Part shown: positions 1 to 64,000 of the stretch, in pieces
How the letters are laid out: each line of letters begins with the position of its first letter
How positions within the stretch are numbered: position 1 is the first letter of the stretch
Origin: Alphaproteobacteria bacterium
GTDB taxonomy: Bacteria; Pseudomonadota; Alphaproteobacteria; SP197
Direction of reading: 5' to 3'
NCBI GenBank assembly: GCA_964291415.2
Contig: OZ219918.1
Location: 1,088,001 to 1,152,000, forward strand
DNA: 64,000 bases
Position numbers and translations under genes: made by a program
The notes under the pieces: model-generated
Databases searched by the model: none
Seen by the model: only the letters and a program-made list of their open reading frames with translations
What the model was told of the DNA's origin: nothing

Positions 1-808
1 GCACCACCGGCATCAGCAAGATGACGGAAATGACGTAAATGCCCCCCGAGATGAGTTGAGCGTTCCGCATGCTCTTGACCCGGATCTCAGGGCTGTACTT
101 TTCCCCGAGGAAGCGCGACGTCTCGAATCCCTGCACCACGAGGAGGGCCCCCGCCAACATCTGGAACTGCGTGAAGACACCCCTCTGCGGGAAGTCGAGG
201 TGGAGTTCCATTTCGGTCAGGAATCCAAATCCGTAGATGGCGAGACCGGTGACGAGGGAGGCGATGACGCAGAGCTGGATCGTGACCGCAATGCTCTCGA
301 GTCGCTCAAGGCCCTCCAATCCCTTGAGATACCCCATGCAGGCGATGGAGACGATCACGATCGTCGTCAGGCCGCGTTCCATGTCCGGATCGTTCATGCC
401 CAGATAACCGAGAAGAAAACTCGACAGCAGGGAGAGGTAGAACGCGACAGCGATGACATAGGCGACGACGAGAACGACGTTGCCCAGGTACTCGATCTCG
501 CGGGTACCCCTGTGGGTCCGTCCGTCGGCGAGGCGTGGTTCGACATGCATGATGTTGAACCGGATGACGTGGCCAATCGCGTAGGCGAGGAGGACGATTC
601 CAAGAATTGCCACCGGCGCCATCGGGCCGACGATGCTCGCGAGCAAGGGCGCCATGATGAGGAACCCGCTGCCGATAATGGAGGAAAGAGGGGTGAGTGT
701 GGCGTGCCACACGTCACCCTTTGCCATCCGTGAGCGAAACAGAATGAGGGCGACGACAGCGCAAGACGCGAGCAGCAGGACGGTGAGCATCGGGCTTGAA
801 GGTGCCAT
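1..808 (-). CDS. APC-superfamily-like membrane permease, 3' end beyond window start
   Basis: Not in ORF track (no stop in window). Manual translation from ATG 808 (GAGG upstream) is open to position 1: MAPSSPMLTVLLL...TPLSSIIGSGFLIMAP...QGFETSRFLG. Many hydrophobic helices, with APC-type IGSG and GFE motifs. Confidence 0.75.
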   Translation of the reverse strand, partial: MAPSSPMLTVLLLASCAVVALILFRSRMAKGDVWHATLTPLSSIIGSGFLIMAPLLASIVGPMAPVAILGIVLLAYAIGHVIRFNIMHVEPRLADGRTHRGTREIEYLGNVVLVVAYVIAVAFYLSLLSSFLLGYLGMNDPDMERGLTTIVIVSIACMGYLKGLEGLERLESIAVTIQLCVIASLVTGLAIYGFGFLTEMELHLDFPQRGVFTQFQMLAGALLVVQGFETSRFLGEKYSPEIRVKSMRNAQLISGGIYVISVILLMPVV

Positions 809-1301
809 GAATAGCCAACCTCGCTGCCTTGGGTGGGTCGGTTCGCGGTCGCGTCACACAATCACGTGCGCCGTCGACTTCAGGGCGATGTGGGCGACTT
901 CCGGGACCGCAACCGAATCACAAGGCAGCCTGGCGAATAAGCAATGCAGATATGTGTACGGTCGCCGGTCGAAAAGCGGAATCGGCCGGCTATCAACTCC
1001 CTCTCCCGTTCCTGCACGACGATACGCCATGGCTCGAGTGCCGGACAAGAATCCGTCCCACTGCATTGACATCGAGCATCCACTCCGGAGTCCGCAAAGG
1101 GGGGCTGCAGTCGGATCGCCGGTCGTCCGACCCCCAAACCGGCCTCCGGTGTGGCACGTTCGTCACTTTCGGGCATCGCACCCACCAGGTGATTGCAGGT
1201 CCAAAGCGGGATTGTGGAGATACCGCACTCAAGGCCGGGAGGCAGCCTTGATTCCCGTCCCGGCCGAACGCTAGGGTCTCTTCCGGGTGCCGGGGCACGT
1301 C

Positions 1302-2456
1302 ATGCCGCTTCTTCACTTCTCCCGCAGGGAATTCGATTGCCGGCTGGCTGCTGCCCGTGCCGCCATGGAGCGTGACGGACTTGATGGCCTGGTGCTGTTT
1401 CGTCAGGACAGCATGTACTATCTCACCGGCTACGACACGAGCGGCTACTCCATGTTCCAGGGCATGTACCTCGGAGCGGACGGAGCGCTCGCATTGCTGA
1501 CGCGTTCGGCGGACCGCATCCAGTCCCGCGAAACGTCCATCGTCGAGGACATTCGCATCTGGCAGGATCGGGAGGATGCGTCGCCTGCCGACGACCTCCG
1601 AGACATGCTCGAGGACCATGGGTGCCGGGGACGACGCCTCGGTGTCGAGTACCATGCCTACGGTCTCACCGGGCAGCGCGCGAAGATGGTCGACGTTGCG
1701 CTCGACGGATTCTGCCGGACCGTCGATGCATCCGACCTCGTCCGCCTGCTCCGGCTGGTCAAGAGCGAGGAGGAGCTAGCGTACGTGCGCAAGGCAGGGT
1801 CGCTGTGTGACCGCATTCTCGATGTCAGCATCGAGCGCACCGTCCCGGGCGCCTCCGTGAAGGCGGTCTATGGGGCGATGATGCAGGCGCTCATGGAGGG
1901 CGGCGGCGATCCGACCGCAGGCCGCTGGCCCATGGGCGCCGGCGAAGCCGCTGTGTTTTGCCGCTACCATACCGGCGACGAGACCGTTGCGGAGCGGGAC
2001 CAGGTCGTGTTTGAGCCGGCTGCAGCCTTTCGGCACTACCATGCGGCCATGATGTACAACATCCTCACCGGAACCCCGGATCATCGCCACGTGAGCATGA
2101 ACCGCGCATGCGCCGATGCCATCGATGCCTGCCTTGAAACCCTGCGCCCGGGGAGGACAGTTGGCGACGTGTTTGACGCACACGCAAGGACATTCGGTGA
2201 TGCTGGCTTCGGTCACGCCCGGCTCGCCGCCTGCGGCTACACCATGGGGGCGATGTATCCCCCGACATGGATGGACTGGCCGATGGTGTGGGCCGGGAAC
2301 CCGCAGGTACTGGAGTCCGGCATGGTGTTCTTCCTTCACATGATCCTGCTCGATGACACCACCGGACTGAGCATGTGCATCGGCGAGACTGCGATCGTGA
2401 CCGACGGAGGGTGTGAGCGCGTCAACCACATTCCCCGGGAGCCGATCGTCAACTGA
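1302..2456 (+). CDS. M24 (Xaa-Pro peptidase/creatinase/ectoine hydrolase-like) family hydrolase
   Basis: Creatinase N-domain (YYLTGY), RLVKSEEE, pita-bread C-domain. The metal ligands are altered (YHAA, CGYTMG, FFLHM). Confidence 0.85.
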   Translation: MPLLHFSRREFDCRLAAARAAMERDGLDGLVLFRQDSMYYLTGYDTSGYSMFQGMYLGADGALALLTRSADRIQSRETSIVEDIRIWQDREDASPADDLRDMLEDHGCRGRRLGVEYHAYGLTGQRAKMVDVALDGFCRTVDASDLVRLLRLVKSEEELAYVRKAGSLCDRILDVSIERTVPGASVKAVYGAMMQALMEGGGDPTAGRWPMGAGEAAVFCRYHTGDETVAERDQVVFEPAAAFRHYHAAMMYNILTGTPDHRHVSMNRACADAIDACLETLRPGRTVGDVFDAHARTFGDAGFGHARLAACGYTMGAMYPPTWMDWPMVWAGNPQVLESGMVFFLHMILLDDTTGLSMCIGETAIVTDGGCERVNHIPREPIVN

Positions 2457-2687
2457 GCATCGTCCAGCGGTGTTGCCCCCTTGAAGAAGACCGGAAGGCC
2501 GACTGCGGCAGAGTTCATGCCAGATCCCGGTCGGGAATGTCATCGGGTGCGGCGACGTCAGGCCGGCTGAGGGGTCCGGAATTGGCCAAGTTCATGGGCT
2601 TGGCGTTGCTGCCGGAGGCATGGGATGGTGACCGGGATCCGTATCGGGCAAAATGACGGTACCGTCCGCAGCCGAGGTGATGAGCGG

Positions 2688-3239
2688 ATGAACAACGGCA
2701 CCCGTCATCACGGGCTCCGGATCCGTTCGGCCACGGAGGGAGACTTCTCCGACATTGCCCGGATCTATGCCTGGCATGTGCGGCACGGAACGGCATCGTT
2801 CGAGATTGATCCACCGGATGCCGGGGAAATGCTGGCACGCTGGCAGGCACTTCGCGCACTAGGCCTCCCCTGGCTCATCGCAGAAACCGCCGACGCCATC
2901 ACGGGGTATGCGTGTGCCTCGCCCTGGCGGTCCCGGTCTGCCTATCGCCTGACGGTGGAGAACTCGGTCTACGTGCGTCACGGATACGACAGGCAGGGAA
3001 CGGGCCTTGTGCTGATGGAAGCGTTGATAAGGCAGTGCGCGAGCCTCGGTTACCGGCAGATGATCGCTGTCATCGGAGGCTCGGCCAACAGGGCCTCGAT
3101 CGACTTTCACGAGCGGCTCGGGTTCCACCGTGTCGGCGTCCTGGAATCGGTTGGTCACAAGTTCGATCGCTGGGTGGATACGGTTCTCATGCAGCGCGCC
3201 CTCGGCGAAGGTGACACATCGCCTCCCGGAGACCCTTGA
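2688..3239 (+). CDS. GNAT N-acetyltransferase, phosphinothricin/methionine-sulfoximine acetyltransferase (Pat/YncA) type
   Basis: TASFE..PP, AYRLTVENSVYV, RQGTG, NRASIDFHERLGF, GHKFDRWVDTVLMQ. Confidence 0.9.
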   Translation: MNNGTRHHGLRIRSATEGDFSDIARIYAWHVRHGTASFEIDPPDAGEMLARWQALRALGLPWLIAETADAITGYACASPWRSRSAYRLTVENSVYVRHGYDRQGTGLVLMEALIRQCASLGYRQMIAVIGGSANRASIDFHERLGFHRVGVLESVGHKFDRWVDTVLMQRALGEGDTSPPGDP

Positions 3240-3414
3240 ATCGCCGGCTTTGCCTGGCTTTCGACCGGGCTCGACGAGGCCCGAGGCGACCCGGGTTCCG
3301 GCGTCGTGTCGGTGACCGGCTGTCCCGCTGCAATGACTGGTGGGGCCAGTGATGCACGACATGTCATGGTGATGCTATGATCGCCGACGCTTTGACCGGA
3401 AATGGGGCCCAGCC

Positions 3415-4800
3415 ATGGAGAGTTTCGAAAGCCAGAACCTGACCGAGGAGATCCTGGCACTTGACGCCCATCTCGTTCATTCCTTCGCCAATCTCGACGG
3501 ATTGAAGGCCGAGGGCGCGCGCACCGTCATTGCCGAGGCTGACGGTGCCTTTGTCTACGATGCGGATGGCAACCGCATGCTGGACGGCATCGGCGGCCTG
3601 TGGTGTGTCAATGTCGGTCACGGGCGCCGCGAGATCATCGATGCCGTGGCCGCACAGTTGCGCAAGCTGGACTACTACTCGACCTTCTACAATCTCACCC
3701 ATCCCGAAGGCGCGCGCCTCTCCCACAAGGTAGCGTCACTGGCTCCGGGTTCGCTCAACCATGTCTATTTCGGCAATTCCGGCTCGGTTGCCAACGACAG
3801 TGCGGTGCGCATCCTCCACCACTACTTCAACCGCCTCGGCGAGCCTTCGAAGCGGATCATTCTCTCGAGGATCGGCGCCTATCACGGCTCGACGCACCTC
3901 TCAGTCGCCCTCACGACTCCGGCCTACCGGGCCGACTGGAACTCGGCCGAGGATCTCGTCCACCACCTCTCGTCACCCTATCCCTACAGGCGGCCCGACG
4001 GCATGACGGTCGACGAGTTCTCGGATTTCCTTATCCAGGAAATGATCGAAGCCATCGAGAAGATCGGCGCCGAGAACATCGCCGGTTTCATCGCCGAACC
4101 GATCATGGGGGCAGGAGGTGTCATCGTGCCGCCCGACGGCTATCACAAACGGACCAGGGACGTGTGCTCGACCTATGGCATCAAGTACATCTCCGACGAG
4201 GTCGTCACGGCGTTCGGACGTCTCGGCCACTTCTTCTCGTCTCAGGATGTCTTCGGCATCGAGCCCGACATCATAACCTCGGCGAAGGGTCTCACCTCGG
4301 GCTATCAGCCGCTCTCGGCGACCATTCTCTCGGAAGAGATCTACGACGTCATTGCCGCACCGGGAGCGATGTTCCTTCACGGCATGACCTATTCGAGTCA
4401 CCCCGCCGCCTGTGCAGCCGCCCTGGCGAACATCGCCATCATGGAGAATGAAGACCTGTGCGGGCACGTCCGGACCACGGGACCGTTGTTCGAGGCGGCG
4501 CTCCATCGTCTTGGAGACCTTGATGCCGTGGGCGAAGTCCGGGGCAGCCATTTCATGCAGGGAATCGAGTTCGTCCGCGATCAGGCCACCGGGGATCTCC
4601 ATGACGCGGAAGTGGATTTTGGCGGGCGCGTGGCGCGCCATGCCCAGAAGCGCGGACTGATCGTCAGGCCCTTGGGTCACATGGCGGTGCTGTCCCCTCC
4701 ACTCATCATCGGTGAGAAGGAAATCGGCATCATCGAGGACGTCCTGCGGGAGAGCATCACCGCGGCACTCGACGACGTCGCGGCGGAGGGCTTGGCCTGA
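3415..4800 (+). CDS. Class III PLP aminotransferase (omega-amino acid/putrescine:pyruvate type)
   Basis: DGIGGLWCVNVGHGR, AYHGST, EPIMGAGG, DEVVTAFGRLG, SAKGLTSGY (PLP Lys), HGMTYSSHP. Confidence 0.92.
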   Translation: MESFESQNLTEEILALDAHLVHSFANLDGLKAEGARTVIAEADGAFVYDADGNRMLDGIGGLWCVNVGHGRREIIDAVAAQLRKLDYYSTFYNLTHPEGARLSHKVASLAPGSLNHVYFGNSGSVANDSAVRILHHYFNRLGEPSKRIILSRIGAYHGSTHLSVALTTPAYRADWNSAEDLVHHLSSPYPYRRPDGMTVDEFSDFLIQEMIEAIEKIGAENIAGFIAEPIMGAGGVIVPPDGYHKRTRDVCSTYGIKYISDEVVTAFGRLGHFFSSQDVFGIEPDIITSAKGLTSGYQPLSATILSEEIYDVIAAPGAMFLHGMTYSSHPAACAAALANIAIMENEDLCGHVRTTGPLFEAALHRLGDLDAVGEVRGSHFMQGIEFVRDQATGDLHDAEVDFGGRVARHAQKRGLIVRPLGHMAVLSPPLIIGEKEIGIIEDVLRESITAALDDVAAEGLA

Positions 4801-4879
4801 CGGGTCAGGTCGGCGGCGCCCCTTCGGCAAGAAACCACCAGCGGTGAACGCGGGACCGTGCGTCGCCCGTCGGCAGGGG

Positions 4880-5454
4880 GGCTGGCAAGAGCACGGAGTG
4901 TCGGTTCCTCCCTCGTCAGACGGGGACGTTCGTCGAGGTAGCCATGATCGCGTAGCCAGGCCTCGAGGTCGTCTGCACTCCTCGTCCTGAACCGGGCGAG
5001 GGCGGGCGGCCGGTTCGAGCGCAGAGTGTCGAGCAACGCCCGCGGATCGCCTGCCAGCGATTCGGCGATCGTGACGAGAAGTTCAAGGTAGTGCCCGGAC
5101 ACGGCATTGCTTCGATGCAGGGAATCGCGATCAACGGGGCGGTTGCGGCCCTCGTTCCACAGCGAGGTGAAGATCGCGAAGAGATCGATACGCGCATCGA
5201 GAAGCCGCCTCGTACAGACTTCGAGAGGAACCATGGCCTCGAAGCGGGCGTTGCTGCTGTCGACCACGTCGCCGGCGAAGAGGACGGCGGCGACATTCCT
5301 GTCGATTGCGAGGTCGACGCAGCGTTCTAGGGCAGCGGCCGGCGTCAGGTCCGCCGGATCGATACCCCCAGTCCACTACGGAATCGGGAATGCCGGAACA
5401 CCGGGTACCGAGGTGAACGTCACCGATGGCCAGAAGTCTCGCGCCGTCGCCCAT
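4880..5454 (-). pseudogene. Remnant of an SbcD/YhaO-like metallophosphoesterase, frameshifted and fused by apparent deletion to an unrelated C-terminal tail
   Basis: GDVHLG motif in ORF 5131..5454. An extra base in the C5 run at 5365-5369 shifts the frame to ...VLFAGDVVD. The expected GNHD motif is missing after RIDLFAI (~5171). Left boundary is approximate. Confidence 0.7.
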
Positions 5455-5543
5455 GCCACCTCACGTCAGGCGGCCGCGGATTGTGACCGCCGCCGTTCGT
5501 GTCTAGATTGAGACTTCCACAGGCACCGGCAAGAGGGTCATTC

Positions 5544-6023
5544 ATGAAGGGCAATCCAGAGGTCGTCGGTTTTTTGAACAGGGTTCTCAAGAACGAGCTC
5601 ACGGCGATCAACCAGTACTTTCTTCATTCCCGCATTCTCAAGGATTGGGGGGTCATCGGCCTGGCCGAGCACAACTACCGGGAATCCCTGGAGGAAATGC
5701 AGCACGCCGACAGCCTGATCGAACGGATTCTCTTCCTCGAGGGTCTTCCCAATCTCCAGGAGCTCGGCAAGCTGATGATCGGCGAGGACGTAAGGGAGAT
5801 CCTGGAGTGCGATCTGAAGCTCGAGTACGCCGCTGTGCCCGTGCTGCGTGACGGGATTGCCTGCTGCGAAGGCAGCAGCGACTTCGTCAGCCGCAACCTG
5901 TTGCGCGACATCCTGCTGGCCGAGGAGGAACATATCGACTGGCTCGAAACGCAACTCGGCCTCATCGAGAAAACGGGAATCGAGAACTACATCCAGCTGC
6001 AGAGTCAGCCCGCCGCCGGTTGA
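5544..6023 (+). CDS. bfr: Bacterioferritin
   Basis: MKGN...[19 protein letters not shown] (haem Met), [24 protein letters not shown]. Confidence 0.97.
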
Positions 6024-6024
6024 G

Positions 6025-6234
6025 TCACCTATCCAGGGGGCGTCGTTCCACGTGTGGTTGATCCTGGTAACCGCCGCGCACGAGGTCGATGAGCGCCTGG
6101 GCGTCCTCCAGGCACTGCCCGCACCGGGGGCCGGAGCCAAGCATGGCATAGGCCTGGCGGGCGCAGTGAATGCCCGATTGCGCCACGCCGGCAATGTCGC
6201 GTTCACGATAGGCGTTGCAGATGCAGATGAACAC
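6025..6234 (-). CDS. bfd: Bacterioferritin-associated [2Fe-2S] ferredoxin
   Basis: 69 aa with CxC near the N-terminus (ICICNA) and CGQC; adjacent to bfr. Confidence 0.88.
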   Translation of the reverse strand: MFICICNAYRERDIAGVAQSGIHCARQAYAMLGSGPRCGQCLEDAQALIDLVRGGYQDQPHVERRPLDR

Positions 6235-6277
6235 CGTGTCTCACTTGTGAGGACCGGGAGGCATGCTGACTGCAATT

Positions 6278-6296
6278 GCAAATGATTGTCAATCCC
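6278..6296 (-). promoter_or_regulatory. Candidate Fur-type box overlapping a TTGACA -35 element upstream of bfd
   Basis: Minus strand GGGATTGACAATCATTTGC matches GATAATGATAATCATTATC at 13/19. AT-rich island about 44 bp upstream of the bfd start. Confidence 0.6.
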
Positions 6297-6314
6297 GAAA
6301 TCGGCCTTGGCCGA

Positions 6315-6839
6315 TCATTCACCGGCGAAGAGTGCGTCGAGTGCCTTTCGGTGGATATCGGCGGCATCGGCATCCACGCAGGCCAGCAGGACCCGGCGAA
6401 GCGTGCTGCCTTCCTCGAGATGAAGGCGGATCGCGGTCACGGCTGTTCGAGCGGCGAGGTGGAGGGGATAACCGTAGGCGCCCGTGCTGATGGCCGGGAA
6501 GGCGATCGATCGAAGTCCCTGCTTCACGGCGATGTCGCAGCTACGGCGATAGCAACTCGAGAGCAGAGCCTCCTCTCCTCGCGTACCGCCCTGCCAGACA
6601 GGACCCACGGTGTGAATGACGTGGCGGCTTGGCAGGTTCCAGCCGCCGGTCAGTTTGACATGACCGGTCTCGCAACCACCGAGTGTACGGCACTCTTCGA
6701 GCAGCCGGGGTCCTGCGGCCCGGTGAATGGCACCGTCGACGCCACCGCCGCCGAGCAGCGTGCTGTTGGCGGCATTGACGATGGCGTCGACAGCAAGCGT
6801 GGTGATATCACCCTCAAAGACCTCGATCCGTTCGCGCAT
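6315..6839 (-). CDS. Macrodomain O-acetyl-ADP-ribose deacetylase (YmdB-like)
   Basis: [46 protein letters not shown]. Confidence 0.95.
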
Positions 6840-7047
6840 GCGCCCCTATCCCGAATGCCCCCGGCTGTGCTTCCCAGGCGCCGACAACGCCTGCTCGCCA
6901 CCGCCGATGCCGAACCCCTGGAGCGGTGCCGGGCACAGCCCCTGCATAGACAGTATCGTGCCGGGCCTGGCCCGGGTCGAGCCTGTCCTTGTCAACCGCC
7001 ACGGCCATGGACGTCAATCGACGCGCGTCGGTCGAACGCTGCCTCCA

Positions 7048-7650
7048 TCAATCCGCGTAGTCCGTTTCGACAAGGCTGTAGTCACCGGCCGATATCCGGA
7101 TGATTGCGTCCTGCGGCGCAGGGAAACCGAGCAGCGCCTCAGGATCGAGTCCGCAAGCCGCGGCGACGAACATCCGGTTGAACACGCCATGGGCGACGAT
7201 GACCGTCTCGTCGCCAAGGTCGACAGCCTCCAGCCACGCGCTTGCTCGCTCGAAGACATCGCGGCAGCACTCGCCTCCGGGTGCCGCGTTCCGGAACGGG
7301 TCACGGCGCCGACGCTCCCAGGACAACCGGTCGTACAGCACCGCTTCGGTTGCCGTCATGCCCGCGAAGCTGCCGTCATCAATCTCGACCAGCCTGTCGT
7401 CGAACTGGACTGTTTCCAGGGACCGTCCCAGAGCGTCGCAGATCAGGCCGCAGCTTTGACGTGCGCGGCCGAGTGAACTGCACCAAATGGGCACCGTTCC
7501 GGGCTCCGTCACCAGCGTTGCGAGCAGACGCCCCATGGCGCTTGCCTGCTCTGCACCGCGCCGGGTCAGATGCGAATCCTGCTGGCCCTGCATCCGGCCA
7601 ACCCGATTCCATTCCGTCTCGCCGTGCCGCATGAGATAGATGACGCCCAT
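7048..7650 (-). CDS. Histidine phosphatase (phosphoglycerate mutase family)
   Basis: RHGETEWN, SSLGRARQS, LVEIDDG, IVAHG; start set at ATG 7650. Confidence 0.9.
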   Translation of the reverse strand: MGVIYLMRHGETEWNRVGRMQGQQDSHLTRRGAEQASAMGRLLATLVTEPGTVPIWCSSLGRARQSCGLICDALGRSLETVQFDDRLVEIDDGSFAGMTATEAVLYDRLSWERRRRDPFRNAAPGGECCRDVFERASAWLEAVDLGDETVIVAHGVFNRMFVAAACGLDPEALLGFPAPQDAIIRISAGDYSLVETDYAD

Positions 7651-7934
7651 GAATTCTCCGTTGGGGCAGACTCTCCGTGACCCGCACGCGCCAAGGCGGT
7701 GTGACGTGGTCCGAACAGAGCGCTGGAAGCGTGTTCCGTGCGTTCTGCCTTCATCCCTGTCGCGTGACAAGGGCGACGGCACATTCTGCTTCGCCGATTG
7801 CCGCAATCAGATATTCGTCATCGAAGGAGGTGTCCGCGACGTCATGCACGACGATCGCCAGTTCGGCCCATCCGGCAGGAGGGCGCACCTGCATTCGCTT
7901 GCCGGACTGCGTGCCGGGGCGGTAGTTTCGGACC

Positions 7935-9125
7935 ATGACACGGCCGGACGCCATCAGGCTCCACCTCAATGACCCGCGGCTGCGGCAAAGAGCCTATGGC
8001 GAGCCGCAGGCGCACGTGATGTCGCGGGCCACGCGCGGCGTCGCAAGGCAGACGATCGCACGCTGGCCGGACTATGCTCCCACGCCCCTCGTCGATCTCC
8101 CCGGACTCGCCTCGCGTCTCGGCATTGGCGGTCTGAGGATCAAGTACGAAGGCCACCGGTTCGGTCTTGGAAGCTTCAAGGCGCTCGGCGGCGCCTATGG
8201 CGTGCTGCGGGTGCTCGCCCGGGAAACCGGCCGCACCATGGATGACATCATGGCTGGACGCGCCCGGGATGCCGTTGCCGGTGTCACGGTGTGCTGCGCC
8301 ACGGACGGCAATCACGGGCGGGCCGTGGCGTGGGGGGCAGGACTGGCCGGCGCCCGTTGTGTCATCTACCTCCATGACCATGTCAGTCAGGGACGCGAGG
8401 ATGCGATCGCGGCCTATGGAGCCGACATCGTAAGGGTGAAGGGAACCTACGACGACTCGGTCCTGAAGGCTGCAGAGGATGCCCGGAGCCGTGGCTGGAT
8501 CGTTCTCTCGGACACATCGTGGCCCGGTTACGAGGACATTCCCTCCTGGGTGATGCAGGGCTACACCGTGCTCACGGCCGAGGCGATGGAGCAGATGGCC
8601 GCACGCCGGCCAAGCCACGTCTTCATCCAGGCGGGTGTCGGCGGACTGGCCGCGGCGGTGGTGGGGCCGATGTGGGAGGACTGGGGGAGCGCGCGGCCGC
8701 TGACAGTCGTTGTCGAACCCCACGAGGCCGACTGTGTCTACCAGAGCGCTGTTCATGGGCGCCCGACCGAGGGATCAGGGTCCCTCGACACCGTCATGGC
8801 CTGTCTTTCTGCCGGGACGATCTCGCCGCTCGCCTGGACCATCCTGGAGCGCGGAGCCGATGCCTTCGTCACCATTGCCGACCCGTATTCGCCGCAAGCG
8901 ATGGTGACGCTTGCGAACAACGCCGGGTCGCCGCTCGTTGCAGGCGAGTCGGGCGCCGCCGGTCTGGCAGGACTGCTGGCGGCGCTGGAAGAGAGCGATG
9001 TCGGCCAGGCACTGGGACTGAACCGCGAGAGCGATGTTCTTCTGGTCGCCAGCGAGGGAGCGACGGATCCGGAGATTTACACCAGGATCGTCGGGCGTCG
9101 GCCGGAAGAGGTGCCGGGTGGTTGA
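7935..9125 (+). CDS. dpaL: Diaminopropionate ammonia-lyase
   Basis: YAPTPL, RFGLGSFKALGGAY, ATDGNHGRAVAWGA, SDTSWPGY, QAGVGGLA, GESGAAG, EGATDP. Confidence 0.92.
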   Translation: MTRPDAIRLHLNDPRLRQRAYGEPQAHVMSRATRGVARQTIARWPDYAPTPLVDLPGLASRLGIGGLRIKYEGHRFGLGSFKALGGAYGVLRVLARETGRTMDDIMAGRARDAVAGVTVCCATDGNHGRAVAWGAGLAGARCVIYLHDHVSQGREDAIAAYGADIVRVKGTYDDSVLKAAEDARSRGWIVLSDTSWPGYEDIPSWVMQGYTVLTAEAMEQMAARRPSHVFIQAGVGGLAAAVVGPMWEDWGSARPLTVVVEPHEADCVYQSAVHGRPTEGSGSLDTVMACLSAGTISPLAWTILERGADAFVTIADPYSPQAMVTLANNAGSPLVAGESGAAGLAGLLAALEESDVGQALGLNRESDVLLVASEGATDPEIYTRIVGRRPEEVPGG

Positions 9126-9615
9126 CGGCAAGCTCCTGCCCTGTCTGGCGGTGGCCCTGGCGCTCCTTGTCGCGATACCGGCCAAGGGGGACGAATCCGA
9201 ACGCGTCTCGGCGGCACAGCAGGCCCTCCAGGTGATGGGCTACGACCCCGGTCCCGTCGATGGCGCCATGGGGGAGAACACTCGACGCGCCCTGGAAGCG
9301 TTCCAGAAGGAGTTCGGCCTTGCCGTCGACGGCAGGATCGATGACGCGCTTCTTGAGAGGCTTCGCGCAGAGGCGGCCCTCGACGCGGCGTCATCGGAGC
9401 GGCGGCTGGACCGCAAGGGATTGCTGCGCAGCTACACGCGGGCAGTGCAGGAAGGGCTGCATGATCTGGGCTTCGATCCCGGTCCGGTAGACGGGGTGGT
9501 CGGCCCGTTGACCAGGCAGGCCGTGCGCGCCTTTCAGGCGGAGGCAAGCATCGATGTGACGGGGATCATCTCACCGCTGCTCCTCGAGGCCATCAACCAT
9601 GCGAGGGGCCTGTGA
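9118..9615 (+). CDS. Exported protein with two peptidoglycan-binding (PG_binding_1) domains
   Basis: Signal peptide (LAVALALLVAIPAKG). Two copies of Q..L...GY/FDPGPVDG..G..TR.A..AFQ. GTG start overlaps the dpaL stop. Confidence 0.85.
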   Translation: MVDGKLLPCLAVALALLVAIPAKGDESERVSAAQQALQVMGYDPGPVDGAMGENTRRALEAFQKEFGLAVDGRIDDALLERLRAEAALDAASSERRLDRKGLLRSYTRAVQEGLHDLGFDPGPVDGVVGPLTRQAVRAFQAEASIDVTGIISPLLLEAINHARGL

Positions 9616-10253
9616 CACCTCCCTTCTACCCGGGGCTCGCTGCGGCCGACCGGGATGACCGGCTCCATGCACCGGCGGCAGATCGCAACTGCGAGCCCAT
9701 TCTCGACGTTCTTGAGCGCTACTGCGGCAGCGGCACCAGGGTGCTGGAAATCGCCAGCGGCCCGGGTCAGCACGTCGCCCGTTTCGCCGTCTCCCTTCCT
9801 GACGTCCACTGGCAACCCAGCGATCCGGACGAACGCATGCGGGCAAGCGAATCAGCCTGGACCGGATCGCTGCCCAACGTCGCGTCTCCCCTTGCCCTCG
9901 ATGTTCTCGATGAGGCGTGGTGGGAACGGCTCGACGGGCAGTTCGGGCTCGTCCTTTGCATCAACATGCTCCACTGCACGGAACGCAACACGGTGGAGGG
10001 GCTCGCTGCCGGCGCCGGGCGCCTGCTCCCGTCCGGCGCCCATCTTCTCGTTTATGGTCCCTTCACGTTCAATGGCGAGTTTGGCGCCAGGAGCAACAGA
10101 AACTTCGATGCCATGCTGCGCCAGCAGCATCCAGGGTGGGGACTGCGCGATGTCAACGACATTGCGGCGACGGCGCACGATCACGGTCTCGAACTGGAGC
10201 GCGTTGTCGCGATGCCGTCGAACAACCACATGCTGATCCTCTCGCGCCGCTGA
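9612..10253 (+). CDS. DUF938-family SAM-dependent methyltransferase
   Basis: APAADRN, VLEIASGPGQH, WQPSD, INMLH, YGPF, SN..FD..L, WGLRD, MPSNN. Confidence 0.9.
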   Translation: MTPPFYPGLAAADRDDRLHAPAADRNCEPILDVLERYCGSGTRVLEIASGPGQHVARFAVSLPDVHWQPSDPDERMRASESAWTGSLPNVASPLALDVLDEAWWERLDGQFGLVLCINMLHCTERNTVEGLAAGAGRLLPSGAHLLVYGPFTFNGEFGARSNRNFDAMLRQQHPGWGLRDVNDIAATAHDHGLELERVVAMPSNNHMLILSRR

Positions 10254-10346
10254 ACCAGCGGGCGCGACGATCCGGAATGACGCCTGATGACAGGCCCGGA
10301 CGCGAGGTTATGATGGTTTGGCAGGGTTGAGGCCGGATTGGAGCAC

Positions 10347-11549
10347 ATGGCGGGACTTGGACGGTTCTTTCCCGATGCGGAGTACCAGGCGCGATGGCGG
10401 GAGGTCGAAGGTGAGATGGCCCGGCGCGGTCTGGAGACAGCGGTTGTCTTCGGGCGCTCCGGCGGGACCAACGACCGTTGCGGCGACGTCCTCTGGCTCA
10501 CCAACTTCTTCTCGACGGCGTCAGGCCAGGGATATGACTCCTTCCTGTTCGAGGGGCGCTCGTTCAATGCGGTGCTGCTGCGCCGCGGCGAGGAACCCGA
10601 ACTCCACGCCGATGAACCGGGACTGCGGCGCGAACTCATTGCAACGCCGAGGATCCTGTCGTCCAACACGCCGTTTCGCAGTGTTGCCGAGGCGCTGGTC
10701 GAAGGCGGTGTGACGGGCCCGGTGGGTCTTGTCGGCAGCGACGTCATCCCCTTGCGCTACTGGAACGTCATGTGCCAGTGCGCGCCGGACATCGAGTGGG
10801 TCATCGAGGATGATCTCGTGCTTGAGTGCAGGCGCATCAAGTCCTCCCTCGAACAGGACGCCCTGCGTATCGCCGGCGCGACGGCGAGCCGGGCGCTGAC
10901 CCGGTTCGTCGAAGGGCTGATCATGGGGCGGCCGGAGGCCGAGGCCGCATCGGAGGCGGCGCGCGAGGTGGTGCGCTCGGGCGGCACGATTCACATGCTG
11001 CCCTGTTGCCACGGCGACCTCATCAACCAGTTCGTCGCCAATCCGATCGCCGCCTACACCTTCGAGGCGCCCCGGGAGGGTGATCTGGTGCGCGCCTGGG
11101 TCTATGGCCCGATGTTCGAGGGCTACTACCAGGATCCGGGGCGCACCACGGTCTGTGGCAGGAAACCGCGATCGTCTGAGCAGAAGGACATGGTCGAAAC
11201 CGGCGCCAGGATTGTCGAGGCGGTCATCGAGCAGATTCGCCCGGGCGCCCGGGTGAAGGATGTGGCCCGCCACGGACTGCAGCTGTCACGGCAATACGGC
11301 GCTCAATCCAACCAGATGGCGGAGAAGTGGCCGCACTTCGGACACGGTCTCGGCCTCTTCTTCGAGAAGCCCTACATCGGCGTCGACATGTGCGAAGACG
11401 ACGACGTCTTCGAGGAGGGGATGGCGATCGGCGTCGAGGCCTTTTTCGGCCTTCCGGGTCTCGGAAGTGCGGGTTTCGAGCAGAACATGCTGGTCACCGA
11501 AAGAGGAGTCGAGCTCCTCTCGACTCTGCCCATGATCTGGTGGGATTGA
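10347..11549 (+). CDS. M24 family peptidase-like hydrolase
   Basis: RRIKSSLE, GYYQDPGRT, GHGLGL, GVEAF, GFEQN. The first metal-binding Asp is absent. Confidence 0.85.
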   Translation: MAGLGRFFPDAEYQARWREVEGEMARRGLETAVVFGRSGGTNDRCGDVLWLTNFFSTASGQGYDSFLFEGRSFNAVLLRRGEEPELHADEPGLRRELIATPRILSSNTPFRSVAEALVEGGVTGPVGLVGSDVIPLRYWNVMCQCAPDIEWVIEDDLVLECRRIKSSLEQDALRIAGATASRALTRFVEGLIMGRPEAEAASEAAREVVRSGGTIHMLPCCHGDLINQFVANPIAAYTFEAPREGDLVRAWVYGPMFEGYYQDPGRTTVCGRKPRSSEQKDMVETGARIVEAVIEQIRPGARVKDVARHGLQLSRQYGAQSNQMAEKWPHFGHGLGLFFEKPYIGVDMCEDDDVFEEGMAIGVEAFFGLPGLGSAGFEQNMLVTERGVELLSTLPMIWWD

Positions 11550-11559
11550 ACCGCCTGCG

Positions 11560-12591
11560 TCACGATTCCTCACCGACATCGCGCCGCACGAGATCCTGAA
11601 AGGCGGCGGTATGGCATTCCATGACGGGGGAGAGAACACCGCTTTCCAATACTTGGGCCTCCAGATTGCGCTGGACCGATTCGCAGATGGCGAGGTCCTC
11701 CTCGACGATGGTCCTCGCCCAGGCGAAGCTGTCTGCGGCGTCGCCTTCGTTCATGGAAGGCTCGTACCATGCCCAGCTGATGGAACGCAGACTGCAAGGA
11801 CCTGTCGGTTCGATCCGCTCGGCCTTGAATCCGGTGGCGCCCAGGACGCCCTGGAAACCGGGATAGCGCCAGAACCAGATACCCTCTCCGCCACGCAGGC
11901 CGGCACCGTCCCCGCGGTAGGTGACGTGGAAGACGACAAGGCGGTGATCATCGTAGCTGCGGATGTTGACCTTCTGGGTTTCGAGTGATTGCGCGAGACG
12001 TTCGTGAATGAAGGGCAGGTGGTAACCCTCCAGAGTATTGTCGCAGTAGGTCTTCCAGTTGGCGTGGCCCTCCACAGTGAAATCTCCGTGGTAGGCGAAG
12101 GCGGTCGTTTCCGGCCATGGTTCCGCAAGGGAAGGAAGGGAGCCCAGCCAGGTGCGGAGCGGGGGCGTGGCCGCATCGATGGCGATGAAGACACATCCGC
12201 GCCAGGTCGCCACGCGGACCGGCCGCAGGGCCATCGCATCCCCGTCCAGGTCTTCACCAAACCGTGGCGCCAGGGCGAGAGTGCCGTCGAGTTCATAGGT
12301 CCAGCCGTGGTAGGGACAGACAAGCCGTGCCGGACAGGAACCGGTGCCGTCAGGCAACAGGGAGGCGCCACGGTGACGACAGTGGTTGTGGAAGGCGCGC
12401 AGGTCTCCGCCGCGGTCTTTCAGCACGACGATGGGCCAGCCGTTCACCGTCCGCGCCGCCCAGGTTCCCGGACGCGCCACCTCGTGTTCGGGTCCGAAGA
12501 CAGCCCAGTTGCGGGCAAAGATGGTCTCGCGTTCCCGGAGCGCCGTCGCCGGTGACGTGTACCAGGAGGCGGGAAGCGTAGGCTTCGCCAT
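11560..12591 (-). CDS. Rieske non-haem iron oxygenase alpha subunit (choline/carnitine monooxygenase-like)
   Basis: CRHRG...CPYHGW Rieske motif; NWK..DN.LEGYHLPFIH and EEDLAICESVQ iron site. Confidence 0.9.
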   Translation of the reverse strand: MAKPTLPASWYTSPATALRERETIFARNWAVFGPEHEVARPGTWAARTVNGWPIVVLKDRGGDLRAFHNHCRHRGASLLPDGTGSCPARLVCPYHGWTYELDGTLALAPRFGEDLDGDAMALRPVRVATWRGCVFIAIDAATPPLRTWLGSLPSLAEPWPETTAFAYHGDFTVEGHANWKTYCDNTLEGYHLPFIHERLAQSLETQKVNIRSYDDHRLVVFHVTYRGDGAGLRGGEGIWFWRYPGFQGVLGATGFKAERIEPTGPCSLRSISWAWYEPSMNEGDAADSFAWARTIVEEDLAICESVQRNLEAQVLESGVLSPVMECHTAAFQDLVRRDVGEES

Positions 12592-12596
12592 GATGT

Positions 12597-13394
12597 TCAG
12601 TCTCCGTGGGTGGTGGCGCGGGCGTCCCGGCAGGCGGCGCCGAAGGCGTCGAACAGCGCGTGATCGTAGTCCCGCTCCCGAAACCGCCACTCGGGGTGCC
12701 ACTGCACGCCCAGCTGCATGACCGGCGCGCGTCGCACGCTCACGGCCTCGATCAGTCCATCCGGTGCCGTTGCCTCGACGGCGAGATCGGCCGCCAGACG
12801 TTCGATGCCCTGACCGTGCACCGAGTTGACGCGATAGCGTTCGAGTCCGGTGATGGTGTGCAGCGTACCGCCGGCAACGACATCGATGTCGTGCAGAAGC
12901 TGGTACTGTTCGTCGCGCGGCTTCGACTTGCCAACCCGGTGCGCCATCAGTCCGTCGACCTCGTCCAGCACCATGTGGAGAGTGCCACCGAGTGCCACGT
13001 TGAGTTCCTGGATACCGCGGCAGACAGCCAGCATCGGAACCTGGCGCTCGATGACGCGACGGATGAGCGGCAGTGCCAGCGTGTCGCGCTGTCGATCCAG
13101 CATGGTGAATTCCCTCGGTTCCCCGTCGCCGTAGTTGTGCGGGTGAACGTCGCTCGGACTGCCCGGAAGGAAGATGCCGTCGACCCGGTCGAGCAGGTCA
13201 TCGATGGCGTAGATGTCTTCCAGAGGCTCAAGGTCGCCGCCCCTGCCGAAGCAGGGAATCAGCATCGGCACCGCCCCGGCGCCGTGGGCAACCGCATCGA
13301 TGTACTTCTCGCCTACCGCATGAAACGGATGGATGTCGATCATGCGCACGTCACAGGGAATGCCGACGACGGGCAGGGGGCCCTTGTCCACCAT
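12597..13394 (-). CDS. puuD: Gamma-glutamyl-gamma-aminobutyrate hydrolase (peptidase C26)
   Basis: HAVGEKY, GSPSDVHP, AVCRGIQELNVALGG, VNSVHGQG, GVQWHPE. Confidence 0.88.
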   Translation of the reverse strand: MVDKGPLPVVGIPCDVRMIDIHPFHAVGEKYIDAVAHGAGAVPMLIPCFGRGGDLEPLEDIYAIDDLLDRVDGIFLPGSPSDVHPHNYGDGEPREFTMLDRQRDTLALPLIRRVIERQVPMLAVCRGIQELNVALGGTLHMVLDEVDGLMAHRVGKSKPRDEQYQLLHDIDVVAGGTLHTITGLERYRVNSVHGQGIERLAADLAVEATAPDGLIEAVSVRRAPVMQLGVQWHPEWRFRERDYDHALFDAFGAACRDARATTHGD

Positions 13395-13470
13395 GGAGGA
13401 TCACCTTGCTGCATCGCAAACGGCGCCACCCTATCAGGGGATCATGGTCACCGGAACCGGATCAGACGAT

Positions 13471-14811
13471 TCACGGTGCCGGCGCGACGTCTCGGACAAG
13501 GCCGGGGTAGTGACGCCACAGGGCGAGGGCCCGGACAGCGAACAGGAGGGCGAGGCCCAGCCACAGGCCATCGTTGCCGAACTCCGCATGGAGCAGGTAG
13601 ATCGCCGGCACGTAGATGACAACCGCGAGCACCATCGCGTTCCTGATATCGCGGCCCCGCGCGGCGCCCGTGAAGATGCCGTCAAGCTGGAAGGACCACA
13701 CCCCGATGACGGGCATGAGAATCGCATAGTGCACGTGGGCGAGGGCCTCGGCCCTCACCTCCGGAATGTCGGTCAAGACAAGGATCAGGAGGTCTCCGCC
13801 AAGGGCATATCCGAGGCATACCACCACCGCCGTGAGCCCCGACCACAGGAAGGTCACCCTCACGGCCTGCCTGAGCATCCAGGGATCCCTGCGGCCGCAG
13901 GCTTCGCCGACGATGGCCTCGCAGGCATTTGCGAAGCCGTCCAGGGCAAAGGCAGCGAAGGTGAGGAACATCATGAGAACCTCGTTGGCTGCCAGGGTGG
14001 TGTCGTCGATCCGCGCCGAGAGGCTGATGAAGACGCCAAAGGCGACGTTGAGAAGGAGTGTGCGGATCAGGAGATCCCGGTTGAGCGCCAGCAGCGGCCA
14101 GTAGGGCTTCACGATCCGGGCGGCGCCGAAGGGCCAGGGTCCCCGCCCTTCCGGCAGGGCGCGAACGAGTGCAACAAGACCTGTTGCGAGGCCCGTCCCC
14201 TCGGCAATGGCGGTGGCGGCCGCCAGGCCCTCCACTCCCCAGCCGAGGACAGGAACGAAGAGGATGTCGAGACCCACGTTGAGCGTTGCAATGACGGCCT
14301 GCACAACCAGCGCCAGTCCCGTTCTCTGGAGCCCGATCAGCGCACCTGCGATGATGAAGTTGCCCATCACGGCGGGCGCTGCCCAGATCCGCACATCGAA
14401 GTAGAGTGCCGCCTGGTGCGACACCAGGGGCCCGGCCTCGACAAGATCCAGCGCCAGCTCGCGCAGGGGATTCTGGAGGACGATCAGGGCGAAGGCGATC
14501 ACCAGGGCGATCACTGCGGCCCGGATGACGATTGCCTTCAGTTCCTCGCGGTCGCCGCGCCCGAAAGCCTGGGCGATGTATCCCGTGGTCGACAGGCGCA
14601 GGAATCCGAATGTCCAGAAGGTAAAGCTGAAGATGAGGGCAGCCACCCCCACGCCGCCAAGGTACTCAGGTCCCGGCAGGTGTCCGGCCAGGGCGGTGTC
14701 CACCATGCCGACCACAGGCAGGGAGAGATTCGACACCATGATGGGTGCGGCTGTCTTCCAGATGCGCCGGTGCCATTCCCTCCTGACCGCCGCACCGGAA
14801 GGCGTCGTCAA
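13471..14811 (-). CDS. MATE efflux transporter (DinF-like)
   Basis: P.VGMVDTALAGHL, FGFLRLSTTG..AQAFG, IRT, ALDGFA, LDGIFTGA; about 12 TM segments. Confidence 0.92.
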   Translation of the reverse strand: MTTPSGAAVRREWHRRIWKTAAPIMVSNLSLPVVGMVDTALAGHLPGPEYLGGVGVAALIFSFTFWTFGFLRLSTTGYIAQAFGRGDREELKAIVIRAAVIALVIAFALIVLQNPLRELALDLVEAGPLVSHQAALYFDVRIWAAPAVMGNFIIAGALIGLQRTGLALVVQAVIATLNVGLDILFVPVLGWGVEGLAAATAIAEGTGLATGLVALVRALPEGRGPWPFGAARIVKPYWPLLALNRDLLIRTLLLNVAFGVFISLSARIDDTTLAANEVLMMFLTFAAFALDGFANACEAIVGEACGRRDPWMLRQAVRVTFLWSGLTAVVVCLGYALGGDLLILVLTDIPEVRAEALAHVHYAILMPVIGVWSFQLDGIFTGAARGRDIRNAMVLAVVIYVPAIYLLHAEFGNDGLWLGLALLFAVRALALWRHYPGLVRDVAPAP

Positions 14812-17525
14812 TGCATCGTCGCCGGTACCGGTTCACCCGCCTCGATGGTGCGGATCAGGTGCTGCCGCAGACTGTCGAGCCCCGCCTCGGAGGTGATCTT
14901 TCCACCATCGCCGTCGCACAGGTAGAAGGCGTCGACCGCCCGTTCTCCGAATGTGGCGACACGAGCGGTGACAATCGACAGGTGGAGTTCGGCCAACGCG
15001 TGGGCGAGGTCCGAGAGCAGGCCCCGCCTGTCGCGCGCCGTGATCTCGACAAACGTGTGGCGGGTTGAGACCCTGTTGTCGACCAGCACACGCGGCAGGA
15101 CGGCAAGAACCGGACCGTTGTGCCAACCCTTGCGGCGGCGGTTGATTTCGTTGGCGAGATCGAGGTCCCCGGTGAGCGTGCGCCGGATGGTGTCACGCAG
15201 GCGCTCCAGCCGTCTTCTGTCCCTGAATGCCGACTGGTGTTCGTCCTGGACCCGGAATGCATCGAGCGCCATGCCGTCAAGGGTGGTGAAGATGCGGGCA
15301 TCGACGATGCTGGCGCCGGCCACTGCGATGGCGCCGGCGATTTCTGCGAACAACCCGGGGCGGTCGGGTGCAAAGACGGTCACCTCCGTAATGTCCCGGG
15401 TATCGTCAATCTCGGTGGCTACGGTCACCTCACCGTTGGGGCCGTGGCGCATCAGTTCGGCGTGGCGCACGTGGGCGGCGCTGTCGAAGGCCAGCCAGTA
15501 GGGTGTGACGAGACGCGCGACGTGGTTGTCAATCGTGGCGGGTTGCCAGTCCTCGAGCGCCTCCCTGAGACGGTCGATGCGCGCCTCGACCCGAGCCTGC
15601 TTGGCAATGGCGGCACCATGTCCGCCGGAGATCACTTCCTCGGCCCGGTAGTAGAGTTCCCTCAGGAGGTCACCCTTCCAGTTGTTCCACACCCGTGGTC
15701 CGACGGCCCGGATATCGGCGACGGTGAGGACAAGCAGCAGCCGCAGGCGCTCGATCGACTGGACGGTCCAGGCGAAGTCGTCAATCGTGCGCGGCTCGTC
15801 AAGATCACGGCGAAAGGCCGTGTTGGACATGATCAGGTGATAGCGCACCAGCCAGGATACGGTTTCGGTTTCCTCGGCGCTGAAACCGAGTCGTGGCGCC
15901 AGGCGGTCGGCGACACCGGCCCCCAGAACGGAATGATCTCCCCCGCGCCCCTTGGCGATGTCATGGAGCAGAACGGCAAGGTAGAGGACGCGGCGCTGCA
16001 GGATCAGCGGAAAGACCTCGGTGGCCAGGGGCAGTTCGTCGGCGATCTCGCCACGCTCGATGGCGGCGAGGATTCCAACGGCCATGATGGAGTGCTCATC
16101 GACGGTGTAGACGTGATACATGTCGTGTTGCATCTGCGCGACGACCCGTCCGAAGTCCGGCAGAAAACGGCCCATCACGCCAGCCTCGTTCATCGCCTGG
16201 AGTGTTCCGAGGGGATCCTCCCTGGCGGTCAGGATGTCCATGAACTGGCTGTTGGCATGGGCGTCATGACGCAGCCTGTCGTCGATCCTTGCGAGACTCT
16301 GGGTCATCAGCCACAGGGCCCGGGGATGGATGTCGACACGCCGGTCCTGCGAGACGTGGAACATGCGCACGAGATCGCCGGGCGACTCCTCGAAATGCCC
16401 GCGGTCGCGAATCGAGATCATGCCGCCGGAGACGGGAAATCCGTCGATTTCCGCGGCATCCGACACGTACCTGGATCGCGGCTGGCCGCCATGCTGTTCG
16501 GCGATGACGGCGGCAAAGATGCGAGACAGTCCGCCGACGTCCCGGGTGGCAAGGAAGTAGCGTTTCATGAAACGTTCGACAGCCCGCTGGTTTCGCGTAT
16601 CGGAAAAGCCCATGCGGCGGGCGATGTCCGTCTGCAGGTCGAATGTCAGGCGCTCCTCGGCCCGGCCCGACAGGAAATGCAGGTGGCATCTGACCCGGTT
16701 GAGAAAATCCGCCGCCCGGCGGAACCTCGAGAGTTCGGCGCGGCTCAGCACTCCGCGCGGCACCAGATCCTCGATGCCGGCAATCGGATAGAGATACCTG
16801 GCGATCCACACGAGGACATGGAGATCTCTCAGTCCGCCCTTTCCTTCCTTGACATCGGGTTCCAGGACATAGCGCGAGTCGCCGGTCTTGAGATGTCGCC
16901 GGTCTCTTTCCTCGAGTTTGGCACGCACGAAGGTCGCGTCACTACCGGTCACCACGAACCTGTGGAAGCGGCGGCGGAATGTTCTGAAGAGGCTCCGGTC
17001 TCCGGCAAGCAGACGCGCCTCCAGGACCGCGGTACGGATGGTCATGTCGTCGCGGGCACCGTCGATGGCTTCGTCGAGGGTGCGCGTGGCGTGACCGACC
17101 TTGAGACCAAGGTCCCACAGGCAATAGAGGACGCGGCTGATGGCCGCTTCCTGGCGCTTTGTGACCGGGCCGGCGAGCAAGAAGAGGAGATCGAGATCGG
17201 AATGCGGCGCGAGTTCACCACGTCCATAGCCACCGACGGCGACAAGGGCCATGCGGTCATGACCGCCGCCGCTCTCTCCTTTCAGGACGTGGGCAAACAG
17301 TTCCTTCAGCACCGTGTCGACAAGCCGGCTCATTGAGGTGACAAGCGCGATCCCGGATGCGCCGTTGTCGAGGTGTTGGCGCAGCCGCGCCAGACCATCG
17401 TCGAGCACACGGCGCAGCACCCCTTCGAGACCCTTGTTCGTGGCGGGCAGGCTGGCGAGCGCGCGCCGCAGGTGCTGCCGGTTTGCAAGGCTGCCAGGTA
17501 CGGGACTCCTCCCGGGATCAGTCAT
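14808..17525 (-). CDS. glnD: [Protein-PII] uridylyltransferase
   Basis: AVGGYGRGELAPHSDLDL, EPDVKEGKGGLRDL, HVYTVDEH, HDIAKG (HD domain), two ACT domains. Confidence 0.97.
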   Translation of the reverse strand: MTDPGRSPVPGSLANRQHLRRALASLPATNKGLEGVLRRVLDDGLARLRQHLDNGASGIALVTSMSRLVDTVLKELFAHVLKGESGGGHDRMALVAVGGYGRGELAPHSDLDLLFLLAGPVTKRQEAAISRVLYCLWDLGLKVGHATRTLDEAIDGARDDMTIRTAVLEARLLAGDRSLFRTFRRRFHRFVVTGSDATFVRAKLEERDRRHLKTGDSRYVLEPDVKEGKGGLRDLHVLVWIARYLYPIAGIEDLVPRGVLSRAELSRFRRAADFLNRVRCHLHFLSGRAEERLTFDLQTDIARRMGFSDTRNQRAVERFMKRYFLATRDVGGLSRIFAAVIAEQHGGQPRSRYVSDAAEIDGFPVSGGMISIRDRGHFEESPGDLVRMFHVSQDRRVDIHPRALWLMTQSLARIDDRLRHDAHANSQFMDILTAREDPLGTLQAMNEAGVMGRFLPDFGRVVAQMQHDMYHVYTVDEHSIMAVGILAAIERGEIADELPLATEVFPLILQRRVLYLAVLLHDIAKGRGGDHSVLGAGVADRLAPRLGFSAEETETVSWLVRYHLIMSNTAFRRDLDEPRTIDDFAWTVQSIERLRLLLVLTVADIRAVGPRVWNNWKGDLLRELYYRAEEVISGGHGAAIAKQARVEARIDRLREALEDWQPATIDNHVARLVTPYWLAFDSAAHVRHAELMRHGPNGEVTVATEIDDTRDITEVTVFAPDRPGLFAEIAGAIAVAGASIVDARIFTTLDGMALDAFRVQDEHQSAFRDRRRLERLRDTIRRTLTGDLDLANEINRRRKGWHNGPVLAVLPRVLVDNRVSTRHTFVEITARDRRGLLSDLAHALAELHLSIVTARVATFGERAVDAFYLCDGDGGKITSEAGLDSLRQHLIRTIEAGEPVPATMH

Positions 17526-20184
17526 CCTCCTCCTCCGCCAGATCTTTCAGCCGGTAGACCAGATCGAGTGCAGCCCGCGGCGTCAGCTGATCAGGCATGA
17601 CATCGTCGACAGCCTGTCTGAGGGCAGAGACAGGCGCAACATCTCGTGCATGCCTCTGCGCTGCGTCGAAGAGGGGAAGTTCGTCGGCAAGCTGTGCCAG
17701 GGAGGCGGCATTGTCGCCCGTTTCGATGGTCTCGAGCACGTCCTTCGCACGCTCGATGACCGCCTGGGGAAGGCCGGCAAGGCGGGCGACATGGATGCCG
17801 TAGCTACGGTTGGCTGCGCCGCGCTCCACCTCGTAGAGGAACACGATATCGTTCTTCCATTCCTTCACCCGCATGGAGTGCGGTCTCAGTGCCGCCAGTG
17901 TTGCGGCGAGCGATGCCAGCTCGTGGTAGTGGGTGGCGAACAGGGCCCGGCACCGGTTGACGTCGTGGAGGTGCTCAAGCACCGCCCAGGCGATGGATAG
18001 GCCGTCGAACGTCGCCGTTCCACGACCGATTTCGTCCAGTATGACGAGGGACCGTTCCCCGGCCTGGTTGAGGATGGCTGCTGTTTCAACCATCTCCACC
18101 ATAAACGTCGATCGCCCGCGCGCGAGATCGTCGGCAGCACCGACACGGCTGAACAGCCGGTCGACGATACCGAGCCTGGCGGCATCCGCCGGCACAAAGC
18201 TCCCAGCCTGGGCCATGATGGCGATCAGTGCATTCTGACGCAGGAATGTCGACTTCCCGGCCATGTTGGGACCGGTGAGCAACCACAGGCGGGCGTCGTC
18301 CTCGAGAACACAGCCGTTGGCGACAAACTCTGCAGACTTGCTGGCCAGGATCTCGACGACCGCGTGACGTCCACCCTCGATCATGAAATCGAGGCCTGCT
18401 GTCACCGATGGTCGGGTGTAGCGACGTTCAACGGCAAGGTCCGCGAGCGCCGCAGCCACGTCAATGACGGCGATCGCACCGGCAGTCGCGGCAATGGCGG
18501 ACGCCTCGGCAAGCACGTCGGTCGTGGCCTTGTGAAAGGCATCGAGTTCGAGGGCGATGGCGCGGTCGGCCGCACGCGACATGGCCGTCTCGAGCTCGCC
18601 CAGTTCGACGGTCGTATAGCGCATTGCATTCGCCATGGTCTGGCGATGAATGAACGTTGCTTCATCAAGACGTGCCGCATGGTTGCTGGCAACCTCGACG
18701 TAGTATCCCAGGACATTGTTGTGGCGGATCTTCAGGGAGGCGACGCCGGTATCCTTCTGGTAGGTGCCCTGGAGTCCGGCCACCAGCTGCCGGCTGTTGT
18801 CGCGCAGTTCCCTGGCCTCGTCGAGTTCCTGGCTGTAGCCGGCGCGCACGAAGCCGCCGTCACGGGCAAGTGGAGGCGGATTGTCGACGAGGAAGCCGGC
18901 GAGATTACCGGCGAGTGGAGGGGTAGCCTGAATGGCGCCTTCCGCTTCGGCGAGTTCCCGGGGCAGATCCTGATAGTGCCCCAGTCTGGCAGCCAGACGG
19001 TCTGCTGCCGTCAGCCCGTCACGTATGGCTGCAAGGTCGCGGGGGCTGCCTCTCGACAGTGCCAGGCGTGCCAGTGCTCTCTCGAGATCAGGCGCTTGAG
19101 CAAGGGTGGTCCGGATGTCGCCACGCAGTTCGGGGTCCTCGACAAACATCTCGACAGCATCCAGACGCGCGGCGATGGCCCCGGTGTCGGTCAGCGGTGC
19201 GGTCAGCCTCTTTCCGAGCAGGCGGGCGCCGGCGCCGGTCACTGTGCGGTCCATGACGCCAAGGAGACTCCCCTGACGATGGCCGTCGAGTGTGCGCATG
19301 AGTTCAAGGTTGCGCCGTGTTGCCTGGTCGATCAGCATCGACTGTCCTGCCACCTGGCGCACCGGTGGCGCCAGTCTGGGAAAGCGGCCCTTCTGGGTCA
19401 GTTCGACATAGCCGAGAAGCCCGCCCATGGCCGCCAGTTCGGCTCGCGTGAAGGAGCCGAAACCGTCCAGCGAGGCAACGGCGTAGAGACCGCGCAGACG
19501 TCGTTCTCCGGCGCGGCTGTCGAACCTGCTGTCGGGTTCCCGAACCAGCCTTGCGCGCCACGGCGCCAGCGCATCCTGGAGGACGGAGTCAATGCTGGCC
19601 TGTTCCGCCACCACGAGTTCGGCCGGGGCGATACTCTCCAGGAGGGCGTTGAGGTCGTCCGCTGCAATGTCGGTGACGGAAAAGCTGCCGGTCGACATCT
19701 CGATCCAGGCAACCGCGGTGGTGGCCCCCGCCTGGGCCAGCGCCGCCAGGTGATTGGCGGAACGGGCATCGAGAAGCGTGTCCTCGACGAGTGTTCCGGG
19801 TGTGACGATGCGGATGACATCTCGCCTCACGATGGCGCTGCTGCCGCGCTTTCTTGCCTCGGCGGGGTCCTCCATCTGTTCGCAGACCGCTACCCGGTAG
19901 CCCTTGTGAATGAGCCGTTCGAGATAGCTGTCGACGGACACCGCCGGAACGCCGCACATCGGAACGTCCATGCCCTGGTGCTGTCCGCGGGTGGTCAATG
20001 CGATGTCGAGCGCACCGGCTGCGGCGACGGCATCGTCGAAGAAGAGCTCGTAGAAGTCGCCCATGCGGAAGAGGAGAAGCTCTCCACGATGCTCTTTCTT
20101 GATCCGCCAGTACTGTTCCATCATCGGCGTGACACGATCGCCGCGCTTCGGTGCGGACTTCTGTGGCGCTGTATCCGTCGTCAC
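17518..20184 (-). CDS. mutS: DNA mismatch repair protein MutS
   Basis: TPMMEQY, RMGDFYELF, TGPNMAGKSTFLRQ, DEIGRGT, ATHYHEL, SYGIHVA. Start set at GTG 20184, downstream of the rsmA stop. Confidence 0.97.
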   Translation of the reverse strand: MTTDTAPQKSAPKRGDRVTPMMEQYWRIKKEHRGELLLFRMGDFYELFFDDAVAAAGALDIALTTRGQHQGMDVPMCGVPAVSVDSYLERLIHKGYRVAVCEQMEDPAEARKRGSSAIVRRDVIRIVTPGTLVEDTLLDARSANHLAALAQAGATTAVAWIEMSTGSFSVTDIAADDLNALLESIAPAELVVAEQASIDSVLQDALAPWRARLVREPDSRFDSRAGERRLRGLYAVASLDGFGSFTRAELAAMGGLLGYVELTQKGRFPRLAPPVRQVAGQSMLIDQATRRNLELMRTLDGHRQGSLLGVMDRTVTGAGARLLGKRLTAPLTDTGAIAARLDAVEMFVEDPELRGDIRTTLAQAPDLERALARLALSRGSPRDLAAIRDGLTAADRLAARLGHYQDLPRELAEAEGAIQATPPLAGNLAGFLVDNPPPLARDGGFVRAGYSQELDEARELRDNSRQLVAGLQGTYQKDTGVASLKIRHNNVLGYYVEVASNHAARLDEATFIHRQTMANAMRYTTVELGELETAMSRAADRAIALELDAFHKATTDVLAEASAIAATAGAIAVIDVAAALADLAVERRYTRPSVTAGLDFMIEGGRHAVVEILASKSAEFVANGCVLEDDARLWLLTGPNMAGKSTFLRQNALIAIMAQAGSFVPADAARLGIVDRLFSRVGAADDLARGRSTFMVEMVETAAILNQAGERSLVILDEIGRGTATFDGLSIAWAVLEHLHDVNRCRALFATHYHELASLAATLAALRPHSMRVKEWKNDIVFLYEVERGAANRSYGIHVARLAGLPQAVIERAKDVLETIETGDNAASLAQLADELPLFDAAQRHARDVAPVSALRQAVDDVMPDQLTPRAALDLVYRLKDLAEEEDD

Positions 20185-20218
20185 CCGTCCGTCGCCCTCG
20201 TTGTTGCCGCTGATCGGG

Positions 20219-21067
20219 TCACGAATTGCTGGCCGTGCGCTTCGCATGTTCCCTCGCCAGCGCACACCACGAGTCGATGTCGACATCTTCGGCTCGGGCC
20301 CTGGGGTCCAAACCGGCGCAATGAAGCAGATCCTGCGGATCTCTCGAGACGGTGCCCAGAGCGTTGCGCAGCACCTTGCGCCGCTGGCCGAAACCGGCTT
20401 GCGTGAGTGCGCGCAGCACCGGTTCGGGGGCTGGCGAAAGAGGGGTGTCGCGTGGCGTGATGCGGACCACCGCCGCACGGACTTTCGGTGCCGGGACGAA
20501 GGAGGCAGAGGCAATGCCGAAACACCACTCAACCCGGCACAGCCACTGTACGAGAACACTCAGCCTGCCGTACTGACGGGTACCCGGCGCCGCGACGAGG
20601 CGTTCGGCCACCTCCTTCTGGAACATCAGGATCATGCGATCGATCATGTGGCGATGCTCGACCAGGCGCATGGCGAGCCGTGTCGAACTGTTGAAGGGGA
20701 GATTGCCCATGACCACCGATCCTGGCTCCAGGATCTGGTGAAGATCGCACTCCAGGGCATCGCCTTCGTGGACGGCAAGTCTGCCCGCAGCGGCATCACG
20801 AAGACCGGAAAGTGCCGCACAGCATCGCCGGTCCATCTCGATGGCAAGGACCCGCTTTGCCCCGGCTCTCAGTATGGCCCGCGTCAGTCCGCCCGGACCC
20901 GGACCGATCTCGACGACAACGGCGCCCTCGAGGCTGCCGGCACTGCGGGCGATGCGGTCGAGCACGTTTTCATCAAACAGAAAGTTCTGTCCCAGCGACT
21001 TGCGCGCCCTGAGAGAGAATGCATCCGCGACGTCCCTCAGACGGGGAAGGTCGTCGAGTGGGTTCAA
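20219..21067 (-). CDS. rsmA: 16S rRNA adenine dimethyltransferase
   Basis: KSLGQNFL, EIGPGPGGLT, NLPFN, MFQKEVAERL, GQRRK. TTG start overlaps the surA stop. Confidence 0.96.
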   Translation of the reverse strand: MNPLDDLPRLRDVADAFSLRARKSLGQNFLFDENVLDRIARSAGSLEGAVVVEIGPGPGGLTRAILRAGAKRVLAIEMDRRCCAALSGLRDAAAGRLAVHEGDALECDLHQILEPGSVVMGNLPFNSSTRLAMRLVEHRHMIDRMILMFQKEVAERLVAAPGTRQYGRLSVLVQWLCRVEWCFGIASASFVPAPKVRAAVVRITPRDTPLSPAPEPVLRALTQAGFGQRRKVLRNALGTVSRDPQDLLHCAGLDPRARAEDVDIDSWCALAREHAKRTASNS

Positions 21068-22335
21068 CGCGCTTCCTGGATGCGGATGTCGACGAATGCC
21101 TGGCGTCTGAGGTCGCGAAGATAGCTCCTCGCGATGGTGTCGTGCTGGCGCGCCTCCAGCGTGTTGCGGGCTTCCTCGCGTGTCGGCAGGCCGTGTTCGA
21201 CACGTTCGCACACCATCATGACACGCACTTCACCGGCCCCGGCAACGGGTCCGCCGGCTGTTCCCGGTTCCAGGTTCTCAACCTGGCGGCGCACGTCGTC
21301 CTGGAGGTCAGTCAGTCGTGCCGTCACGGCGTTGCTCACCCGTGGCCCGCCTTCGGTCGCGGCGAGAGCCTCGAGATCCTCGCACGAGGAAAGCGGGGAA
21401 ACAGCGTCCGACACTCTTTCCACCACGTCCGTGGCGTCTTCGTCCGCGGCAAAGACCGCCTGGCGGATGGTGACCTCGATGTCTTCGTCACTCACCCGAT
21501 AACCCGGGCGGATCTCGCGCACCAGGATCAGGGTGTAGCCGCCGAGCGTGCGGATCGGCGGTGACATGTAGCCGACACCCAGGTTGGGTACAACCGCGGC
21601 GAGTTCCTCCGAGAGCTGGCTGTGAACGATCCAGCCCAGATCACCGCCATTGATGGAACTGGCGCTTTGCGAAAACTGCTGGGCAAGAATACTGAACCGG
21701 CCTCCCGAACGCAGGGCATCGGCGAGCCGCTCGATGTTCTCCCTCACACGCTCCTCTTCCTCGGGGTCGTCCACGGAAAGGACGATCTCGGCAAGCAGGT
21801 AGTGGGGTTCGTGCGCGGCGGCGATCATGCGCTGGTACTCGTCCTCGACCTCCGCTTCGAAGATCGGGCGCTGGCGTTGCCGGGCTCTCACCAGTTCACC
21901 CCAGACAATCTCCGCCGTCAGCTGGTCATCGAGCGAATCCAGGCTCAGGCCGCGATCTTCCATGAAGGCAACGAGTTCTCCCGGACCGAGGCCAAGGCTG
22001 CGTTCAACGAAGCCGTAGGTCTCGTTGCGATCAATGCGAAAGCTCCCCAGTCCCTGCCGGGCTCCTTCCTGCAACTGCAGTTTCTCGTTGATCAGCATCG
22101 AGGCGACCTGTGGCAGGAGTTGTCTGCGGCTCTCGGGCGTATCGGTGATTCCCGACAGGGAAAGAACGAGGGAAAGGCGCGCGGCCAGATCCCGTTCGGT
22201 GATCGCCTCGTCGTTGACAACCATAGCAATTCCAAGTGATTCCTGGGCCCAGGAGGGTACCGGAACGAAGGCCAGGGCAAGGGCAAGAAGCACCCGAGCG
22301 GGCAGGGACCAAGGCAGATGTCGGCTCATAGACAT
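21064..22335 (-). CDS. surA: SurA-like periplasmic chaperone/PPIase
   Basis: Signal peptide, VVNDEAIT, LAQQFSQSASSINGGDLGW, YLRDLRRQAFVDIR; follows lptD. Confidence 0.9.
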   Translation of the reverse strand: MSMSRHLPWSLPARVLLALALAFVPVPSWAQESLGIAMVVNDEAITERDLAARLSLVLSLSGITDTPESRRQLLPQVASMLINEKLQLQEGARQGLGSFRIDRNETYGFVERSLGLGPGELVAFMEDRGLSLDSLDDQLTAEIVWGELVRARQRQRPIFEAEVEDEYQRMIAAAHEPHYLLAEIVLSVDDPEEEERVRENIERLADALRSGGRFSILAQQFSQSASSINGGDLGWIVHSQLSEELAAVVPNLGVGYMSPPIRTLGGYTLILVREIRPGYRVSDEDIEVTIRQAVFAADEDATDVVERVSDAVSPLSSCEDLEALAATEGGPRVSNAVTARLTDLQDDVRRQVENLEPGTAGGPVAGAGEVRVMMVCERVEHGLPTREEARNTLEARQHDTIARSYLRDLRRQAFVDIRIQEAR

Positions 22336-22400
22336 GAAATCTCCAGGCAATCGCCAAGGTGCTGGAATCGATCGGGCGAATCAAGGTGACGGGGGGGATT

Positions 22401-24533
22401 TCAACCCAGCGTGACGAGCCGGATCCTGAAGATGACCACGGTTTCCGGACTGTAGTCCATGGCTCGGGTGAAACGCCTTTCTCCGCTCAGGCTCATTTCC
22501 AGACATTCGTCCTGGTAGGCGAGGGCGCTGCCGAACAAAATGGACTCGCCCCTGTCCACGTCCCCGCGCCAGCTTCCCTTGAGAGACCAGTTGTCGATCA
22601 GTCTGAACTCAGCGCCAGTGCTGATCTGGGCGCGTTCCCTCAAGGGGTAGATGACGGGGTCGGTTTCCTCGTCGAGCCGCACGTAGCTGACTTCGAGATT
22701 CGCGTCATCAGTGCCGACGTTCAGGCCGAGTTCCGAGCGGTAAAGGGACTTGAACTCGTCAGATATGCGGAAGCGGTAGAGCAGGTCGAGGTACGGGAAG
22801 GGATTGATCTGCAGTCGCCCGACATAGTCGGAGAAATGTCCCGAAAGGCCCTGGCTCTCGTCAAATGTGCTGTCGTCGTGTGCCCGCCAGGCCTGGCCGA
22901 GGAAGAGTTCGTAGTGCCCGGAATCGCGATCGTACTGACCGAGGCGCAGGCCGTAGTTGACCCGCAATCCACCCTCGACCCTGTCGAGACCGGGAAACCT
23001 GTTGGTTGAGAAAAGGTTGATCTCGTCGAACTCGAAGTCCTGACCGTCCTCGTTGGGGATCTTACGGGAATTGCCGCCATTGGGACTCCACACAACCATC
23101 GCCATCGGTTCGAAGAACTGATGAGAAGTGTCGCCCATCCGGGCGAAGGGATAGCGCCACTCGATGAGTGCCTCGGGAACAAACCGGCTGGCGAATCCGG
23201 ATTGCTTGCGATCAGCCAAGGGAACATTGGAGGCATGGTAGGCATCGCCGCGCAACGAGAGGCGTGTGCGGAAGTACTGGCCATTTGCCGTCAGAAAGGG
23301 AGCCTGCCAGGCGAATCCGGTGGAGAAACGGCGGCTGTCGGTTCCGTCGCTTCGTGTCAGGACGAGAAGACTGGACTCGACACTTGCGGACGATCCGGTC
23401 TTCGAAGGAGGTGTGAGGTAGCTGTACGTGAGGAGCGGAGCGACAAGCGGGATCTGGCCAGGGTCGTCGATCGGTCTCAATCCCTGGTAGAGATAGCCGG
23501 AGGCCGCGGCATAGGAGCGGTCGTCGAAGTATTCGACGAAGGCATCCGAAACAAGCGTGTCGAGACTCGCGATGTCGAATCGCGACAGGTAGGAATCGTC
23601 GGATGCACGGTGAACGTCGGCACCGAAGTGGGTGCTGGAGTCGGCCATCCACAGGCCGTTCGCCTTGAGATGCCAACGTGTGTCACGTCCTCCCTTGAGG
23701 TGGCCGCTGTTGTGGCGGGCCCTGGCGCGGACGACGGAGCCTTCCACCAGAAGATCACCATCGGCCATGAGTTCCCGGTACTCGGAGGAGAGAATGAGCC
23801 CTTCCTCGCGGGTGATGGTGGGGGTCACAGTGAGGTCGCGTGACGGGGAAAGTTCGATGTAGTAGGGCACACTCATGTAGGTGCCCAGTGTGCTGCTCCT
23901 TCCGTAGTCCGGAACCAGGAATCCGGTGCGCCGTTCCACGGTCGGATCCGGATGACGCATGAAGGGCGAGTAGGCGACCGGAATTCCGAAGACTTCCAGA
24001 GTCACGTCCCGGTAGGTGATATCGTGGGTCTCCTCGTCATGGATCACGCTCCTTGCCTTCAATTGCCAGAGCGGAAAATCGTCAGGATTGTCCGGACACA
24101 GTTCGCAAGGACTGTAGACGGCACGCTCCAGGACCGTGATCCGGCCGTCACTGCGCTCGGCCCTGGATGCAGCCAGCCTGGCGCCGTTGCTGAGCAGCAG
24201 GCGAATTCCTTCAATGACGCCCTCGCGCAGATCGCCGGTGACTTCGATATGGTCCGAATGAAGGGTCTGTCCGTCACTGTCGACAATGACGACATCGCCG
24301 GAGGCCGTCACGCGATCACCGGGCCGGTCATAGGTCAGGCGATCGGCCTCGAGTACATAACCTCTGGTGATCAGGGTGACCGAGCCCTGGGCCGACGTGA
24401 TGCCGGAATGACTGTCGTGCGTGATTTCATCGGCCTGCAGAACGGCCGGATCGGACTCGTGATCGTCCGCCGCCACCTGGCTCATGAGGAACGCCAGCAC
24501 GAGGGCGGCCACCAGGACGGCCGACCGGACCAT
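22401..24533 (-). CDS. lptD: LPS-assembly outer membrane protein LptD
   Basis: OstA-like N-domain, YSPCELC, RRTGFLVP, IPNED, NRFPGLDRVEGG, YQDEC. Confidence 0.95.
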   Translation of the reverse strand: MVRSAVLVAALVLAFLMSQVAADDHESDPAVLQADEITHDSHSGITSAQGSVTLITRGYVLEADRLTYDRPGDRVTASGDVVIVDSDGQTLHSDHIEVTGDLREGVIEGIRLLLSNGARLAASRAERSDGRITVLERAVYSPCELCPDNPDDFPLWQLKARSVIHDEETHDITYRDVTLEVFGIPVAYSPFMRHPDPTVERRTGFLVPDYGRSSTLGTYMSVPYYIELSPSRDLTVTPTITREEGLILSSEYRELMADGDLLVEGSVVRARARHNSGHLKGGRDTRWHLKANGLWMADSSTHFGADVHRASDDSYLSRFDIASLDTLVSDAFVEYFDDRSYAAASGYLYQGLRPIDDPGQIPLVAPLLTYSYLTPPSKTGSSASVESSLLVLTRSDGTDSRRFSTGFAWQAPFLTANGQYFRTRLSLRGDAYHASNVPLADRKQSGFASRFVPEALIEWRYPFARMGDTSHQFFEPMAMVVWSPNGGNSRKIPNEDGQDFEFDEINLFSTNRFPGLDRVEGGLRVNYGLRLGQYDRDSGHYELFLGQAWRAHDDSTFDESQGLSGHFSDYVGRLQINPFPYLDLLYRFRISDEFKSLYRSELGLNVGTDDANLEVSYVRLDEETDPVIYPLRERAQISTGAEFRLIDNWSLKGSWRGDVDRGESILFGSALAYQDECLEMSLSGERRFTRAMDYSPETVVIFRIRLVTLG

Positions 24534-25628
24534 TTATCCGTCTTCCGTATGGAGCAGCATCGTGCTTCCGATCGAAGTGAAAATGGCAACGGGTCCCCAC
24601 ACGGCAAGCAGAACCGGAAGATTGCCCGACATGCCGTAGGCGATGAAAATATCCGATACGACGTAGACGATAAACCCGAATCCCAGCCCGGCGACGGCGA
24701 AGAGGCTGACGTTGCCCTGGCGTGTCAGGCGCAGGGAAAACGTTGCCGCAACCAACACCATGGATGCCAGAAACAGCGGTATGGCGAGCACGGCATGCCA
24801 GTGAATGCGATGCTGCAGCGCAGAAAATCCCGCGTTCTCCATGACCGAGATGAACTCGGGGAGATCCCAGAACGAGATGGTCTCGGGCGATGCGAAGGCA
24901 GCCTGCAGGCGATCGAGGGAAAGTTCTGTCGGCACCTCGAATGTGCTGAGGCTCGCGGTGCTCTGATCGGGACGGCTGATCAGGACCTCTTCCATGGCCC
25001 AGCGATGGTCGCCGAGGGTGGCCCGCTTGGCATCGTAGCGCTCGATGAACCGGTCGTTCTCGCCGAACACGAGGATAATGACATCCTCCAGTTCGGTACC
25101 GCTGGCCGACACCTCGTGAGCATGAATCACGGATTGGCGGGTGTCGTCGCCCTCCCTGATCCACATGTTGCCGGGCGCGACGGCAAGAACGTTGGCCTGG
25201 CTTCTGACATTGCGGTTCTCGAGCTGTTCGAAGCGGGAAATCAGGGCCGACGCGAGGGGGTTGAAGATGGTGATGGTGGCGATGCCGAGGACGACCGTGA
25301 TTGTGAGTGCCGGCAGCAGGAACTGCCACACAGACACACCAGTGGCCCGCATGACCACCAGTTCGTGGGTCCTGGTGAGCCAGATGTAGGTCAGCATGGT
25401 GCCGAACAGGACCGAAAACGGGAGTATCTTCACCATGAAGTAGGGAATGCGCAGCAGCGCCATCTCCAGCACCAGGGCAAGATCCGCGCTCTCCCGAGAG
25501 GCGGCCCGACCTCCCAGGTTCACGATGTCGACGAGAAAGGTGACGGCCAGCATGACCACGAGAACCAGCATGACCGACATGAAGAATCGCCGGGCAATGT
25601 ACTTCGAGAGGACGAAGGACAACCGCAT
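24534..25628 (-). CDS. lptG: LPS export ABC permease LptG
   Basis: LSKYIARRF, ELVVMRATGVSVWQ, ISFWDLP, 6 TM segments; synteny. Confidence 0.93.
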   Translation of the reverse strand: MRLSFVLSKYIARRFFMSVMLVLVVMLAVTFLVDIVNLGGRAASRESADLALVLEMALLRIPYFMVKILPFSVLFGTMLTYIWLTRTHELVVMRATGVSVWQFLLPALTITVVLGIATITIFNPLASALISRFEQLENRNVRSQANVLAVAPGNMWIREGDDTRQSVIHAHEVSASGTELEDVIILVFGENDRFIERYDAKRATLGDHRWAMEEVLISRPDQSTASLSTFEVPTELSLDRLQAAFASPETISFWDLPEFISVMENAGFSALQHRIHWHAVLAIPLFLASMVLVAATFSLRLTRQGNVSLFAVAGLGFGFIVYVVSDIFIAYGMSGNLPVLLAVWGPVAIFTSIGSTMLLHTEDG

Positions 25629-25632
25629 GGCA

Positions 25633-26766
25633 CTAGACGCCTGACCTGAGCGAGCCGGACGTGAAGAACGGCAGGGAGAAACGATGCTGCAGCATCGTCC
25701 AGATGGCCAGCCAGAAGGCGATAACAGGAAGCACGTAGAGAGGACCGATGAGAAGCGTGTTCTTGACCACAAGGCTGGTGAGAGAGAACGAGATCCCGAG
25801 ATAGAGCAGACCAAAGCCCAGCCCGCTGACAATTCTCGGCCATTGGTGGCGGCGGTCGAATTCGCCGGCGGTCATCGCGGCAAAGCCGATAAGCGCCATG
25901 ACGAGAGAGGCCAGTGGCAGCACCACACGCCTGTGGGCCTCCGCCAGAAACTCGCCCCGGTTGTCGTCGTCGATGGCGGTGAACGGACCGCTGATGAGTT
26001 CATGGAGATACCGCTCCTTGGGTTCCCTGTTGCGTGACGGGGGCGCGCCCGAAAGCTGGCCGAGATCGAGGGCATAGCTGTCGAAATAGAGCATGCTGAG
26101 GGTGCGCTCGTTGCCGGCGATCTCCTGGCGCGTGCCGTTCGCCAGCACCAGTTGCAGGCCTCCGTCCTCCGCGACCAGCGATCCCCACTGCGCCAGCATG
26201 GTGATCTTGCGGTCCCGTTCGCGGTTGTCGTGGATGATGATGCCGCGGAAACGGCCCTCCCTGTCCTCATCCCGGTAATAGACCGTGAACCTTGGAATGA
26301 GCTGGTTGAACGTACCCTTGCGCAAGAGCAGGTGATGAAAGTCGCTCCTGAGGTGCGCCTGTTCATCCTTGAACTCCCGAAAACCCGCAGGTGACAGCCA
26401 CAGGGTCAGCACCCAGCCCAGGACGGCAACGAGGACGCCGAGGACGATCACAGGCCTGACCAGGTCCCAGGGGCCGAGACCGGCGGAGCGCATGACCACC
26501 AGCTCACGATCGATCGTCAGCCGATTGAATGTATAGATCACGGCACACAGCACGGCGACGGGCAGCGTCACCGGAAGGATCGACGGCATCAGGAGCAGCG
26601 TGATTTCGAGGAAGGCGAGGACCGAGAGGCCGCGGTTGATGATGAAATCGAGGAACCGCAGCGACTGGGTAAGCCAGATCACGCTCACCAGCACGGCAGC
26701 GATGGTGATCGTCGTCAACACCAGCTGAAGGAGAATGTAGGACGTATGCCTGCGGACCATCGGCAT
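25633..26766 (-). CDS. lptF: LPS export ABC permease LptF
   Basis: WLTQSLRFLDFIINRGL, DRELVVMRSAGL, AEAHRR. The real start lies in the C-terminal half of the 774-aa track ORF. Confidence 0.93.
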   Translation of the reverse strand: MPMVRRHTSYILLQLVLTTITIAAVLVSVIWLTQSLRFLDFIINRGLSVLAFLEITLLLMPSILPVTLPVAVLCAVIYTFNRLTIDRELVVMRSAGLGPWDLVRPVIVLGVLVAVLGWVLTLWLSPAGFREFKDEQAHLRSDFHHLLLRKGTFNQLIPRFTVYYRDEDREGRFRGIIIHDNRERDRKITMLAQWGSLVAEDGGLQLVLANGTRQEIAGNERTLSMLYFDSYALDLGQLSGAPPSRNREPKERYLHELISGPFTAIDDDNRGEFLAEAHRRVVLPLASLVMALIGFAAMTAGEFDRRHQWPRIVSGLGFGLLYLGISFSLTSLVVKNTLLIGPLYVLPVIAFWLAIWTMLQHRFSLPFFTSGSLRSGV

Positions 26767-26934
26767 GGACTGTGCGTTGCTCCCCTCCCCTTGCGATATA
26801 CAGGGGAAACGGGACCGAGTCACCCGAGCGAAGCCCCGGGGAGCCACGTGCCAAACCGGACTCCGGGTGAGGGGCGTCTCGCCTGGCCCGGTCCTGCCGT
26901 GTAGGCTGGAGCCTGCAGACAAGGGCATCGTGCC

Positions 26935-27774
26935 ATGCCGCAATTCGACCGCGCCGGAGAGGATGTCGGCAACATCGTCGCGTTGGAGCACGTCAATGTC
27001 CGGGTGCCGGACCAGGCGCGCGCGACCGACTTCTACATCACCGCGCTCGGTCTCACGCGCGACCCCTATCTGGTGACCGGAACGGACAACATGTGGGTCA
27101 ATGTCGGGCAGAGCCAGTTCCATCTTCCGACGGGCGAACCGCAACGCTTGCGCGGCCGGATCGGCCTTGTCATGCCCGATCTCGACGCTCTCGAAACCCG
27201 TCTTGCCGCCGCCAGGATGCCCAGCGAACGGGAGAACGGCCACATCGACACGACGTGCCCGTGGGGCAATCGCATTCGCGTGCACGGGCCGCGAGACGCA
27301 CGGACGCTTGCCATGGCCTATGTGGCCTTCGATGTGCCCGAGGGAACGGCGGAAGCGGTGGCGGCCTTCTACCGCGAAGTGTGGAAGACGGGGGCCTGGG
27401 TGGATCAGGATGGGGTGGCCCATGCCCCGGTCGGGCACGGCCAGGAACTCCTCTTTGTCGAGACCGCGGGACCGCCGCCGGATTATGACGGCCACCATAT
27501 CGCGATCTACGTGGCGGACTTTTCCGGCCCGCACCGGTGGCTGGAGAAAAGGGAACTCGTCTCCGAAGAAAGCAACCGGTGGCAGTACCGCTTCCTCGAT
27601 ATCGTCGATCCCGGTACGGGCGAGCCGGTGTTCCGCATCGAGCATGAGGTACGCTCCATGACCCACCCGATCTACGCGCGCTCCCTGGTCAACCGCAATC
27701 CGGACGTCACCAACAGCGCCTTCGCCGCGGGCCACGAAGCCGTTGCCTGGACAGCGCCTCCAGACCCGTGCTGA
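26935..27774 (+). CDS. VOC/glyoxalase-like family protein (two modules)
   Basis: LEHVN.....ATDFY...LGL, QFHLP, CPWGN, HHIAIY. Confidence 0.75.
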   Translation: MPQFDRAGEDVGNIVALEHVNVRVPDQARATDFYITALGLTRDPYLVTGTDNMWVNVGQSQFHLPTGEPQRLRGRIGLVMPDLDALETRLAAARMPSERENGHIDTTCPWGNRIRVHGPRDARTLAMAYVAFDVPEGTAEAVAAFYREVWKTGAWVDQDGVAHAPVGHGQELLFVETAGPPPDYDGHHIAIYVADFSGPHRWLEKRELVSEESNRWQYRFLDIVDPGTGEPVFRIEHEVRSMTHPIYARSLVNRNPDVTNSAFAAGHEAVAWTAPPDPC

Positions 27775-27792
27775 ACCGTTCACGCGCCCCGC

Positions 27793-27850
27793 TGTCGCGG
27801 AAATGTCGGGTTCCTGTCGTGGCATCCGACGCTGAATCGGGCCATGTCGG
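27793..27850. promoter_or_regulatory. Helically phased TGTCG repeats, candidate operator of the downstream XRE regulator
   Basis: TGTCG at 27793, 27804 and 27815 (11-bp period), inverted CCGAC at 27826, and TGTCGG at 27845. Confidence 0.5.
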
Positions 27851-27877
27851 TTTGCGAGAACGGCGGGAGTGGCGTTG

Positions 27878-28375
27878 ATGATCGTTCGCAAGCTGCGCCT
27901 CGAACGGGGTTTCTCCCAGGAGCAACTCGCATCGATGGCGGGTGTCAGCGTCCGCACCCTTCAGCGCATAGAGCGTGGCGCGACCCCGAGTGCCGAGACC
28001 CTCAAGTGCCTTGCCGCTGTTCTGGACACCGACTTTTCCACCCTGCGCAAGGAGCAAGACATGACCACCGCAGCCGACATCCCGGAACTCTCCGAAGACG
28101 AAAGGGATGCCATGGAATATGTCCGGGACATCCAGGGGTTCTACATCCACGCCGTCCAGTACGTCGTCGTCATCGCCGGCCTCGCGGCAGTCAACCTCGT
28201 CACCAGCCCGGGCTACCTCTGGTTTCTCTGGGCCGCCCTCGGCTGGGGCACTGGCGTTGCCGTCCACGGCCTCAGCGTGTTCGAGATCGTCAATCTGTTC
28301 GGCGACGGCTGGGAAAGACGCCAGGTCGCAAAGCGTCTCGCAAAGATCCGGCGGAACCGCAACACAAACCCGTGA
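27878..28375 (+). CDS. XRE-family HTH regulator with C-terminal 2TM domain
   Basis: LRLERGFSQEQLA...GVSVRTLQRIERG; FYIH...Y.....NL...YLWFLW..LGWG..VAVH. Confidence 0.9.
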   Translation: MIVRKLRLERGFSQEQLASMAGVSVRTLQRIERGATPSAETLKCLAAVLDTDFSTLRKEQDMTTAADIPELSEDERDAMEYVRDIQGFYIHAVQYVVVIAGLAAVNLVTSPGYLWFLWAALGWGTGVAVHGLSVFEIVNLFGDGWERRQVAKRLAKIRRNRNTNP

Positions 28376-28682
28376 CCCACGTTTCACGGATCCCCGCCGG
28401 TTTCATTGGGGACAGCAGCAACATGCGGCCGGGTTCTTTCTGACACAGCTTGCGTTGCATCCCAAGCTGCGTTCCGGTGTGACCCCCGAAGCCGGTCCCG
28501 GCCGGCCGGAGCCTGATTCGCGCTGAACCGGGAATCTGGCAGAGAGGAACCGCCGGGGGGAGGCGGGTTCGCGACTTGCTGCGCTCGGACGGTCTGGTCC
28601 GAGCCATCCTCCGCGCGACGTGATGTGCTGTACGCGGTGGCATGCACATGGATAATCGTCTGTCTGACGAAACGGAGCGGCC

Positions 28683-29324
28683 ATGGATCTGGATGTCGAA
28701 CGCCTCATCGGCGCCGTGGAGCGCACAGTGACGTCCTTGGAGTGCGACGGACAGGCTGCGCGCGCGGTCACCCTCGCGCGCAGCTACGCGACGACAGTGG
28801 AGGATCTCTGGGATGCCGTGACGAGCGCGGAGAGAATCCCGCGCTGGTTCCTGCCTGTCAGCGGCCGTCTCGAACTTGGCGGTCGCTACCAACTGGAGGG
28901 AAATGCTGGCGGCACGATCAGGGACTGCGAGCGTCCCTCATATCTCGGGCTGACGTGGGAGTTCGGAGGTGACGTGAGTTGGGTGGAAGCGCATCTCGGC
29001 AGTGATGGTGCCGGCCGCTCGCGCCTTGCGATTACGCATACCGCCCTGGTATCCGATCACTGGCACACGTTCGGTCCCGGTGCCGTCGGCGTAGGTTGGG
29101 AGATGGGCCTGCTGGGGATGGAACTGCATCTTGCGCGGCCGCACGAACCCAAGTTGGACGTTGCAACGTTCCACACGACGCGCGACGGAAGAGCGCTCCT
29201 CGTCGCAAGCAGCGCGGCGTGGGGCCGGGCGGCCGAGGCAGAGGGAACGGACCCCGACGCTGCGCGCGCAGCGGCGCAGCGCACGGCGGCCTTCTACACG
29301 GGCGACACAGTCGCGCCGGATTGA
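28683..29324 (+). CDS. SRPBCC/AHSA1-like ligand-binding protein
   Basis: DLWDAVTSAERIPRWFLPVSG, YQLEGNAGG, GPGAVGVGW. Confidence 0.88.
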   Translation: MDLDVERLIGAVERTVTSLECDGQAARAVTLARSYATTVEDLWDAVTSAERIPRWFLPVSGRLELGGRYQLEGNAGGTIRDCERPSYLGLTWEFGGDVSWVEAHLGSDGAGRSRLAITHTALVSDHWHTFGPGAVGVGWEMGLLGMELHLARPHEPKLDVATFHTTRDGRALLVASSAAWGRAAEAEGTDPDAARAAAQRTAAFYTGDTVAPD

Positions 29325-29624
29325 TGCGCACTTTCGACGAGATCCGCGGGTGTGCTGCGGTGCTGTTGTCCATGCATTATCAGTCGCAGGCGTTGACTCG
29401 TCATCGCGGTGGGAATGATTGCTCCGTCGCGCCTCGTGCAAGAAACACAAGGCAGCATTTCAATGGAGGCGGCGGCACGAGCCTGGACGGCGGTGACCCG
29501 GAAAAGCCCGTCCACGTCCTCGTCTTCGCCGAGGAAGGGCACATCGCCTGAAGACGGCAGCCGCATTCTGGAAGATGTACAGGCCCTTTGCTACGATGGG
29601 AAACTCCAAACCACGGGGCATGTC

Positions 29625-30896
29625 ATGGACGGTCCGCAGGCAATCGGGAACCGGGTTGAGGCGGATGCGGACTCGCCGGTCTATGTGCCGCCGCTCCAGT
29701 TGACGGAGGGGCAACCGCCGCCCATCGCCGCGAATGGCGGGCTGTCCTACATGTCGTTCGACCGGGACGGAGACGCGGGAACCGCCGCGGCGCTGGAGGC
29801 AGCGCTCCAGCAGATTGCCGACGGGCCGAGCCGGATGCTCATCGACAGGCTCGACAATGCGCCCCCCGGCCCGATCGAGACCAAGTGGGGGTTCGGATTC
29901 CGTGGTTATGACGAGTGCGTGGAGCATATCCGCGCCATCGGCATGGAAGCCCCGGAAGGGGGCGTGGCGCTTCCGCTACGGTACACCGTCTATGAGCATC
30001 CCTCTTACTCCGTGGTGTCGTCCAATGCACTCTGGCGGGACCCGGCGCGCGAGGCCGAGGCGGAGCTGCTGCGCCGGTCCGAAGACGAGGCGGGGCAGCG
30101 CGGCCTCTACTTCCCGCAGGTGCTGCGCGATGCGCGCCGGATCGGCGAATTCCATCCCGGCCTCTCTCCCTGCAGCCCCGAATGCATGGACCGGCTCGGC
30201 GTCTCGCTGGCGCACCTCGAGTCCACATGCACCAATTTCTACGATTCGGCGGAAGTGGAGCGCATCTTCTACCCGGAGATCGAGACGCTGCTGCTCGAGT
30301 TCTTCCCGGATGCCACCGACGCGCTGGTCTACAACCACGACGTCTTCGACAAGGACTATCAGGGCGACCGCACGGAAGACCAGGACGCCAAGAACCCCGG
30401 CGTGAATGCGGGCTATGCCAACCTCGTCCACAACGATCTGAACGACAACAGCGGGCGCGTGCGCTGCCGCGAGTTGCTGACGAAGAACCTCCGGAATTTC
30501 GGGCGCACGCAGCATTACACGGAGGCGGAGGCCGACGCGAAAATGTCGCGGCGGTTCATGTCCATCAACCTGGCCAAGCCGATGGAGACGGTGGAGCAGT
30601 TCCCCTTCGTGCTCTGCGCCTGGCCGTCCTTCGCCGACCAGCCTTACATCACCAGCTACCGCATCTATGACGACCGGGTCGGCGAAACGACCCGCTTCAC
30701 CTACCGGTCCGACCACGAGTGGTACTGGCTCCCGCAGCAGAAGCCGAACGAGGTTTCGATGCTGAAGTGCTACGACTCCGTAACGGATGGTTCGGTGTCG
30801 CGCTGGTCTTTCCATACGGGCTGCGTCGACCCGACGGCGCCGGCCGACGCGCGCTGCCGCAAGAACGTCGTCGTCCGCTCCTACGTCTTCTTCTAG
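29625..30896 (+). CDS. CmcJ/NvfI/AsaB-like Fe-dependent oxidoreductase with extra N-terminal domain
   Basis: FYD..EV...FYPEIE, VHND (HxD), HEWYWLPQQKPNEV..LKCYDS, FHTG..DP, R.N..VR. Confidence 0.78.
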   Translation: MDGPQAIGNRVEADADSPVYVPPLQLTEGQPPPIAANGGLSYMSFDRDGDAGTAAALEAALQQIADGPSRMLIDRLDNAPPGPIETKWGFGFRGYDECVEHIRAIGMEAPEGGVALPLRYTVYEHPSYSVVSSNALWRDPAREAEAELLRRSEDEAGQRGLYFPQVLRDARRIGEFHPGLSPCSPECMDRLGVSLAHLESTCTNFYDSAEVERIFYPEIETLLLEFFPDATDALVYNHDVFDKDYQGDRTEDQDAKNPGVNAGYANLVHNDLNDNSGRVRCRELLTKNLRNFGRTQHYTEAEADAKMSRRFMSINLAKPMETVEQFPFVLCAWPSFADQPYITSYRIYDDRVGETTRFTYRSDHEWYWLPQQKPNEVSMLKCYDSVTDGSVSRWSFHTGCVDPTAPADARCRKNVVVRSYVFF

Positions 30897-31183
30897 GAGC
30901 GGGAGCCGGCTGGTGAGGACCTCGCCTCCGGCGCTGCCGGTCCTGATTCCGCTGTCCCCACGATCCTCGGAGCCCGGGCAGGTCAATGCATGATGACTGG
31001 GCATGTCGCCTGGCGCGCAGGGCGGTCGGTAGGCCATCGAGACGTTGCGTTCATCATTTGGAGCCTGAAGCGTTCATTGCCCGCCCGGAAGCGGCAATCG
31101 ATGACATGAAGGTCGGCTCGCCGGACGCCGAACATCGCGAGCGTTGAACCGCGCCGAGTGCAGTCGTTGAATCCGGTTTCGCG

Positions 31184-31663
31184 TCAGTAGGGCGTGCCGT
31201 TCTTGCGGGTGAAGCGCCAATTGCCGTCCGCGCCCATGACGGCCCGGAGATCGTCCTGCGGATAGCTCCCTTCGTCGCCTTTCGACCGGTCGCCGATTTC
31301 GAGAATCACAACGTCCCGGTCCGTATCGTTGAGGATGTGGTGCGCCTCGCCCCGGGCCGGGAAGCCGGCACACATGCCGGCGGAGAGCCGCGTTTCGCCG
31401 GACGGGGTTGCCAGGACCGCCTCGCCCTCCAGCACATAGATCAACTCGTCTTGCTTGCTGTGACTGTGCATCAGCGCAGACTCGCCTCCGGGCGCGATCC
31501 TGGTCAGGTTCACGCCGAATGCGTTCAAGCCGAAGAAGTCGCCGAGCGCCCGCTTTTGCCGCCGCGCCATGCGGCTGGCGAAGGGCTCGGGATAGTTGGA
31601 CGGCTTCGTTCGGTGCGGCACGTCCGCGGCCGCTATGGCGACCTGCGCGTTGTCGTGGATCAT
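31184..31663 (-). CDS. Cupin domain protein
   Basis: FGVNL, PGGESALMHSHSKQDELIYVLEG, GFPA..AHH. Confidence 0.9.
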   Translation of the reverse strand: MIHDNAQVAIAAADVPHRTKPSNYPEPFASRMARRQKRALGDFFGLNAFGVNLTRIAPGGESALMHSHSKQDELIYVLEGEAVLATPSGETRLSAGMCAGFPARGEAHHILNDTDRDVVILEIGDRSKGDEGSYPQDDLRAVMGADGNWRFTRKNGTPY

Positions 31664-31952
31664 TGCTGTTTCCTTGCCGCCTTGCTTCAGGCTTCGGTTG
31701 GAGTCTTCTTCAGGATAACCCCTCGACCATCATCGGGACCTGCCGCGATTCCACCGCTACCTCCTCGCACCAGGTGCGCTGGATCCGGTGTCCCGGCGTC
31801 GGCGCCGGGGAGAGTTTCGCAGGGTTCCTGCATCAACTGCGCTCAATGAGCAGTTTTCAGTCGGAATTGACTGAAAGGTGCGAGAAGCGCTACCTCAGGT
31901 TCTCTCAGACGCCTTACTCTTGGCTCCTTGTGCCGGGTGGCCATCTGCCGGA

Positions 31953-32267
31953 ATGAGAATCTCCCTATACTACAATCCGAAATGCCCGGACTGTGTGCGG
32001 CAAGCGAAACGCACTGCACGGCTCGACTGGCTGCGGGCGATCGACATGAGGACGGATCGCTCGCCCCTGGGGGAGGTTCCGGTAGGCGAAATCGTGGTTG
32101 TCGACGAGCCCAGACGCCGGGTGTACACCGGTGTCTACGCTACCCGCATGGTGTGCCTGAGGATTCCGCTGCTGTTTCTCTGCGGGCTCCTACTCTACGT
32201 TCCGGGAATCCGAGACCGGATCGGAAGAGCAAAGCCTGGGTGCAACGGTGACGCGTGTGAGGTCTGA
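31953..32267 (+). CDS. DCC1/DUF393-like thiol-disulfide oxidoreductase
   Basis: YYNPKCPDC (CxxC), LDWL, C-terminal CNGDACEV. Confidence 0.7.
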   Translation: MRISLYYNPKCPDCVRQAKRTARLDWLRAIDMRTDRSPLGEVPVGEIVVVDEPRRRVYTGVYATRMVCLRIPLLFLCGLLLYVPGIRDRIGRAKPGCNGDACEV

Positions 32268-32655
32268 CGTCGCGTCCCTCGCCATTGTCGCTGCGCTGCA
32301 TCTTGTCATTGGCGGAGCCCACCAACACGCTCATGGCGTTGCCGGAGTGGAGAACTCGCCGCTACAGGTCTTTTTCATCGTGCTTGTCGTCACGATTGCA
32401 CCGTGGGCGACGATTTGGCTCGCCTGGAAGAGGAACCTCATGATCGGCGCCGTCCTCTTTTCGGTGTCGATGGCGGCGTCCCTTGTCTTCGGCCTCGTAT
32501 TGCACTTCGCACTCCAGGGTCCGGACCTGTACTCGAACGTGATTCCGGAGCACCGCAGGTTGTTCGTCTATTCCGCTCTGGGGCTCGCGCTGATGGAATT
32601 CGTCGGATTCGTTCTTGGGGCACGTGTCGCGATCCGAAGTCGCCACACGGCGTAG
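32257..32655 (+). CDS. His-rich four-TM membrane protein
   Basis: Four hydrophobic helices with HLVIGGAHQHAH and LHF; overlaps the upstream stop. Confidence 0.7.
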   Translation: MRSDVASLAIVAALHLVIGGAHQHAHGVAGVENSPLQVFFIVLVVTIAPWATIWLAWKRNLMIGAVLFSVSMAASLVFGLVLHFALQGPDLYSNVIPEHRRLFVYSALGLALMEFVGFVLGARVAIRSRHTA

Positions 32656-33108
32656 CGACTGCCACCGGGGATACCGACGTGGTGCAACTCGCAGATATTC
32701 GAATGTTGAGGAACCCGTCGCAGCTGGCGAACCAACTCTCCCCTGCTTCGTTGCCCGTCGCTCTCGCGATCAGGCTCGCTGCCCGGACAAGATGCGCACC
32801 GCCAAGACGTCGGTAGCCCGCTTGACCGAAAGGCGTAGGTATCACCCTCGTCTGAGACTGTGCCAACCCACCTCGTGATTGCCGGCCCGACGGGTGCGGC
32901 ACATCTGCTCCGACACACATCGGCGGCTTCAGGAGATTCAAGACAGTCGGCTCCGATACCCTTGGGCGCAGCTCTGCGCGCACGTTGCTGCGCCGCCGGA
33001 ACGCGTTCTTCCGCAGGTCTCCCTGGCCGTGGTATAGGGTTGCCCCGTGAAAGTCCCTGATTAACGACAAGTCGCTGCCAGGTCTGCCTGGATGACCGGA
33101 GGATCCTC

Positions 33109-34584
33109 GTGATGCGTGTCGAATTTGCCCCGTCAATGCCCGATGATGCCGATACCATCGTCGTGGCCACACAGCAGGATGGTCAGCTCTTTGCCTCGGC
33201 CGACGCGATTGACCGCGCTGCCGGTGGAGCCATCAGTCGCGCCATGGAAGTCTCTGCGCGGTTTTCCGGGAAAAAGGGTCAGATCCTCGACATCGTCGCG
33301 CCCGAGACCATGGATGCCAGTCACATCGTCGTCGTCGGCACCGGTGACTACGCGACATTCACCCCCCTCGATCGCCAGAACCTTGGCGGCGGCGTCTACC
33401 GCCATCTCGACAGGCTGGGAGCGCGGCATGTCGCCATTCCGGCAGGCCATCCCCTGGATGTCTGCGAGTTCGTCCACGGCATGATGTTGCGCAGCTATCG
33501 CTTCGACAACTACCGCACGGTGATGAAGGAGGATGCCAAACCGACGGTCGATCGCGTGACCGTGGTCACGCAGGAAGTGGCGGCGAGTGAAGCGAAGGCG
33601 GCGCGCCTGAAATGTGTCGCCGATGGCGTCTTCCTGACCCGCGATCTGGTGAGCGAGCCCGCCAATACGCTCTATCCCGCAGAATTTGCCCGCCGGGCTA
33701 CCGCGCTGCGTGATCTCGGCGTCAGTGTCACCGTGCTTGGCGAGGCCGAGATGGCGGAACTCGGCATGGGGGCGCTCCTCGGTGTCGGCCAGGGCAGCGA
33801 GCGCGAGAGTCAGCTGGTCGTCATGAAATGGAAGGGAGCCGGCGACGATGATCCCTGGCTCGCCGTGGTCGGCAAGGGCGTGTGTTTCGACACCGGCGGC
33901 ATCTCGCTCAAGCCCGGCGCCGGAATGGAGGAAATGAAGTTCGACATGGCCGGGGCAGGCTGTGTCACCGGGCTCATGCACGCGCTGGCCTCCCGCGGAG
34001 CCCGTGCCAATGTTGCCGGTGTCATCGGCTGTGTCGAGAACATGCCGTCCCACAACGCGCAGCGCCCCGGCGACGTGGTGAAGACCATGTCCGGCCAGAC
34101 CATCGAAGTGATCAACACCGATGCCGAGGGGCGTCTCGTCCTTGCCGATGCCCTCTACTGGACCATACAGAACATCAAGCCCGACCAGGTGATCGACCTT
34201 GCGACGCTGACCGGCGCCATCATCATTGCGCTGGGCACCTACAGGGCAGGACTGTTCAGCAACGATGACGACCTCGCCCGTACCCTCGAGGCTGCGGGTC
34301 ATGCGACCGGTGAGGAACTGTGGCGCATGCCGCTTGGCGAGCGCTACAGCGAGGACATCAACTCGGACATCGCCGACATGAAGAATGTCGGCAAGAAGCG
34401 CGAGGCGGGGTCAACTGCCGGAGCCGTTCTCCTGCAGAGATTCGTGGGCGACACCCCTTGGGCCCATCTCGACATCGCCGGCACGGCGTGGGCCCATTCG
34501 GACGAGGCCCTGGCACCCCGGGGCGCCACCGGATTCGGCGTCCGCCTGCTCGACCGCTTCGTCACCGACACCAGGGAAACATGA
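33109..34584 (+). CDS. pepA: Leucyl aminopeptidase (M17)
   Basis: GKGVCFDTGGISLK, MKFDM, NTDAEGRL, LATLTGA, AHLDIAG. Confidence 0.97.
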   Translation: MMRVEFAPSMPDDADTIVVATQQDGQLFASADAIDRAAGGAISRAMEVSARFSGKKGQILDIVAPETMDASHIVVVGTGDYATFTPLDRQNLGGGVYRHLDRLGARHVAIPAGHPLDVCEFVHGMMLRSYRFDNYRTVMKEDAKPTVDRVTVVTQEVAASEAKAARLKCVADGVFLTRDLVSEPANTLYPAEFARRATALRDLGVSVTVLGEAEMAELGMGALLGVGQGSERESQLVVMKWKGAGDDDPWLAVVGKGVCFDTGGISLKPGAGMEEMKFDMAGAGCVTGLMHALASRGARANVAGVIGCVENMPSHNAQRPGDVVKTMSGQTIEVINTDAEGRLVLADALYWTIQNIKPDQVIDLATLTGAIIIALGTYRAGLFSNDDDLARTLEAAGHATGEELWRMPLGERYSEDINSDIADMKNVGKKREAGSTAGAVLLQRFVGDTPWAHLDIAGTAWAHSDEALAPRGATGFGVRLLDRFVTDTRET

Positions 34585-35045
34585 CGCAGGTCGACTTCTA
34601 TCACCTGCTTGCGTCTCCTCTGGAGGTGGCACTTCCCGGTCTTCTGGAGAAGGCCCTGGAGAGAGACATGCGCGCCGTCGTCATGACGACCTCGCGTGAA
34701 CGGGCCACCCACCTCGACAGCGCCCTGTGGACATATGGGAAGGAGAGTTTCCTGCCTCATGGCTGCGTCGGGCACGCCCGGAACGTGGAACATCAGCCGG
34801 TCTGGATTGCCGATTCCGATGACAATCCGAATGGCGCCCGTCTTCTCGTGCTCGTTGACCGTGCCGACAGCGACAACATCGATGCCTTCGAGCGCGTGGC
34901 CGACATGTTCGACGGACACGATGATGCGGCTGTTGCCGCAGCCCGCCGTCGCTGGAAGGCGCGCCGTGACGCCGGACACGATCTGAACTACTGGCAGCAG
35001 ACCCCACGGGGAACGTGGGAGAAGAAGGCGTCTACCGCCGCGTGA
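34581..35045 (+). CDS. holC: DNA polymerase III chi subunit
   Basis: VDFYHL, LLEKAL, LD..LWT...SFLPHG, AARRRWK; ATGA overlap with pepA. Confidence 0.93.
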   Translation: MTQVDFYHLLASPLEVALPGLLEKALERDMRAVVMTTSRERATHLDSALWTYGKESFLPHGCVGHARNVEHQPVWIADSDDNPNGARLLVLVDRADSDNIDAFERVADMFDGHDDAAVAAARRRWKARRDAGHDLNYWQQTPRGTWEKKASTAA

Positions 35046-35049
35046 CACG

Positions 35050-36705
35050 ATGGCGCGTATCGTTCCCTCGGACGTGGACCGGCTGGCGCTGGCCGGCGGT
35101 CATGCTCCGGAACTCGTGACACTGGAGCGTTTGCGGCGCGAACTCGATCCCGATCTGACTGTCTTCCACTCGGTCCACTGGACGCAGGAAGCGGATCATC
35201 GAACCTTCTGGGGCGAAGCCGATTTCATCATCGTCAACCGCGCCGGCAAGGTCCTGATCATGGAACAGAAGAACGGTTCCCTGGACGAGACAGAAGGCGG
35301 GTTGGTCAAGCGGTATCGCGATGGCGCCTCCAACCCCGTTCTTCAGGTGCGGCGCTCGGTTGACCACATCAAGGGGAAGTTCCGCAGAGTGCACCGGCGC
35401 GAACCCGCGCTTGTCGCCGACTATCTTGTCTATTGTCCGGACCATCGCGTGCGATCCCTCAACGCCGTCGGTCTCGATTCGTCTCGCATCGTCGACGCTG
35501 CAGTCGATCATCTTCTTGTCAGCAGAATCCAGAATCTCCTTGACGGCGAAGAAGATGAACCGGAGAGGCGGGCAACCGTCGAGGCCTTCCTCCGCCAGTC
35601 CTTCGAGATTCATCCCGACATCCATGCCCGCGTGCGCCACGGCGAGCGGCAGTTCGCGCGGTTGAGCGGGCGACTTTCGGATCTGCTTGCCGGTATCGAA
35701 ATGACACCGCTGCGACTGCGCGTCCGGGGAGCAGCTGGATGCGGCAAGACGGTGATGGCCACACGTTTCTTCCAGGGAGCGGTGGAACGGGGACGCAAAC
35801 CGCTGCTGGTCTGTTTCAATCGCCAGCTCAAGGAAAAGATCGCGGCTTCGGTCGACGGCGGTGGTCTGGTCGAGACCTGGCATGGCCTGTGTCACCGCTT
35901 CCTCGAGGACGTCGACAAGGCACCGGACTTTCGCCACCGGGATGACTATGGCCCGTTCTGGTCACACGTCCAGGATCAGGTCATGGCGGCGCCGGTTCCG
36001 GACAGGTGGACCTTCGATGCCCTCATCGTCGACGAGGGCCAGGACTTTGAGTCCGAGTGGTTCGATATCCTCAAACTGTTCGCCCGGGATGACGCCGATA
36101 TCCTCTGGCTTGAGGATGCCAATCAAGGCATTCACAGGAACGAGCCGGTCACACTCGAGGGCTTTGTCGGCTTCAACATCCGTTCCAACTACCGGTCGCC
36201 GGGAACCATCGCGCGGTTCATCGACAGGGCCCTTGCTTTCGACTTCGAACAGGCCAACGGGCTGCCTGGCCTTGATGTGGGCGTCGAGGTCTACGAAGAC
36301 ACCTCTCACCAGGTGAAGCTGGTTTCGCGCACCGTGTCGAGGTTGCTCGCCAACAGGTTCAGACCCGAAGACATCGTCATCCTGTCGATGAAGGGAATCA
36401 GGCGCACCTGCCTGGCGGAGCGCACCAGGGTCGGCAACCACACGCTCAAGAACTTCTCAGGCGCGTACGACCTGCTTGGAAACCAGGTTTTCACCTCGGG
36501 GCAGATCCTTCTCGAGAGCGTCTACCGCTACAAGGGTCAGCAGGCGCCGGCCGTCATCGCCATCGACATCGAGAGCGGCGGTGACGACGAGGAACACCTT
36601 CAACGCCTGCTCTACACGATGTTCAGCCGCGCCACCGTGCGTCTCGATGTCCTCGTGAAGTCCGGCGATCCGCTCGAGAGGCGTTTGGTCGAGGCAGCCG
36701 GGTGA
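35050..36705 (+). CDS. NERD-type PD-(D/E)xK nuclease fused to SF1 (UvrD-like) helicase
   Basis: GEADF..MEQKNG nuclease motif; Walker A GAAGCGKT, Walker B IVDEGQD, NYRS, YKGQQ, FSRA. Confidence 0.85.
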   Translation: MARIVPSDVDRLALAGGHAPELVTLERLRRELDPDLTVFHSVHWTQEADHRTFWGEADFIIVNRAGKVLIMEQKNGSLDETEGGLVKRYRDGASNPVLQVRRSVDHIKGKFRRVHRREPALVADYLVYCPDHRVRSLNAVGLDSSRIVDAAVDHLLVSRIQNLLDGEEDEPERRATVEAFLRQSFEIHPDIHARVRHGERQFARLSGRLSDLLAGIEMTPLRLRVRGAAGCGKTVMATRFFQGAVERGRKPLLVCFNRQLKEKIAASVDGGGLVETWHGLCHRFLEDVDKAPDFRHRDDYGPFWSHVQDQVMAAPVPDRWTFDALIVDEGQDFESEWFDILKLFARDDADILWLEDANQGIHRNEPVTLEGFVGFNIRSNYRSPGTIARFIDRALAFDFEQANGLPGLDVGVEVYEDTSHQVKLVSRTVSRLLANRFRPEDIVILSMKGIRRTCLAERTRVGNHTLKNFSGAYDLLGNQVFTSGQILLESVYRYKGQQAPAVIAIDIESGGDDEEHLQRLLYTMFSRATVRLDVLVKSGDPLERRLVEAAG

Positions 36706-36716
36706 GCGTCGGGATC

Positions 36717-38777
36717 TCAGACGACAGCGGCGAGCTCGATGATCTCGTCTTTCCAGGGAACATCGTCGCCGATCGTTTCACCGAGTTCGCGGGCGTAGCG
36801 GTAACCGCCAAAGACGGCCGCAGCGATCGGTCCCGGACCGTAGCAGTCGCCGATGCGTGACACACGGCGGATGCCGGCGTCGCGGTTGGCCGTCTCGTCA
36901 GCCATGAGCGCGTGGTAGAGATCGTCCACCGGGTCCTGGGCTGTCACCATGACGACGCTGCGGCAGGCAATCCACTGGCAGTCGCCGGTGTAGACATCCT
37001 CGACCTCGACCCTGCTCCATTCGATGTTCTTCACGGCAAAGCCCAAGTGCCGCTCGATTCCGAGTTCGCGCATGCGGGTCTGGATACGTTCGTGCTCGAG
37101 TGTGTACGCGGTCCACGCCGACACCGAGCTTTCCGGCGTGATGACGCTGACCGTGTGACCGTCCTGCACCAGCTTCTCGGCGATCACGCCGCCCATGTAG
37201 TAGTGATCATCGTCGAACACGACAACGGGTCCCTCTAGCGTGGCGCCTTCCATGATGTCATCGGGAGTGACGATGTTGGCCGACCCGCAGGCGAGGGGAA
37301 AGTCGTGGTATCGACCGCTACCGTCGCGTCGCCATCGGGCGCCGGTGGCCACGGCGACGAGGCTGGCGCCGGTTTCGCGCACGCTGTCGGCCGTCATCTC
37401 TGAATCCATGTAGATCTCGACGTTGGGCAACTTGTGGAGCTGGGTCATGCGCCAGTCGCGCACACGGGCCCAGGCGGCAAGCCCCGGCAGGCGGCACTCC
37501 CGCGCGACCCGTCCTCCGGTTTCGCGGCCGGCTTCGGCAAGCATGACCTCGTAGCCGCGCTGACCCAGTCCCCGCGCCGCCTCCAGTCCGGCAGGACCGG
37601 CTCCGACCACGAGAATGCGCTCATCCGATTCCCGCGGCGGCATCACTTCGGGATGCCACCCGCGACGCCATTCCTCACCCTGCGTCGGGTTCTGCGTGCA
37701 TCTCAGATAGGTCGGCTGGTTGGCAACGCCGACACACATGTTGCAGCCGATGCACTCGCGGATGTCCTCGGGCCGGCCCTCCTCGATCTTCTTCGGCAGG
37801 AAGGGATCGGCAATCGACGGCCGGGCGGCGCCGATCATGTCGAGCACACCGTTCTTGATCAGGGAAACCATGCGGTCGGGGCTGGTGTAGCGTCCGACCC
37901 CCACCACCGGCTTGCTGGTCAGGGACTTGACGAATGAGATGTGCTTTTCCTGGAACCCCTCGTCAGCAAATCTCGAGGTTTCGCTGTCATTCTCCCATTC
38001 GCTGACGTTGACATCCCAGAGGTCCGGCAGTTCGCCGAGCATCTCGATGACGGCACGGCCATCCTCCTCGGGCGTAATGCCCTTCGGTCCGACAAGTTCG
38101 TCGACGGCCAGGCGCACGGCGACCCCGCATGTGTCTCCGACTGCATCCTTGGTGTCCTCGATGACCTCGCGCAGCAGGCGCATCCTGTTCTCGACGGGCC
38201 CGCCGTATTCATCCGTTCGCTGGTTGTGGCGCGCCGACAGGAAATGCATGCACAGCGACAGGCTGTGTCCGGCATAGACATAGACAATGTCGAAACCGGC
38301 CCGCTTGCCGCGCAACGCCGCGTTGCGGTGCCATCGCCGGTAGTTGGCGATATCGGTCCTGTCCATGGTCCGCGCATGGAACGGTTCGATGCCGTGGACC
38401 GGTCGCGCCGTGGGCGCCATCGGAATCTCGCGGCCGATGTAGTTCGAGGTGTAGTAACCCATGTGGGTGAGTTCGAGACCGGCCAGTGCGCCGTGCTCGT
38501 GAACCTGGTCAGCCATGCGCGCGAGGTAGGGAATGTCCCGGTCGTCCCACAACCGGATTTCCCGTTCGGTGTCGGTGGTCACGTGGATGTCGCATTGTTC
38601 GGTGCACACCACGGCCCAGCCGCCCTCCGCCTTGATGCCGCGCATGACCGCCATCGCCGTGGGATGGGCGCGCCCCATGCCATTGCAGTGGGGCACCTGG
38701 TAGAAGCGGTTCTTCGCCGTTACCGGTCCGATGGCGACGGGCTCGAACAGGATGTCGTAGTGCGGGTCTCGCGGCAT
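36717..38777 (-). CDS. Trimethylamine/histamine dehydrogenase-family iron-sulfur flavoprotein
   Basis: RDPHYDILFEP..IGP..KNRFYQVPHC (6-S-cysteinyl-FMN Cys), YAGH, RECIGCNMC...CTQN, GAGPAGLE. Confidence 0.92.
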   Translation of the reverse strand: MPRDPHYDILFEPVAIGPVTAKNRFYQVPHCNGMGRAHPTAMAVMRGIKAEGGWAVVCTEQCDIHVTTDTEREIRLWDDRDIPYLARMADQVHEHGALAGLELTHMGYYTSNYIGREIPMAPTARPVHGIEPFHARTMDRTDIANYRRWHRNAALRGKRAGFDIVYVYAGHSLSLCMHFLSARHNQRTDEYGGPVENRMRLLREVIEDTKDAVGDTCGVAVRLAVDELVGPKGITPEEDGRAVIEMLGELPDLWDVNVSEWENDSETSRFADEGFQEKHISFVKSLTSKPVVGVGRYTSPDRMVSLIKNGVLDMIGAARPSIADPFLPKKIEEGRPEDIRECIGCNMCVGVANQPTYLRCTQNPTQGEEWRRGWHPEVMPPRESDERILVVGAGPAGLEAARGLGQRGYEVMLAEAGRETGGRVARECRLPGLAAWARVRDWRMTQLHKLPNVEIYMDSEMTADSVRETGASLVAVATGARWRRDGSGRYHDFPLACGSANIVTPDDIMEGATLEGPVVVFDDDHYYMGGVIAEKLVQDGHTVSVITPESSVSAWTAYTLEHERIQTRMRELGIERHLGFAVKNIEWSRVEVEDVYTGDCQWIACRSVVMVTAQDPVDDLYHALMADETANRDAGIRRVSRIGDCYGPGPIAAAVFGGYRYARELGETIGDDVPWKDEIIELAAVV

Positions 38778-38929
38778 CGGGTTCTGGTCCTCTTGCTGAC
38801 AATTCCGATTGTGGCACCACAGTGCCGGCAGTGTCGACAATGGGCACCACGCCCTCTAACGCCCCCCTCCCCCGCCGCGTCAACCGGATGTCGCCCCCGT
38901 CGGGGCGACGAATCACGGGGAGGATCTGT

Positions 38930-39118
38930 ATGTCAGTTCTATCGAAGGGATCATCACGGCGCGACTTCATGGGAACCGCGCTAGCGGCTCCGGCAGCGGA
39001 GGCGTTCACGCCGGCGCAGCTTCTGGCCCAGGCGAACGACGGCATGGACGCAAGAAGAAGGGGCAGGGGCAGGGGAAGCCATGCGGATCGCGGAGACGGT
39101 CAGATCGCGGTTGCGTGA
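38930..39118 (+). pseudogene. Truncated remnant of a Tat-exported protein
   Basis: GGAGG RBS, then MSVLSKGSSRRDFMGTALAAPAA...LLAQ followed by low-complexity sequence and a stop at 62 aa. Confidence 0.5.
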
Positions 39119-39185
39119 CCGCGCAACAGGGTGTCGACGGAAACCGGGGGCGGAATGGTCCTGCGGGGCGTGTCGTTTCTCAATC

Positions 39186-40673
39186 TCAAGGGCCGCGAGC
39201 CAGGCGCGCCAGCGCCTTGCGCAGCGTCACGAGAGCCAGCGTATCCCGGGCGCAATAGGCGCGAAGATCCTCGAACGTGCGTCTGCGATCGTCGGCATCG
39301 GCGCTCGCCAGCGCCGCCGCATAGCGTACCGCCGCAGTCTGTCCGTGCTTGATTGCCAGATCGTCGTAGTTCATCCCGGTGGCCAGCACCGGAAGGACGC
39401 TCTTGATCGAGAACGAGCCGCGGAAGTCCGGGTGGTAGTAACCGTTGCGCACCACCGGGAGCAGGTCGAACAGTCGCGCTTCTATGGAACGAAGGTCTCC
39501 GGCCCGGTCCGGCAACGCCACGCCAAGCTCGCGAATGACCCGCCTCTCGTAACCCGAATACGTGCAGACGCTCCCCGTGCGCCCCAGCGCGTTGATCAGA
39601 CGGTCTGCGAGTTCCGGCCGTGGATCATCGTCGCTCTCGTGCAGGTAGTCCGAATGCAGGATCGACGAGTCCCTGTCCTCAGTGTGAACGGAGAACAGGA
39701 ACGGCACCGCGTCGAAGGGACGGGTGCCGGCAAAGCGCGGGATGGCGGGCGCGAAGGTCTCGAAGTCGAGGTAGCGCACCGGTGATTCGATTTCCGCCAG
39801 CGCGCCGGCCATGTCGCCGTGCACGACTGCGCGATTTTCGTGAATGGACTGGCGGACGACGCTCTGGAGTGCGGTCAGCGGAAGGTGCCCGGGAACATCC
39901 CGGATCTCCTCGATTCCGGCCGCCCGGAGTTCCTGGCGGCGCCACGCGTCGAGCCAGGGAAGCTCGTCGATGCCGTGATCCGGCGGGGTCGCGTCCCGGG
40001 TGCAATGGGTGTGAAAGGGGCATTCGTAGGGTTCGAAACAGTGGTCGCCCGGAGCAATGTCCGGCGCGGACGTCCGGGACAGCATGCTCTGCATTCCGGA
40101 GACCTCGACGCCCACGGTGTCGTGATACGCGTGTGCCTCGTCGTGTACCGGATGAAACCTGAACAGGGCATCGAGATCGAGCGTCACGCCGTCATGGACG
40201 TAGTCCCGGTCGAGCGTCATCACCCCGGCATCGCGTACGTCCAGTCCGGCGCCCTTCAACACCCATAGCTGGACGGCCGCATCGCGCACGAAGACGTCCT
40301 TCAACCGGGTCGACGATTTCACCTCGATGAGGCGCCAGCCCCCTTCGGGAAGACGTTCGATGACGTCGGCGCGGACCAGCACCCCCTGGTGCTCGAACGC
40401 GGCCTCGAAGATTGCCGGTGCGGATCCCGCCTCGAGAACGCTGCGTGTTTCCTCCAGCGCCTCCGGGATATGCCGGTGATCGTGACGGACGGCATGACCG
40501 CCGGGATAGAGCAGGCACGCCGTTCGGCCGACCTCGTGCCCGGCATCGAACACGGCCTGCAGAAGTTCGTCGGGCTCCGAACGGAGATCGGATCGGTGGG
40601 TCTCGTACCAGAGCCGCAGGTGACACTGCGTTCCGGAGATGAACCTCGACTTGGAGAGGCGTGGCCCTCTCAT
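39186..40673 (-). CDS. DUF2779-like protein: Cas4-like PD-(D/E)xK nuclease plus DEDD/RNase H-fold domain
   Basis: LSKS..QC, RADVI..IEVKSS, C..PYECPF..HC, YLDFET, FDLL, SFSIKSVLP, YCARDT. GGGAGA RBS before ATG 40673. Confidence 0.85.
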   Translation of the reverse strand: MRGPRLSKSRFISGTQCHLRLWYETHRSDLRSEPDELLQAVFDAGHEVGRTACLLYPGGHAVRHDHRHIPEALEETRSVLEAGSAPAIFEAAFEHQGVLVRADVIERLPEGGWRLIEVKSSTRLKDVFVRDAAVQLWVLKGAGLDVRDAGVMTLDRDYVHDGVTLDLDALFRFHPVHDEAHAYHDTVGVEVSGMQSMLSRTSAPDIAPGDHCFEPYECPFHTHCTRDATPPDHGIDELPWLDAWRRQELRAAGIEEIRDVPGHLPLTALQSVVRQSIHENRAVVHGDMAGALAEIESPVRYLDFETFAPAIPRFAGTRPFDAVPFLFSVHTEDRDSSILHSDYLHESDDDPRPELADRLINALGRTGSVCTYSGYERRVIRELGVALPDRAGDLRSIEARLFDLLPVVRNGYYHPDFRGSFSIKSVLPVLATGMNYDDLAIKHGQTAAVRYAAALASADADDRRRTFEDLRAYCARDTLALVTLRKALARLARGP

Positions 40674-41043
40674 CGTTCTCCCAATTCGTCGTGTGTGGCG
40701 GTTCTGGTCCATCGCCCGGTCATGGCACGCCATCCCTGATGAGGCGGAAACCGCAGTAGTGCAGTCCGCGACCGATTTGAACAGCGATTCCCGAAACGAA
40801 CGGCGTCCGGCGTTGCTGGACGATGTCGCTGGGGCGGGGCTCCCCACCTTGAGGCCCGCGGGCCGGCGCAACCGATGGAAGCCTCGCGGCCGGCCCACGG
40901 GCGGTTCCTTCGAAGAGCGGGCCGAGCTGACTTCCGGCGCCTCGTGCGCCTTGCGGACGGAGGCGACTTGGTGGAGAGTAATCGCCACCTTCCGGACCCT
41001 GTGCCGGGTGGATGCAGTTCGTCGACTTCAGGGAGGACCTGCC

Positions 41044-41802
41044 ATGGCCGTCGTGTCCAGAATTCATCCTGAGAGAACCGGGACCCGGGAGTGGGAGATT
41101 CGCTGCGATCTCGCCGCACTCTACCGGGCGTTCGTCCGTTACGGCTGGACCGATCTCATCTACACCCACATCTCGGCGCGCCTGCCGGACGAACCCGAAC
41201 ACTACCTCATCAACCCCTACGGACTTCTCTTCGAGGAGATCACGGCATCCAGCCTGATCGTCGTCGACTTCGACGGCAATCTGGTGCGCGGCGACTGGCC
41301 GGTGAACGAGGCCGGGCATGCCATTCATCATGCAATCCTCAAGGCGCGCAAGGATGCCAACTGGGTCCTGCATACACACTCCCGCGCAGGCATGGCGGTG
41401 GCGTGCATGAAGTGCGGTCTCCTGCCACTGACCCAGCAGGCCATGTTCTTCCATGGCTGCCTCTCGACCCACACGTGGGATCTCCAGACGTCGGGCCAGG
41501 AGGAATGTGATCGCCTGGTTGCCGATCTCGGAGACAAGAATGCCATGATCCTGGAAAACCACGGACTTCTCACGTGTGGACCGACTCCGGGCTTTGCCTT
41601 CACCCACCTCTACAACCTGGAGGTGGCCTGCAAGGTCCAGGTCGATGTCCTGTCATCGGGTCAGGAGGTCATCCTTCCCGACGCCGACGTCGTGGAGCGC
41701 ACCGCGGCTGCGGGTGCCGATCCCGCGTTTCTGGTCGACGATCTCGCCTGGCAGGCCATTCGCCGGACCCTCGACAACGACCAGAGCGACTACGCCACCT
41801 GA
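41044..41802 (+). CDS. Class II aldolase/adducin family protein
   Basis: DLAALYR, YTHISAR, INPYGLLFEEITASSL, IHHAI, LHTH, LENHG; GGAGG RBS. Confidence 0.92.
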   Translation: MAVVSRIHPERTGTREWEIRCDLAALYRAFVRYGWTDLIYTHISARLPDEPEHYLINPYGLLFEEITASSLIVVDFDGNLVRGDWPVNEAGHAIHHAILKARKDANWVLHTHSRAGMAVACMKCGLLPLTQQAMFFHGCLSTHTWDLQTSGQEECDRLVADLGDKNAMILENHGLLTCGPTPGFAFTHLYNLEVACKVQVDVLSSGQEVILPDADVVERTAAAGADPAFLVDDLAWQAIRRTLDNDQSDYAT

Positions 41803-41810
41803 TTTCCGTC

Positions 41811-43433
41811 TCAGTTGAGGAAACCGGCGTCCTCGCGCACTTCGACGAGAGTAGGACCGTCGGCGTCAAAGGCCTCCGTGATGACCCCGGTGAGCGCCGA
41901 GAGGGAGGAGGGCCGTTCCGATCGTGCTCCAAAGGCGCCTGCCAGGGCTGCGAAGTCGGGATTGCGTCCCGGAGTGACACCAAGAGGTCCGATTTCGCGC
42001 TCGATCATGTCATCGCGAATCTGACCGAGACCGCCGTTGTTCCACAGCACGATCGGCAGGCCGACCTTCTCGTCGACGGCGGTGGCGAGTTCGCTTGCCG
42101 TGAAGAGGAACCCGGCATCGCCTGCGAGTGCCGCGCCGCGGCGCTCGGGCGAGCCGAGCCTGGCGCCGATGGCCGAAGGCATGGCTGATCCGAGCGTGCA
42201 GTAGCCGTTGGGATGGGTGTAGGTGCGCGGCCTGGAGGTGGGCCAGTACTCGTTGGCAAAGTATGCGATCTGGGTGGCATCGGTAATCAGCCAGCCGTCT
42301 TCGGGAATCGCAGCGCGCATGGCGTCGAGCACGGCCTTGTACCGCGCCGCGCCCGGGTTCGCGAGGAGCTGTTCCATCACCTTCCGGCGGAGATCCGCGA
42401 TGGCACCGGAACCGGTGAAGCCCGGTTGTCCTCGAGCTGCGGGCAGGGCTTCGGTCAGCATGGTCATGGTCAGCCCGGCATCGCCCAGGAGCGCGGCGTC
42501 GGGCGTATAGTCCCGGGCGAGGTTGCCGGCATCGACATCGATACGGATGAGCCGGCCCTTCAGTACGAGAAAGTCGGGCTCCTTCCAGATGTCGGTCTCG
42601 GCGAGTTCGGTGCCGACGGCAATGACGACGTCGGCTTTTTCGATGAGTTCATGCGCCAGCGGAAAGGAGAGGCAGGCGCCGCAGTTGAGAGGATGGGAGT
42701 CGGGCAAGGCACCCTTGCCGGCGATAGTGAGGAACACGGCGGCGCCCAGCCGTTCGGCGAGAGCCCGCAGGGGTTCGCCGTGGTCGATCGTTCCGCCGCC
42801 GGCGATGATGACCGGTTGCCGGGCGCCTGCAGCGATGGCGGCGGCCTTCTCGACTGCCGCCTCATCGGGCGCCAGCGGACCGGTGATGGGCGAGGTTCTC
42901 ACGGCGAACTCCGCCGTTTCGGCGATCTTGTCGATGGGGAGTTCGATGTAGCAGGGCCGGGGGCGGCTGGAGGCGAAGGTGGAGAAGGCGCGATGCACGG
43001 CGCCAGGAATCTGGCGGCCGTCGAGAATGGTCTGGGCATCGGCCGTCAGCGGCCGGATTGTCGCCAGCTGATCGGTGATTTCGTGGAGGCGTCCGCGTCC
43101 GGCGCCAAGGTCGCCGGATCCATTGGTGCTGGCAATCACCAGCATCGGCTGGCTGTCGGCATAGGCGTTGCCCACGGCGGTGGCGATGTTGGTCACTCCG
43201 GGGCCTGTGATGACGCAACAAAGGGCCGGTTTGCCGGAAATCCTCGCATGGCCATCGGCCATGAAACCGCCGCCCTGTTCGTGACGGAACAGCACGTGGC
43301 GCATGCCGGAATCGACGATGCCTCGATAGTATTCCAGGGTATGGACGCCGGGCATGCCGAAGACCGTCTCGATCCCGTAGGCCCGGACAAGCTGCATCAG
43401 CGCCTGGCCCCGGGAAAGGTTGCCACCTGCCAT
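41811..43433 (-). CDS. aruI: TPP enzyme, 5-guanidino-2-oxopentanoate decarboxylase-like
   Basis: VFGMPGVHTLEYYRG, RHEQGGGFMADG, ITGPGVTN, GRLHE, DATQIAY, GYCTLG, GDAGFLFT...WNN. Confidence 0.8.
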   Translation of the reverse strand: MAGGNLSRGQALMQLVRAYGIETVFGMPGVHTLEYYRGIVDSGMRHVLFRHEQGGGFMADGHARISGKPALCCVITGPGVTNIATAVGNAYADSQPMLVIASTNGSGDLGAGRGRLHEITDQLATIRPLTADAQTILDGRQIPGAVHRAFSTFASSRPRPCYIELPIDKIAETAEFAVRTSPITGPLAPDEAAVEKAAAIAAGARQPVIIAGGGTIDHGEPLRALAERLGAAVFLTIAGKGALPDSHPLNCGACLSFPLAHELIEKADVVIAVGTELAETDIWKEPDFLVLKGRLIRIDVDAGNLARDYTPDAALLGDAGLTMTMLTEALPAARGQPGFTGSGAIADLRRKVMEQLLANPGAARYKAVLDAMRAAIPEDGWLITDATQIAYFANEYWPTSRPRTYTHPNGYCTLGSAMPSAIGARLGSPERRGAALAGDAGFLFTASELATAVDEKVGLPIVLWNNGGLGQIRDDMIEREIGPLGVTPGRNPDFAALAGAFGARSERPSSLSALTGVITEAFDADGPTLVEVREDAGFLN

Positions 43434-43505
43434 GGTCGATCTCCTTGAAGCGCATGAAACGCGGATGGTAGCCTCCCGCTCTTCGTTCGGGAACGGGAAA
43501 CCGCC

Positions 43506-44417
43506 ATGGCCTCCAATCCTCTTCGCTGCCGCGAGCCGGAAGGAAACACTCCTCAACTCACCGACTGGGGATGCAATTCCGAGTACGGTGTCCTGACCGA
43601 CGTCCTGCTCGGGCCGGCCGACCACTTCCACTGGCTCCCGACGAGTTCCATCTCCAGGGCCACCCTCAAGCGCGGAGACCGGTTCGACGCGCAGCTGGCC
43701 ATGAAACAGCACCGCGAGATGGTCGATGCATACGAGGAAGCGGGTGTGAAGGTGCATTGGCTGGAGGCCGACTCCGAACTTCCCTACCAGGTCTTTGCCA
43801 GGGACTCCTCCTTCATGACGCCCTACGGCGCCGTGGTCACCCAGATGGCCCAGTGGTGGCGGCGTGGTGAATACGGACCGGTCATTCGCTTCTACGTCGA
43901 CAACGGCATTCCGATCTTCGACATGGTGACGGCGGGGTCCTTCGAGGGAGGCGACTTCGACATCATCGAGCCGGGATGCGTCCTCATCGGCTGGTGCGGC
44001 GAACGCACCCAGGAACAGTCGGCGCATCAGGTGGGACAGTGGTTCGAGAGGGAGGGCTGGGAAGTCCGCGTGACACCGATTGCCGAACACTACGTGCACA
44101 TCGATCTCATGGTCTGCATGTTGGCCGAGAAACTCTGCGCGGTCTGTCTCGACACGACCGAACCGGCCACCGTCGACTGGCTGAAGGCCAAGGGAATCGA
44201 GATCGTGCCGGTGAACTATCCCGACACCATGGCGCTGGCCTGCAACGTGGTCTCCCTGGGCAACGACCGGGTCATTGCGCCAGCCCATGCCAGGGATCTG
44301 GTGGACCGTCTGAAGGCCCTCGGTTTCACCGTCTATGACCCCGACGTGGACTGCTTCACCCGTGGCGGTGGCGGCGTCCACTGCATGGCGCAGTCGCTGC
44401 GCCGCGAACCAGTCTGA
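43506..44417 (+). CDS. Amidinotransferase/arginine deiminase/DDAH superfamily (pentein) enzyme
   Basis: SEYGVL, QVFARD, FEGGD, VHID, GGGGVHCM (catalytic Cys). Confidence 0.88.
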   Translation: MASNPLRCREPEGNTPQLTDWGCNSEYGVLTDVLLGPADHFHWLPTSSISRATLKRGDRFDAQLAMKQHREMVDAYEEAGVKVHWLEADSELPYQVFARDSSFMTPYGAVVTQMAQWWRRGEYGPVIRFYVDNGIPIFDMVTAGSFEGGDFDIIEPGCVLIGWCGERTQEQSAHQVGQWFEREGWEVRVTPIAEHYVHIDLMVCMLAEKLCAVCLDTTEPATVDWLKAKGIEIVPVNYPDTMALACNVVSLGNDRVIAPAHARDLVDRLKALGFTVYDPDVDCFTRGGGGVHCMAQSLRREPV

Positions 44418-44430
44418 GCGGAGACCATCG

Positions 44431-45201
44431 ATGTCACAAGCGGTCATGATCGTCACCGGAGGCAGCCGCGGAATCGGTGCGGAGATTGCCCGCCTGGCCG
44501 GCAGGCGGGGCTATGATGTTGCGGTCAACTATTCCGCCTCCAGGGACCGCGCCGAAGAGGTGGCAGAGTCGATCCGGGCTGAAGGCCGCCGCGCCGCCGC
44601 CATCCGTGCCGACGTCTCCCGGCCCGATGACATCGAGTCTCTCTTCGAGGAGACCGACCGCCTGCTCGGCGCGCCGGCGGCGCTGGTCAACAACGCCGGA
44701 ATCTCGGTCGAGACGCCGGTGGCTGATCACGAGGTCGACGCGGTCAGGCGGATCATCGACACCAATCTCCTCGGGCCGGCGCTGACCAGTCGCCAGGCGA
44801 TCCGCCGCATGTCGACGGCAAGGGGCGGCAATGGTGGCGTGATCGTCAACGTGTCATCGATCTCCGGGGTCTACGGCGGATTGCCGGGTGACGTCGTCTA
44901 TGCCGCCACCAAGGGCGGACTCGATTCCTTCACCCTGGGTCTCGCCAAGGAAGTGGCGGGGGAGGGGATTCGCGTGTGCTGTGTGCGCCCCGGCCTCATC
45001 AAGACCGAAATCTGGGACGATGGCATGGGACAGGACGAGGTGATCGAACTCGGCGAGCGTGCCGTTCCGTTGGGCCGCATTGGCGAGGTCGGAGACATCG
45101 CCACGGCGGTCCTGTGGATGTGTTCCGACGAGGCAGCCTATGTCACGGGCGCCATTCTCAATGTCAGCGGCGGCCGCGAGACGTTCGTGCGCGGCGGCTG
45201 A
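44431..45201 (+). CDS. Short-chain dehydrogenase/reductase
   Basis: TGGSRGIG, NNAG, NVSS, YAATK, RPGLI.T. Confidence 0.93.
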   Translation: MSQAVMIVTGGSRGIGAEIARLAGRRGYDVAVNYSASRDRAEEVAESIRAEGRRAAAIRADVSRPDDIESLFEETDRLLGAPAALVNNAGISVETPVADHEVDAVRRIIDTNLLGPALTSRQAIRRMSTARGGNGGVIVNVSSISGVYGGLPGDVVYAATKGGLDSFTLGLAKEVAGEGIRVCCVRPGLIKTEIWDDGMGQDEVIELGERAVPLGRIGEVGDIATAVLWMCSDEAAYVTGAILNVSGGRETFVRGG

Positions 45202-45215
45202 TCAGGGTCTGCGGC

Positions 45216-46013
45216 CTATCGTCCGGTGAACCGGGGCTTGCGCTTTTCTGCAAAGGCGCGCGGGCCTTCCTTGGCATCGTCGCTGGCGAGCATGCGCGAG
45301 TAGATCGGCAGACCGCCTCCACGCAATGTCCGGAAGCAGTCGGGAACCGACATGTGCATGGTGTGGCGTACCGCCTCCTTGGTGGCCTGCAGCGCCAGCG
45401 GCCCGCCCTCGGCGAGGTGATCCGCGGTCTCACGGGCCCTGGTCATCAGTTCTTCCGCCTCCACGATCTCGTTGACAAGACCCCACTTGAGGGCCTCTTC
45501 GGCGCCCATGCGGCGGCCGCTGAGCAGGATGTCCATGGCGACCGAATGAGGCAGGCGCCGGGGCAGGATCTGGATGGCGCCGGCGTCGGCGATGAAGCCC
45601 ATGTGCACGTCCGGGATGAAGAACGTGGCGTGGGGCACCGCGTACTGGATGTCGCTGGCCAGGGCGATTTCCCAGCCGCCGCCCACGGCATACCCATTGA
45701 TGGCGGCAATGACCGGCTTGTAGAGATTCCACATCTCCGTAATGCCGGCGAAGCCACCGTCGACCTCGTCGTCCTCGCCGGCGCCGCCGGCATCGAAGTC
45801 GCGTGCCGCCTCCTTGAGATCCCAACCCGGAGAAAAGAACTTGTCGCCGGCGCCGGTGACGATACCCACCAGAAGATCGGGGTCGTCGCGCAATGTCGCG
45901 AAGGCCCGGGAAAGGCCCGCCGTCACCTTGCGGCCGATGGCATTGGCCGGCGGATTGTCGATGGTGATTTCGAGGACCTTGCCCCGACGTTCGCAATGGA
46001 CCACGTCACTCAT
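45216..46013 (-). CDS. Enoyl-CoA hydratase, carnitinyl-CoA dehydratase (CaiD)-like
   Basis: FFSPGWDLK, GGFAGITE, KPVIAAINGYAVGGGWE, EGPRAFAEKR. Confidence 0.88.
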   Translation of the reverse strand: MSDVVHCERRGKVLEITIDNPPANAIGRKVTAGLSRAFATLRDDPDLLVGIVTGAGDKFFSPGWDLKEAARDFDAGGAGEDDEVDGGFAGITEMWNLYKPVIAAINGYAVGGGWEIALASDIQYAVPHATFFIPDVHMGFIADAGAIQILPRRLPHSVAMDILLSGRRMGAEEALKWGLVNEIVEAEELMTRARETADHLAEGGPLALQATKEAVRHTMHMSVPDCFRTLRGGGLPIYSRMLASDDAKEGPRAFAEKRKPRFTGR

Positions 46014-46016
46014 GGT

Positions 46017-48131
46017 TCAAGTCTCCGTTCCGGTCATTCTCATCAAGCAGTCGGCAACCACGACCCCGCCACCCCGGGGCATGACGAGAAGCGGGTTGAT
46101 GTCGAGCTCCGCGAGGCTTGCAGGATGTTCTGCTGCAAGGGCGGCCACGGCCATGACTGCATCGACGAGGGCCTCCGCGTCACCAGACGGCGCCCCCCTG
46201 TACCCTTCGAGAAGGCGCGAAACCTTCAGGGATCCGATGGCCCGATGCACGTCCTCGCGTTCGAGAGGGAGAAGCAGGACGACAGCATCCTCGACAAGCT
46301 CGACGAAGGTGCCGCCGGCGCCGATGATCAGCACCTGCCCGAAGGTGCTGTCGCGTGTCACGCCGATAATCATTTCGGCCACGTGGCCGGTGACCATGGC
46401 TTCAACCAGGACCTCCCTGACACCGGTGTTGCGGACGATGGTCCCCGCCGCCCGGTCAACCTCGCGGTGATCGGTGAGGTTGAGGGCGACCCCACCGGCC
46501 TCGGTCTTGTGGGCAATCGTGGCTGACAGTGCCTTCACGACCACCGGATAGCCGATACGCTCGGCGGCGGATGCGGCTGCTGCAGGGCGGACGCACTCAC
46601 CGGACGGGATTGTCAGTCCGGAGGCGGCGAGAACCTGCTTGCCTTCCCGTTCATCAAGGGTCCGCACGTCGCCGGCAAGGGTGACCGGCGCGGCAAGGGC
46701 GCGATCACCGGGCGCCGGGCGGGACAGGAACGCGTTCCGCCTGGTGCCGTAGAGGCAGGCCCGCGCCAGGGAGAGCGTGCCCGCCCTGATGCCGTGGGTC
46801 ATGGCGATGCCGGCTTCGTGAAACTGCTTGCGGAGTCTGATGGAGGTGTTGTCGGGAAGCGACGACGTGATGACGCCGGGAATGCCGTGCCGGAGCACCG
46901 ACGTGTGGAAGGCGCGCATGGCCGCCGCGGCGCCATCATCCTGCGAGCGGGCGCGAGGCATCTGTTCCGTATCGGCGATTGCGTCGACCACCAGCAGTCC
47001 GGCGTCGATCCCCTGGCGCAGCATCACGGGAAAGATGGCTTCCAGGACGTCCTGCCGGCCCCAGTTGGAGGTGTTGTAGTCGAGTGGATTGGCAATCGTC
47101 GTGAAAGCCTGCATGTGACGGGCGATGTCGTCGCGCTGGCGCTGGTCAAGTTCCGGCAATTCGATTCCAAGGGGTTCCACGATATCGGCAACACATCCCG
47201 AATCGCCTCCTGAACATGTCATCACGGCAAGCCGGAGTCCTTCGGGAATGCCCGTCACCGACACCACCTTTGCGGTTTCCAGCAGATCCTCCGGAGTCTC
47301 AACCCGGATGATGTTGAGCCGGTCGAAGAGTGCCTGATAGAACCTGTCGTCACCGGCAAGGGATGCGGTGTGACTCATGGCCATGGAAGCGCCTTTCCTG
47401 GAGACGCCGGACTTGAGCACGATGATGGGCTTGCCGGCCTCGAGGGCGCGCACCGCGGCCCGGCTGAAAGCCGCGGCGTCGGGCAGCGTTTCCATGAAGA
47501 GAGCGAAAGAGGTGACGGCGGGATCGTCGACCAGCACCTCGATGTAGTCGGCAAAGTCGAGAACGGCCTGATTGCCGCAGGAAATGACGTGGGAGAGCGG
47601 CGTGCCGCGCCGGCCGTTGGCGACGTTGATGCAGATGTTGCCGCTCTGCCCGATGAACGCGCATCCCCTGGTGGTTCTCTCCCCCAGGGTCGGCGTCGCC
47701 ATCGCCAGGGCGCCGTTGACGAAGTTGTTGAAGCCGTAGCAGTTGGGTCCGATGACCGCGAGATTGCCTGCTCGTTGCCGGAGTTCCCCTTCCAGGGTGA
47801 GGCCTTCTCCGCCGACTTCCGCATAGCCTGCCGCATAGCAGATGGCGCCTCCGGCCCCCATGTCATCGAGTTCGGCAATCAGGTCATTGGTCATCTCCCG
47901 GTTGACCGCCAGGAAGACGACATCGGGCGGCGTATCGAGTTCGTCGATGGATCCCAGGCAACGTTCGCCAGCGATCTCCTGCCGCCGAGGATTGACGACG
48001 CGAATATCACCGGCAAACCCCAGGTTCCGGGTCGCGGCGATGGCCGGTTCGAGGAAGGAGCCGCCGATGTAGCAAATGCTGTCCGGATAAAGGGCGCGTC
48101 GAAGGTTTGCGTGACGGGCCGTGCGGGACAT
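46017..48131 (-). CDS. ADP-forming acyl-CoA synthetase (acetate-CoA ligase family)
   Basis: GPNCYG, QSGN, SCGNQA, SHTASLAG (phospho-His), NPLD, HKTEAGGV, ELDINPL. Confidence 0.9.
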   Translation of the reverse strand: MSRTARHANLRRALYPDSICYIGGSFLEPAIAATRNLGFAGDIRVVNPRRQEIAGERCLGSIDELDTPPDVVFLAVNREMTNDLIAELDDMGAGGAICYAAGYAEVGGEGLTLEGELRQRAGNLAVIGPNCYGFNNFVNGALAMATPTLGERTTRGCAFIGQSGNICINVANGRRGTPLSHVISCGNQAVLDFADYIEVLVDDPAVTSFALFMETLPDAAAFSRAAVRALEAGKPIIVLKSGVSRKGASMAMSHTASLAGDDRFYQALFDRLNIIRVETPEDLLETAKVVSVTGIPEGLRLAVMTCSGGDSGCVADIVEPLGIELPELDQRQRDDIARHMQAFTTIANPLDYNTSNWGRQDVLEAIFPVMLRQGIDAGLLVVDAIADTEQMPRARSQDDGAAAAMRAFHTSVLRHGIPGVITSSLPDNTSIRLRKQFHEAGIAMTHGIRAGTLSLARACLYGTRRNAFLSRPAPGDRALAAPVTLAGDVRTLDEREGKQVLAASGLTIPSGECVRPAAAASAAERIGYPVVVKALSATIAHKTEAGGVALNLTDHREVDRAAGTIVRNTGVREVLVEAMVTGHVAEMIIGVTRDSTFGQVLIIGAGGTFVELVEDAVVLLLPLEREDVHRAIGSLKVSRLLEGYRGAPSGDAEALVDAVMAVAALAAEHPASLAELDINPLLVMPRGGGVVVADCLMRMTGTET

Positions 48132-48257
48132 GTCAGGCGGACACCATGGAAAACGATTCGGATGGCATCGGGAACGAATGATCCCTCGCGGGCGGGCGCC
48201 GGACAAGGATGAGGGCAACACGCCAGGAGAGGCAATGCCCGTGACCAGGGCAGCGGC

Positions 48258-49514
48258 CTACCATTTGGCTGTGCGTCCCAGATCGCGGTCCATGTGGTCG
48301 CGCAAGGCCGATTCGGTCAGCACCTGGGAGGTTCTCACGACCGTCACGAAATCGCGCTGTTCGTCCATCGGCACCGGTGCGCGCCGCGTCATGCGGTAGA
48401 GGGCGAAAGCACCAAGCAGCATCATGGCCGTCGCCGGGAACCAGAAGTAGCCCGCCGGTCCGGCAATCTGCATCATCGCGCCTGCGGCGGTCGGCCCGAG
48501 GATGCCGCCGATCCCGGCGGCGAGCAGCAGCCCGCTGGAGGCGGCCACCATCTGCTCCGGTTGGAGATGATCGTTCGTGTGCGCGATCGAGAGCGAATAG
48601 AGCGGCGACAGGAAACACCCGACAACCGCCACGGCGATGATCTGAATCAGGGGTTCAGGACCGGCGAAAAGAGCCGCAAGGCTGGCGGCGGCACCGCCCG
48701 CGAATGCCACGATCGTCAGGATCTTCCGGCGATCGAAGCGATCGCTCAGTCGGCCGATCGGCCAGATCAGGATCATGCCGCCGACGATGGTGGCCGCCGT
48801 GAAGAGGGAGACATTGCCGACGTCCATGCCAAGGCCCGTGCCGTAGAGTGACGCCAGCCAGACAAGAGCCCCCGAGGTGGCGCCATTGGTGAAGCAGCCG
48901 GCGACTCCCAGTGGCGATGTTCTCACCAGTTCGACGACTCCGAGTCTGGCCGGGTTCTCGAAGTGTGGTGCGGGATAGGTGGTGAGTGACACCGGCAACA
49001 CGGCCAGGGAGACGAGGATGGAAGCGGTCATGAAGAGTAGAGGACCGGCGGGGTCCGCAACATTGAGGAGCAGAGGACCGACTGCCATCGAGCCGGACAT
49101 GGCGATGATGTAGACTCCGAGCAACTGACCGCGTGTCTCGTTTGTCGAGCGGTCGTTCAGCCAGCTTTCGGCGATGATGAAGAGGCCGATGTTGCAGAAG
49201 CCGGTGAGAATTCGCAGCACGGCCCACGTGGCGGCATCGACGACAACCGCGTGGCCCAGGGCCGAGATCGAGGCCAGCGAGGCAAGCGCCGTGAACACGC
49301 GGATGTGACCCACGCGCTCTACAAGACGGGGCACCGCGAGAGCACCGAGGACAAACCCGAAGTAGTAGCTCGACATGATGATGCCGGTCACAAGATTCGG
49401 AAAGCCGGCCGACGGCGCTCGCAGGCCGAGAAGCGAGCCTTGAAGGGCGTTGCCGGACATCAGCAGGGAGATGCTGACGATGACCGCCCAGACGCCGAAG
49501 ATCGCTGCAATCAA
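48258..49514 (-). CDS. MFS transporter (YcaD-like)
   Basis: RVGHIRVF, AESWLN, RGQLLG, GRLSDRFDRR, LYSLSIAHTND; about 12 TM segments. Confidence 0.92.
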   Translation of the reverse strand: MIAAIFGVWAVIVSISLLMSGNALQGSLLGLRAPSAGFPNLVTGIIMSSYYFGFVLGALAVPRLVERVGHIRVFTALASLASISALGHAVVVDAATWAVLRILTGFCNIGLFIIAESWLNDRSTNETRGQLLGVYIIAMSGSMAVGPLLLNVADPAGPLLFMTASILVSLAVLPVSLTTYPAPHFENPARLGVVELVRTSPLGVAGCFTNGATSGALVWLASLYGTGLGMDVGNVSLFTAATIVGGMILIWPIGRLSDRFDRRKILTIVAFAGGAAASLAALFAGPEPLIQIIAVAVVGCFLSPLYSLSIAHTNDHLQPEQMVAASSGLLLAAGIGGILGPTAAGAMMQIAGPAGYFWFPATAMMLLGAFALYRMTRRAPVPMDEQRDFVTVVRTSQVLTESALRDHMDRDLGRTAKW

Positions 49515-49640
49515 GGGTGTGGGTTCCCGCGCAGATGAGGCTGCCGCCTATGCCCTATCGGAGCGCATGAATCCAGTCCGAAAGTGCCGGTTTCCGGCAT
49601 CGCGCCTGACAGCGACCGGGCCGGGTTCGGGCCGAAGCCG

Positions 49641-51350
49641 TCACATGAGGAAGTAGCGCCTGGAGAGAGCCACGTGATGGATGGGAGGGACGTCGAGGAG
49701 AACGCCGTCGGCATGGACTTCGAAGGTTCCCGGATCGACCCAGATCTGCGGCAGGGCGTCATTGCGAACCATGTCCTTTTTGGAAAGATGCCGTGTACCC
49801 GTTGCCGGCAGCAATGTCCGGCCGAGGCCGAGCCTTCGATCGAGACCGCTGTCGATGGCGAGGGGATGGACGAAGACGAACGACACCCGGTCGGGAGCGC
49901 CGCCGCAGGCGGGCCAGGACTCGCGATACACGAGGGGTTCGCTTATCGACAGCGATGCCGCCGCCGTGCCGGACGGACTCCACACCTCGGCGCCAGCCTT
50001 GAAGACCTGCTGTGCCTTGACCCCGAAGAACTCCGGGCGCCACAGCACGATATCGGCGATCTTGCCGACCTCGATGCTGCCGACATCTCCGGCGATGCCG
50101 AAGGTGATGGCCGGGTTGATGGTCACCTTGGCGAGGTAACGCAGGATCCGGGCATTGTCCGCGTTGTCGAAGGGTTCGTCGCCAAGCGGTCCCCGGCGAT
50201 CCTTCATCGCTGAGGCGAGGCGCCACATGCCAGCGATCACATCCATCACCCGCCCCATCCCCTCGGCGTCGGAGCCGGCCATGGAGATGGCGCCGAGGTC
50301 GTGCAGCACGTCTTCGGCGGCCATGGACTGGGGGCGCAGCCGGCTCTCGGCGAAGGCGACATCCTCCGGCACGTCCCCTCGCAGGGTATGGCACAGCATC
50401 ATCATGTCCATGTGCTCGCCCAGGGCATTGAGGGTGAAGGGGTTCGTGGGTGTGGTGGAGGACGGCAGGCAATGGCGTTCTCCGTTGCAGCGAATGATGT
50501 CGGGCGCATGTCCGCCACCGGCGCCCTCGGTGTGGTACATGTGAATGGTACGGCCCGCGATGGCCTCCATCGTTGCCTCGTAAAACCCCGATTCGTTCAT
50601 CGAGTCGGTGTGCAGCTGGACCTGGAAGTCCAGCTGGTCGGCAACGCCGAGACAGGTGTCGATGAGAGCCGGCGTGGCCCCGAGGTCCTCGTGGATCTTC
50701 ACGCCAATGACACCGGAGGCCAGCTGTTCCTCGATGGCGGCAGGCCGGCTGGCGCCGCCGCGGCTGAAGAGACCGAAGTTCATCGGATAGCGCCGGATCG
50801 CCTGCAGCATGATGGCGTTCGCCCAGCCGCCGCCGCTGTCGGTGGTCCAGCACCCCGCAAATCCACCGCCGATCATCGTGGTGAGGCCGGCAGAAAGCGC
50901 GTGCCACACCTCGGCCGGCTGCAGGTAGTGGGCATGGACGTCGATTCCTCCCGGCGTGGCGATCAGCCCCTGTCCGTTGATGTGCTTGGTTCCCGGACCG
51001 ATCACCATGTCCGGCGAGACACCCGCCATGAAGGCGGGATTGCCGGCCTTGCCGATGGCATGGATGCGACCGTCGCGCACACCGACGTCCGCCTTGTAGA
51101 TGCCGCCGACAGGGCACATGACCACGACATTGCAGAAGACGGTCTCGAGAGCTCCCTCGTCGAGTCTGAGGCCGCCGTGAATGCCGGCGTCGCCACGCAG
51201 GGTCTTGCCGAGGCCCGTGATCCCTTCCTCGCCATGGGTGGCGTGGTCGTGTTCGATGCGGGCAATGAGGCTGGTGTCGCCAAGGCGGATGCGGTCTCCC
51301 GTGGTGGGTCCGAAGAGGGCCGCATAGCGTTCCCGGGTCATCGTTGCCAT
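49641..51350 (-). CDS. ureC: Urease alpha-subunit paralogue (divergent pocket)
   Basis: FGPTTGDRIRLGDT, GGIDVHAH, KIHED, LHTD..NESG, HTEGAGGGHAPD, LCH, SD..GMGR, TINPA, RYFL. Confidence 0.9.
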   Translation of the reverse strand: MATMTRERYAALFGPTTGDRIRLGDTSLIARIEHDHATHGEEGITGLGKTLRGDAGIHGGLRLDEGALETVFCNVVVMCPVGGIYKADVGVRDGRIHAIGKAGNPAFMAGVSPDMVIGPGTKHINGQGLIATPGGIDVHAHYLQPAEVWHALSAGLTTMIGGGFAGCWTTDSGGGWANAIMLQAIRRYPMNFGLFSRGGASRPAAIEEQLASGVIGVKIHEDLGATPALIDTCLGVADQLDFQVQLHTDSMNESGFYEATMEAIAGRTIHMYHTEGAGGGHAPDIIRCNGERHCLPSSTTPTNPFTLNALGEHMDMMMLCHTLRGDVPEDVAFAESRLRPQSMAAEDVLHDLGAISMAGSDAEGMGRVMDVIAGMWRLASAMKDRRGPLGDEPFDNADNARILRYLAKVTINPAITFGIAGDVGSIEVGKIADIVLWRPEFFGVKAQQVFKAGAEVWSPSGTAAASLSISEPLVYRESWPACGGAPDRVSFVFVHPLAIDSGLDRRLGLGRTLLPATGTRHLSKKDMVRNDALPQIWVDPGTFEVHADGVLLDVPPIHHVALSRRYFLM

Positions 51351-51352
51351 GG

Positions 51353-52048
51353 TCAGGCCCCCCGGAATCCGCGCTCGCGGGCCCGGGCGAGGGCCCGCTC
51401 CCGGACATCCGGATCGTGGATGTTGCCCTCGGTAAGGCGATTGAACCCCTGGATGTCACCGCTTCCGGCGATGGCGGTCAGCATCACAGTGCGGTGTTCG
51501 CCCGGATCGAACCGGGCGCTCGCTCCGGCGGGAAGATCAAGACGCCTGCCGAAGGCCGCAGCACGATCGAACTCGAGGTCGCGGTTGGCCTCGAAGAAGT
51601 GATAGTGGCTGGCCACGTGGATCGGCCGGTCGCCGTGGTTGAGAACAGTGAGTTCGGTCTTGGCGCTGCCGTCGTTGAGAGTGATGTCGCCCTCGCCAAC
51701 CAGCAATTCTCCGGGACGGCAGGCGGTATCCGACGCCTGGATTCCAGGACGAACCGGTTGCCAGACGGTGACTGTCTTCAGGCCGTCGTCGAACTGGGCA
51801 TCGACGTTGACGAGATCGATCATCTCCGCCACGCCGGGGAGTACGTCATCGGTCGTCAGGAGTGCCGCGGCGGCACTGCGGACCTCGGCCAGCGTGCGCC
51901 CGTCACGGGCGGCCTCCATGATTTCGTCGGCGATCAGCGCCACCGCCTCGGGCTGATTCAGCCTGAGGCCACGGGCCCTTCGCTTGCGTGCGAGCTCCGC
52001 CGCCGTGAAGAGGGTCAAGCGGTCGATTTCCGCGGGTGTGAGCATCAT
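51353..52048 (-). CDS. ureAB: Fused urease gamma-beta subunit
   Basis: Gamma part: LTPAE...RGLRLNQPEA..ARDG. Beta part: GDRPIHVASHYHFFEAN...RLDLPAG..RFDPGE. Confidence 0.93.
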   Translation of the reverse strand: MMLTPAEIDRLTLFTAAELARKRRARGLRLNQPEAVALIADEIMEAARDGRTLAEVRSAAAALLTTDDVLPGVAEMIDLVNVDAQFDDGLKTVTVWQPVRPGIQASDTACRPGELLVGEGDITLNDGSAKTELTVLNHGDRPIHVASHYHFFEANRDLEFDRAAAFGRRLDLPAGASARFDPGEHRTVMLTAIAGSGDIQGFNRLTEGNIHDPDVRERALARARERGFRGA

Positions 52049-52104
52049 GGGTCAGGTGTTCTCCGGTGTTGCGAAGTCGGCAGGTGGCGCCATCGCCCTC
52101 TCGC

Positions 52105-52560
52105 TCAGGGGTCGAAAGCACGGTGAACGATGCGGTCGCCAGGTTCGAGACCCAGCCGCCGGGAGGTCCCGGCGAGCACCTCGAGGACACCGGCTGCCGG
52201 GGCGCCGGAAGGGATGGACGTCTCGTCGAGCGGTCGGGCGTCGGCGGCGATGGAGACGATCACTCCGTGACGGTCGAGAAAGATGATGTCGAGGGGAAGA
52301 TAGGTGTTCTTCATCCAGAAGCTGCGCGGAGCTTCCCTGGTGTAGAGAAACAGCATGCCCTCGTCTTCGGCCATGGTCTTGCGGAACATGAGCCCGCGGG
52401 AACGCTGTTGAGGCGTGACGGCGAGGTCCACATGGAATGTCCACGACAGGTTGTCCGCGGTGACGACGTCCAGGACGTCCCTGGCAAATGTGATGTCGTC
52501 CTCCGCGGCGGCCGGGAAGGCGATCGCTACCACCAGAACGCGCAGCAGCCGGGAACACAA
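52105..52560 (-). CDS. DUF192-family exported protein
   Basis: RGLMFR, GMLF, FWMKNTYLPLDIIF, VLEVLAG; signal peptide. The TTG start is uncertain. Confidence 0.85.
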   Translation of the reverse strand: MCSRLLRVLVVAIAFPAAAEDDITFARDVLDVVTADNLSWTFHVDLAVTPQQRSRGLMFRKTMAEDEGMLFLYTREAPRSFWMKNTYLPLDIIFLDRHGVIVSIAADARPLDETSIPSGAPAAGVLEVLAGTSRRLGLEPGDRIVHRAFDP

Positions 52561-52630
52561 GCCTTGTCCCCGCTTCGCTCTTGGGCATACTCGGGCGGGC
52601 CACGTGAATGGAGAGGGTGCTGTGGGTCGC

Positions 52631-53098
52631 ATGATCAGCCTCGCGGTCGTGCTCTTGGGCGTATGGTTCGTCCTCAGTGGCTCCACCGACCCGTTTCTTC
52701 TCGCATCGGGTGTCGTCAGCGTGCTGCTTGTCGTGATCATTGCCCATCGCATGGGAATGATCGACGAGGAAGGGTTTCCGATCCAGCTTCTTGGCCGGGT
52801 GATCCTCTACCTGCCCTGGCTCGTCTGCCAGATTGCGATTGCCAACCTTGCCGTGGCACGCACCATCCTTGCTCCGTCGATGAAGCTCGATTCCGGGTCG
52901 GCCTGGGTGCCGGCCAGCCAGAAGACAGCGGTGGGTCTCGTCGTGTTCGCCAATTCGATCACCCTGACTCCGGGCACTGTCTCCCTGTCGGTTCTCGAGG
53001 ACCGCATCCACGTGCACGCTCTTTCCAGGAAGAGTCTCGAAGACCTGCATCAGGGCGAAATGGATCGCCGGGTCAGCGCCGTCGAGGGCCGGCGCTGA
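52631..53098 (+). CDS. mrpE: Na+/H+ antiporter subunit E
   Basis: ANSITLTPGT, IHVHAL. Confidence 0.92.
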   Translation: MISLAVVLLGVWFVLSGSTDPFLLASGVVSVLLVVIIAHRMGMIDEEGFPIQLLGRVILYLPWLVCQIAIANLAVARTILAPSMKLDSGSAWVPASQKTAVGLVVFANSITLTPGTVSLSVLEDRIHVHALSRKSLEDLHQGEMDRRVSAVEGRR

Positions 53099-53361
53099 TG
53101 TTCGTGGCAGTGACGGCCCTGCTGGTGGCGTCCATGGCCATCACCCTGGTGCGGGTCGTGCGCGGTCCCACGCCCTACGACCGCATTCTCGGGGTCAATG
53201 TTCACGGTACGATGACCGTCCTGCTGATTGCCGTGACGGGCTACCTGACAGGGCGGCCGGATTTCCTCGACCTTTCCATTGCCTATGCCCTGCTCAACTT
53301 TGTCGGCACCCTTGCGGCGTTGAAGTACTTCAGGTTCGGCCACCTTGGAGACGAACCTTGA
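53098..53361 (+). CDS. mrpF: Na+/H+ antiporter subunit F
   Basis: GPTPYDRIL, LD..IAYALLNFVGT; TGATG coupling. Confidence 0.9.
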   Translation: MFVAVTALLVASMAITLVRVVRGPTPYDRILGVNVHGTMTVLLIAVTGYLTGRPDFLDLSIAYALLNFVGTLAALKYFRFGHLGDEP

Positions 53362-53690
53362 GCATTCTGATCGACGTCGTGAGCTGGGTCGCTCTGGTGG
53401 CCGGCGGTCTGTTGATGGTGACGAGTGCGCTCGGCATGGTGCGCCTGCCGAATCTCTTCACGAGACTTCATGCCGGCAGTCTGGCCGATACAGGCGGCGT
53501 GGGCCTGATCCTGCTGGGCCTCGTCCTGCAGACCGAACCGGGCCTCAATACACTGAAGCTGTTCCTGATCGGTTTCGTGCTGTTCCTGACGACACCGGCC
53601 GCCAGCCACGCCGTGGGGCACGCGGCGCTTCTCGGAGGTCTCTCCCCCGATTCCGGAAATGCGGACGACAGCCAGAGCACGGGTTCGTGA
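53358..53690 (+). CDS. mrpG: Na+/H+ antiporter subunit G
   Basis: GMVRLPNLFTRLHA, TTPAASHA. Confidence 0.92.
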   Translation: MSILIDVVSWVALVAGGLLMVTSALGMVRLPNLFTRLHAGSLADTGGVGLILLGLVLQTEPGLNTLKLFLIGFVLFLTTPAASHAVGHAALLGGLSPDSGNADDSQSTGS

Positions 53691-54232
53691 CGGAAGAGTT
53701 TTCCATTTTCGGACTTGTCGTCCTGCTGATCGTCCTGGCGCTCGCCATCGTCAGGCTGACCAACCTGCTGGCGGTCGCCATTCTGGCCGGCGCCATGAGT
53801 TTCATTCTGGCGACGGCCTACACGCTGCTCGATGCCGTCGACGTTGCCTTTACGGAAGCCGTGGTGGGCGCCGGCATTTCCCTTGCCCTCATGCTCGCGG
53901 CGATCTCGTTGACGACGCGCCAGGAAGCACCGTGGCGGCGACGGTCTTCAGAACGGATCCTGGCGCTCCTGGTGAGCCTCGCATCCGGTGCGGGCCTTCT
54001 CTATGCCACCCTCGACATGCCGCTCCTCGGGGATCCGGCATCCCCGGCCAACCTTCATGTCGCGGCCCGCTACATCGCCGAGAGTCCGGCGAGCACCGGG
54101 GTTCCCAACATGGTGACGGCGATCCTTGCCAGTTATCGGGGCTTCGACACGCTGGGGGAGGTCGCGGTGATCTTCACGGCCGGTATTGGCGTCATTGCCC
54201 TGCTGCGGCACTGGCGCAAGGGTGAGGCATGA
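53687..54232 (+). CDS. Mrp subunit B-related protein (DUF4040; corresponds to the MrpA C-terminal region)
   Basis: DVAFTEAVVGAG, NMVTAILASYRGFDTLGE. Confidence 0.88.
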   Translation: MTEEFSIFGLVVLLIVLALAIVRLTNLLAVAILAGAMSFILATAYTLLDAVDVAFTEAVVGAGISLALMLAAISLTTRQEAPWRRRSSERILALLVSLASGAGLLYATLDMPLLGDPASPANLHVAARYIAESPASTGVPNMVTAILASYRGFDTLGEVAVIFTAGIGVIALLRHWRKGEA

Positions 54233-54654
54233 ACGAGTTCATTCTTGTTCGCGTGGTCGTCAAGATCATGGTGCCGTTCATCCTCCTGTTTGCACTCTAC
54301 GTGCAGATGCACGGCGACTACGGCCCGGGCGGCGGTTTTCAGGCTGGTGTCATCTTCGCCACGGGCATCATCGTCTACACCATCGTCTTCGGAATCGGGA
54401 GAGCCGTCGAGGCTGTGCCCATGTCCGCCGTCATGGCCATGGTGTGTTGCGGGCTGATCCTCTATGCCGGCACCGGTTTTGCGACGATGGCGCTGGGTGG
54501 CGAGTACCTCAACTACAGTGTTCTCGACAGTGACGATCCCGTGCATGGACAGCATGCCGGCATCATCATCATCGAGCTCGGCGTCGGAATCACGGTCGCC
54601 GGTGTGTTGACCGCCGTCTTTCTCGTCTTTGCCGAACGCAGGGCACGGCGATGA
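54229..54654 (+). CDS. mrpB: Na+/H+ antiporter subunit B
   Basis: HGDYGPGGGFQAG, ELGVG. Confidence 0.92.
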   Translation: MNEFILVRVVVKIMVPFILLFALYVQMHGDYGPGGGFQAGVIFATGIIVYTIVFGIGRAVEAVPMSAVMAMVCCGLILYAGTGFATMALGGEYLNYSVLDSDDPVHGQHAGIIIIELGVGITVAGVLTAVFLVFAERRARR

Positions 54655-55013
54655 GTCCGGTCGATTTCGTCATCGGACATGCGTTGCAGTGGGGTTCGGT
54701 CGCACTGCTGATGATCGGACTCTACATCGTCATGACCCGCGGCAACCTCATCAAGAAAGTGGCCGGTCTCAACATCTTCCAGGGCGGCGTCTTCCTGTTC
54801 TACATCTCACTTTCCAATGTCCGCGACGGCACGGCGCCAATCGTTCATGGGGACGCGGCGCTCTATACCAACCCGCTGCCACATGTCCTCATCCTGACAG
54901 CCATCGTGGTTGCGGTGGCCACCACGTCACTGGCGCTCGCACTGATCGTGCGCATCCGCGAATCCTACGGTTCCATCGAAGAAGACGAGATGGCCAAGGT
55001 GGACCTGGACTGA
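54651..55013 (+). CDS. mrpC: Na+/H+ antiporter subunit C
   Basis: NLIKK, NPLPHVLILTAIVV. Confidence 0.93.
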   Translation: MSPVDFVIGHALQWGSVALLMIGLYIVMTRGNLIKKVAGLNIFQGGVFLFYISLSNVRDGTAPIVHGDAALYTNPLPHVLILTAIVVAVATTSLALALIVRIRESYGSIEEDEMAKVDLD

Positions 55014-55017
55014 CCGC

Positions 55018-56493
55018 ATGGGTCTGCTCCAGCAGCTTCCCGCACTCCAGGTGGCGGTGCCGCTCATCGGTGCGCCCTTGTGCGCGCTCGTGGGCAGGCC
55101 GCGCCTGGCCTGGATGTTCGCTGTCGCGGTGGCATGGATTACCTTCGCCATCTCCGTCGCGCTTCTGGAGCATGTTCTCGATGCCGGCCCCATCCACTAC
55201 ACCATGGGTGGCTGGCCCGAAATTCTCGGCATCGCCTATGTGATCGATCCTCTCAATGCCCTGGTCCTGGTCCTGGTGTCGGGCATGGCCGCGATCATCA
55301 TGCCGGCAACCCGGACCGGCATCGATGTCGAGGTGGTGCACAGGGCACGGCATCTGTTCCACACGATGGCGCTGCTCGCCCTGGCCGGCATGCTCGGCAT
55401 CGCCATTACCGGCGACATCTTCAATCTCTACGTCTTCCTCGAGATCTCGTCCCTGGCGAGCTACGCGCTCGTGGCCATGGGTATCGACCGGCGGGCGACA
55501 CGGGCGGCCTTCCACTATCTCGTGCAGGGAACCATCGGCGCCACGTTCATTCTCGTCGGCATCGGGCTTGCCTACATGATGACGGGCACCCTCAACATGG
55601 CGGACATGGCCGCCCGCCTTCCGGGCGTCAGTCACACGGCGCCAATCCAGGCCGCGCTGGCCTTCATTCTCATCGGAACGGCCATCAAGGCGGCCATCTT
55701 CCCGGCCCACTCCTGGATGCCCAACGCCTACACCTACGCGCCGTCACTGGTGTCCGCCTTCTTCGGCGCCACGGCAACCAAGATCGGCGCCTACATGCTG
55801 CTGCGCCTCGTCTACAGCGTTTTCGGTGCGGACTACGCCTTCGGGGAGATGAAGATCGGGTGGGTGCTCATACCGCTGGGGCTGGCGGGCGCTGTCGCCG
55901 GTTCCGTCGTTGCGGTGTGGCAGCACGATCTCAGGCGCATGCTTGCCTATTCCAGCGTCGCCCAGGTGGGCTACATCGCCGCCGCCATCGGCTTCGCCAA
56001 TCACGATGGCCTCATTGCCGCCATTGTCCATGTCTTCAACCACGGACTCATGAAGGGTGCGCTCTTCCTCGTCATGGCCTGCGTCATCATGAGACTGGGC
56101 AAGGCGGACATGGAGAGTTTCCGGGGCCTGGGACGGCGCATGCCGGTGACCATGGGCTGCTTTGTCGTGGCCGGCCTCTCGATGATCGGCGTTCCGGCGA
56201 CCGTGGGTTTCGTCTCCAAGTGGTATCTCGTGAGCAGCGCACTTGATGCCGGGCTGTGGCCGCTGGCCCTCGTCATCGTGGCCGCCTCCCTGATCGCGGT
56301 CATCTACATCTGGCGGGTGGTCGACGTTGCCTACTTCACGGACCCGCCTCCGGGAGCGAGAGACGAGGCGCCGGCCATGCTGGTGATACCGGCCGTGGTC
56401 CTGTGCGCGCTCTGCGTCGTGCTTGGCGTGACCACTGACCTCACGGTCGGCGTGGCGGACACCGCGGCACGACTCCTTGGAGGAGCGCCGTGA
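55018..56493 (+). CDS. mrpD: Na+/H+ antiporter subunit D, copy 1
   Basis: GDIFNLYVFLE, IKAAIFPAHSWMPNAY, RMLAYSS, NHGLMK, GFVSKW. Confidence 0.92.
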   Translation: MGLLQQLPALQVAVPLIGAPLCALVGRPRLAWMFAVAVAWITFAISVALLEHVLDAGPIHYTMGGWPEILGIAYVIDPLNALVLVLVSGMAAIIMPATRTGIDVEVVHRARHLFHTMALLALAGMLGIAITGDIFNLYVFLEISSLASYALVAMGIDRRATRAAFHYLVQGTIGATFILVGIGLAYMMTGTLNMADMAARLPGVSHTAPIQAALAFILIGTAIKAAIFPAHSWMPNAYTYAPSLVSAFFGATATKIGAYMLLRLVYSVFGADYAFGEMKIGWVLIPLGLAGAVAGSVVAVWQHDLRRMLAYSSVAQVGYIAAAIGFANHDGLIAAIVHVFNHGLMKGALFLVMACVIMRLGKADMESFRGLGRRMPVTMGCFVVAGLSMIGVPATVGFVSKWYLVSSALDAGLWPLALVIVAASLIAVIYIWRVVDVAYFTDPPPGARDEAPAMLVIPAVVLCALCVVLGVTTDLTVGVADTAARLLGGAP

Positions 56494-57953
56494 CCGGTCA
56501 GGTGCTGCTGTACGCCCTTCTCGTGCCGCTCGTCACCGCCGCAGGGGTCCTGGCGGCTCACCGCTGGCCCAACGTCAGGGAAGCGGTGAGTCTCGCCGGG
56601 GGCACGATCCTGTTCATCACGCTGGCTGTCATCGCGGGGAACAGCGACACGATACCCGAACTGGTCGTCGCGGAACCTGTTGTCGGCCTCGCGCTCAAGT
56701 TCGCCCTCGAGCCGCTGGGCGTCGCCTTCGCGCTCATGGCAAGCGGTCTGTGGGTGGTCACGACGATCTATTCGATCGGCTACATGCGCGGTCATCACGA
56801 AACGCATCAGACCCGGTTCTTCGCCTTCTTCGCCGTCGCCATCGCATCGGCGATCGGCGTGGCCCTCGCCGGCAATCTCTTCACCCTCTTCGTGTTCTAC
56901 GAGGCCTTGACTCTGTCGACTTTTCCCCTGGTCAGCCACACCGGAACGGCCCTGGCGAGAAGGGCAGGGCGCACCTATCTCGGCATCCTCATGGGAACGT
57001 CAATCGGCATGTTCCTGGTGGCGATCATCGTGACCTGGCAGGTGGCCGGGACGCTCGACTTCGTTCCCGGAGGCATTCTCGAGGGCAGGGTGACGGACCT
57101 GACCGCCGGGCTCCTGTTGGCGCTCTACGTCTTTGGCATTGGCAAGGCTGCCCTGATGCCGTTTCACCGCTGGCTGCCGGCGGCGATGGCCGCCCCGACG
57201 CCGGTGAGCGCGTTGCTTCACGCCGTCGCCGTCGTCAAGGCGGGTGTCTTCACCATTCTCAAGATCTCATGGTTCACGTTCGGTTTCGACATGCTGCAGG
57301 GTCTCCACGTCCTGGACATCCTGCAGTGGATTGCCGCCTTCACCATCGTCGCCGCATCGCTGGTGGCCATGACACGGGACAATCTCAAGGCAAGGCTCGC
57401 CTATTCGACGGTGAGCCAGCTCTCCTACATCGTCCTGGCTGCCCTGCTCGCCGGCGAAGCCGGCTTTGTGGCGGGCGGCCTTCACATGGTCACCCACGCC
57501 TTCGGCAAGATCACCCTCTTCTACTGCGCCGGGGCCATTCTCGTCGCGACCATGAAGACCCGGGTCTCGGAGCTCGATGGACTGGGACGCTCGATGCCGC
57601 TCACCATGACGGCCTTCACCATCGCCAGCCTCAGCATCATCGGCCTGCCGCCGCTGGGTGGGTTGTGGAGCAAGTGGCTGTTGTTCGAAAGCGCTCTGGA
57701 TGCCGGCCAGATGCTGTTCCTCGCCGTTCTTGCCATCAGCACCCTGCTCAACATCGGCTACCTTCTGGCCATTCCCCTGCGTGCCTTCCTGCGACCGGCA
57801 CGACAGGGAGAACCGGCCGCCTGGCGGGAGGCGCCCGTCACATGTCTCGCGGCCATGGCCATCACGTCGCTGGGCTGCCTGGCACTCTTCTTCTTCCCCG
57901 ATGCCATCACCATGTGGCTGGACAGGGTCTTCATCATGGCTGAGGTTCGCTGA
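56490..57953 (+). CDS. Na+/H+ antiporter subunit D family, copy 2
   Basis: FYEALT, KAALMPFHRWLPAAMAAPTPVSALLHAVAVVKAG, RLAYST, HAFGK. Confidence 0.9.
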   Translation: MTGQVLLYALLVPLVTAAGVLAAHRWPNVREAVSLAGGTILFITLAVIAGNSDTIPELVVAEPVVGLALKFALEPLGVAFALMASGLWVVTTIYSIGYMRGHHETHQTRFFAFFAVAIASAIGVALAGNLFTLFVFYEALTLSTFPLVSHTGTALARRAGRTYLGILMGTSIGMFLVAIIVTWQVAGTLDFVPGGILEGRVTDLTAGLLLALYVFGIGKAALMPFHRWLPAAMAAPTPVSALLHAVAVVKAGVFTILKISWFTFGFDMLQGLHVLDILQWIAAFTIVAASLVAMTRDNLKARLAYSTVSQLSYIVLAALLAGEAGFVAGGLHMVTHAFGKITLFYCAGAILVATMKTRVSELDGLGRSMPLTMTAFTIASLSIIGLPPLGGLWSKWLLFESALDAGQMLFLAVLAISTLLNIGYLLAIPLRAFLRPARQGEPAAWREAPVTCLAAMAITSLGCLALFFFPDAITMWLDRVFIMAEVR

Positions 57954-57954
57954 C

Positions 57955-58203
57955 ATGAGCGACGGGAAACGCCGTTTTCTGGACAACCCCAGAAACGTCC
58001 GCTGGATCATCCGGACGCTCTACGCTGTGTGCTTTCTGCTTGTGGCAGCCGACTTCGTGGTGCACCGGCACATCAAGCATCCCTTCGAGGCGCTGTTCGG
58101 TTTCCACGCCCTCTACGGTCTTGTCGCCTGCGTCGTCCTGGTGCTGTTGGCGCGTGAACTGCGCAGGCTCGTGATGCGCCGGGAAGATCACTACGATGAC
58201 TAG
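57955..58203 (+). CDS. Small two-TM protein within the mrp operon
   Basis: MSDGKRRFLDNPRNV...GFHALYG...MRREDHYD; tightly packed with both neighbours. Confidence 0.75.
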   Translation: MSDGKRRFLDNPRNVRWIIRTLYAVCFLLVAADFVVHRHIKHPFEALFGFHALYGLVACVVLVLLARELRRLVMRREDHYDD

Positions 58204-59893
58204 CGTGGCGCCCTTCCTGGTGTTTCTCGCCGGCGCCGCCATCGTCGCGCTGTCTCCGGCGCGAATGCGTCCCATCGTCCTCGTCGCCACCCCGGTTGTC
58301 GGTGCTGTCAACCTGTGGTTTCTCGATCCCGCCGCCATTCCGGATGCGGCCGTGATGGACTTCGTTCTTGTCCTCCACCATGGCGACCGGCTTTCGGATC
58401 TCTTTGGCTGGCTGTTTCACCTCGCGGCCCTCATTGCGGCAATCTACAGCCTTCACACGAACGATCGCCTGCAGCAGGTTGCGGCACTCGCCTATGCCGG
58501 GTGCGCTCAGGGCGCTGTCTACGCCGGCGATCTCGTGACACTCTTCCTGTTCTGGGAAGGACTGGCGCTGACGTCGGCGGCGCTGATCCTGGCGCGGCGG
58601 GCGCCGGGCTCAGTCCGGACCACCCTGCGTTACCTCGCTGTCCAGGTGACATCGGGTTTGCTGCTGCTGGCCGGCGTCACGGTGCTCCACGTCGATGGTG
58701 CGGGCACCGGCCTTTCAGTCATGGAACTCGACGGGACGGCCGCCTGGCTCATCTTCCTGGCGCTTGGCATCAAGTGCGGGTTTCCGCTGCTGCACGGCTG
58801 GATCATCGATGCCTACCCGGAAGCGACCGAAACCGGCACCGTCCTGATGAGCGCGTTCACGACGAAGATCGGGATCTATGTCCTCGCGCGGCTCTTTCCG
58901 GGAACCGAGGAGCTGATCTGGATCGGCGCCATCATGACCATGTTCCCCATCTTCTATGCCGTGATCGAGAACGATCTCAGGCGGGTTCTGTCATACAGCC
59001 TGATCAACCAGTTGGGATTCATGGTGGTCGGCATTGGCGTCGGCACCGAGATGGCCATCAACGGCGCTGTCAGTCATGCCTTCAGTCACGTTCTCTACAA
59101 GAGCCTGCTCTTCATGAGCATGGGAGCCGTGCTCTACCGCACGGGCCGCATGGGGGGGGCGGAGCTTGGCGGGCTCCATCGCACCATGCCGGCGACAACG
59201 GGCCTGTGCATTGTCGGTGCGGCGTCCATCTCGGCCTTTCCCCTGTTCTCGGGATTCGTGTCGAAAGCGATGATCATGGTCGCGGTCATCGATGAGGGCC
59301 ATGACTGGGTATGGCTTGCCCTCTTGTTTGCGTCGGCCGGGGTCTTTCACCACGCCGGCATCAAGATTCCCTTCTTCGCATTCTTCGCCCACGACTCCGG
59401 GTTGCGTCCGAAAGAAGCGCCGCCGGCGATGCTGGTGGCGATGACGATCGCTGCCGCAGCATGCATCCTGATCGGTGTGTGGCCAGGCCTTCTCTACTCG
59501 ATACTGCCCTATGGAGTGCACTACGAGCCCTACACCTGGTCTCATGTCCTCGCGCAGTGCCAGCTGCTCTTCTTCTCGGCCCTTGCCTTCACGCTGCTCA
59601 AACTCTACCGGCTCTACCCGCCGGAACTCCCGGGGGTCAATATCGATGCCGACTGGTGCTATCGTTGGCTGCTGCCGAGGCTGGCGCGTCACGCTCTCCG
59701 GCTGGCTGGCGAGGCTGCCGTGCCATTGCGCGCGGCGTCGCTGGCGCTGGTTGCCGGCGCGACCGATGTCGGCCGACGCTGGGGCGGGCCATCGGGCATC
59801 CTGGCGCGTGACCCGGTAACCGGTACCGCGTCACTGGTGGTGTTGTTCGTGTTTGCCCTCGTGCTCGTGCTGCATCTCGTGCACGGATTGTGA
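58196..59893 (+). CDS. Na+/H+ antiporter subunit D family, copy 3
   Basis: FWEG, FPLLHGWIIDAYPEAT, AFTTK, RRVLSYS, HVLYKSLLFM, GFVSK. Confidence 0.9.
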   Translation: MTSVAPFLVFLAGAAIVALSPARMRPIVLVATPVVGAVNLWFLDPAAIPDAAVMDFVLVLHHGDRLSDLFGWLFHLAALIAAIYSLHTNDRLQQVAALAYAGCAQGAVYAGDLVTLFLFWEGLALTSAALILARRAPGSVRTTLRYLAVQVTSGLLLLAGVTVLHVDGAGTGLSVMELDGTAAWLIFLALGIKCGFPLLHGWIIDAYPEATETGTVLMSAFTTKIGIYVLARLFPGTEELIWIGAIMTMFPIFYAVIENDLRRVLSYSLINQLGFMVVGIGVGTEMAINGAVSHAFSHVLYKSLLFMSMGAVLYRTGRMGGAELGGLHRTMPATTGLCIVGAASISAFPLFSGFVSKAMIMVAVIDEGHDWVWLALLFASAGVFHHAGIKIPFFAFFAHDSGLRPKEAPPAMLVAMTIAAAACILIGVWPGLLYSILPYGVHYEPYTWSHVLAQCQLLFFSALAFTLLKLYRLYPPELPGVNIDADWCYRWLLPRLARHALRLAGEAAVPLRAASLALVAGATDVGRRWGGPSGILARDPVTGTASLVVLFVFALVLVLHLVHGL

Positions 59894-59905
59894 AGGATCT
59901 GAGCG

Positions 59906-60487
59906 ATGAATCTGTCCGGCGAATACCGCATCAATGCACCACGCGGCGTGGTGTGGCAGGCTCTCAATGATCCTGTCATCCTGCGCCAGGCGATACCGGG
60001 CTGCGAGACGGTGGAACAGGAATCGTCAACTGCCTTCACCGCCCGGGTGAAGGCGAAGATCGGTCCCGTTTCAGCGGTCTTTGCCGGCAGGGTCGAACTG
60101 AAGGACCTTGATCCCCCCAGGGGATGCGTGCTCAGCGCGGAAGGCAAGGGAGGTGCGGCAGGCTTCGCCAGCGGCGATGCGCGAATCACCCTTCGCGAGG
60201 ACGGACAGGATACGCTCCTTGGATATGAGGCCGAAGGGAGGGTCGGAGGCAAGCTCGCCCAGGTGGGAGGGCGCCTTGTGGAGGCCAGCGCCACCAAGAT
60301 TGCCAACACCTTCTTCAGCCGTCTCGACGGCCTCGTTGCGCCTCAGGAGACACCGCCGCCTGCGCCCGCCGAGCAGTCTCCTCCGGCCGGTCACAGAGTG
60401 CGGGATGTTGCTCTGGAGCGGGTGTTCATCGTCCTGGCGGTCGCTGCGGTGAGCGCCCTCGGTATCGTTGCGGCCTTCCTTCAGTGA
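59906..60487 (+). CDS. coxG: CoxG-like SRPBCC protein with C-terminal TM anchor
   Basis: VWQALNDP...[21 protein letters not shown]. Confidence 0.9.
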
Positions 60488-60500
60488 GGGAGAATTTCAG

Positions 60501-60980
<480 letters not shown>

Positions 60981-60986
60981 AGACCC

Positions 60987-61775
60987 GTGTACGCCTTCCG
61001 CTACCACCGCGCCGGGTCGATCGACGAGGCCGTGCGCCTCCACGGGAGCTGCGAGGATCCAGGCTACCTCGCCGGCGGTCACACGTTGCTGCCGACGCTC
61101 AAGATGCGCCTCGCCCAGCCAAGCGATCTCATCGACCTGGTGTCCATCGACGCGCTGAGACACACCTCCGCCGATACGGGCGCGCTCACCATCGGAGCCG
61201 GTGTGCGTCACAACGACGTGGCGCGCATGACGCACCCCATTCCGGCACTCGCCGGTCTCGCTGGCGGAATCGGTGACTTCCAGGTGCGCAACCGGGGCAC
61301 GCTCGGCGGTTCGATCGCCAATGCGGATCCGGCCGCGGACTATCCGGCGGCCCTGGTGGGCCTTGGCGCCACAATCGTCACCGACCGTCGGCGGATTGCC
61401 GCAGATGATTTCTTCGTCGACCTCTTCGAGACGGCACTCGAGGAAGGCGAACTCGTCACCTCGGTCGTCTTTCCCGCTCCGCGCCGCGCGGCCTACATGA
61501 AGTTCCCGAATCCGGCGTCACGCTATGCCATTGTCGGTGTCTTCGTCGCCTGGACCGCATCGGGCATACGCGTGGCCGTCACTGGGGCGGGCGCTCGTGT
61601 CTTTCGCGTGGCCGACATGGAGACGGCACTTGCCCGCGACTTCTCCCCCGATGCCGTCGCCGACATCCGGATTCCTGATGACGGCCTCAACAGCGACATC
61701 CACGCCACATCCGATTATCGCGCCCACCTCGTTACGGTGATGGCCAGAAGGGCCGTCGCCTGCGCCAACGCCTGA
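60987..61775 (+). CDS. coxM: Molybdenum hydroxylase FAD-binding medium subunit
   Basis: LAGGHTLLP, QVRNRGTLGGSIANADPAAD, PASRYA. Confidence 0.92.
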   Translation: MYAFRYHRAGSIDEAVRLHGSCEDPGYLAGGHTLLPTLKMRLAQPSDLIDLVSIDALRHTSADTGALTIGAGVRHNDVARMTHPIPALAGLAGGIGDFQVRNRGTLGGSIANADPAADYPAALVGLGATIVTDRRRIAADDFFVDLFETALEEGELVTSVVFPAPRRAAYMKFPNPASRYAIVGVFVAWTASGIRVAVTGAGARVFRVADMETALARDFSPDAVADIRIPDDGLNSDIHATSDYRAHLVTVMARRAVACANA

Positions 61776-61859
61776 CGGCCACCCTGCCGCGCAACGGTGG
61801 ATTTCGTCACCTGATCTGCCGTCAGGGGCAGACTCATGCCGGAGGCACAGGCGGTAGGA

Positions 61860-62822
61860 TTACGAGTTGTGGTGTGCGGCGCGCGCTTCCGCGAGCAGGC
61901 AGAGAATCTCGTACATCATGGTGGCTCCGACCAGGGCGGTGTTTCCCGTCTGGTCGAACGGCGGCGCCACCTCCACGACATCGCCGCCGCGAAGGTCCAG
62001 GCCGCGCAGGCCCCTGAGCAGCTTTTGCGCATCGATCGTCGTGATGCCGCCGACTTCCGGGGTTCCGGTGCCGGGCGCATAGACCGGGTCGAGGCCGTCC
62101 ACGTCGAACGAGATGTACGTCGGGCCGCCGCCGACCACGCGGCGCGCCTCCTCGATCGTCGCGTCGACGCCCATGTCGTCGAACTCTTCCATGAAGACCA
62201 CGCGCATCCCCTGATCCAGGGAAAAGTCCCAGCCTTCCGACGTGTTCTGCGCGCCTCGGATACCGATCTGAATCGTTCGCTTCGGATCCAGGAGACCGTC
62301 TTCGACGGCTCGCCGGAAGGGGGCGCCGTGGGTGAACTTGGACCCCTGGAATTCGTCCCAGGTGTCGGTGTGGGCATCGATATGGACCATGCCCAGACTC
62401 TCGTCGGCCGCGATCGCCTTGAAGATGGGATAGGTGATCGAATGATCGCCGCCGGCCGTCAGCGGAAACGCGCGGTGCCGATGCACCTCGCGGTAGAACG
62501 CGGCAATCTCCTCGACGACTGCTTCATCCTCGAAAATCCGGGTGAAACGAACATCACCGAGATCCGCCACCCTGCACAGTTCATAGGGGTTGCAGCGCGA
62601 CACGTGATGGATGGAGCGCATGAGGCTCGACATGTTCCGGATTTCGCGCGGACCGTGACGGGCACCGGCCCGGTTCGTCGTCCCGCCGTCATAGGGCACG
62701 CCGATCAACGCAATGTCGACACCTTCGGCGCTGGCGGCGTATGGCGTGCGCATGAAGGTCGCGATTTCGCCGTAACGAGGCGCAACCATCGGGTCGAATC
62801 CTGTTGCCTGTCGCTCATTCAC
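61860..62822 (-). CDS. Ureohydrolase (agmatinase family), resembling guanidinopropionase GpuA
   Basis: GGDHS, DAHTD, SFDVDGLDP..APGTGTPEVGG. The stretch GGTTNRAGARHGPRE.RN.SSLMR..HHVS matches my recollection of P. aeruginosa GpuA. The GTG start is uncertain. Confidence 0.9.
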   Translation of the reverse strand: MNERQATGFDPMVAPRYGEIATFMRTPYAASAEGVDIALIGVPYDGGTTNRAGARHGPREIRNMSSLMRSIHHVSRCNPYELCRVADLGDVRFTRIFEDEAVVEEIAAFYREVHRHRAFPLTAGGDHSITYPIFKAIAADESLGMVHIDAHTDTWDEFQGSKFTHGAPFRRAVEDGLLDPKRTIQIGIRGAQNTSEGWDFSLDQGMRVVFMEEFDDMGVDATIEEARRVVGGGPTYISFDVDGLDPVYAPGTGTPEVGGITTIDAQKLLRGLRGLDLRGGDVVEVAPPFDQTGNTALVGATMMYEILCLLAEARAAHHNS

Positions 62823-62948
62823 GGACCGTTCTCCCTCTGTCCGGGCGGTCAGAGTCATGCCGTTCGAGGAGACAAGACACCCGCCTGGCACGGTGAATTC
62901 GACACCACATTCCGATCGCCAAGCAATTCAATACTATGCATAGACTCT

Positions 62949-62963
62949 TCGATAAATCATCGA
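62949..62963. promoter_or_regulatory. Dyad TCGAT-N5-ATCGA, candidate LysR-binding site
   Basis: Lies in the AT-rich divergent promoter region 14 bp before the LysR start. It is not a strict T-N11-A box. Confidence 0.35.
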
Positions 62964-62977
62964 TGTAGCGTGGCTTC

Positions 62978-64000
62978 ATGCTGCACAACGTGTCGAATCC
63001 CGACCTCCACCTTCTCCGTGTGTTCATGGCTGTGGTCGAGGCGGGCGGTTTCTCGGCAGCTCAAATCAACCTGAACGTTGCGCAATCGACAATCAGCACT
63101 CAGATGACCGATCTGGAAACCCGTCTCGGAATGCGTCTGTGCAATCGCGGACGGACGGGGTTCTCCCTGACCGACGATGGCCGCGCCGTCTACGAAGCAG
63201 CCCAGGAGTTGTTCCGTTCGATGAGCAACTTCAGGACAAGGGTGAACGATCGACGAGGTGGATTGGCAGGCACTCTGCGTGTTGCGTTCGCCGATGCGCT
63301 GCTGAGCAATCCCGACTTCAGGCTTGATGACGCGATCCTGCACTTCATTGCGGATGCTCCGGACGTCGAGTTCGAACTGAAGACCGCCAACCCGCTGGAC
63401 ATCGAGCACGGCGTGCTGGACGGGAGATTTCATGCCGGCGTCCACACGTTTCCGAATCACGCGCCTGGACTGACCTATACCAAGCTCTTCGCGGAACGCC
63501 AGACGCTCTACTGCGGAGAGAGACATCCGCTCTTCGGCGTTCCCGAGTCGGAGCAGAAGCCAGAGGAAATCGAGCGGCTCCCGTTCGTCAGGCGGACCTA
63601 CTACGGGGGAACGCTTCAGACGGGAGCGTTCCGACCCAAGAGAGTCGTCGCCAATGCCGATTCCATGGAGGCGCTGGCATTGCTGGTTCTCTCCGGAGAA
63701 ATGATTGGCCATCTGCCGGCAGAATGGGTCAGGAACAGTTGCATACACGCCAAGCTTCAGGCTCTTGTCGAGGACAGGTTCTCATACGATTCCAACTTCG
63801 AGATCGTCGTCAAGACCGGCGCTCAGCACACCAAGCTGGTGCGGACGTTCCTTCGCGAGGTGTTCTCGCTCTATGGCATCAGCAGTATGGGCATCAAACC
63901 GAAGCGCCGACATCCGGCCCCATCTATTCGCTCCAGTCGGAGCCATTGCACCGCAAGCGGCAAGCCTGTCGCTGCAAATGCGACGTGGTCGGGCAAGTGA
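62978..64000 (+). CDS. LysR-family regulator (GbuR/GpuR-like)
   Basis: DLHLLRVF..VVEAGGFSAAQ..LNVAQSTIS..LETRLG.RLC.RGR.GFSLT; divergent from the ureohydrolase. Confidence 0.93.
   Translation: MLHNVSNPDLHLLRVFMAVVEAGGFSAAQINLNVAQSTISTQMTDLETRLGMRLCNRGRTGFSLTDDGRAVYEAAQELFRSMSNFRTRVNDRRGGLAGTLRVAFADALLSNPDFRLDDAILHFIADAPDVEFELKTANPLDIEHGVLDGRFHAGVHTFPNHAPGLTYTKLFAERQTLYCGERHPLFGVPESEQKPEEIERLPFVRRTYYGGTLQTGAFRPKRVVANADSMEALALLVLSGEMIGHLPAEWVRNSCIHAKLQALVEDRFSYDSNFEIVVKTGAQHTKLVRTFLREVFSLYGISSMGIKPKRRHPAPSIRSSRSHCTASGKPVAANATWSGK

Follow-up and report, generated by a model that had tools for sequence, protein, structure and literature searches.

Few enzyme families are regarded as being as uniform as the ureases. 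The locus analysed here raises the question of whether a urease alpha subunit that keeps a complete metal site, and departs from the classical enzyme in several segments of the substrate pocket, is still a urease or has turned to another substrate. A preliminary description had preferred the second answer and regarded the protein as an amidohydrolase mis-annotated as urease. The window, i.e. the whole stretch of DNA that was analysed, comprises 64,000 nucleotides from an Alphaproteobacteria bacterium (contig OZ219918.1), and its region 49641-52048 consists of two minus-strand open reading frames, ureAB and ureC, accompanied by a transporter gene:

51353-52048, minus strand: fused ureAB, urease gamma/beta small subunit, 231 aa (NF009671, 324.9 bits, cut-off 243)
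49641-51350, minus strand: ureC (clade A), urease alpha subunit, 569 aa (TIGR01792, 700.5 bits, cut-off 680)
48258-49514, minus strand: MFS transporter, 418 aa (Pfam MFS_1; NF002962 at E 8.6e-35, under the cut-off of that model)

The ureAB product covers positions 1-230 of the 231 of the NF009671 profile ("bifunctional urease subunit gamma/beta"), with the Pfam domains Urease_gamma at residues 1-99 and Urease_beta at 112-208. The fusion of the gamma and beta subunits in a single protein of about 231 aa, a defining feature of the short-loop urease lineage discussed below, is therefore present. Only 2 bases separate the end of ureAB from the start of ureC. UreC scored 737 bits against the subfamily model NF009686 (cut-off 354), and its margin above the cut-off of TIGR01792, the equivalog model for the alpha subunit of nickel urease (EC 3.5.1.5), was small (20 bits). 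The MFS gene, co-directional with ureC and 126 bp downstream of it, is a conserved neighbour inside the genus and may lie outside the urease unit. No ureD, ureE, ureF or ureG gene was found inside the window, where the structural genes stand alone.

The active site was examined by the positions of its motifs and by a HMMER alignment with Klebsiella aerogenes UreC (1ejw_C). As the preliminary description had stated, all six metal ligands are retained, namely His139 and His141 (VHAHY), Lys218 (KIHED), His247 (QLHTD), His273 (MYHTEG) and Asp361 (GSD), together with the flap pair Cys320-His321. His220, Asp222 and Arg337 are also kept and, with His321, correspond to K. aerogenes His219, Asp221, His320 and Arg336, which we take to be catalytic or substrate-binding residues. 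In a 53-sequence alignment spanning all clades, the ligand and catalytic columns were all invariant with the exception of Cys320. The alignment with the K. aerogenes protein also bore out each of the six segment differences noted earlier: the loop segment GGGTGPAAGTHATTCTPG is replaced by GGGFAGCWTTDSGG, which is 4 residues shorter, HEDWG by HEDLG, CHHL by CHTL, SSDSQAMGR by GSDAEGMGR, GGGKVIRDGMGQ by GLGKTLRGDAGI and NASIPTPQP by AASLSISEP. All four canonical pocket-lining segments (the long GGGTGPxxGTxATTCTPG loop, HEDWG, CHHL and SQAMGR) thus differ in the window protein. The same altered signature occurred in 46 of the best 120 database matches (P0005-P0050, 65-95% identical), and, judged from these sequences, the changes are not private noise.

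Phylogenetic analysis placed the window UreC in a monophyletic group, clade A (68 tips, support 0.999), nested in a short-loop lineage with fused gamma/beta subunits, GSD..GMGR and a deletion of 3-4 residues (179 tips, support 1.0). Clade A branched outside the canonical urease group (support 0.994-1.0) rather than within it. A representative search at 50% clustering, in which the ureases fell into few clusters, contributed distant outgroups only. Roughly half of the named changes occur throughout the short-loop lineage, namely the shortened loop, the A-to-G change in ..QAMGR and the AAS..EP segment. Other changes are conserved and specific to clade A: Thr to an aromatic residue, Pro to Gly and Ala to Cys in the GGGTGPA segment, Trp to Leu or Ile in HEDWG, replacement of the second flap His by T, S, G, M, K or N, Ser-Gln to Ala-Glu immediately ahead of the Gly that replaces Ala363, and Leu to Met following the ligand His247. 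The resulting signature reads [FWY][PA]GC-W, HED[LI]G, CH[TSGMK]L, D[AS]EG. These substitutions adjoin residues that we take, on the urease structural literature, to contact urea. The earlier statement that pocket-lining segments had changed therefore holds for a distinct clade in which the changes are conserved.

Clade-A ureC is under strong purifying selection. In eight ureC pairs with dS below 0.45, dN/dS was 0.059-0.095, i.e. 0.06-0.10 and far from the value near 1 that had been named as a sign of decay; across all comparisons it ranged from 0.06 to 0.20, the frames being intact in all 14 coding sequences compared. Neither this result nor the branching outside the canonical ureases refutes the preliminary description, which had named the opposite outcomes as evidence against itself. 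The gene is conserved over four genera, counting a basal copy in genome G032. The term "paralogue" used in the preliminary description presumed a canonical urease elsewhere in the genome; none is there, and the other UreC copy is also non-canonical, a broken member of clade B.

The AF2 model of UreC (pLDDT 91, pTM 0.94) superimposed on solved urease alpha chains with TM-scores of 0.95-0.97 and an rmsd of 1.5-1.8 A at 44-48% identity. A Foldseek search with the model returned ureases at ranks 1-39 (TM 0.91-0.97), the next fold being allantoinase (TM 0.46). The protein is thus predicted to adopt the urease alpha fold, made of a TIM-barrel amidohydrolase domain, an N-terminal beta domain and a mobile flap. 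Sequence and structure comparisons with the PDB returned no solved structure for a member of the short-loop lineage, all the solved enzymes being of the canonical long-loop type. By sequence, UreC matched the Helicobacter mustelae UreB2 chain 3qga_C with 561 bits and nickel ureases with 551-563 bits; in UreB2 (3QGA) the loop is of the canonical long type, and HEDWG, CHHL and SSDSQAMGR are all present.

The distribution of the enzyme was surveyed in 33 genomes of the uncultured alphaproteobacterial order, including that of the window (G000). A UreC homologue was present in 30 of them, and these same 30 each carried exactly one ureG, the remaining three having neither. Clade A occurred in 28 of the 30 and is the constant member, the other urease types being patchy. 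In six genomes (G016, G019, G022, G023, G001 and G002) it is the sole UreC homologue, as judged at E<=1e-100, with the same pocket motifs as in the window. All six keep ureF, ureG and ureD; the order E-F-G-D was seen in five, and in G022 F-G-D was seen within the flank examined. The other 22 of the 28 clade-A genomes also carry one or two further urease types with the same accessory set, up to three structural gene sets per genome (canonical, B and A in G017; C, B and A in G021).

At every clade A, B and C locus examined, a fused, single-frame ureAB homologue lies directly 5' of ureC, the exception being the broken clade-B copy in the window's genome. The gene order ureE-ureF-ure(AB)-ureC-ureG-ureD does not occur in that genome, where ure(AB)C and ureEFGD occupy separate loci, the latter on contig C2 (512671-515311), remote from the window. 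The complete order was found in G032, a 100%-complete genome whose only UreC is sister to clade A and carries MLCHNL, HEDLG and GGGFPGA. The accessory locus of the window's genome corresponds to the G032 operon minus the structural genes: the two share the UreE subtype (NF009752), and a gap of 16 bp separates ureF from the ureG that follows it. The clade C (short-loop) locus of G030 has the complete gene order as well, with formamidase FmdA, UrtB and an UrtA-like binding protein as neighbours.

As to the supply of urea, the window's genome and four of the sole-clade-A genomes each contained 10-18 matches to the arginase family of urea-releasing enzymes, and urea carboxylase was found over its cut-off in none of these five. 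A split biotin-carboxylase/KipI/KipA cluster occurs in three of the five (G000, G019 and G022) and matches parts of urea carboxylase far under the cut-off; because of this cluster, an alternative urea route is possible in these three genomes. The window itself holds further genes acting on guanidino compounds, which would feed urea:

in the window: 5-guanidino-2-oxopentanoate decarboxylase-type TPP enzyme (571 bits, cut-off 500)
in the window: agmatinase-family gene
in the window: DDAH-like gene

Searches for UrtA over its cut-off in the 33 genomes (0/33) and for HupE/UreJ in five genomes (0/5) yielded neither a urea nor a nickel importer. Downstream of ureC, the MFS gene is followed by genes for an NDP-forming acyl-CoA synthetase and a crotonase. 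In 15 of 17 genome-contig loci the MFS gene occurs no more than 5 kb downstream of clade-A ureC; of the other two loci, one is too short to judge and one is without it. In two lineages it is parted from ureC solely by a low-GC insertion. The synteny of MFS, NDP-forming acyl-CoA synthetase, crotonase, SDR and DDAH-like genes is limited to one genus. In genus g3, no MFS gene occurs within 8 kb of clade-A ureC, whose neighbours are class III aminotransferase, GNAT, M24 creatinase-like and FMO-like genes. The neighbourhood was therefore dropped as a clue to the substrate.

Regulatory signals were also sought. An Rfam scan of the window returned no family at gathering score and hence no riboswitch clue; the promoter and terminator scan of 45000-53500 gave no promoter-like and one terminator-like site, fewer than in shuffles, and a sigma-54-like pattern was matched upstream of ureAB in none of 13 sequences. 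A dataset recorded as a metatranscriptome (X13) contained short contigs on ureC, ureAB, the acyl-CoA synthetase gene and the DUF192/MnhE region. These contigs (244-1029 nt, 3-18 differences) give neither level nor strand, DNA is possible in such libraries, and they are not taken as proof of expression. The literature searched, whose coverage stops short of subscription journals and supplementary files, returned no biochemistry or activity for the short-loop lineage. PMC2680597 contains no more than a table entry for a "urease-like operon".

On the whole, we judge it probable, though by no means certain, that clade-A UreAB-UreC, a member of the short-loop lineage with fused gamma/beta subunits, is a genuine nickel urease and the core urease of the order. 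Sequence, fold, clade, selection, distribution and synteny were observed as described above; from there we infer that the enzyme contains nickel, is matured by UreEFGD and acts on urea, the hydrolysis of urea being suggested by the sole-copy genomes, since the four of them that were searched had numerous ureohydrolase matches but no match to urea carboxylase above the cut-off. According to this explanation, UreAB and UreC would form the standard urease scaffold, in which two metal ions would be held by carbamylated Lys218, His139, His141, His247, His273 and Asp361. His220, Asp222, the flap His321 and Arg337 would hydrolyse urea in the manner of the canonical enzymes, and the single remote ureE-F-G-D set on contig C2 would assemble the metal centre. 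Clade A would represent the vertically kept core urease of the order, with clade B, clade C and canonical enzymes as variable extras, and it probably mineralises the urea released by the many arginase-family ureohydrolases.

Some observations count against this explanation. The conserved clade-A substitutions lie next to residues taken to contact urea, the TIGR01792 margin is just 20 bits, and the 22 of 28 genomes with several ureases have the look expected of sub-functionalisation. Moreover, no recognised urea transporter was found (UrtA 0/33, HupE/UreJ 0/5), the conserved neighbour being an uncharacterised MFS transporter, and the lineage is one for which neither a solved structure nor a published activity was found.

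The main rival reading, which we consider possible but unlikely, is that the protein is a urease-scaffold nickel hydrolase with a shifted or widened substrate, such as an N-substituted urea, an N-carbamoyl amine, guanidine or a short amide. The remodelled loop, Leu223, Thr322 and Glu363 would then reshape the pocket, and uptake of the substrate or of a precursor would fall to the MFS transporter next to ureC. The nearby DDAH-like enzyme could generate an N-substituted urea or N-carbamoyl amine from guanidino compounds. Strong purifying selection on clade-specific substitutions, the separation of clade A from canonical ureases, its occurrence beside one or two other urease types in most genomes and, within the genus, the linkage to an uncharacterised MFS transporter, together with the proximity of DDAH-like and guanidino-acid genes, are consistent with this, and the new Glu363, a negative charge beside the ligand Asp361, could favour a cationic substrate. 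However, the same pocket belongs to the only UreC of six genomes that keep ureF, ureG and ureD, four of which were searched and showed numerous ureohydrolase matches, with urea carboxylase staying below its cut-off. The step made in the preliminary description, to a mis-annotated amidohydrolase with another substrate, is not supported: besides these genomes, about half of the changes are lineage-wide, and the lineage includes members in complete ureE-F-(AB)-C-G-D operons; the G032 sister has most of the same changes and sits in such an operon. Since the residue at the second-flap-His position varies inside clade A, it is not one tuned for specificity. The MFS linkage holds in a single genus and is absent in g3, and the window gave no riboswitch or other ligand clue.

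A further reading is that clade A is a specialised urease isozyme, differing from the B, C and canonical types in affinity, pH optimum or regulation and kept beside them for times when urea flux is high or low. This refines the nickel urease explanation and is not a true alternative; in this specific form it appears improbable. Up to three structural sets with one accessory set and a constant clade A (G017, G021) agree with it, and substitutions at the pocket edge and flap would be expected to alter kinetics and not chemistry, but neither the scans of 45000-53500 nor the sigma-54-like search in 13 sequences provided promoter or regulator support. A nickel-independent urease, for instance an iron enzyme like H. 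mustelae UreA2B2 that needs no accessory proteins, is suggested by the isolated structural genes, by the two-subunit organisation and by 3qga_C being among the top PDB matches. This reading is very improbable: that chain scores no better than nickel ureases and has canonical pocket motifs, accessory independence is unlikely because clade A always co-occurs with ureG (UreC and ureG both present in 30/30 and both absent in 3/3 genomes), and in six genomes UreEFGD could have no client other than clade A. Finally, the TIGR01792 score barely over its cut-off might suggest a decaying or inactive remnant; the low dN/dS values and invariant catalytic columns, with intact frames in 14/14 coding sequences over four genera including G032, effectively refute this and leave it almost no probability.

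The nickel urease explanation and its main rival would have different consequences. A shifted substrate would make clade A the first natural urease-family enzyme with a non-urea physiological substrate, matured by the UreEFGD set of true ureases in the same cell, and if the enzyme is not a urease the annotation of the lineage would need revision over many phyla. Should it prove to be an ordinary urease, it would illustrate how far an "invariant" pocket can vary and that up to three different structural enzymes can rely on one UreEFGD set. In either case, the short-loop lineage is large, phylogenetically separate and annotated as "urease" everywhere, and it appears never to have been assayed. 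Within it, clade A is the urease that stays constant across an uncultured alphaproteobacterial order whose genomes carry unusually many urea-releasing ureohydrolases.

With canonical nickel ureases (K. aerogenes UreABC, PDB 1EJW/2KAU; Sporosarcina pasteurii; Helicobacter pylori; jack bean), the window system has in common the alpha fold, the six metal ligands including the carbamylated Lys, the substrate-binding and catalytic His, Asp, His and Arg, the gamma and beta domains and the presence of UreE/F/G/D in the genome. It differs from them in a post-GGG loop that is 4 residues shorter and has other residues, in HEDLG, CHTL and AEGMGR, in the fusion of gamma and beta and in the separation of structural from accessory genes. 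The H. mustelae iron urease UreA2B2 (PDB 3QGA) is, like the enzyme of the window locus, a two-subunit urease without adjacent accessory genes, there a second one, and its sequence score to UreC is similar (561 bits), but clade A is always found alongside ureG whereas the UreB2 pocket motifs are canonical, and the comparison of 3qga_C with nickel ureases revealed no specific relatedness of UreC to UreB2. The ureEF(AB)CGD-type systems share the ureA-ureB fusion with the window locus, and their order E-F-(AB)-C-G-D is present in the relatives G032 and G030; the common architecture and the NF009671 model, rather than an alignment of named proteins, suggest that both belong to the same lineage. In contrast to that type, the accessory operon is here kept as E-F-G-D without structural genes and serves up to three dispersed structural pairs, these stand-alone (AB)C pairs resembling those of Streptomyces, and clade A has its own conserved pocket signature.

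The urease genes of the window form a two-gene unit, in which ureC is adjacent to ureAB on the same strand and starts 2 bases past its end.

51353-52048, minus strand: ureAB, fused gamma/beta urease subunit of 231 aa (NF009671, 324.9 bits, cut-off 243)
49641-51350, minus strand: ureC, urease alpha subunit of 569 aa (TIGR01792, 700.5 bits, cut-off 680)

Both the Urease_gamma and Urease_beta Pfam domains were found in the ureAB product, and UreC scored 737 bits in a profile search with NF009686. The two open reading frames showed a GC3 of 0.79-0.82, similar to other genes of the window. Motif positions located the metal ligands of UreC at H139, H141, K218, H247, H273 and D361, together with H220, D222, the flap residues C320-H321 and R337; in an alignment of 53 sequences from all clades these residues were invariant, with the exception of C320.

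Aligned residue by residue with K. aerogenes UreC (1ejw_C), the window protein bore out the Klebsiella segments given in the preliminary description and each change reported there, and with the motif positions every element of that description was found. The loop after GGG is 4 residues shorter in the window UreC, HEDWG is changed to HEDLG, CHHL to CHTL and SSDSQAMGR to GSDAEGMGR. The roles of the UreC pocket residues are taken over from the structural literature on ureases. The AlphaFold2 model calculated from the 53-sequence alignment returned a pLDDT of 91 and a pTM of 0.94, the confidence falling in the remodelled loop (mean 75 over block 161-170) and again at 277-280. Foldseek ranks 1-39 consisted only of urease alpha chains (TM 0.91-0.97, 42-48% identity); as no solved structure exceeded this identity, no short-loop urease has been solved.

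A UreC tree was computed in FastTree, with SH-like support values and rooting at the midpoint, on 239 distinct sequences (264 sequences less identical ones and those outside 530-600 aa, with the alpha portion of a eukaryotic urease added). The canonical ureases (support 0.994), which carry the long loop, HEDWG, MVCHHL, SSDSQAMGR and NASIPTPQP, were separated from a large short-loop group comprising 179 tips (support 1.0). Short-loop members, including Mycobacterium, Paenibacillus, Lachnospiraceae, Kordiimonadales and many alphaproteobacteria, show a 3-4-residue deletion, G for A in ..QAMGR and AAS..EP for NASIPTPQP, and the flap motif of their many sub-clades is CHHL, VHHL, AHNL, AHLM, AHGL, AHRL or CHTL. 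The window UreC did not branch within the canonical ureases and was placed in the short-loop group in a monophyletic clade A of 68 tips (support 0.999). Among the 120 best matches from a search of 5.8 billion proteins, 46 (P0005-P0050, 65-95% identical) shared the signature GGG[FWY][PA]G[CAY]-W..DSGG, HED[LIV]G, C-H-[T/S/G/M/K]-L and G[SA]D[AS][EQ]GMGR, and their source, where named, was alphaproteobacterial. Nei-Gojobori dN/dS between the window ureC and 13 relatives was 0.059-0.202, and 0.059-0.095 when only pairs with dS below 0.45 were taken (eight pairs). The low dN/dS and the conserved signature therefore indicate that ureC is neither decaying nor drifting, and decay, for which a dN/dS near 1 had been proposed as the sign, can practically be dismissed. 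The window UreC belongs to a separate clade, kept by selection, within the short-loop lineage with fused gamma/beta subunit.

The preliminary description had read the altered pocket segments as remodelling for a new substrate. These segments are indeed conserved and under selection in clade A; however, the deletion, the A-to-G change and AAS..EP are common to the short-loop group, so that about half of the changes are lineage-wide. Clade A itself is marked by an aromatic residue, a Gly and a Cys in the GGGTGPA segment, replaces Trp by Leu or Ile, lacks the second flap His, has Ala-Glu in place of Ser-Gln and carries a Met following ligand His247. Clade A and a canonical set biased towards Actinobacteria differed at 21 positions conserved at >=90%. 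The residue that takes the place of this His is not constant in clade A and is therefore no fixed specificity determinant.

The distribution of urease genes was analyzed in 33 genomes of the order, which represent one family with five genera and, being kin, are not independent samples, with UreC homologues accepted at E<=1e-100 and classed by tree position or best BLAST hit. A UreC homologue occurred in 30 genomes, exactly the same 30 that carry one ureG, and neither gene was found in G007, G010 and G031. Clade A was present in 28 of the 30, clade B in 17, clade C in 5 and the canonical type in 4; G030 holds clade C only and G032 only a basal sister of clade A. As a side observation, one clade C UreC (G027:C1:1819367-1820893, L146) is truncated, its open frame of 538-539 aa covering only model positions 2-510. 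Six genomes (G016, G019, G022, G023, G001, G002) have clade A as their only UreC homologue, with the same pocket motifs as in multi-copy genomes, and all six keep the accessory cluster, as E-F-G-D in five and, within the fetched flank, F-G-D in G022.

Altogether, ureE, ureF, ureG and ureD were found together in 26 of the 30 genomes, and ureF directly adjoins ureG in 25 (in G017 some 270 bases separate the two); within the fetched flanks G022 shows ureF, ureG and ureD, and G020 and G029 only ureG and ureD. These accessory flanks contained no ureC, which lies beside ureG only in G030 and G032. Both have the order ureE-ureF-ureAB-ureC-ureG-ureD, preceded in G030 by formamidase FmdA, UrtB and a UrtA-like protein (450 bits, cut-off 493). 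Judged from gene content, one ureEFGD set would serve up to three dispersed structural pairs across the order. In the simplest history, an ancestral E-F-(AB)-C-G-D operon would have lost its structural pair to other sites, where it multiplied, while one accessory set stayed.

The genome of the window, G000 (5 contigs, 4.44 Mb), encodes two UreC homologues, and a whole-genome search found no canonical urease.

C1:918750-920459: second ureC, clade B (GGGHGPL-FSIDSGG, HEDYG, MAVHHL, GSDSMGMGR)
C2:512671-515311 (L005, L172): stand-alone accessory cluster ureE-ureF-ureG-ureD

In the latter, ureF and ureG are spaced by 16 bp, at the point where G032 and G030 hold ureAB-ureC. The clade-B ureAB of G000 (C1 ~918060-918750; L001 805-1438), a single frame in every relative examined, is split over two frames (residues 1-139 and 127-215), so clade A may be the sole intact urease there. 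The split may represent either a pseudogene or an assembly indel, in which case the apparent loss of the second urease would be an assembly error. G000 is rated at 8.99% contamination and most genomes of the set are metagenome-assembled. Clades A and B also occur together in the single-contig relatives G008, G025 and G027.

Urea supply was examined by searching G000 and four sole-clade-A genomes for ureohydrolases and urea carboxylase. Arginase/agmatinase-family matches, which are not gene counts, numbered 11, 10, 18, 10 and 17, several of those in G023 and G016 being fragments or containing stops. No urea carboxylase exceeded the cut-off in the five genomes, the best matches covering only the biotin-carboxylase part. 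A split biotin-carboxylase/KipI/KipA cluster occurs in G000, G019 and G022, with no such pieces listed for G023 and G016; in G000 the four genes of this cluster align to different parts of the urea carboxylase model, with scores far under the cut-off. Related genes are the following.

G000 C1 310963-314345: BCCP-like protein of 79 aa, biotin carboxylase and two KipI/KipA-like pieces
window 61860-62891, minus strand: agmatinase-family gene
window 41811-43439, minus strand: 5-guanidino-2-oxopentanoate decarboxylase-type TPP enzyme (571 bits, cut-off 500)
window 43506-44417, plus strand: DDAH-like guanidino-modifying enzyme

The arginase/agmatinase expansion is unusual, and the lineage looks specialised in guanidino-compound nitrogen. 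Organisms that set urea free from a wide range of guanidino compounds require a urease, and in at least G023 and G016 the sole candidate found is clade A; this forms our main argument for urea as the clade-A substrate.

ureAB is the immediate upstream neighbour of clade-A ureC in 17 of 17 genomic loci, cut by the contig end in L020, and in 15 of them an MFS transporter gene follows ureC within 5 kb. In genus g3 the surrounding genes differ, and an MFS gene is absent up to 8 kb away. The link to the transporter was not counted as substrate evidence. Low-GC (45-47%) insertions separate ureC from the MFS gene in L018 (11753-14374, equal to L152 10744-13365) and L153 (6905-8916), the former carrying an Eco57I-like type IIG restriction-modification gene (HSDR_N, N6_Mtase and Eco57I domains). 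Further downstream, genes for an NDP-forming acyl-CoA synthetase, a CaiD-like crotonase, an SDR and a DDAH-like protein are syntenic only within the genus. Two features adjoin the upstream side.

52105-52752, minus strand: DUF192 gene, just upstream of ureAB
52415-59893, plus strand: Mrp-type Na+/H+ antiporter operon (MnhE, MnhG, MbhD/E-like, MnhB and others)

With the predicted gene starts, the long DUF192 frame overlaps the start of the divergent antiporter operon; DUF192 lies 2.5-3.5 kb from ureAB in three relatives and so is probably outside the urease unit. Contig pieces 97-99% identical to window 46000-53000 were present in a coral reef metagenome run (X3) and in sponge metagenome runs (X4 and X13, the latter on record as RNA); 12 of the 15 runs listed as containing this region are labelled sponge metagenome.

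Taken together, clade A is probably the core nickel urease of the order, and a UreEFGD set encoded at a remote locus would mature it. That its substrate range has shifted, as the preliminary description proposed, or has widened is a less likely reading, to which the clustering of clade-specific substitutions at the pocket and the retention of additional ureases in most genomes point. That clade A is this same urease in the role of a specialised isozyme seems rather improbable. A nickel-independent enzyme is, like decay, unlikely, and indeed very improbable beside the accessory genes kept in the six genomes where clade A stands alone.

No assay of any short-loop member was found in the full-text literature, subscription journals and supplements being outside its coverage. 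The analysis in PMC2492869 (2008) is phylogenomic only; the paper assigns a third urease cluster type, ureEF(AB)CGD, to Bradyrhizobium BTAi1 and to P. syringae B728a, and reports clusters consisting of ure(AB)C only for Streptomyces.
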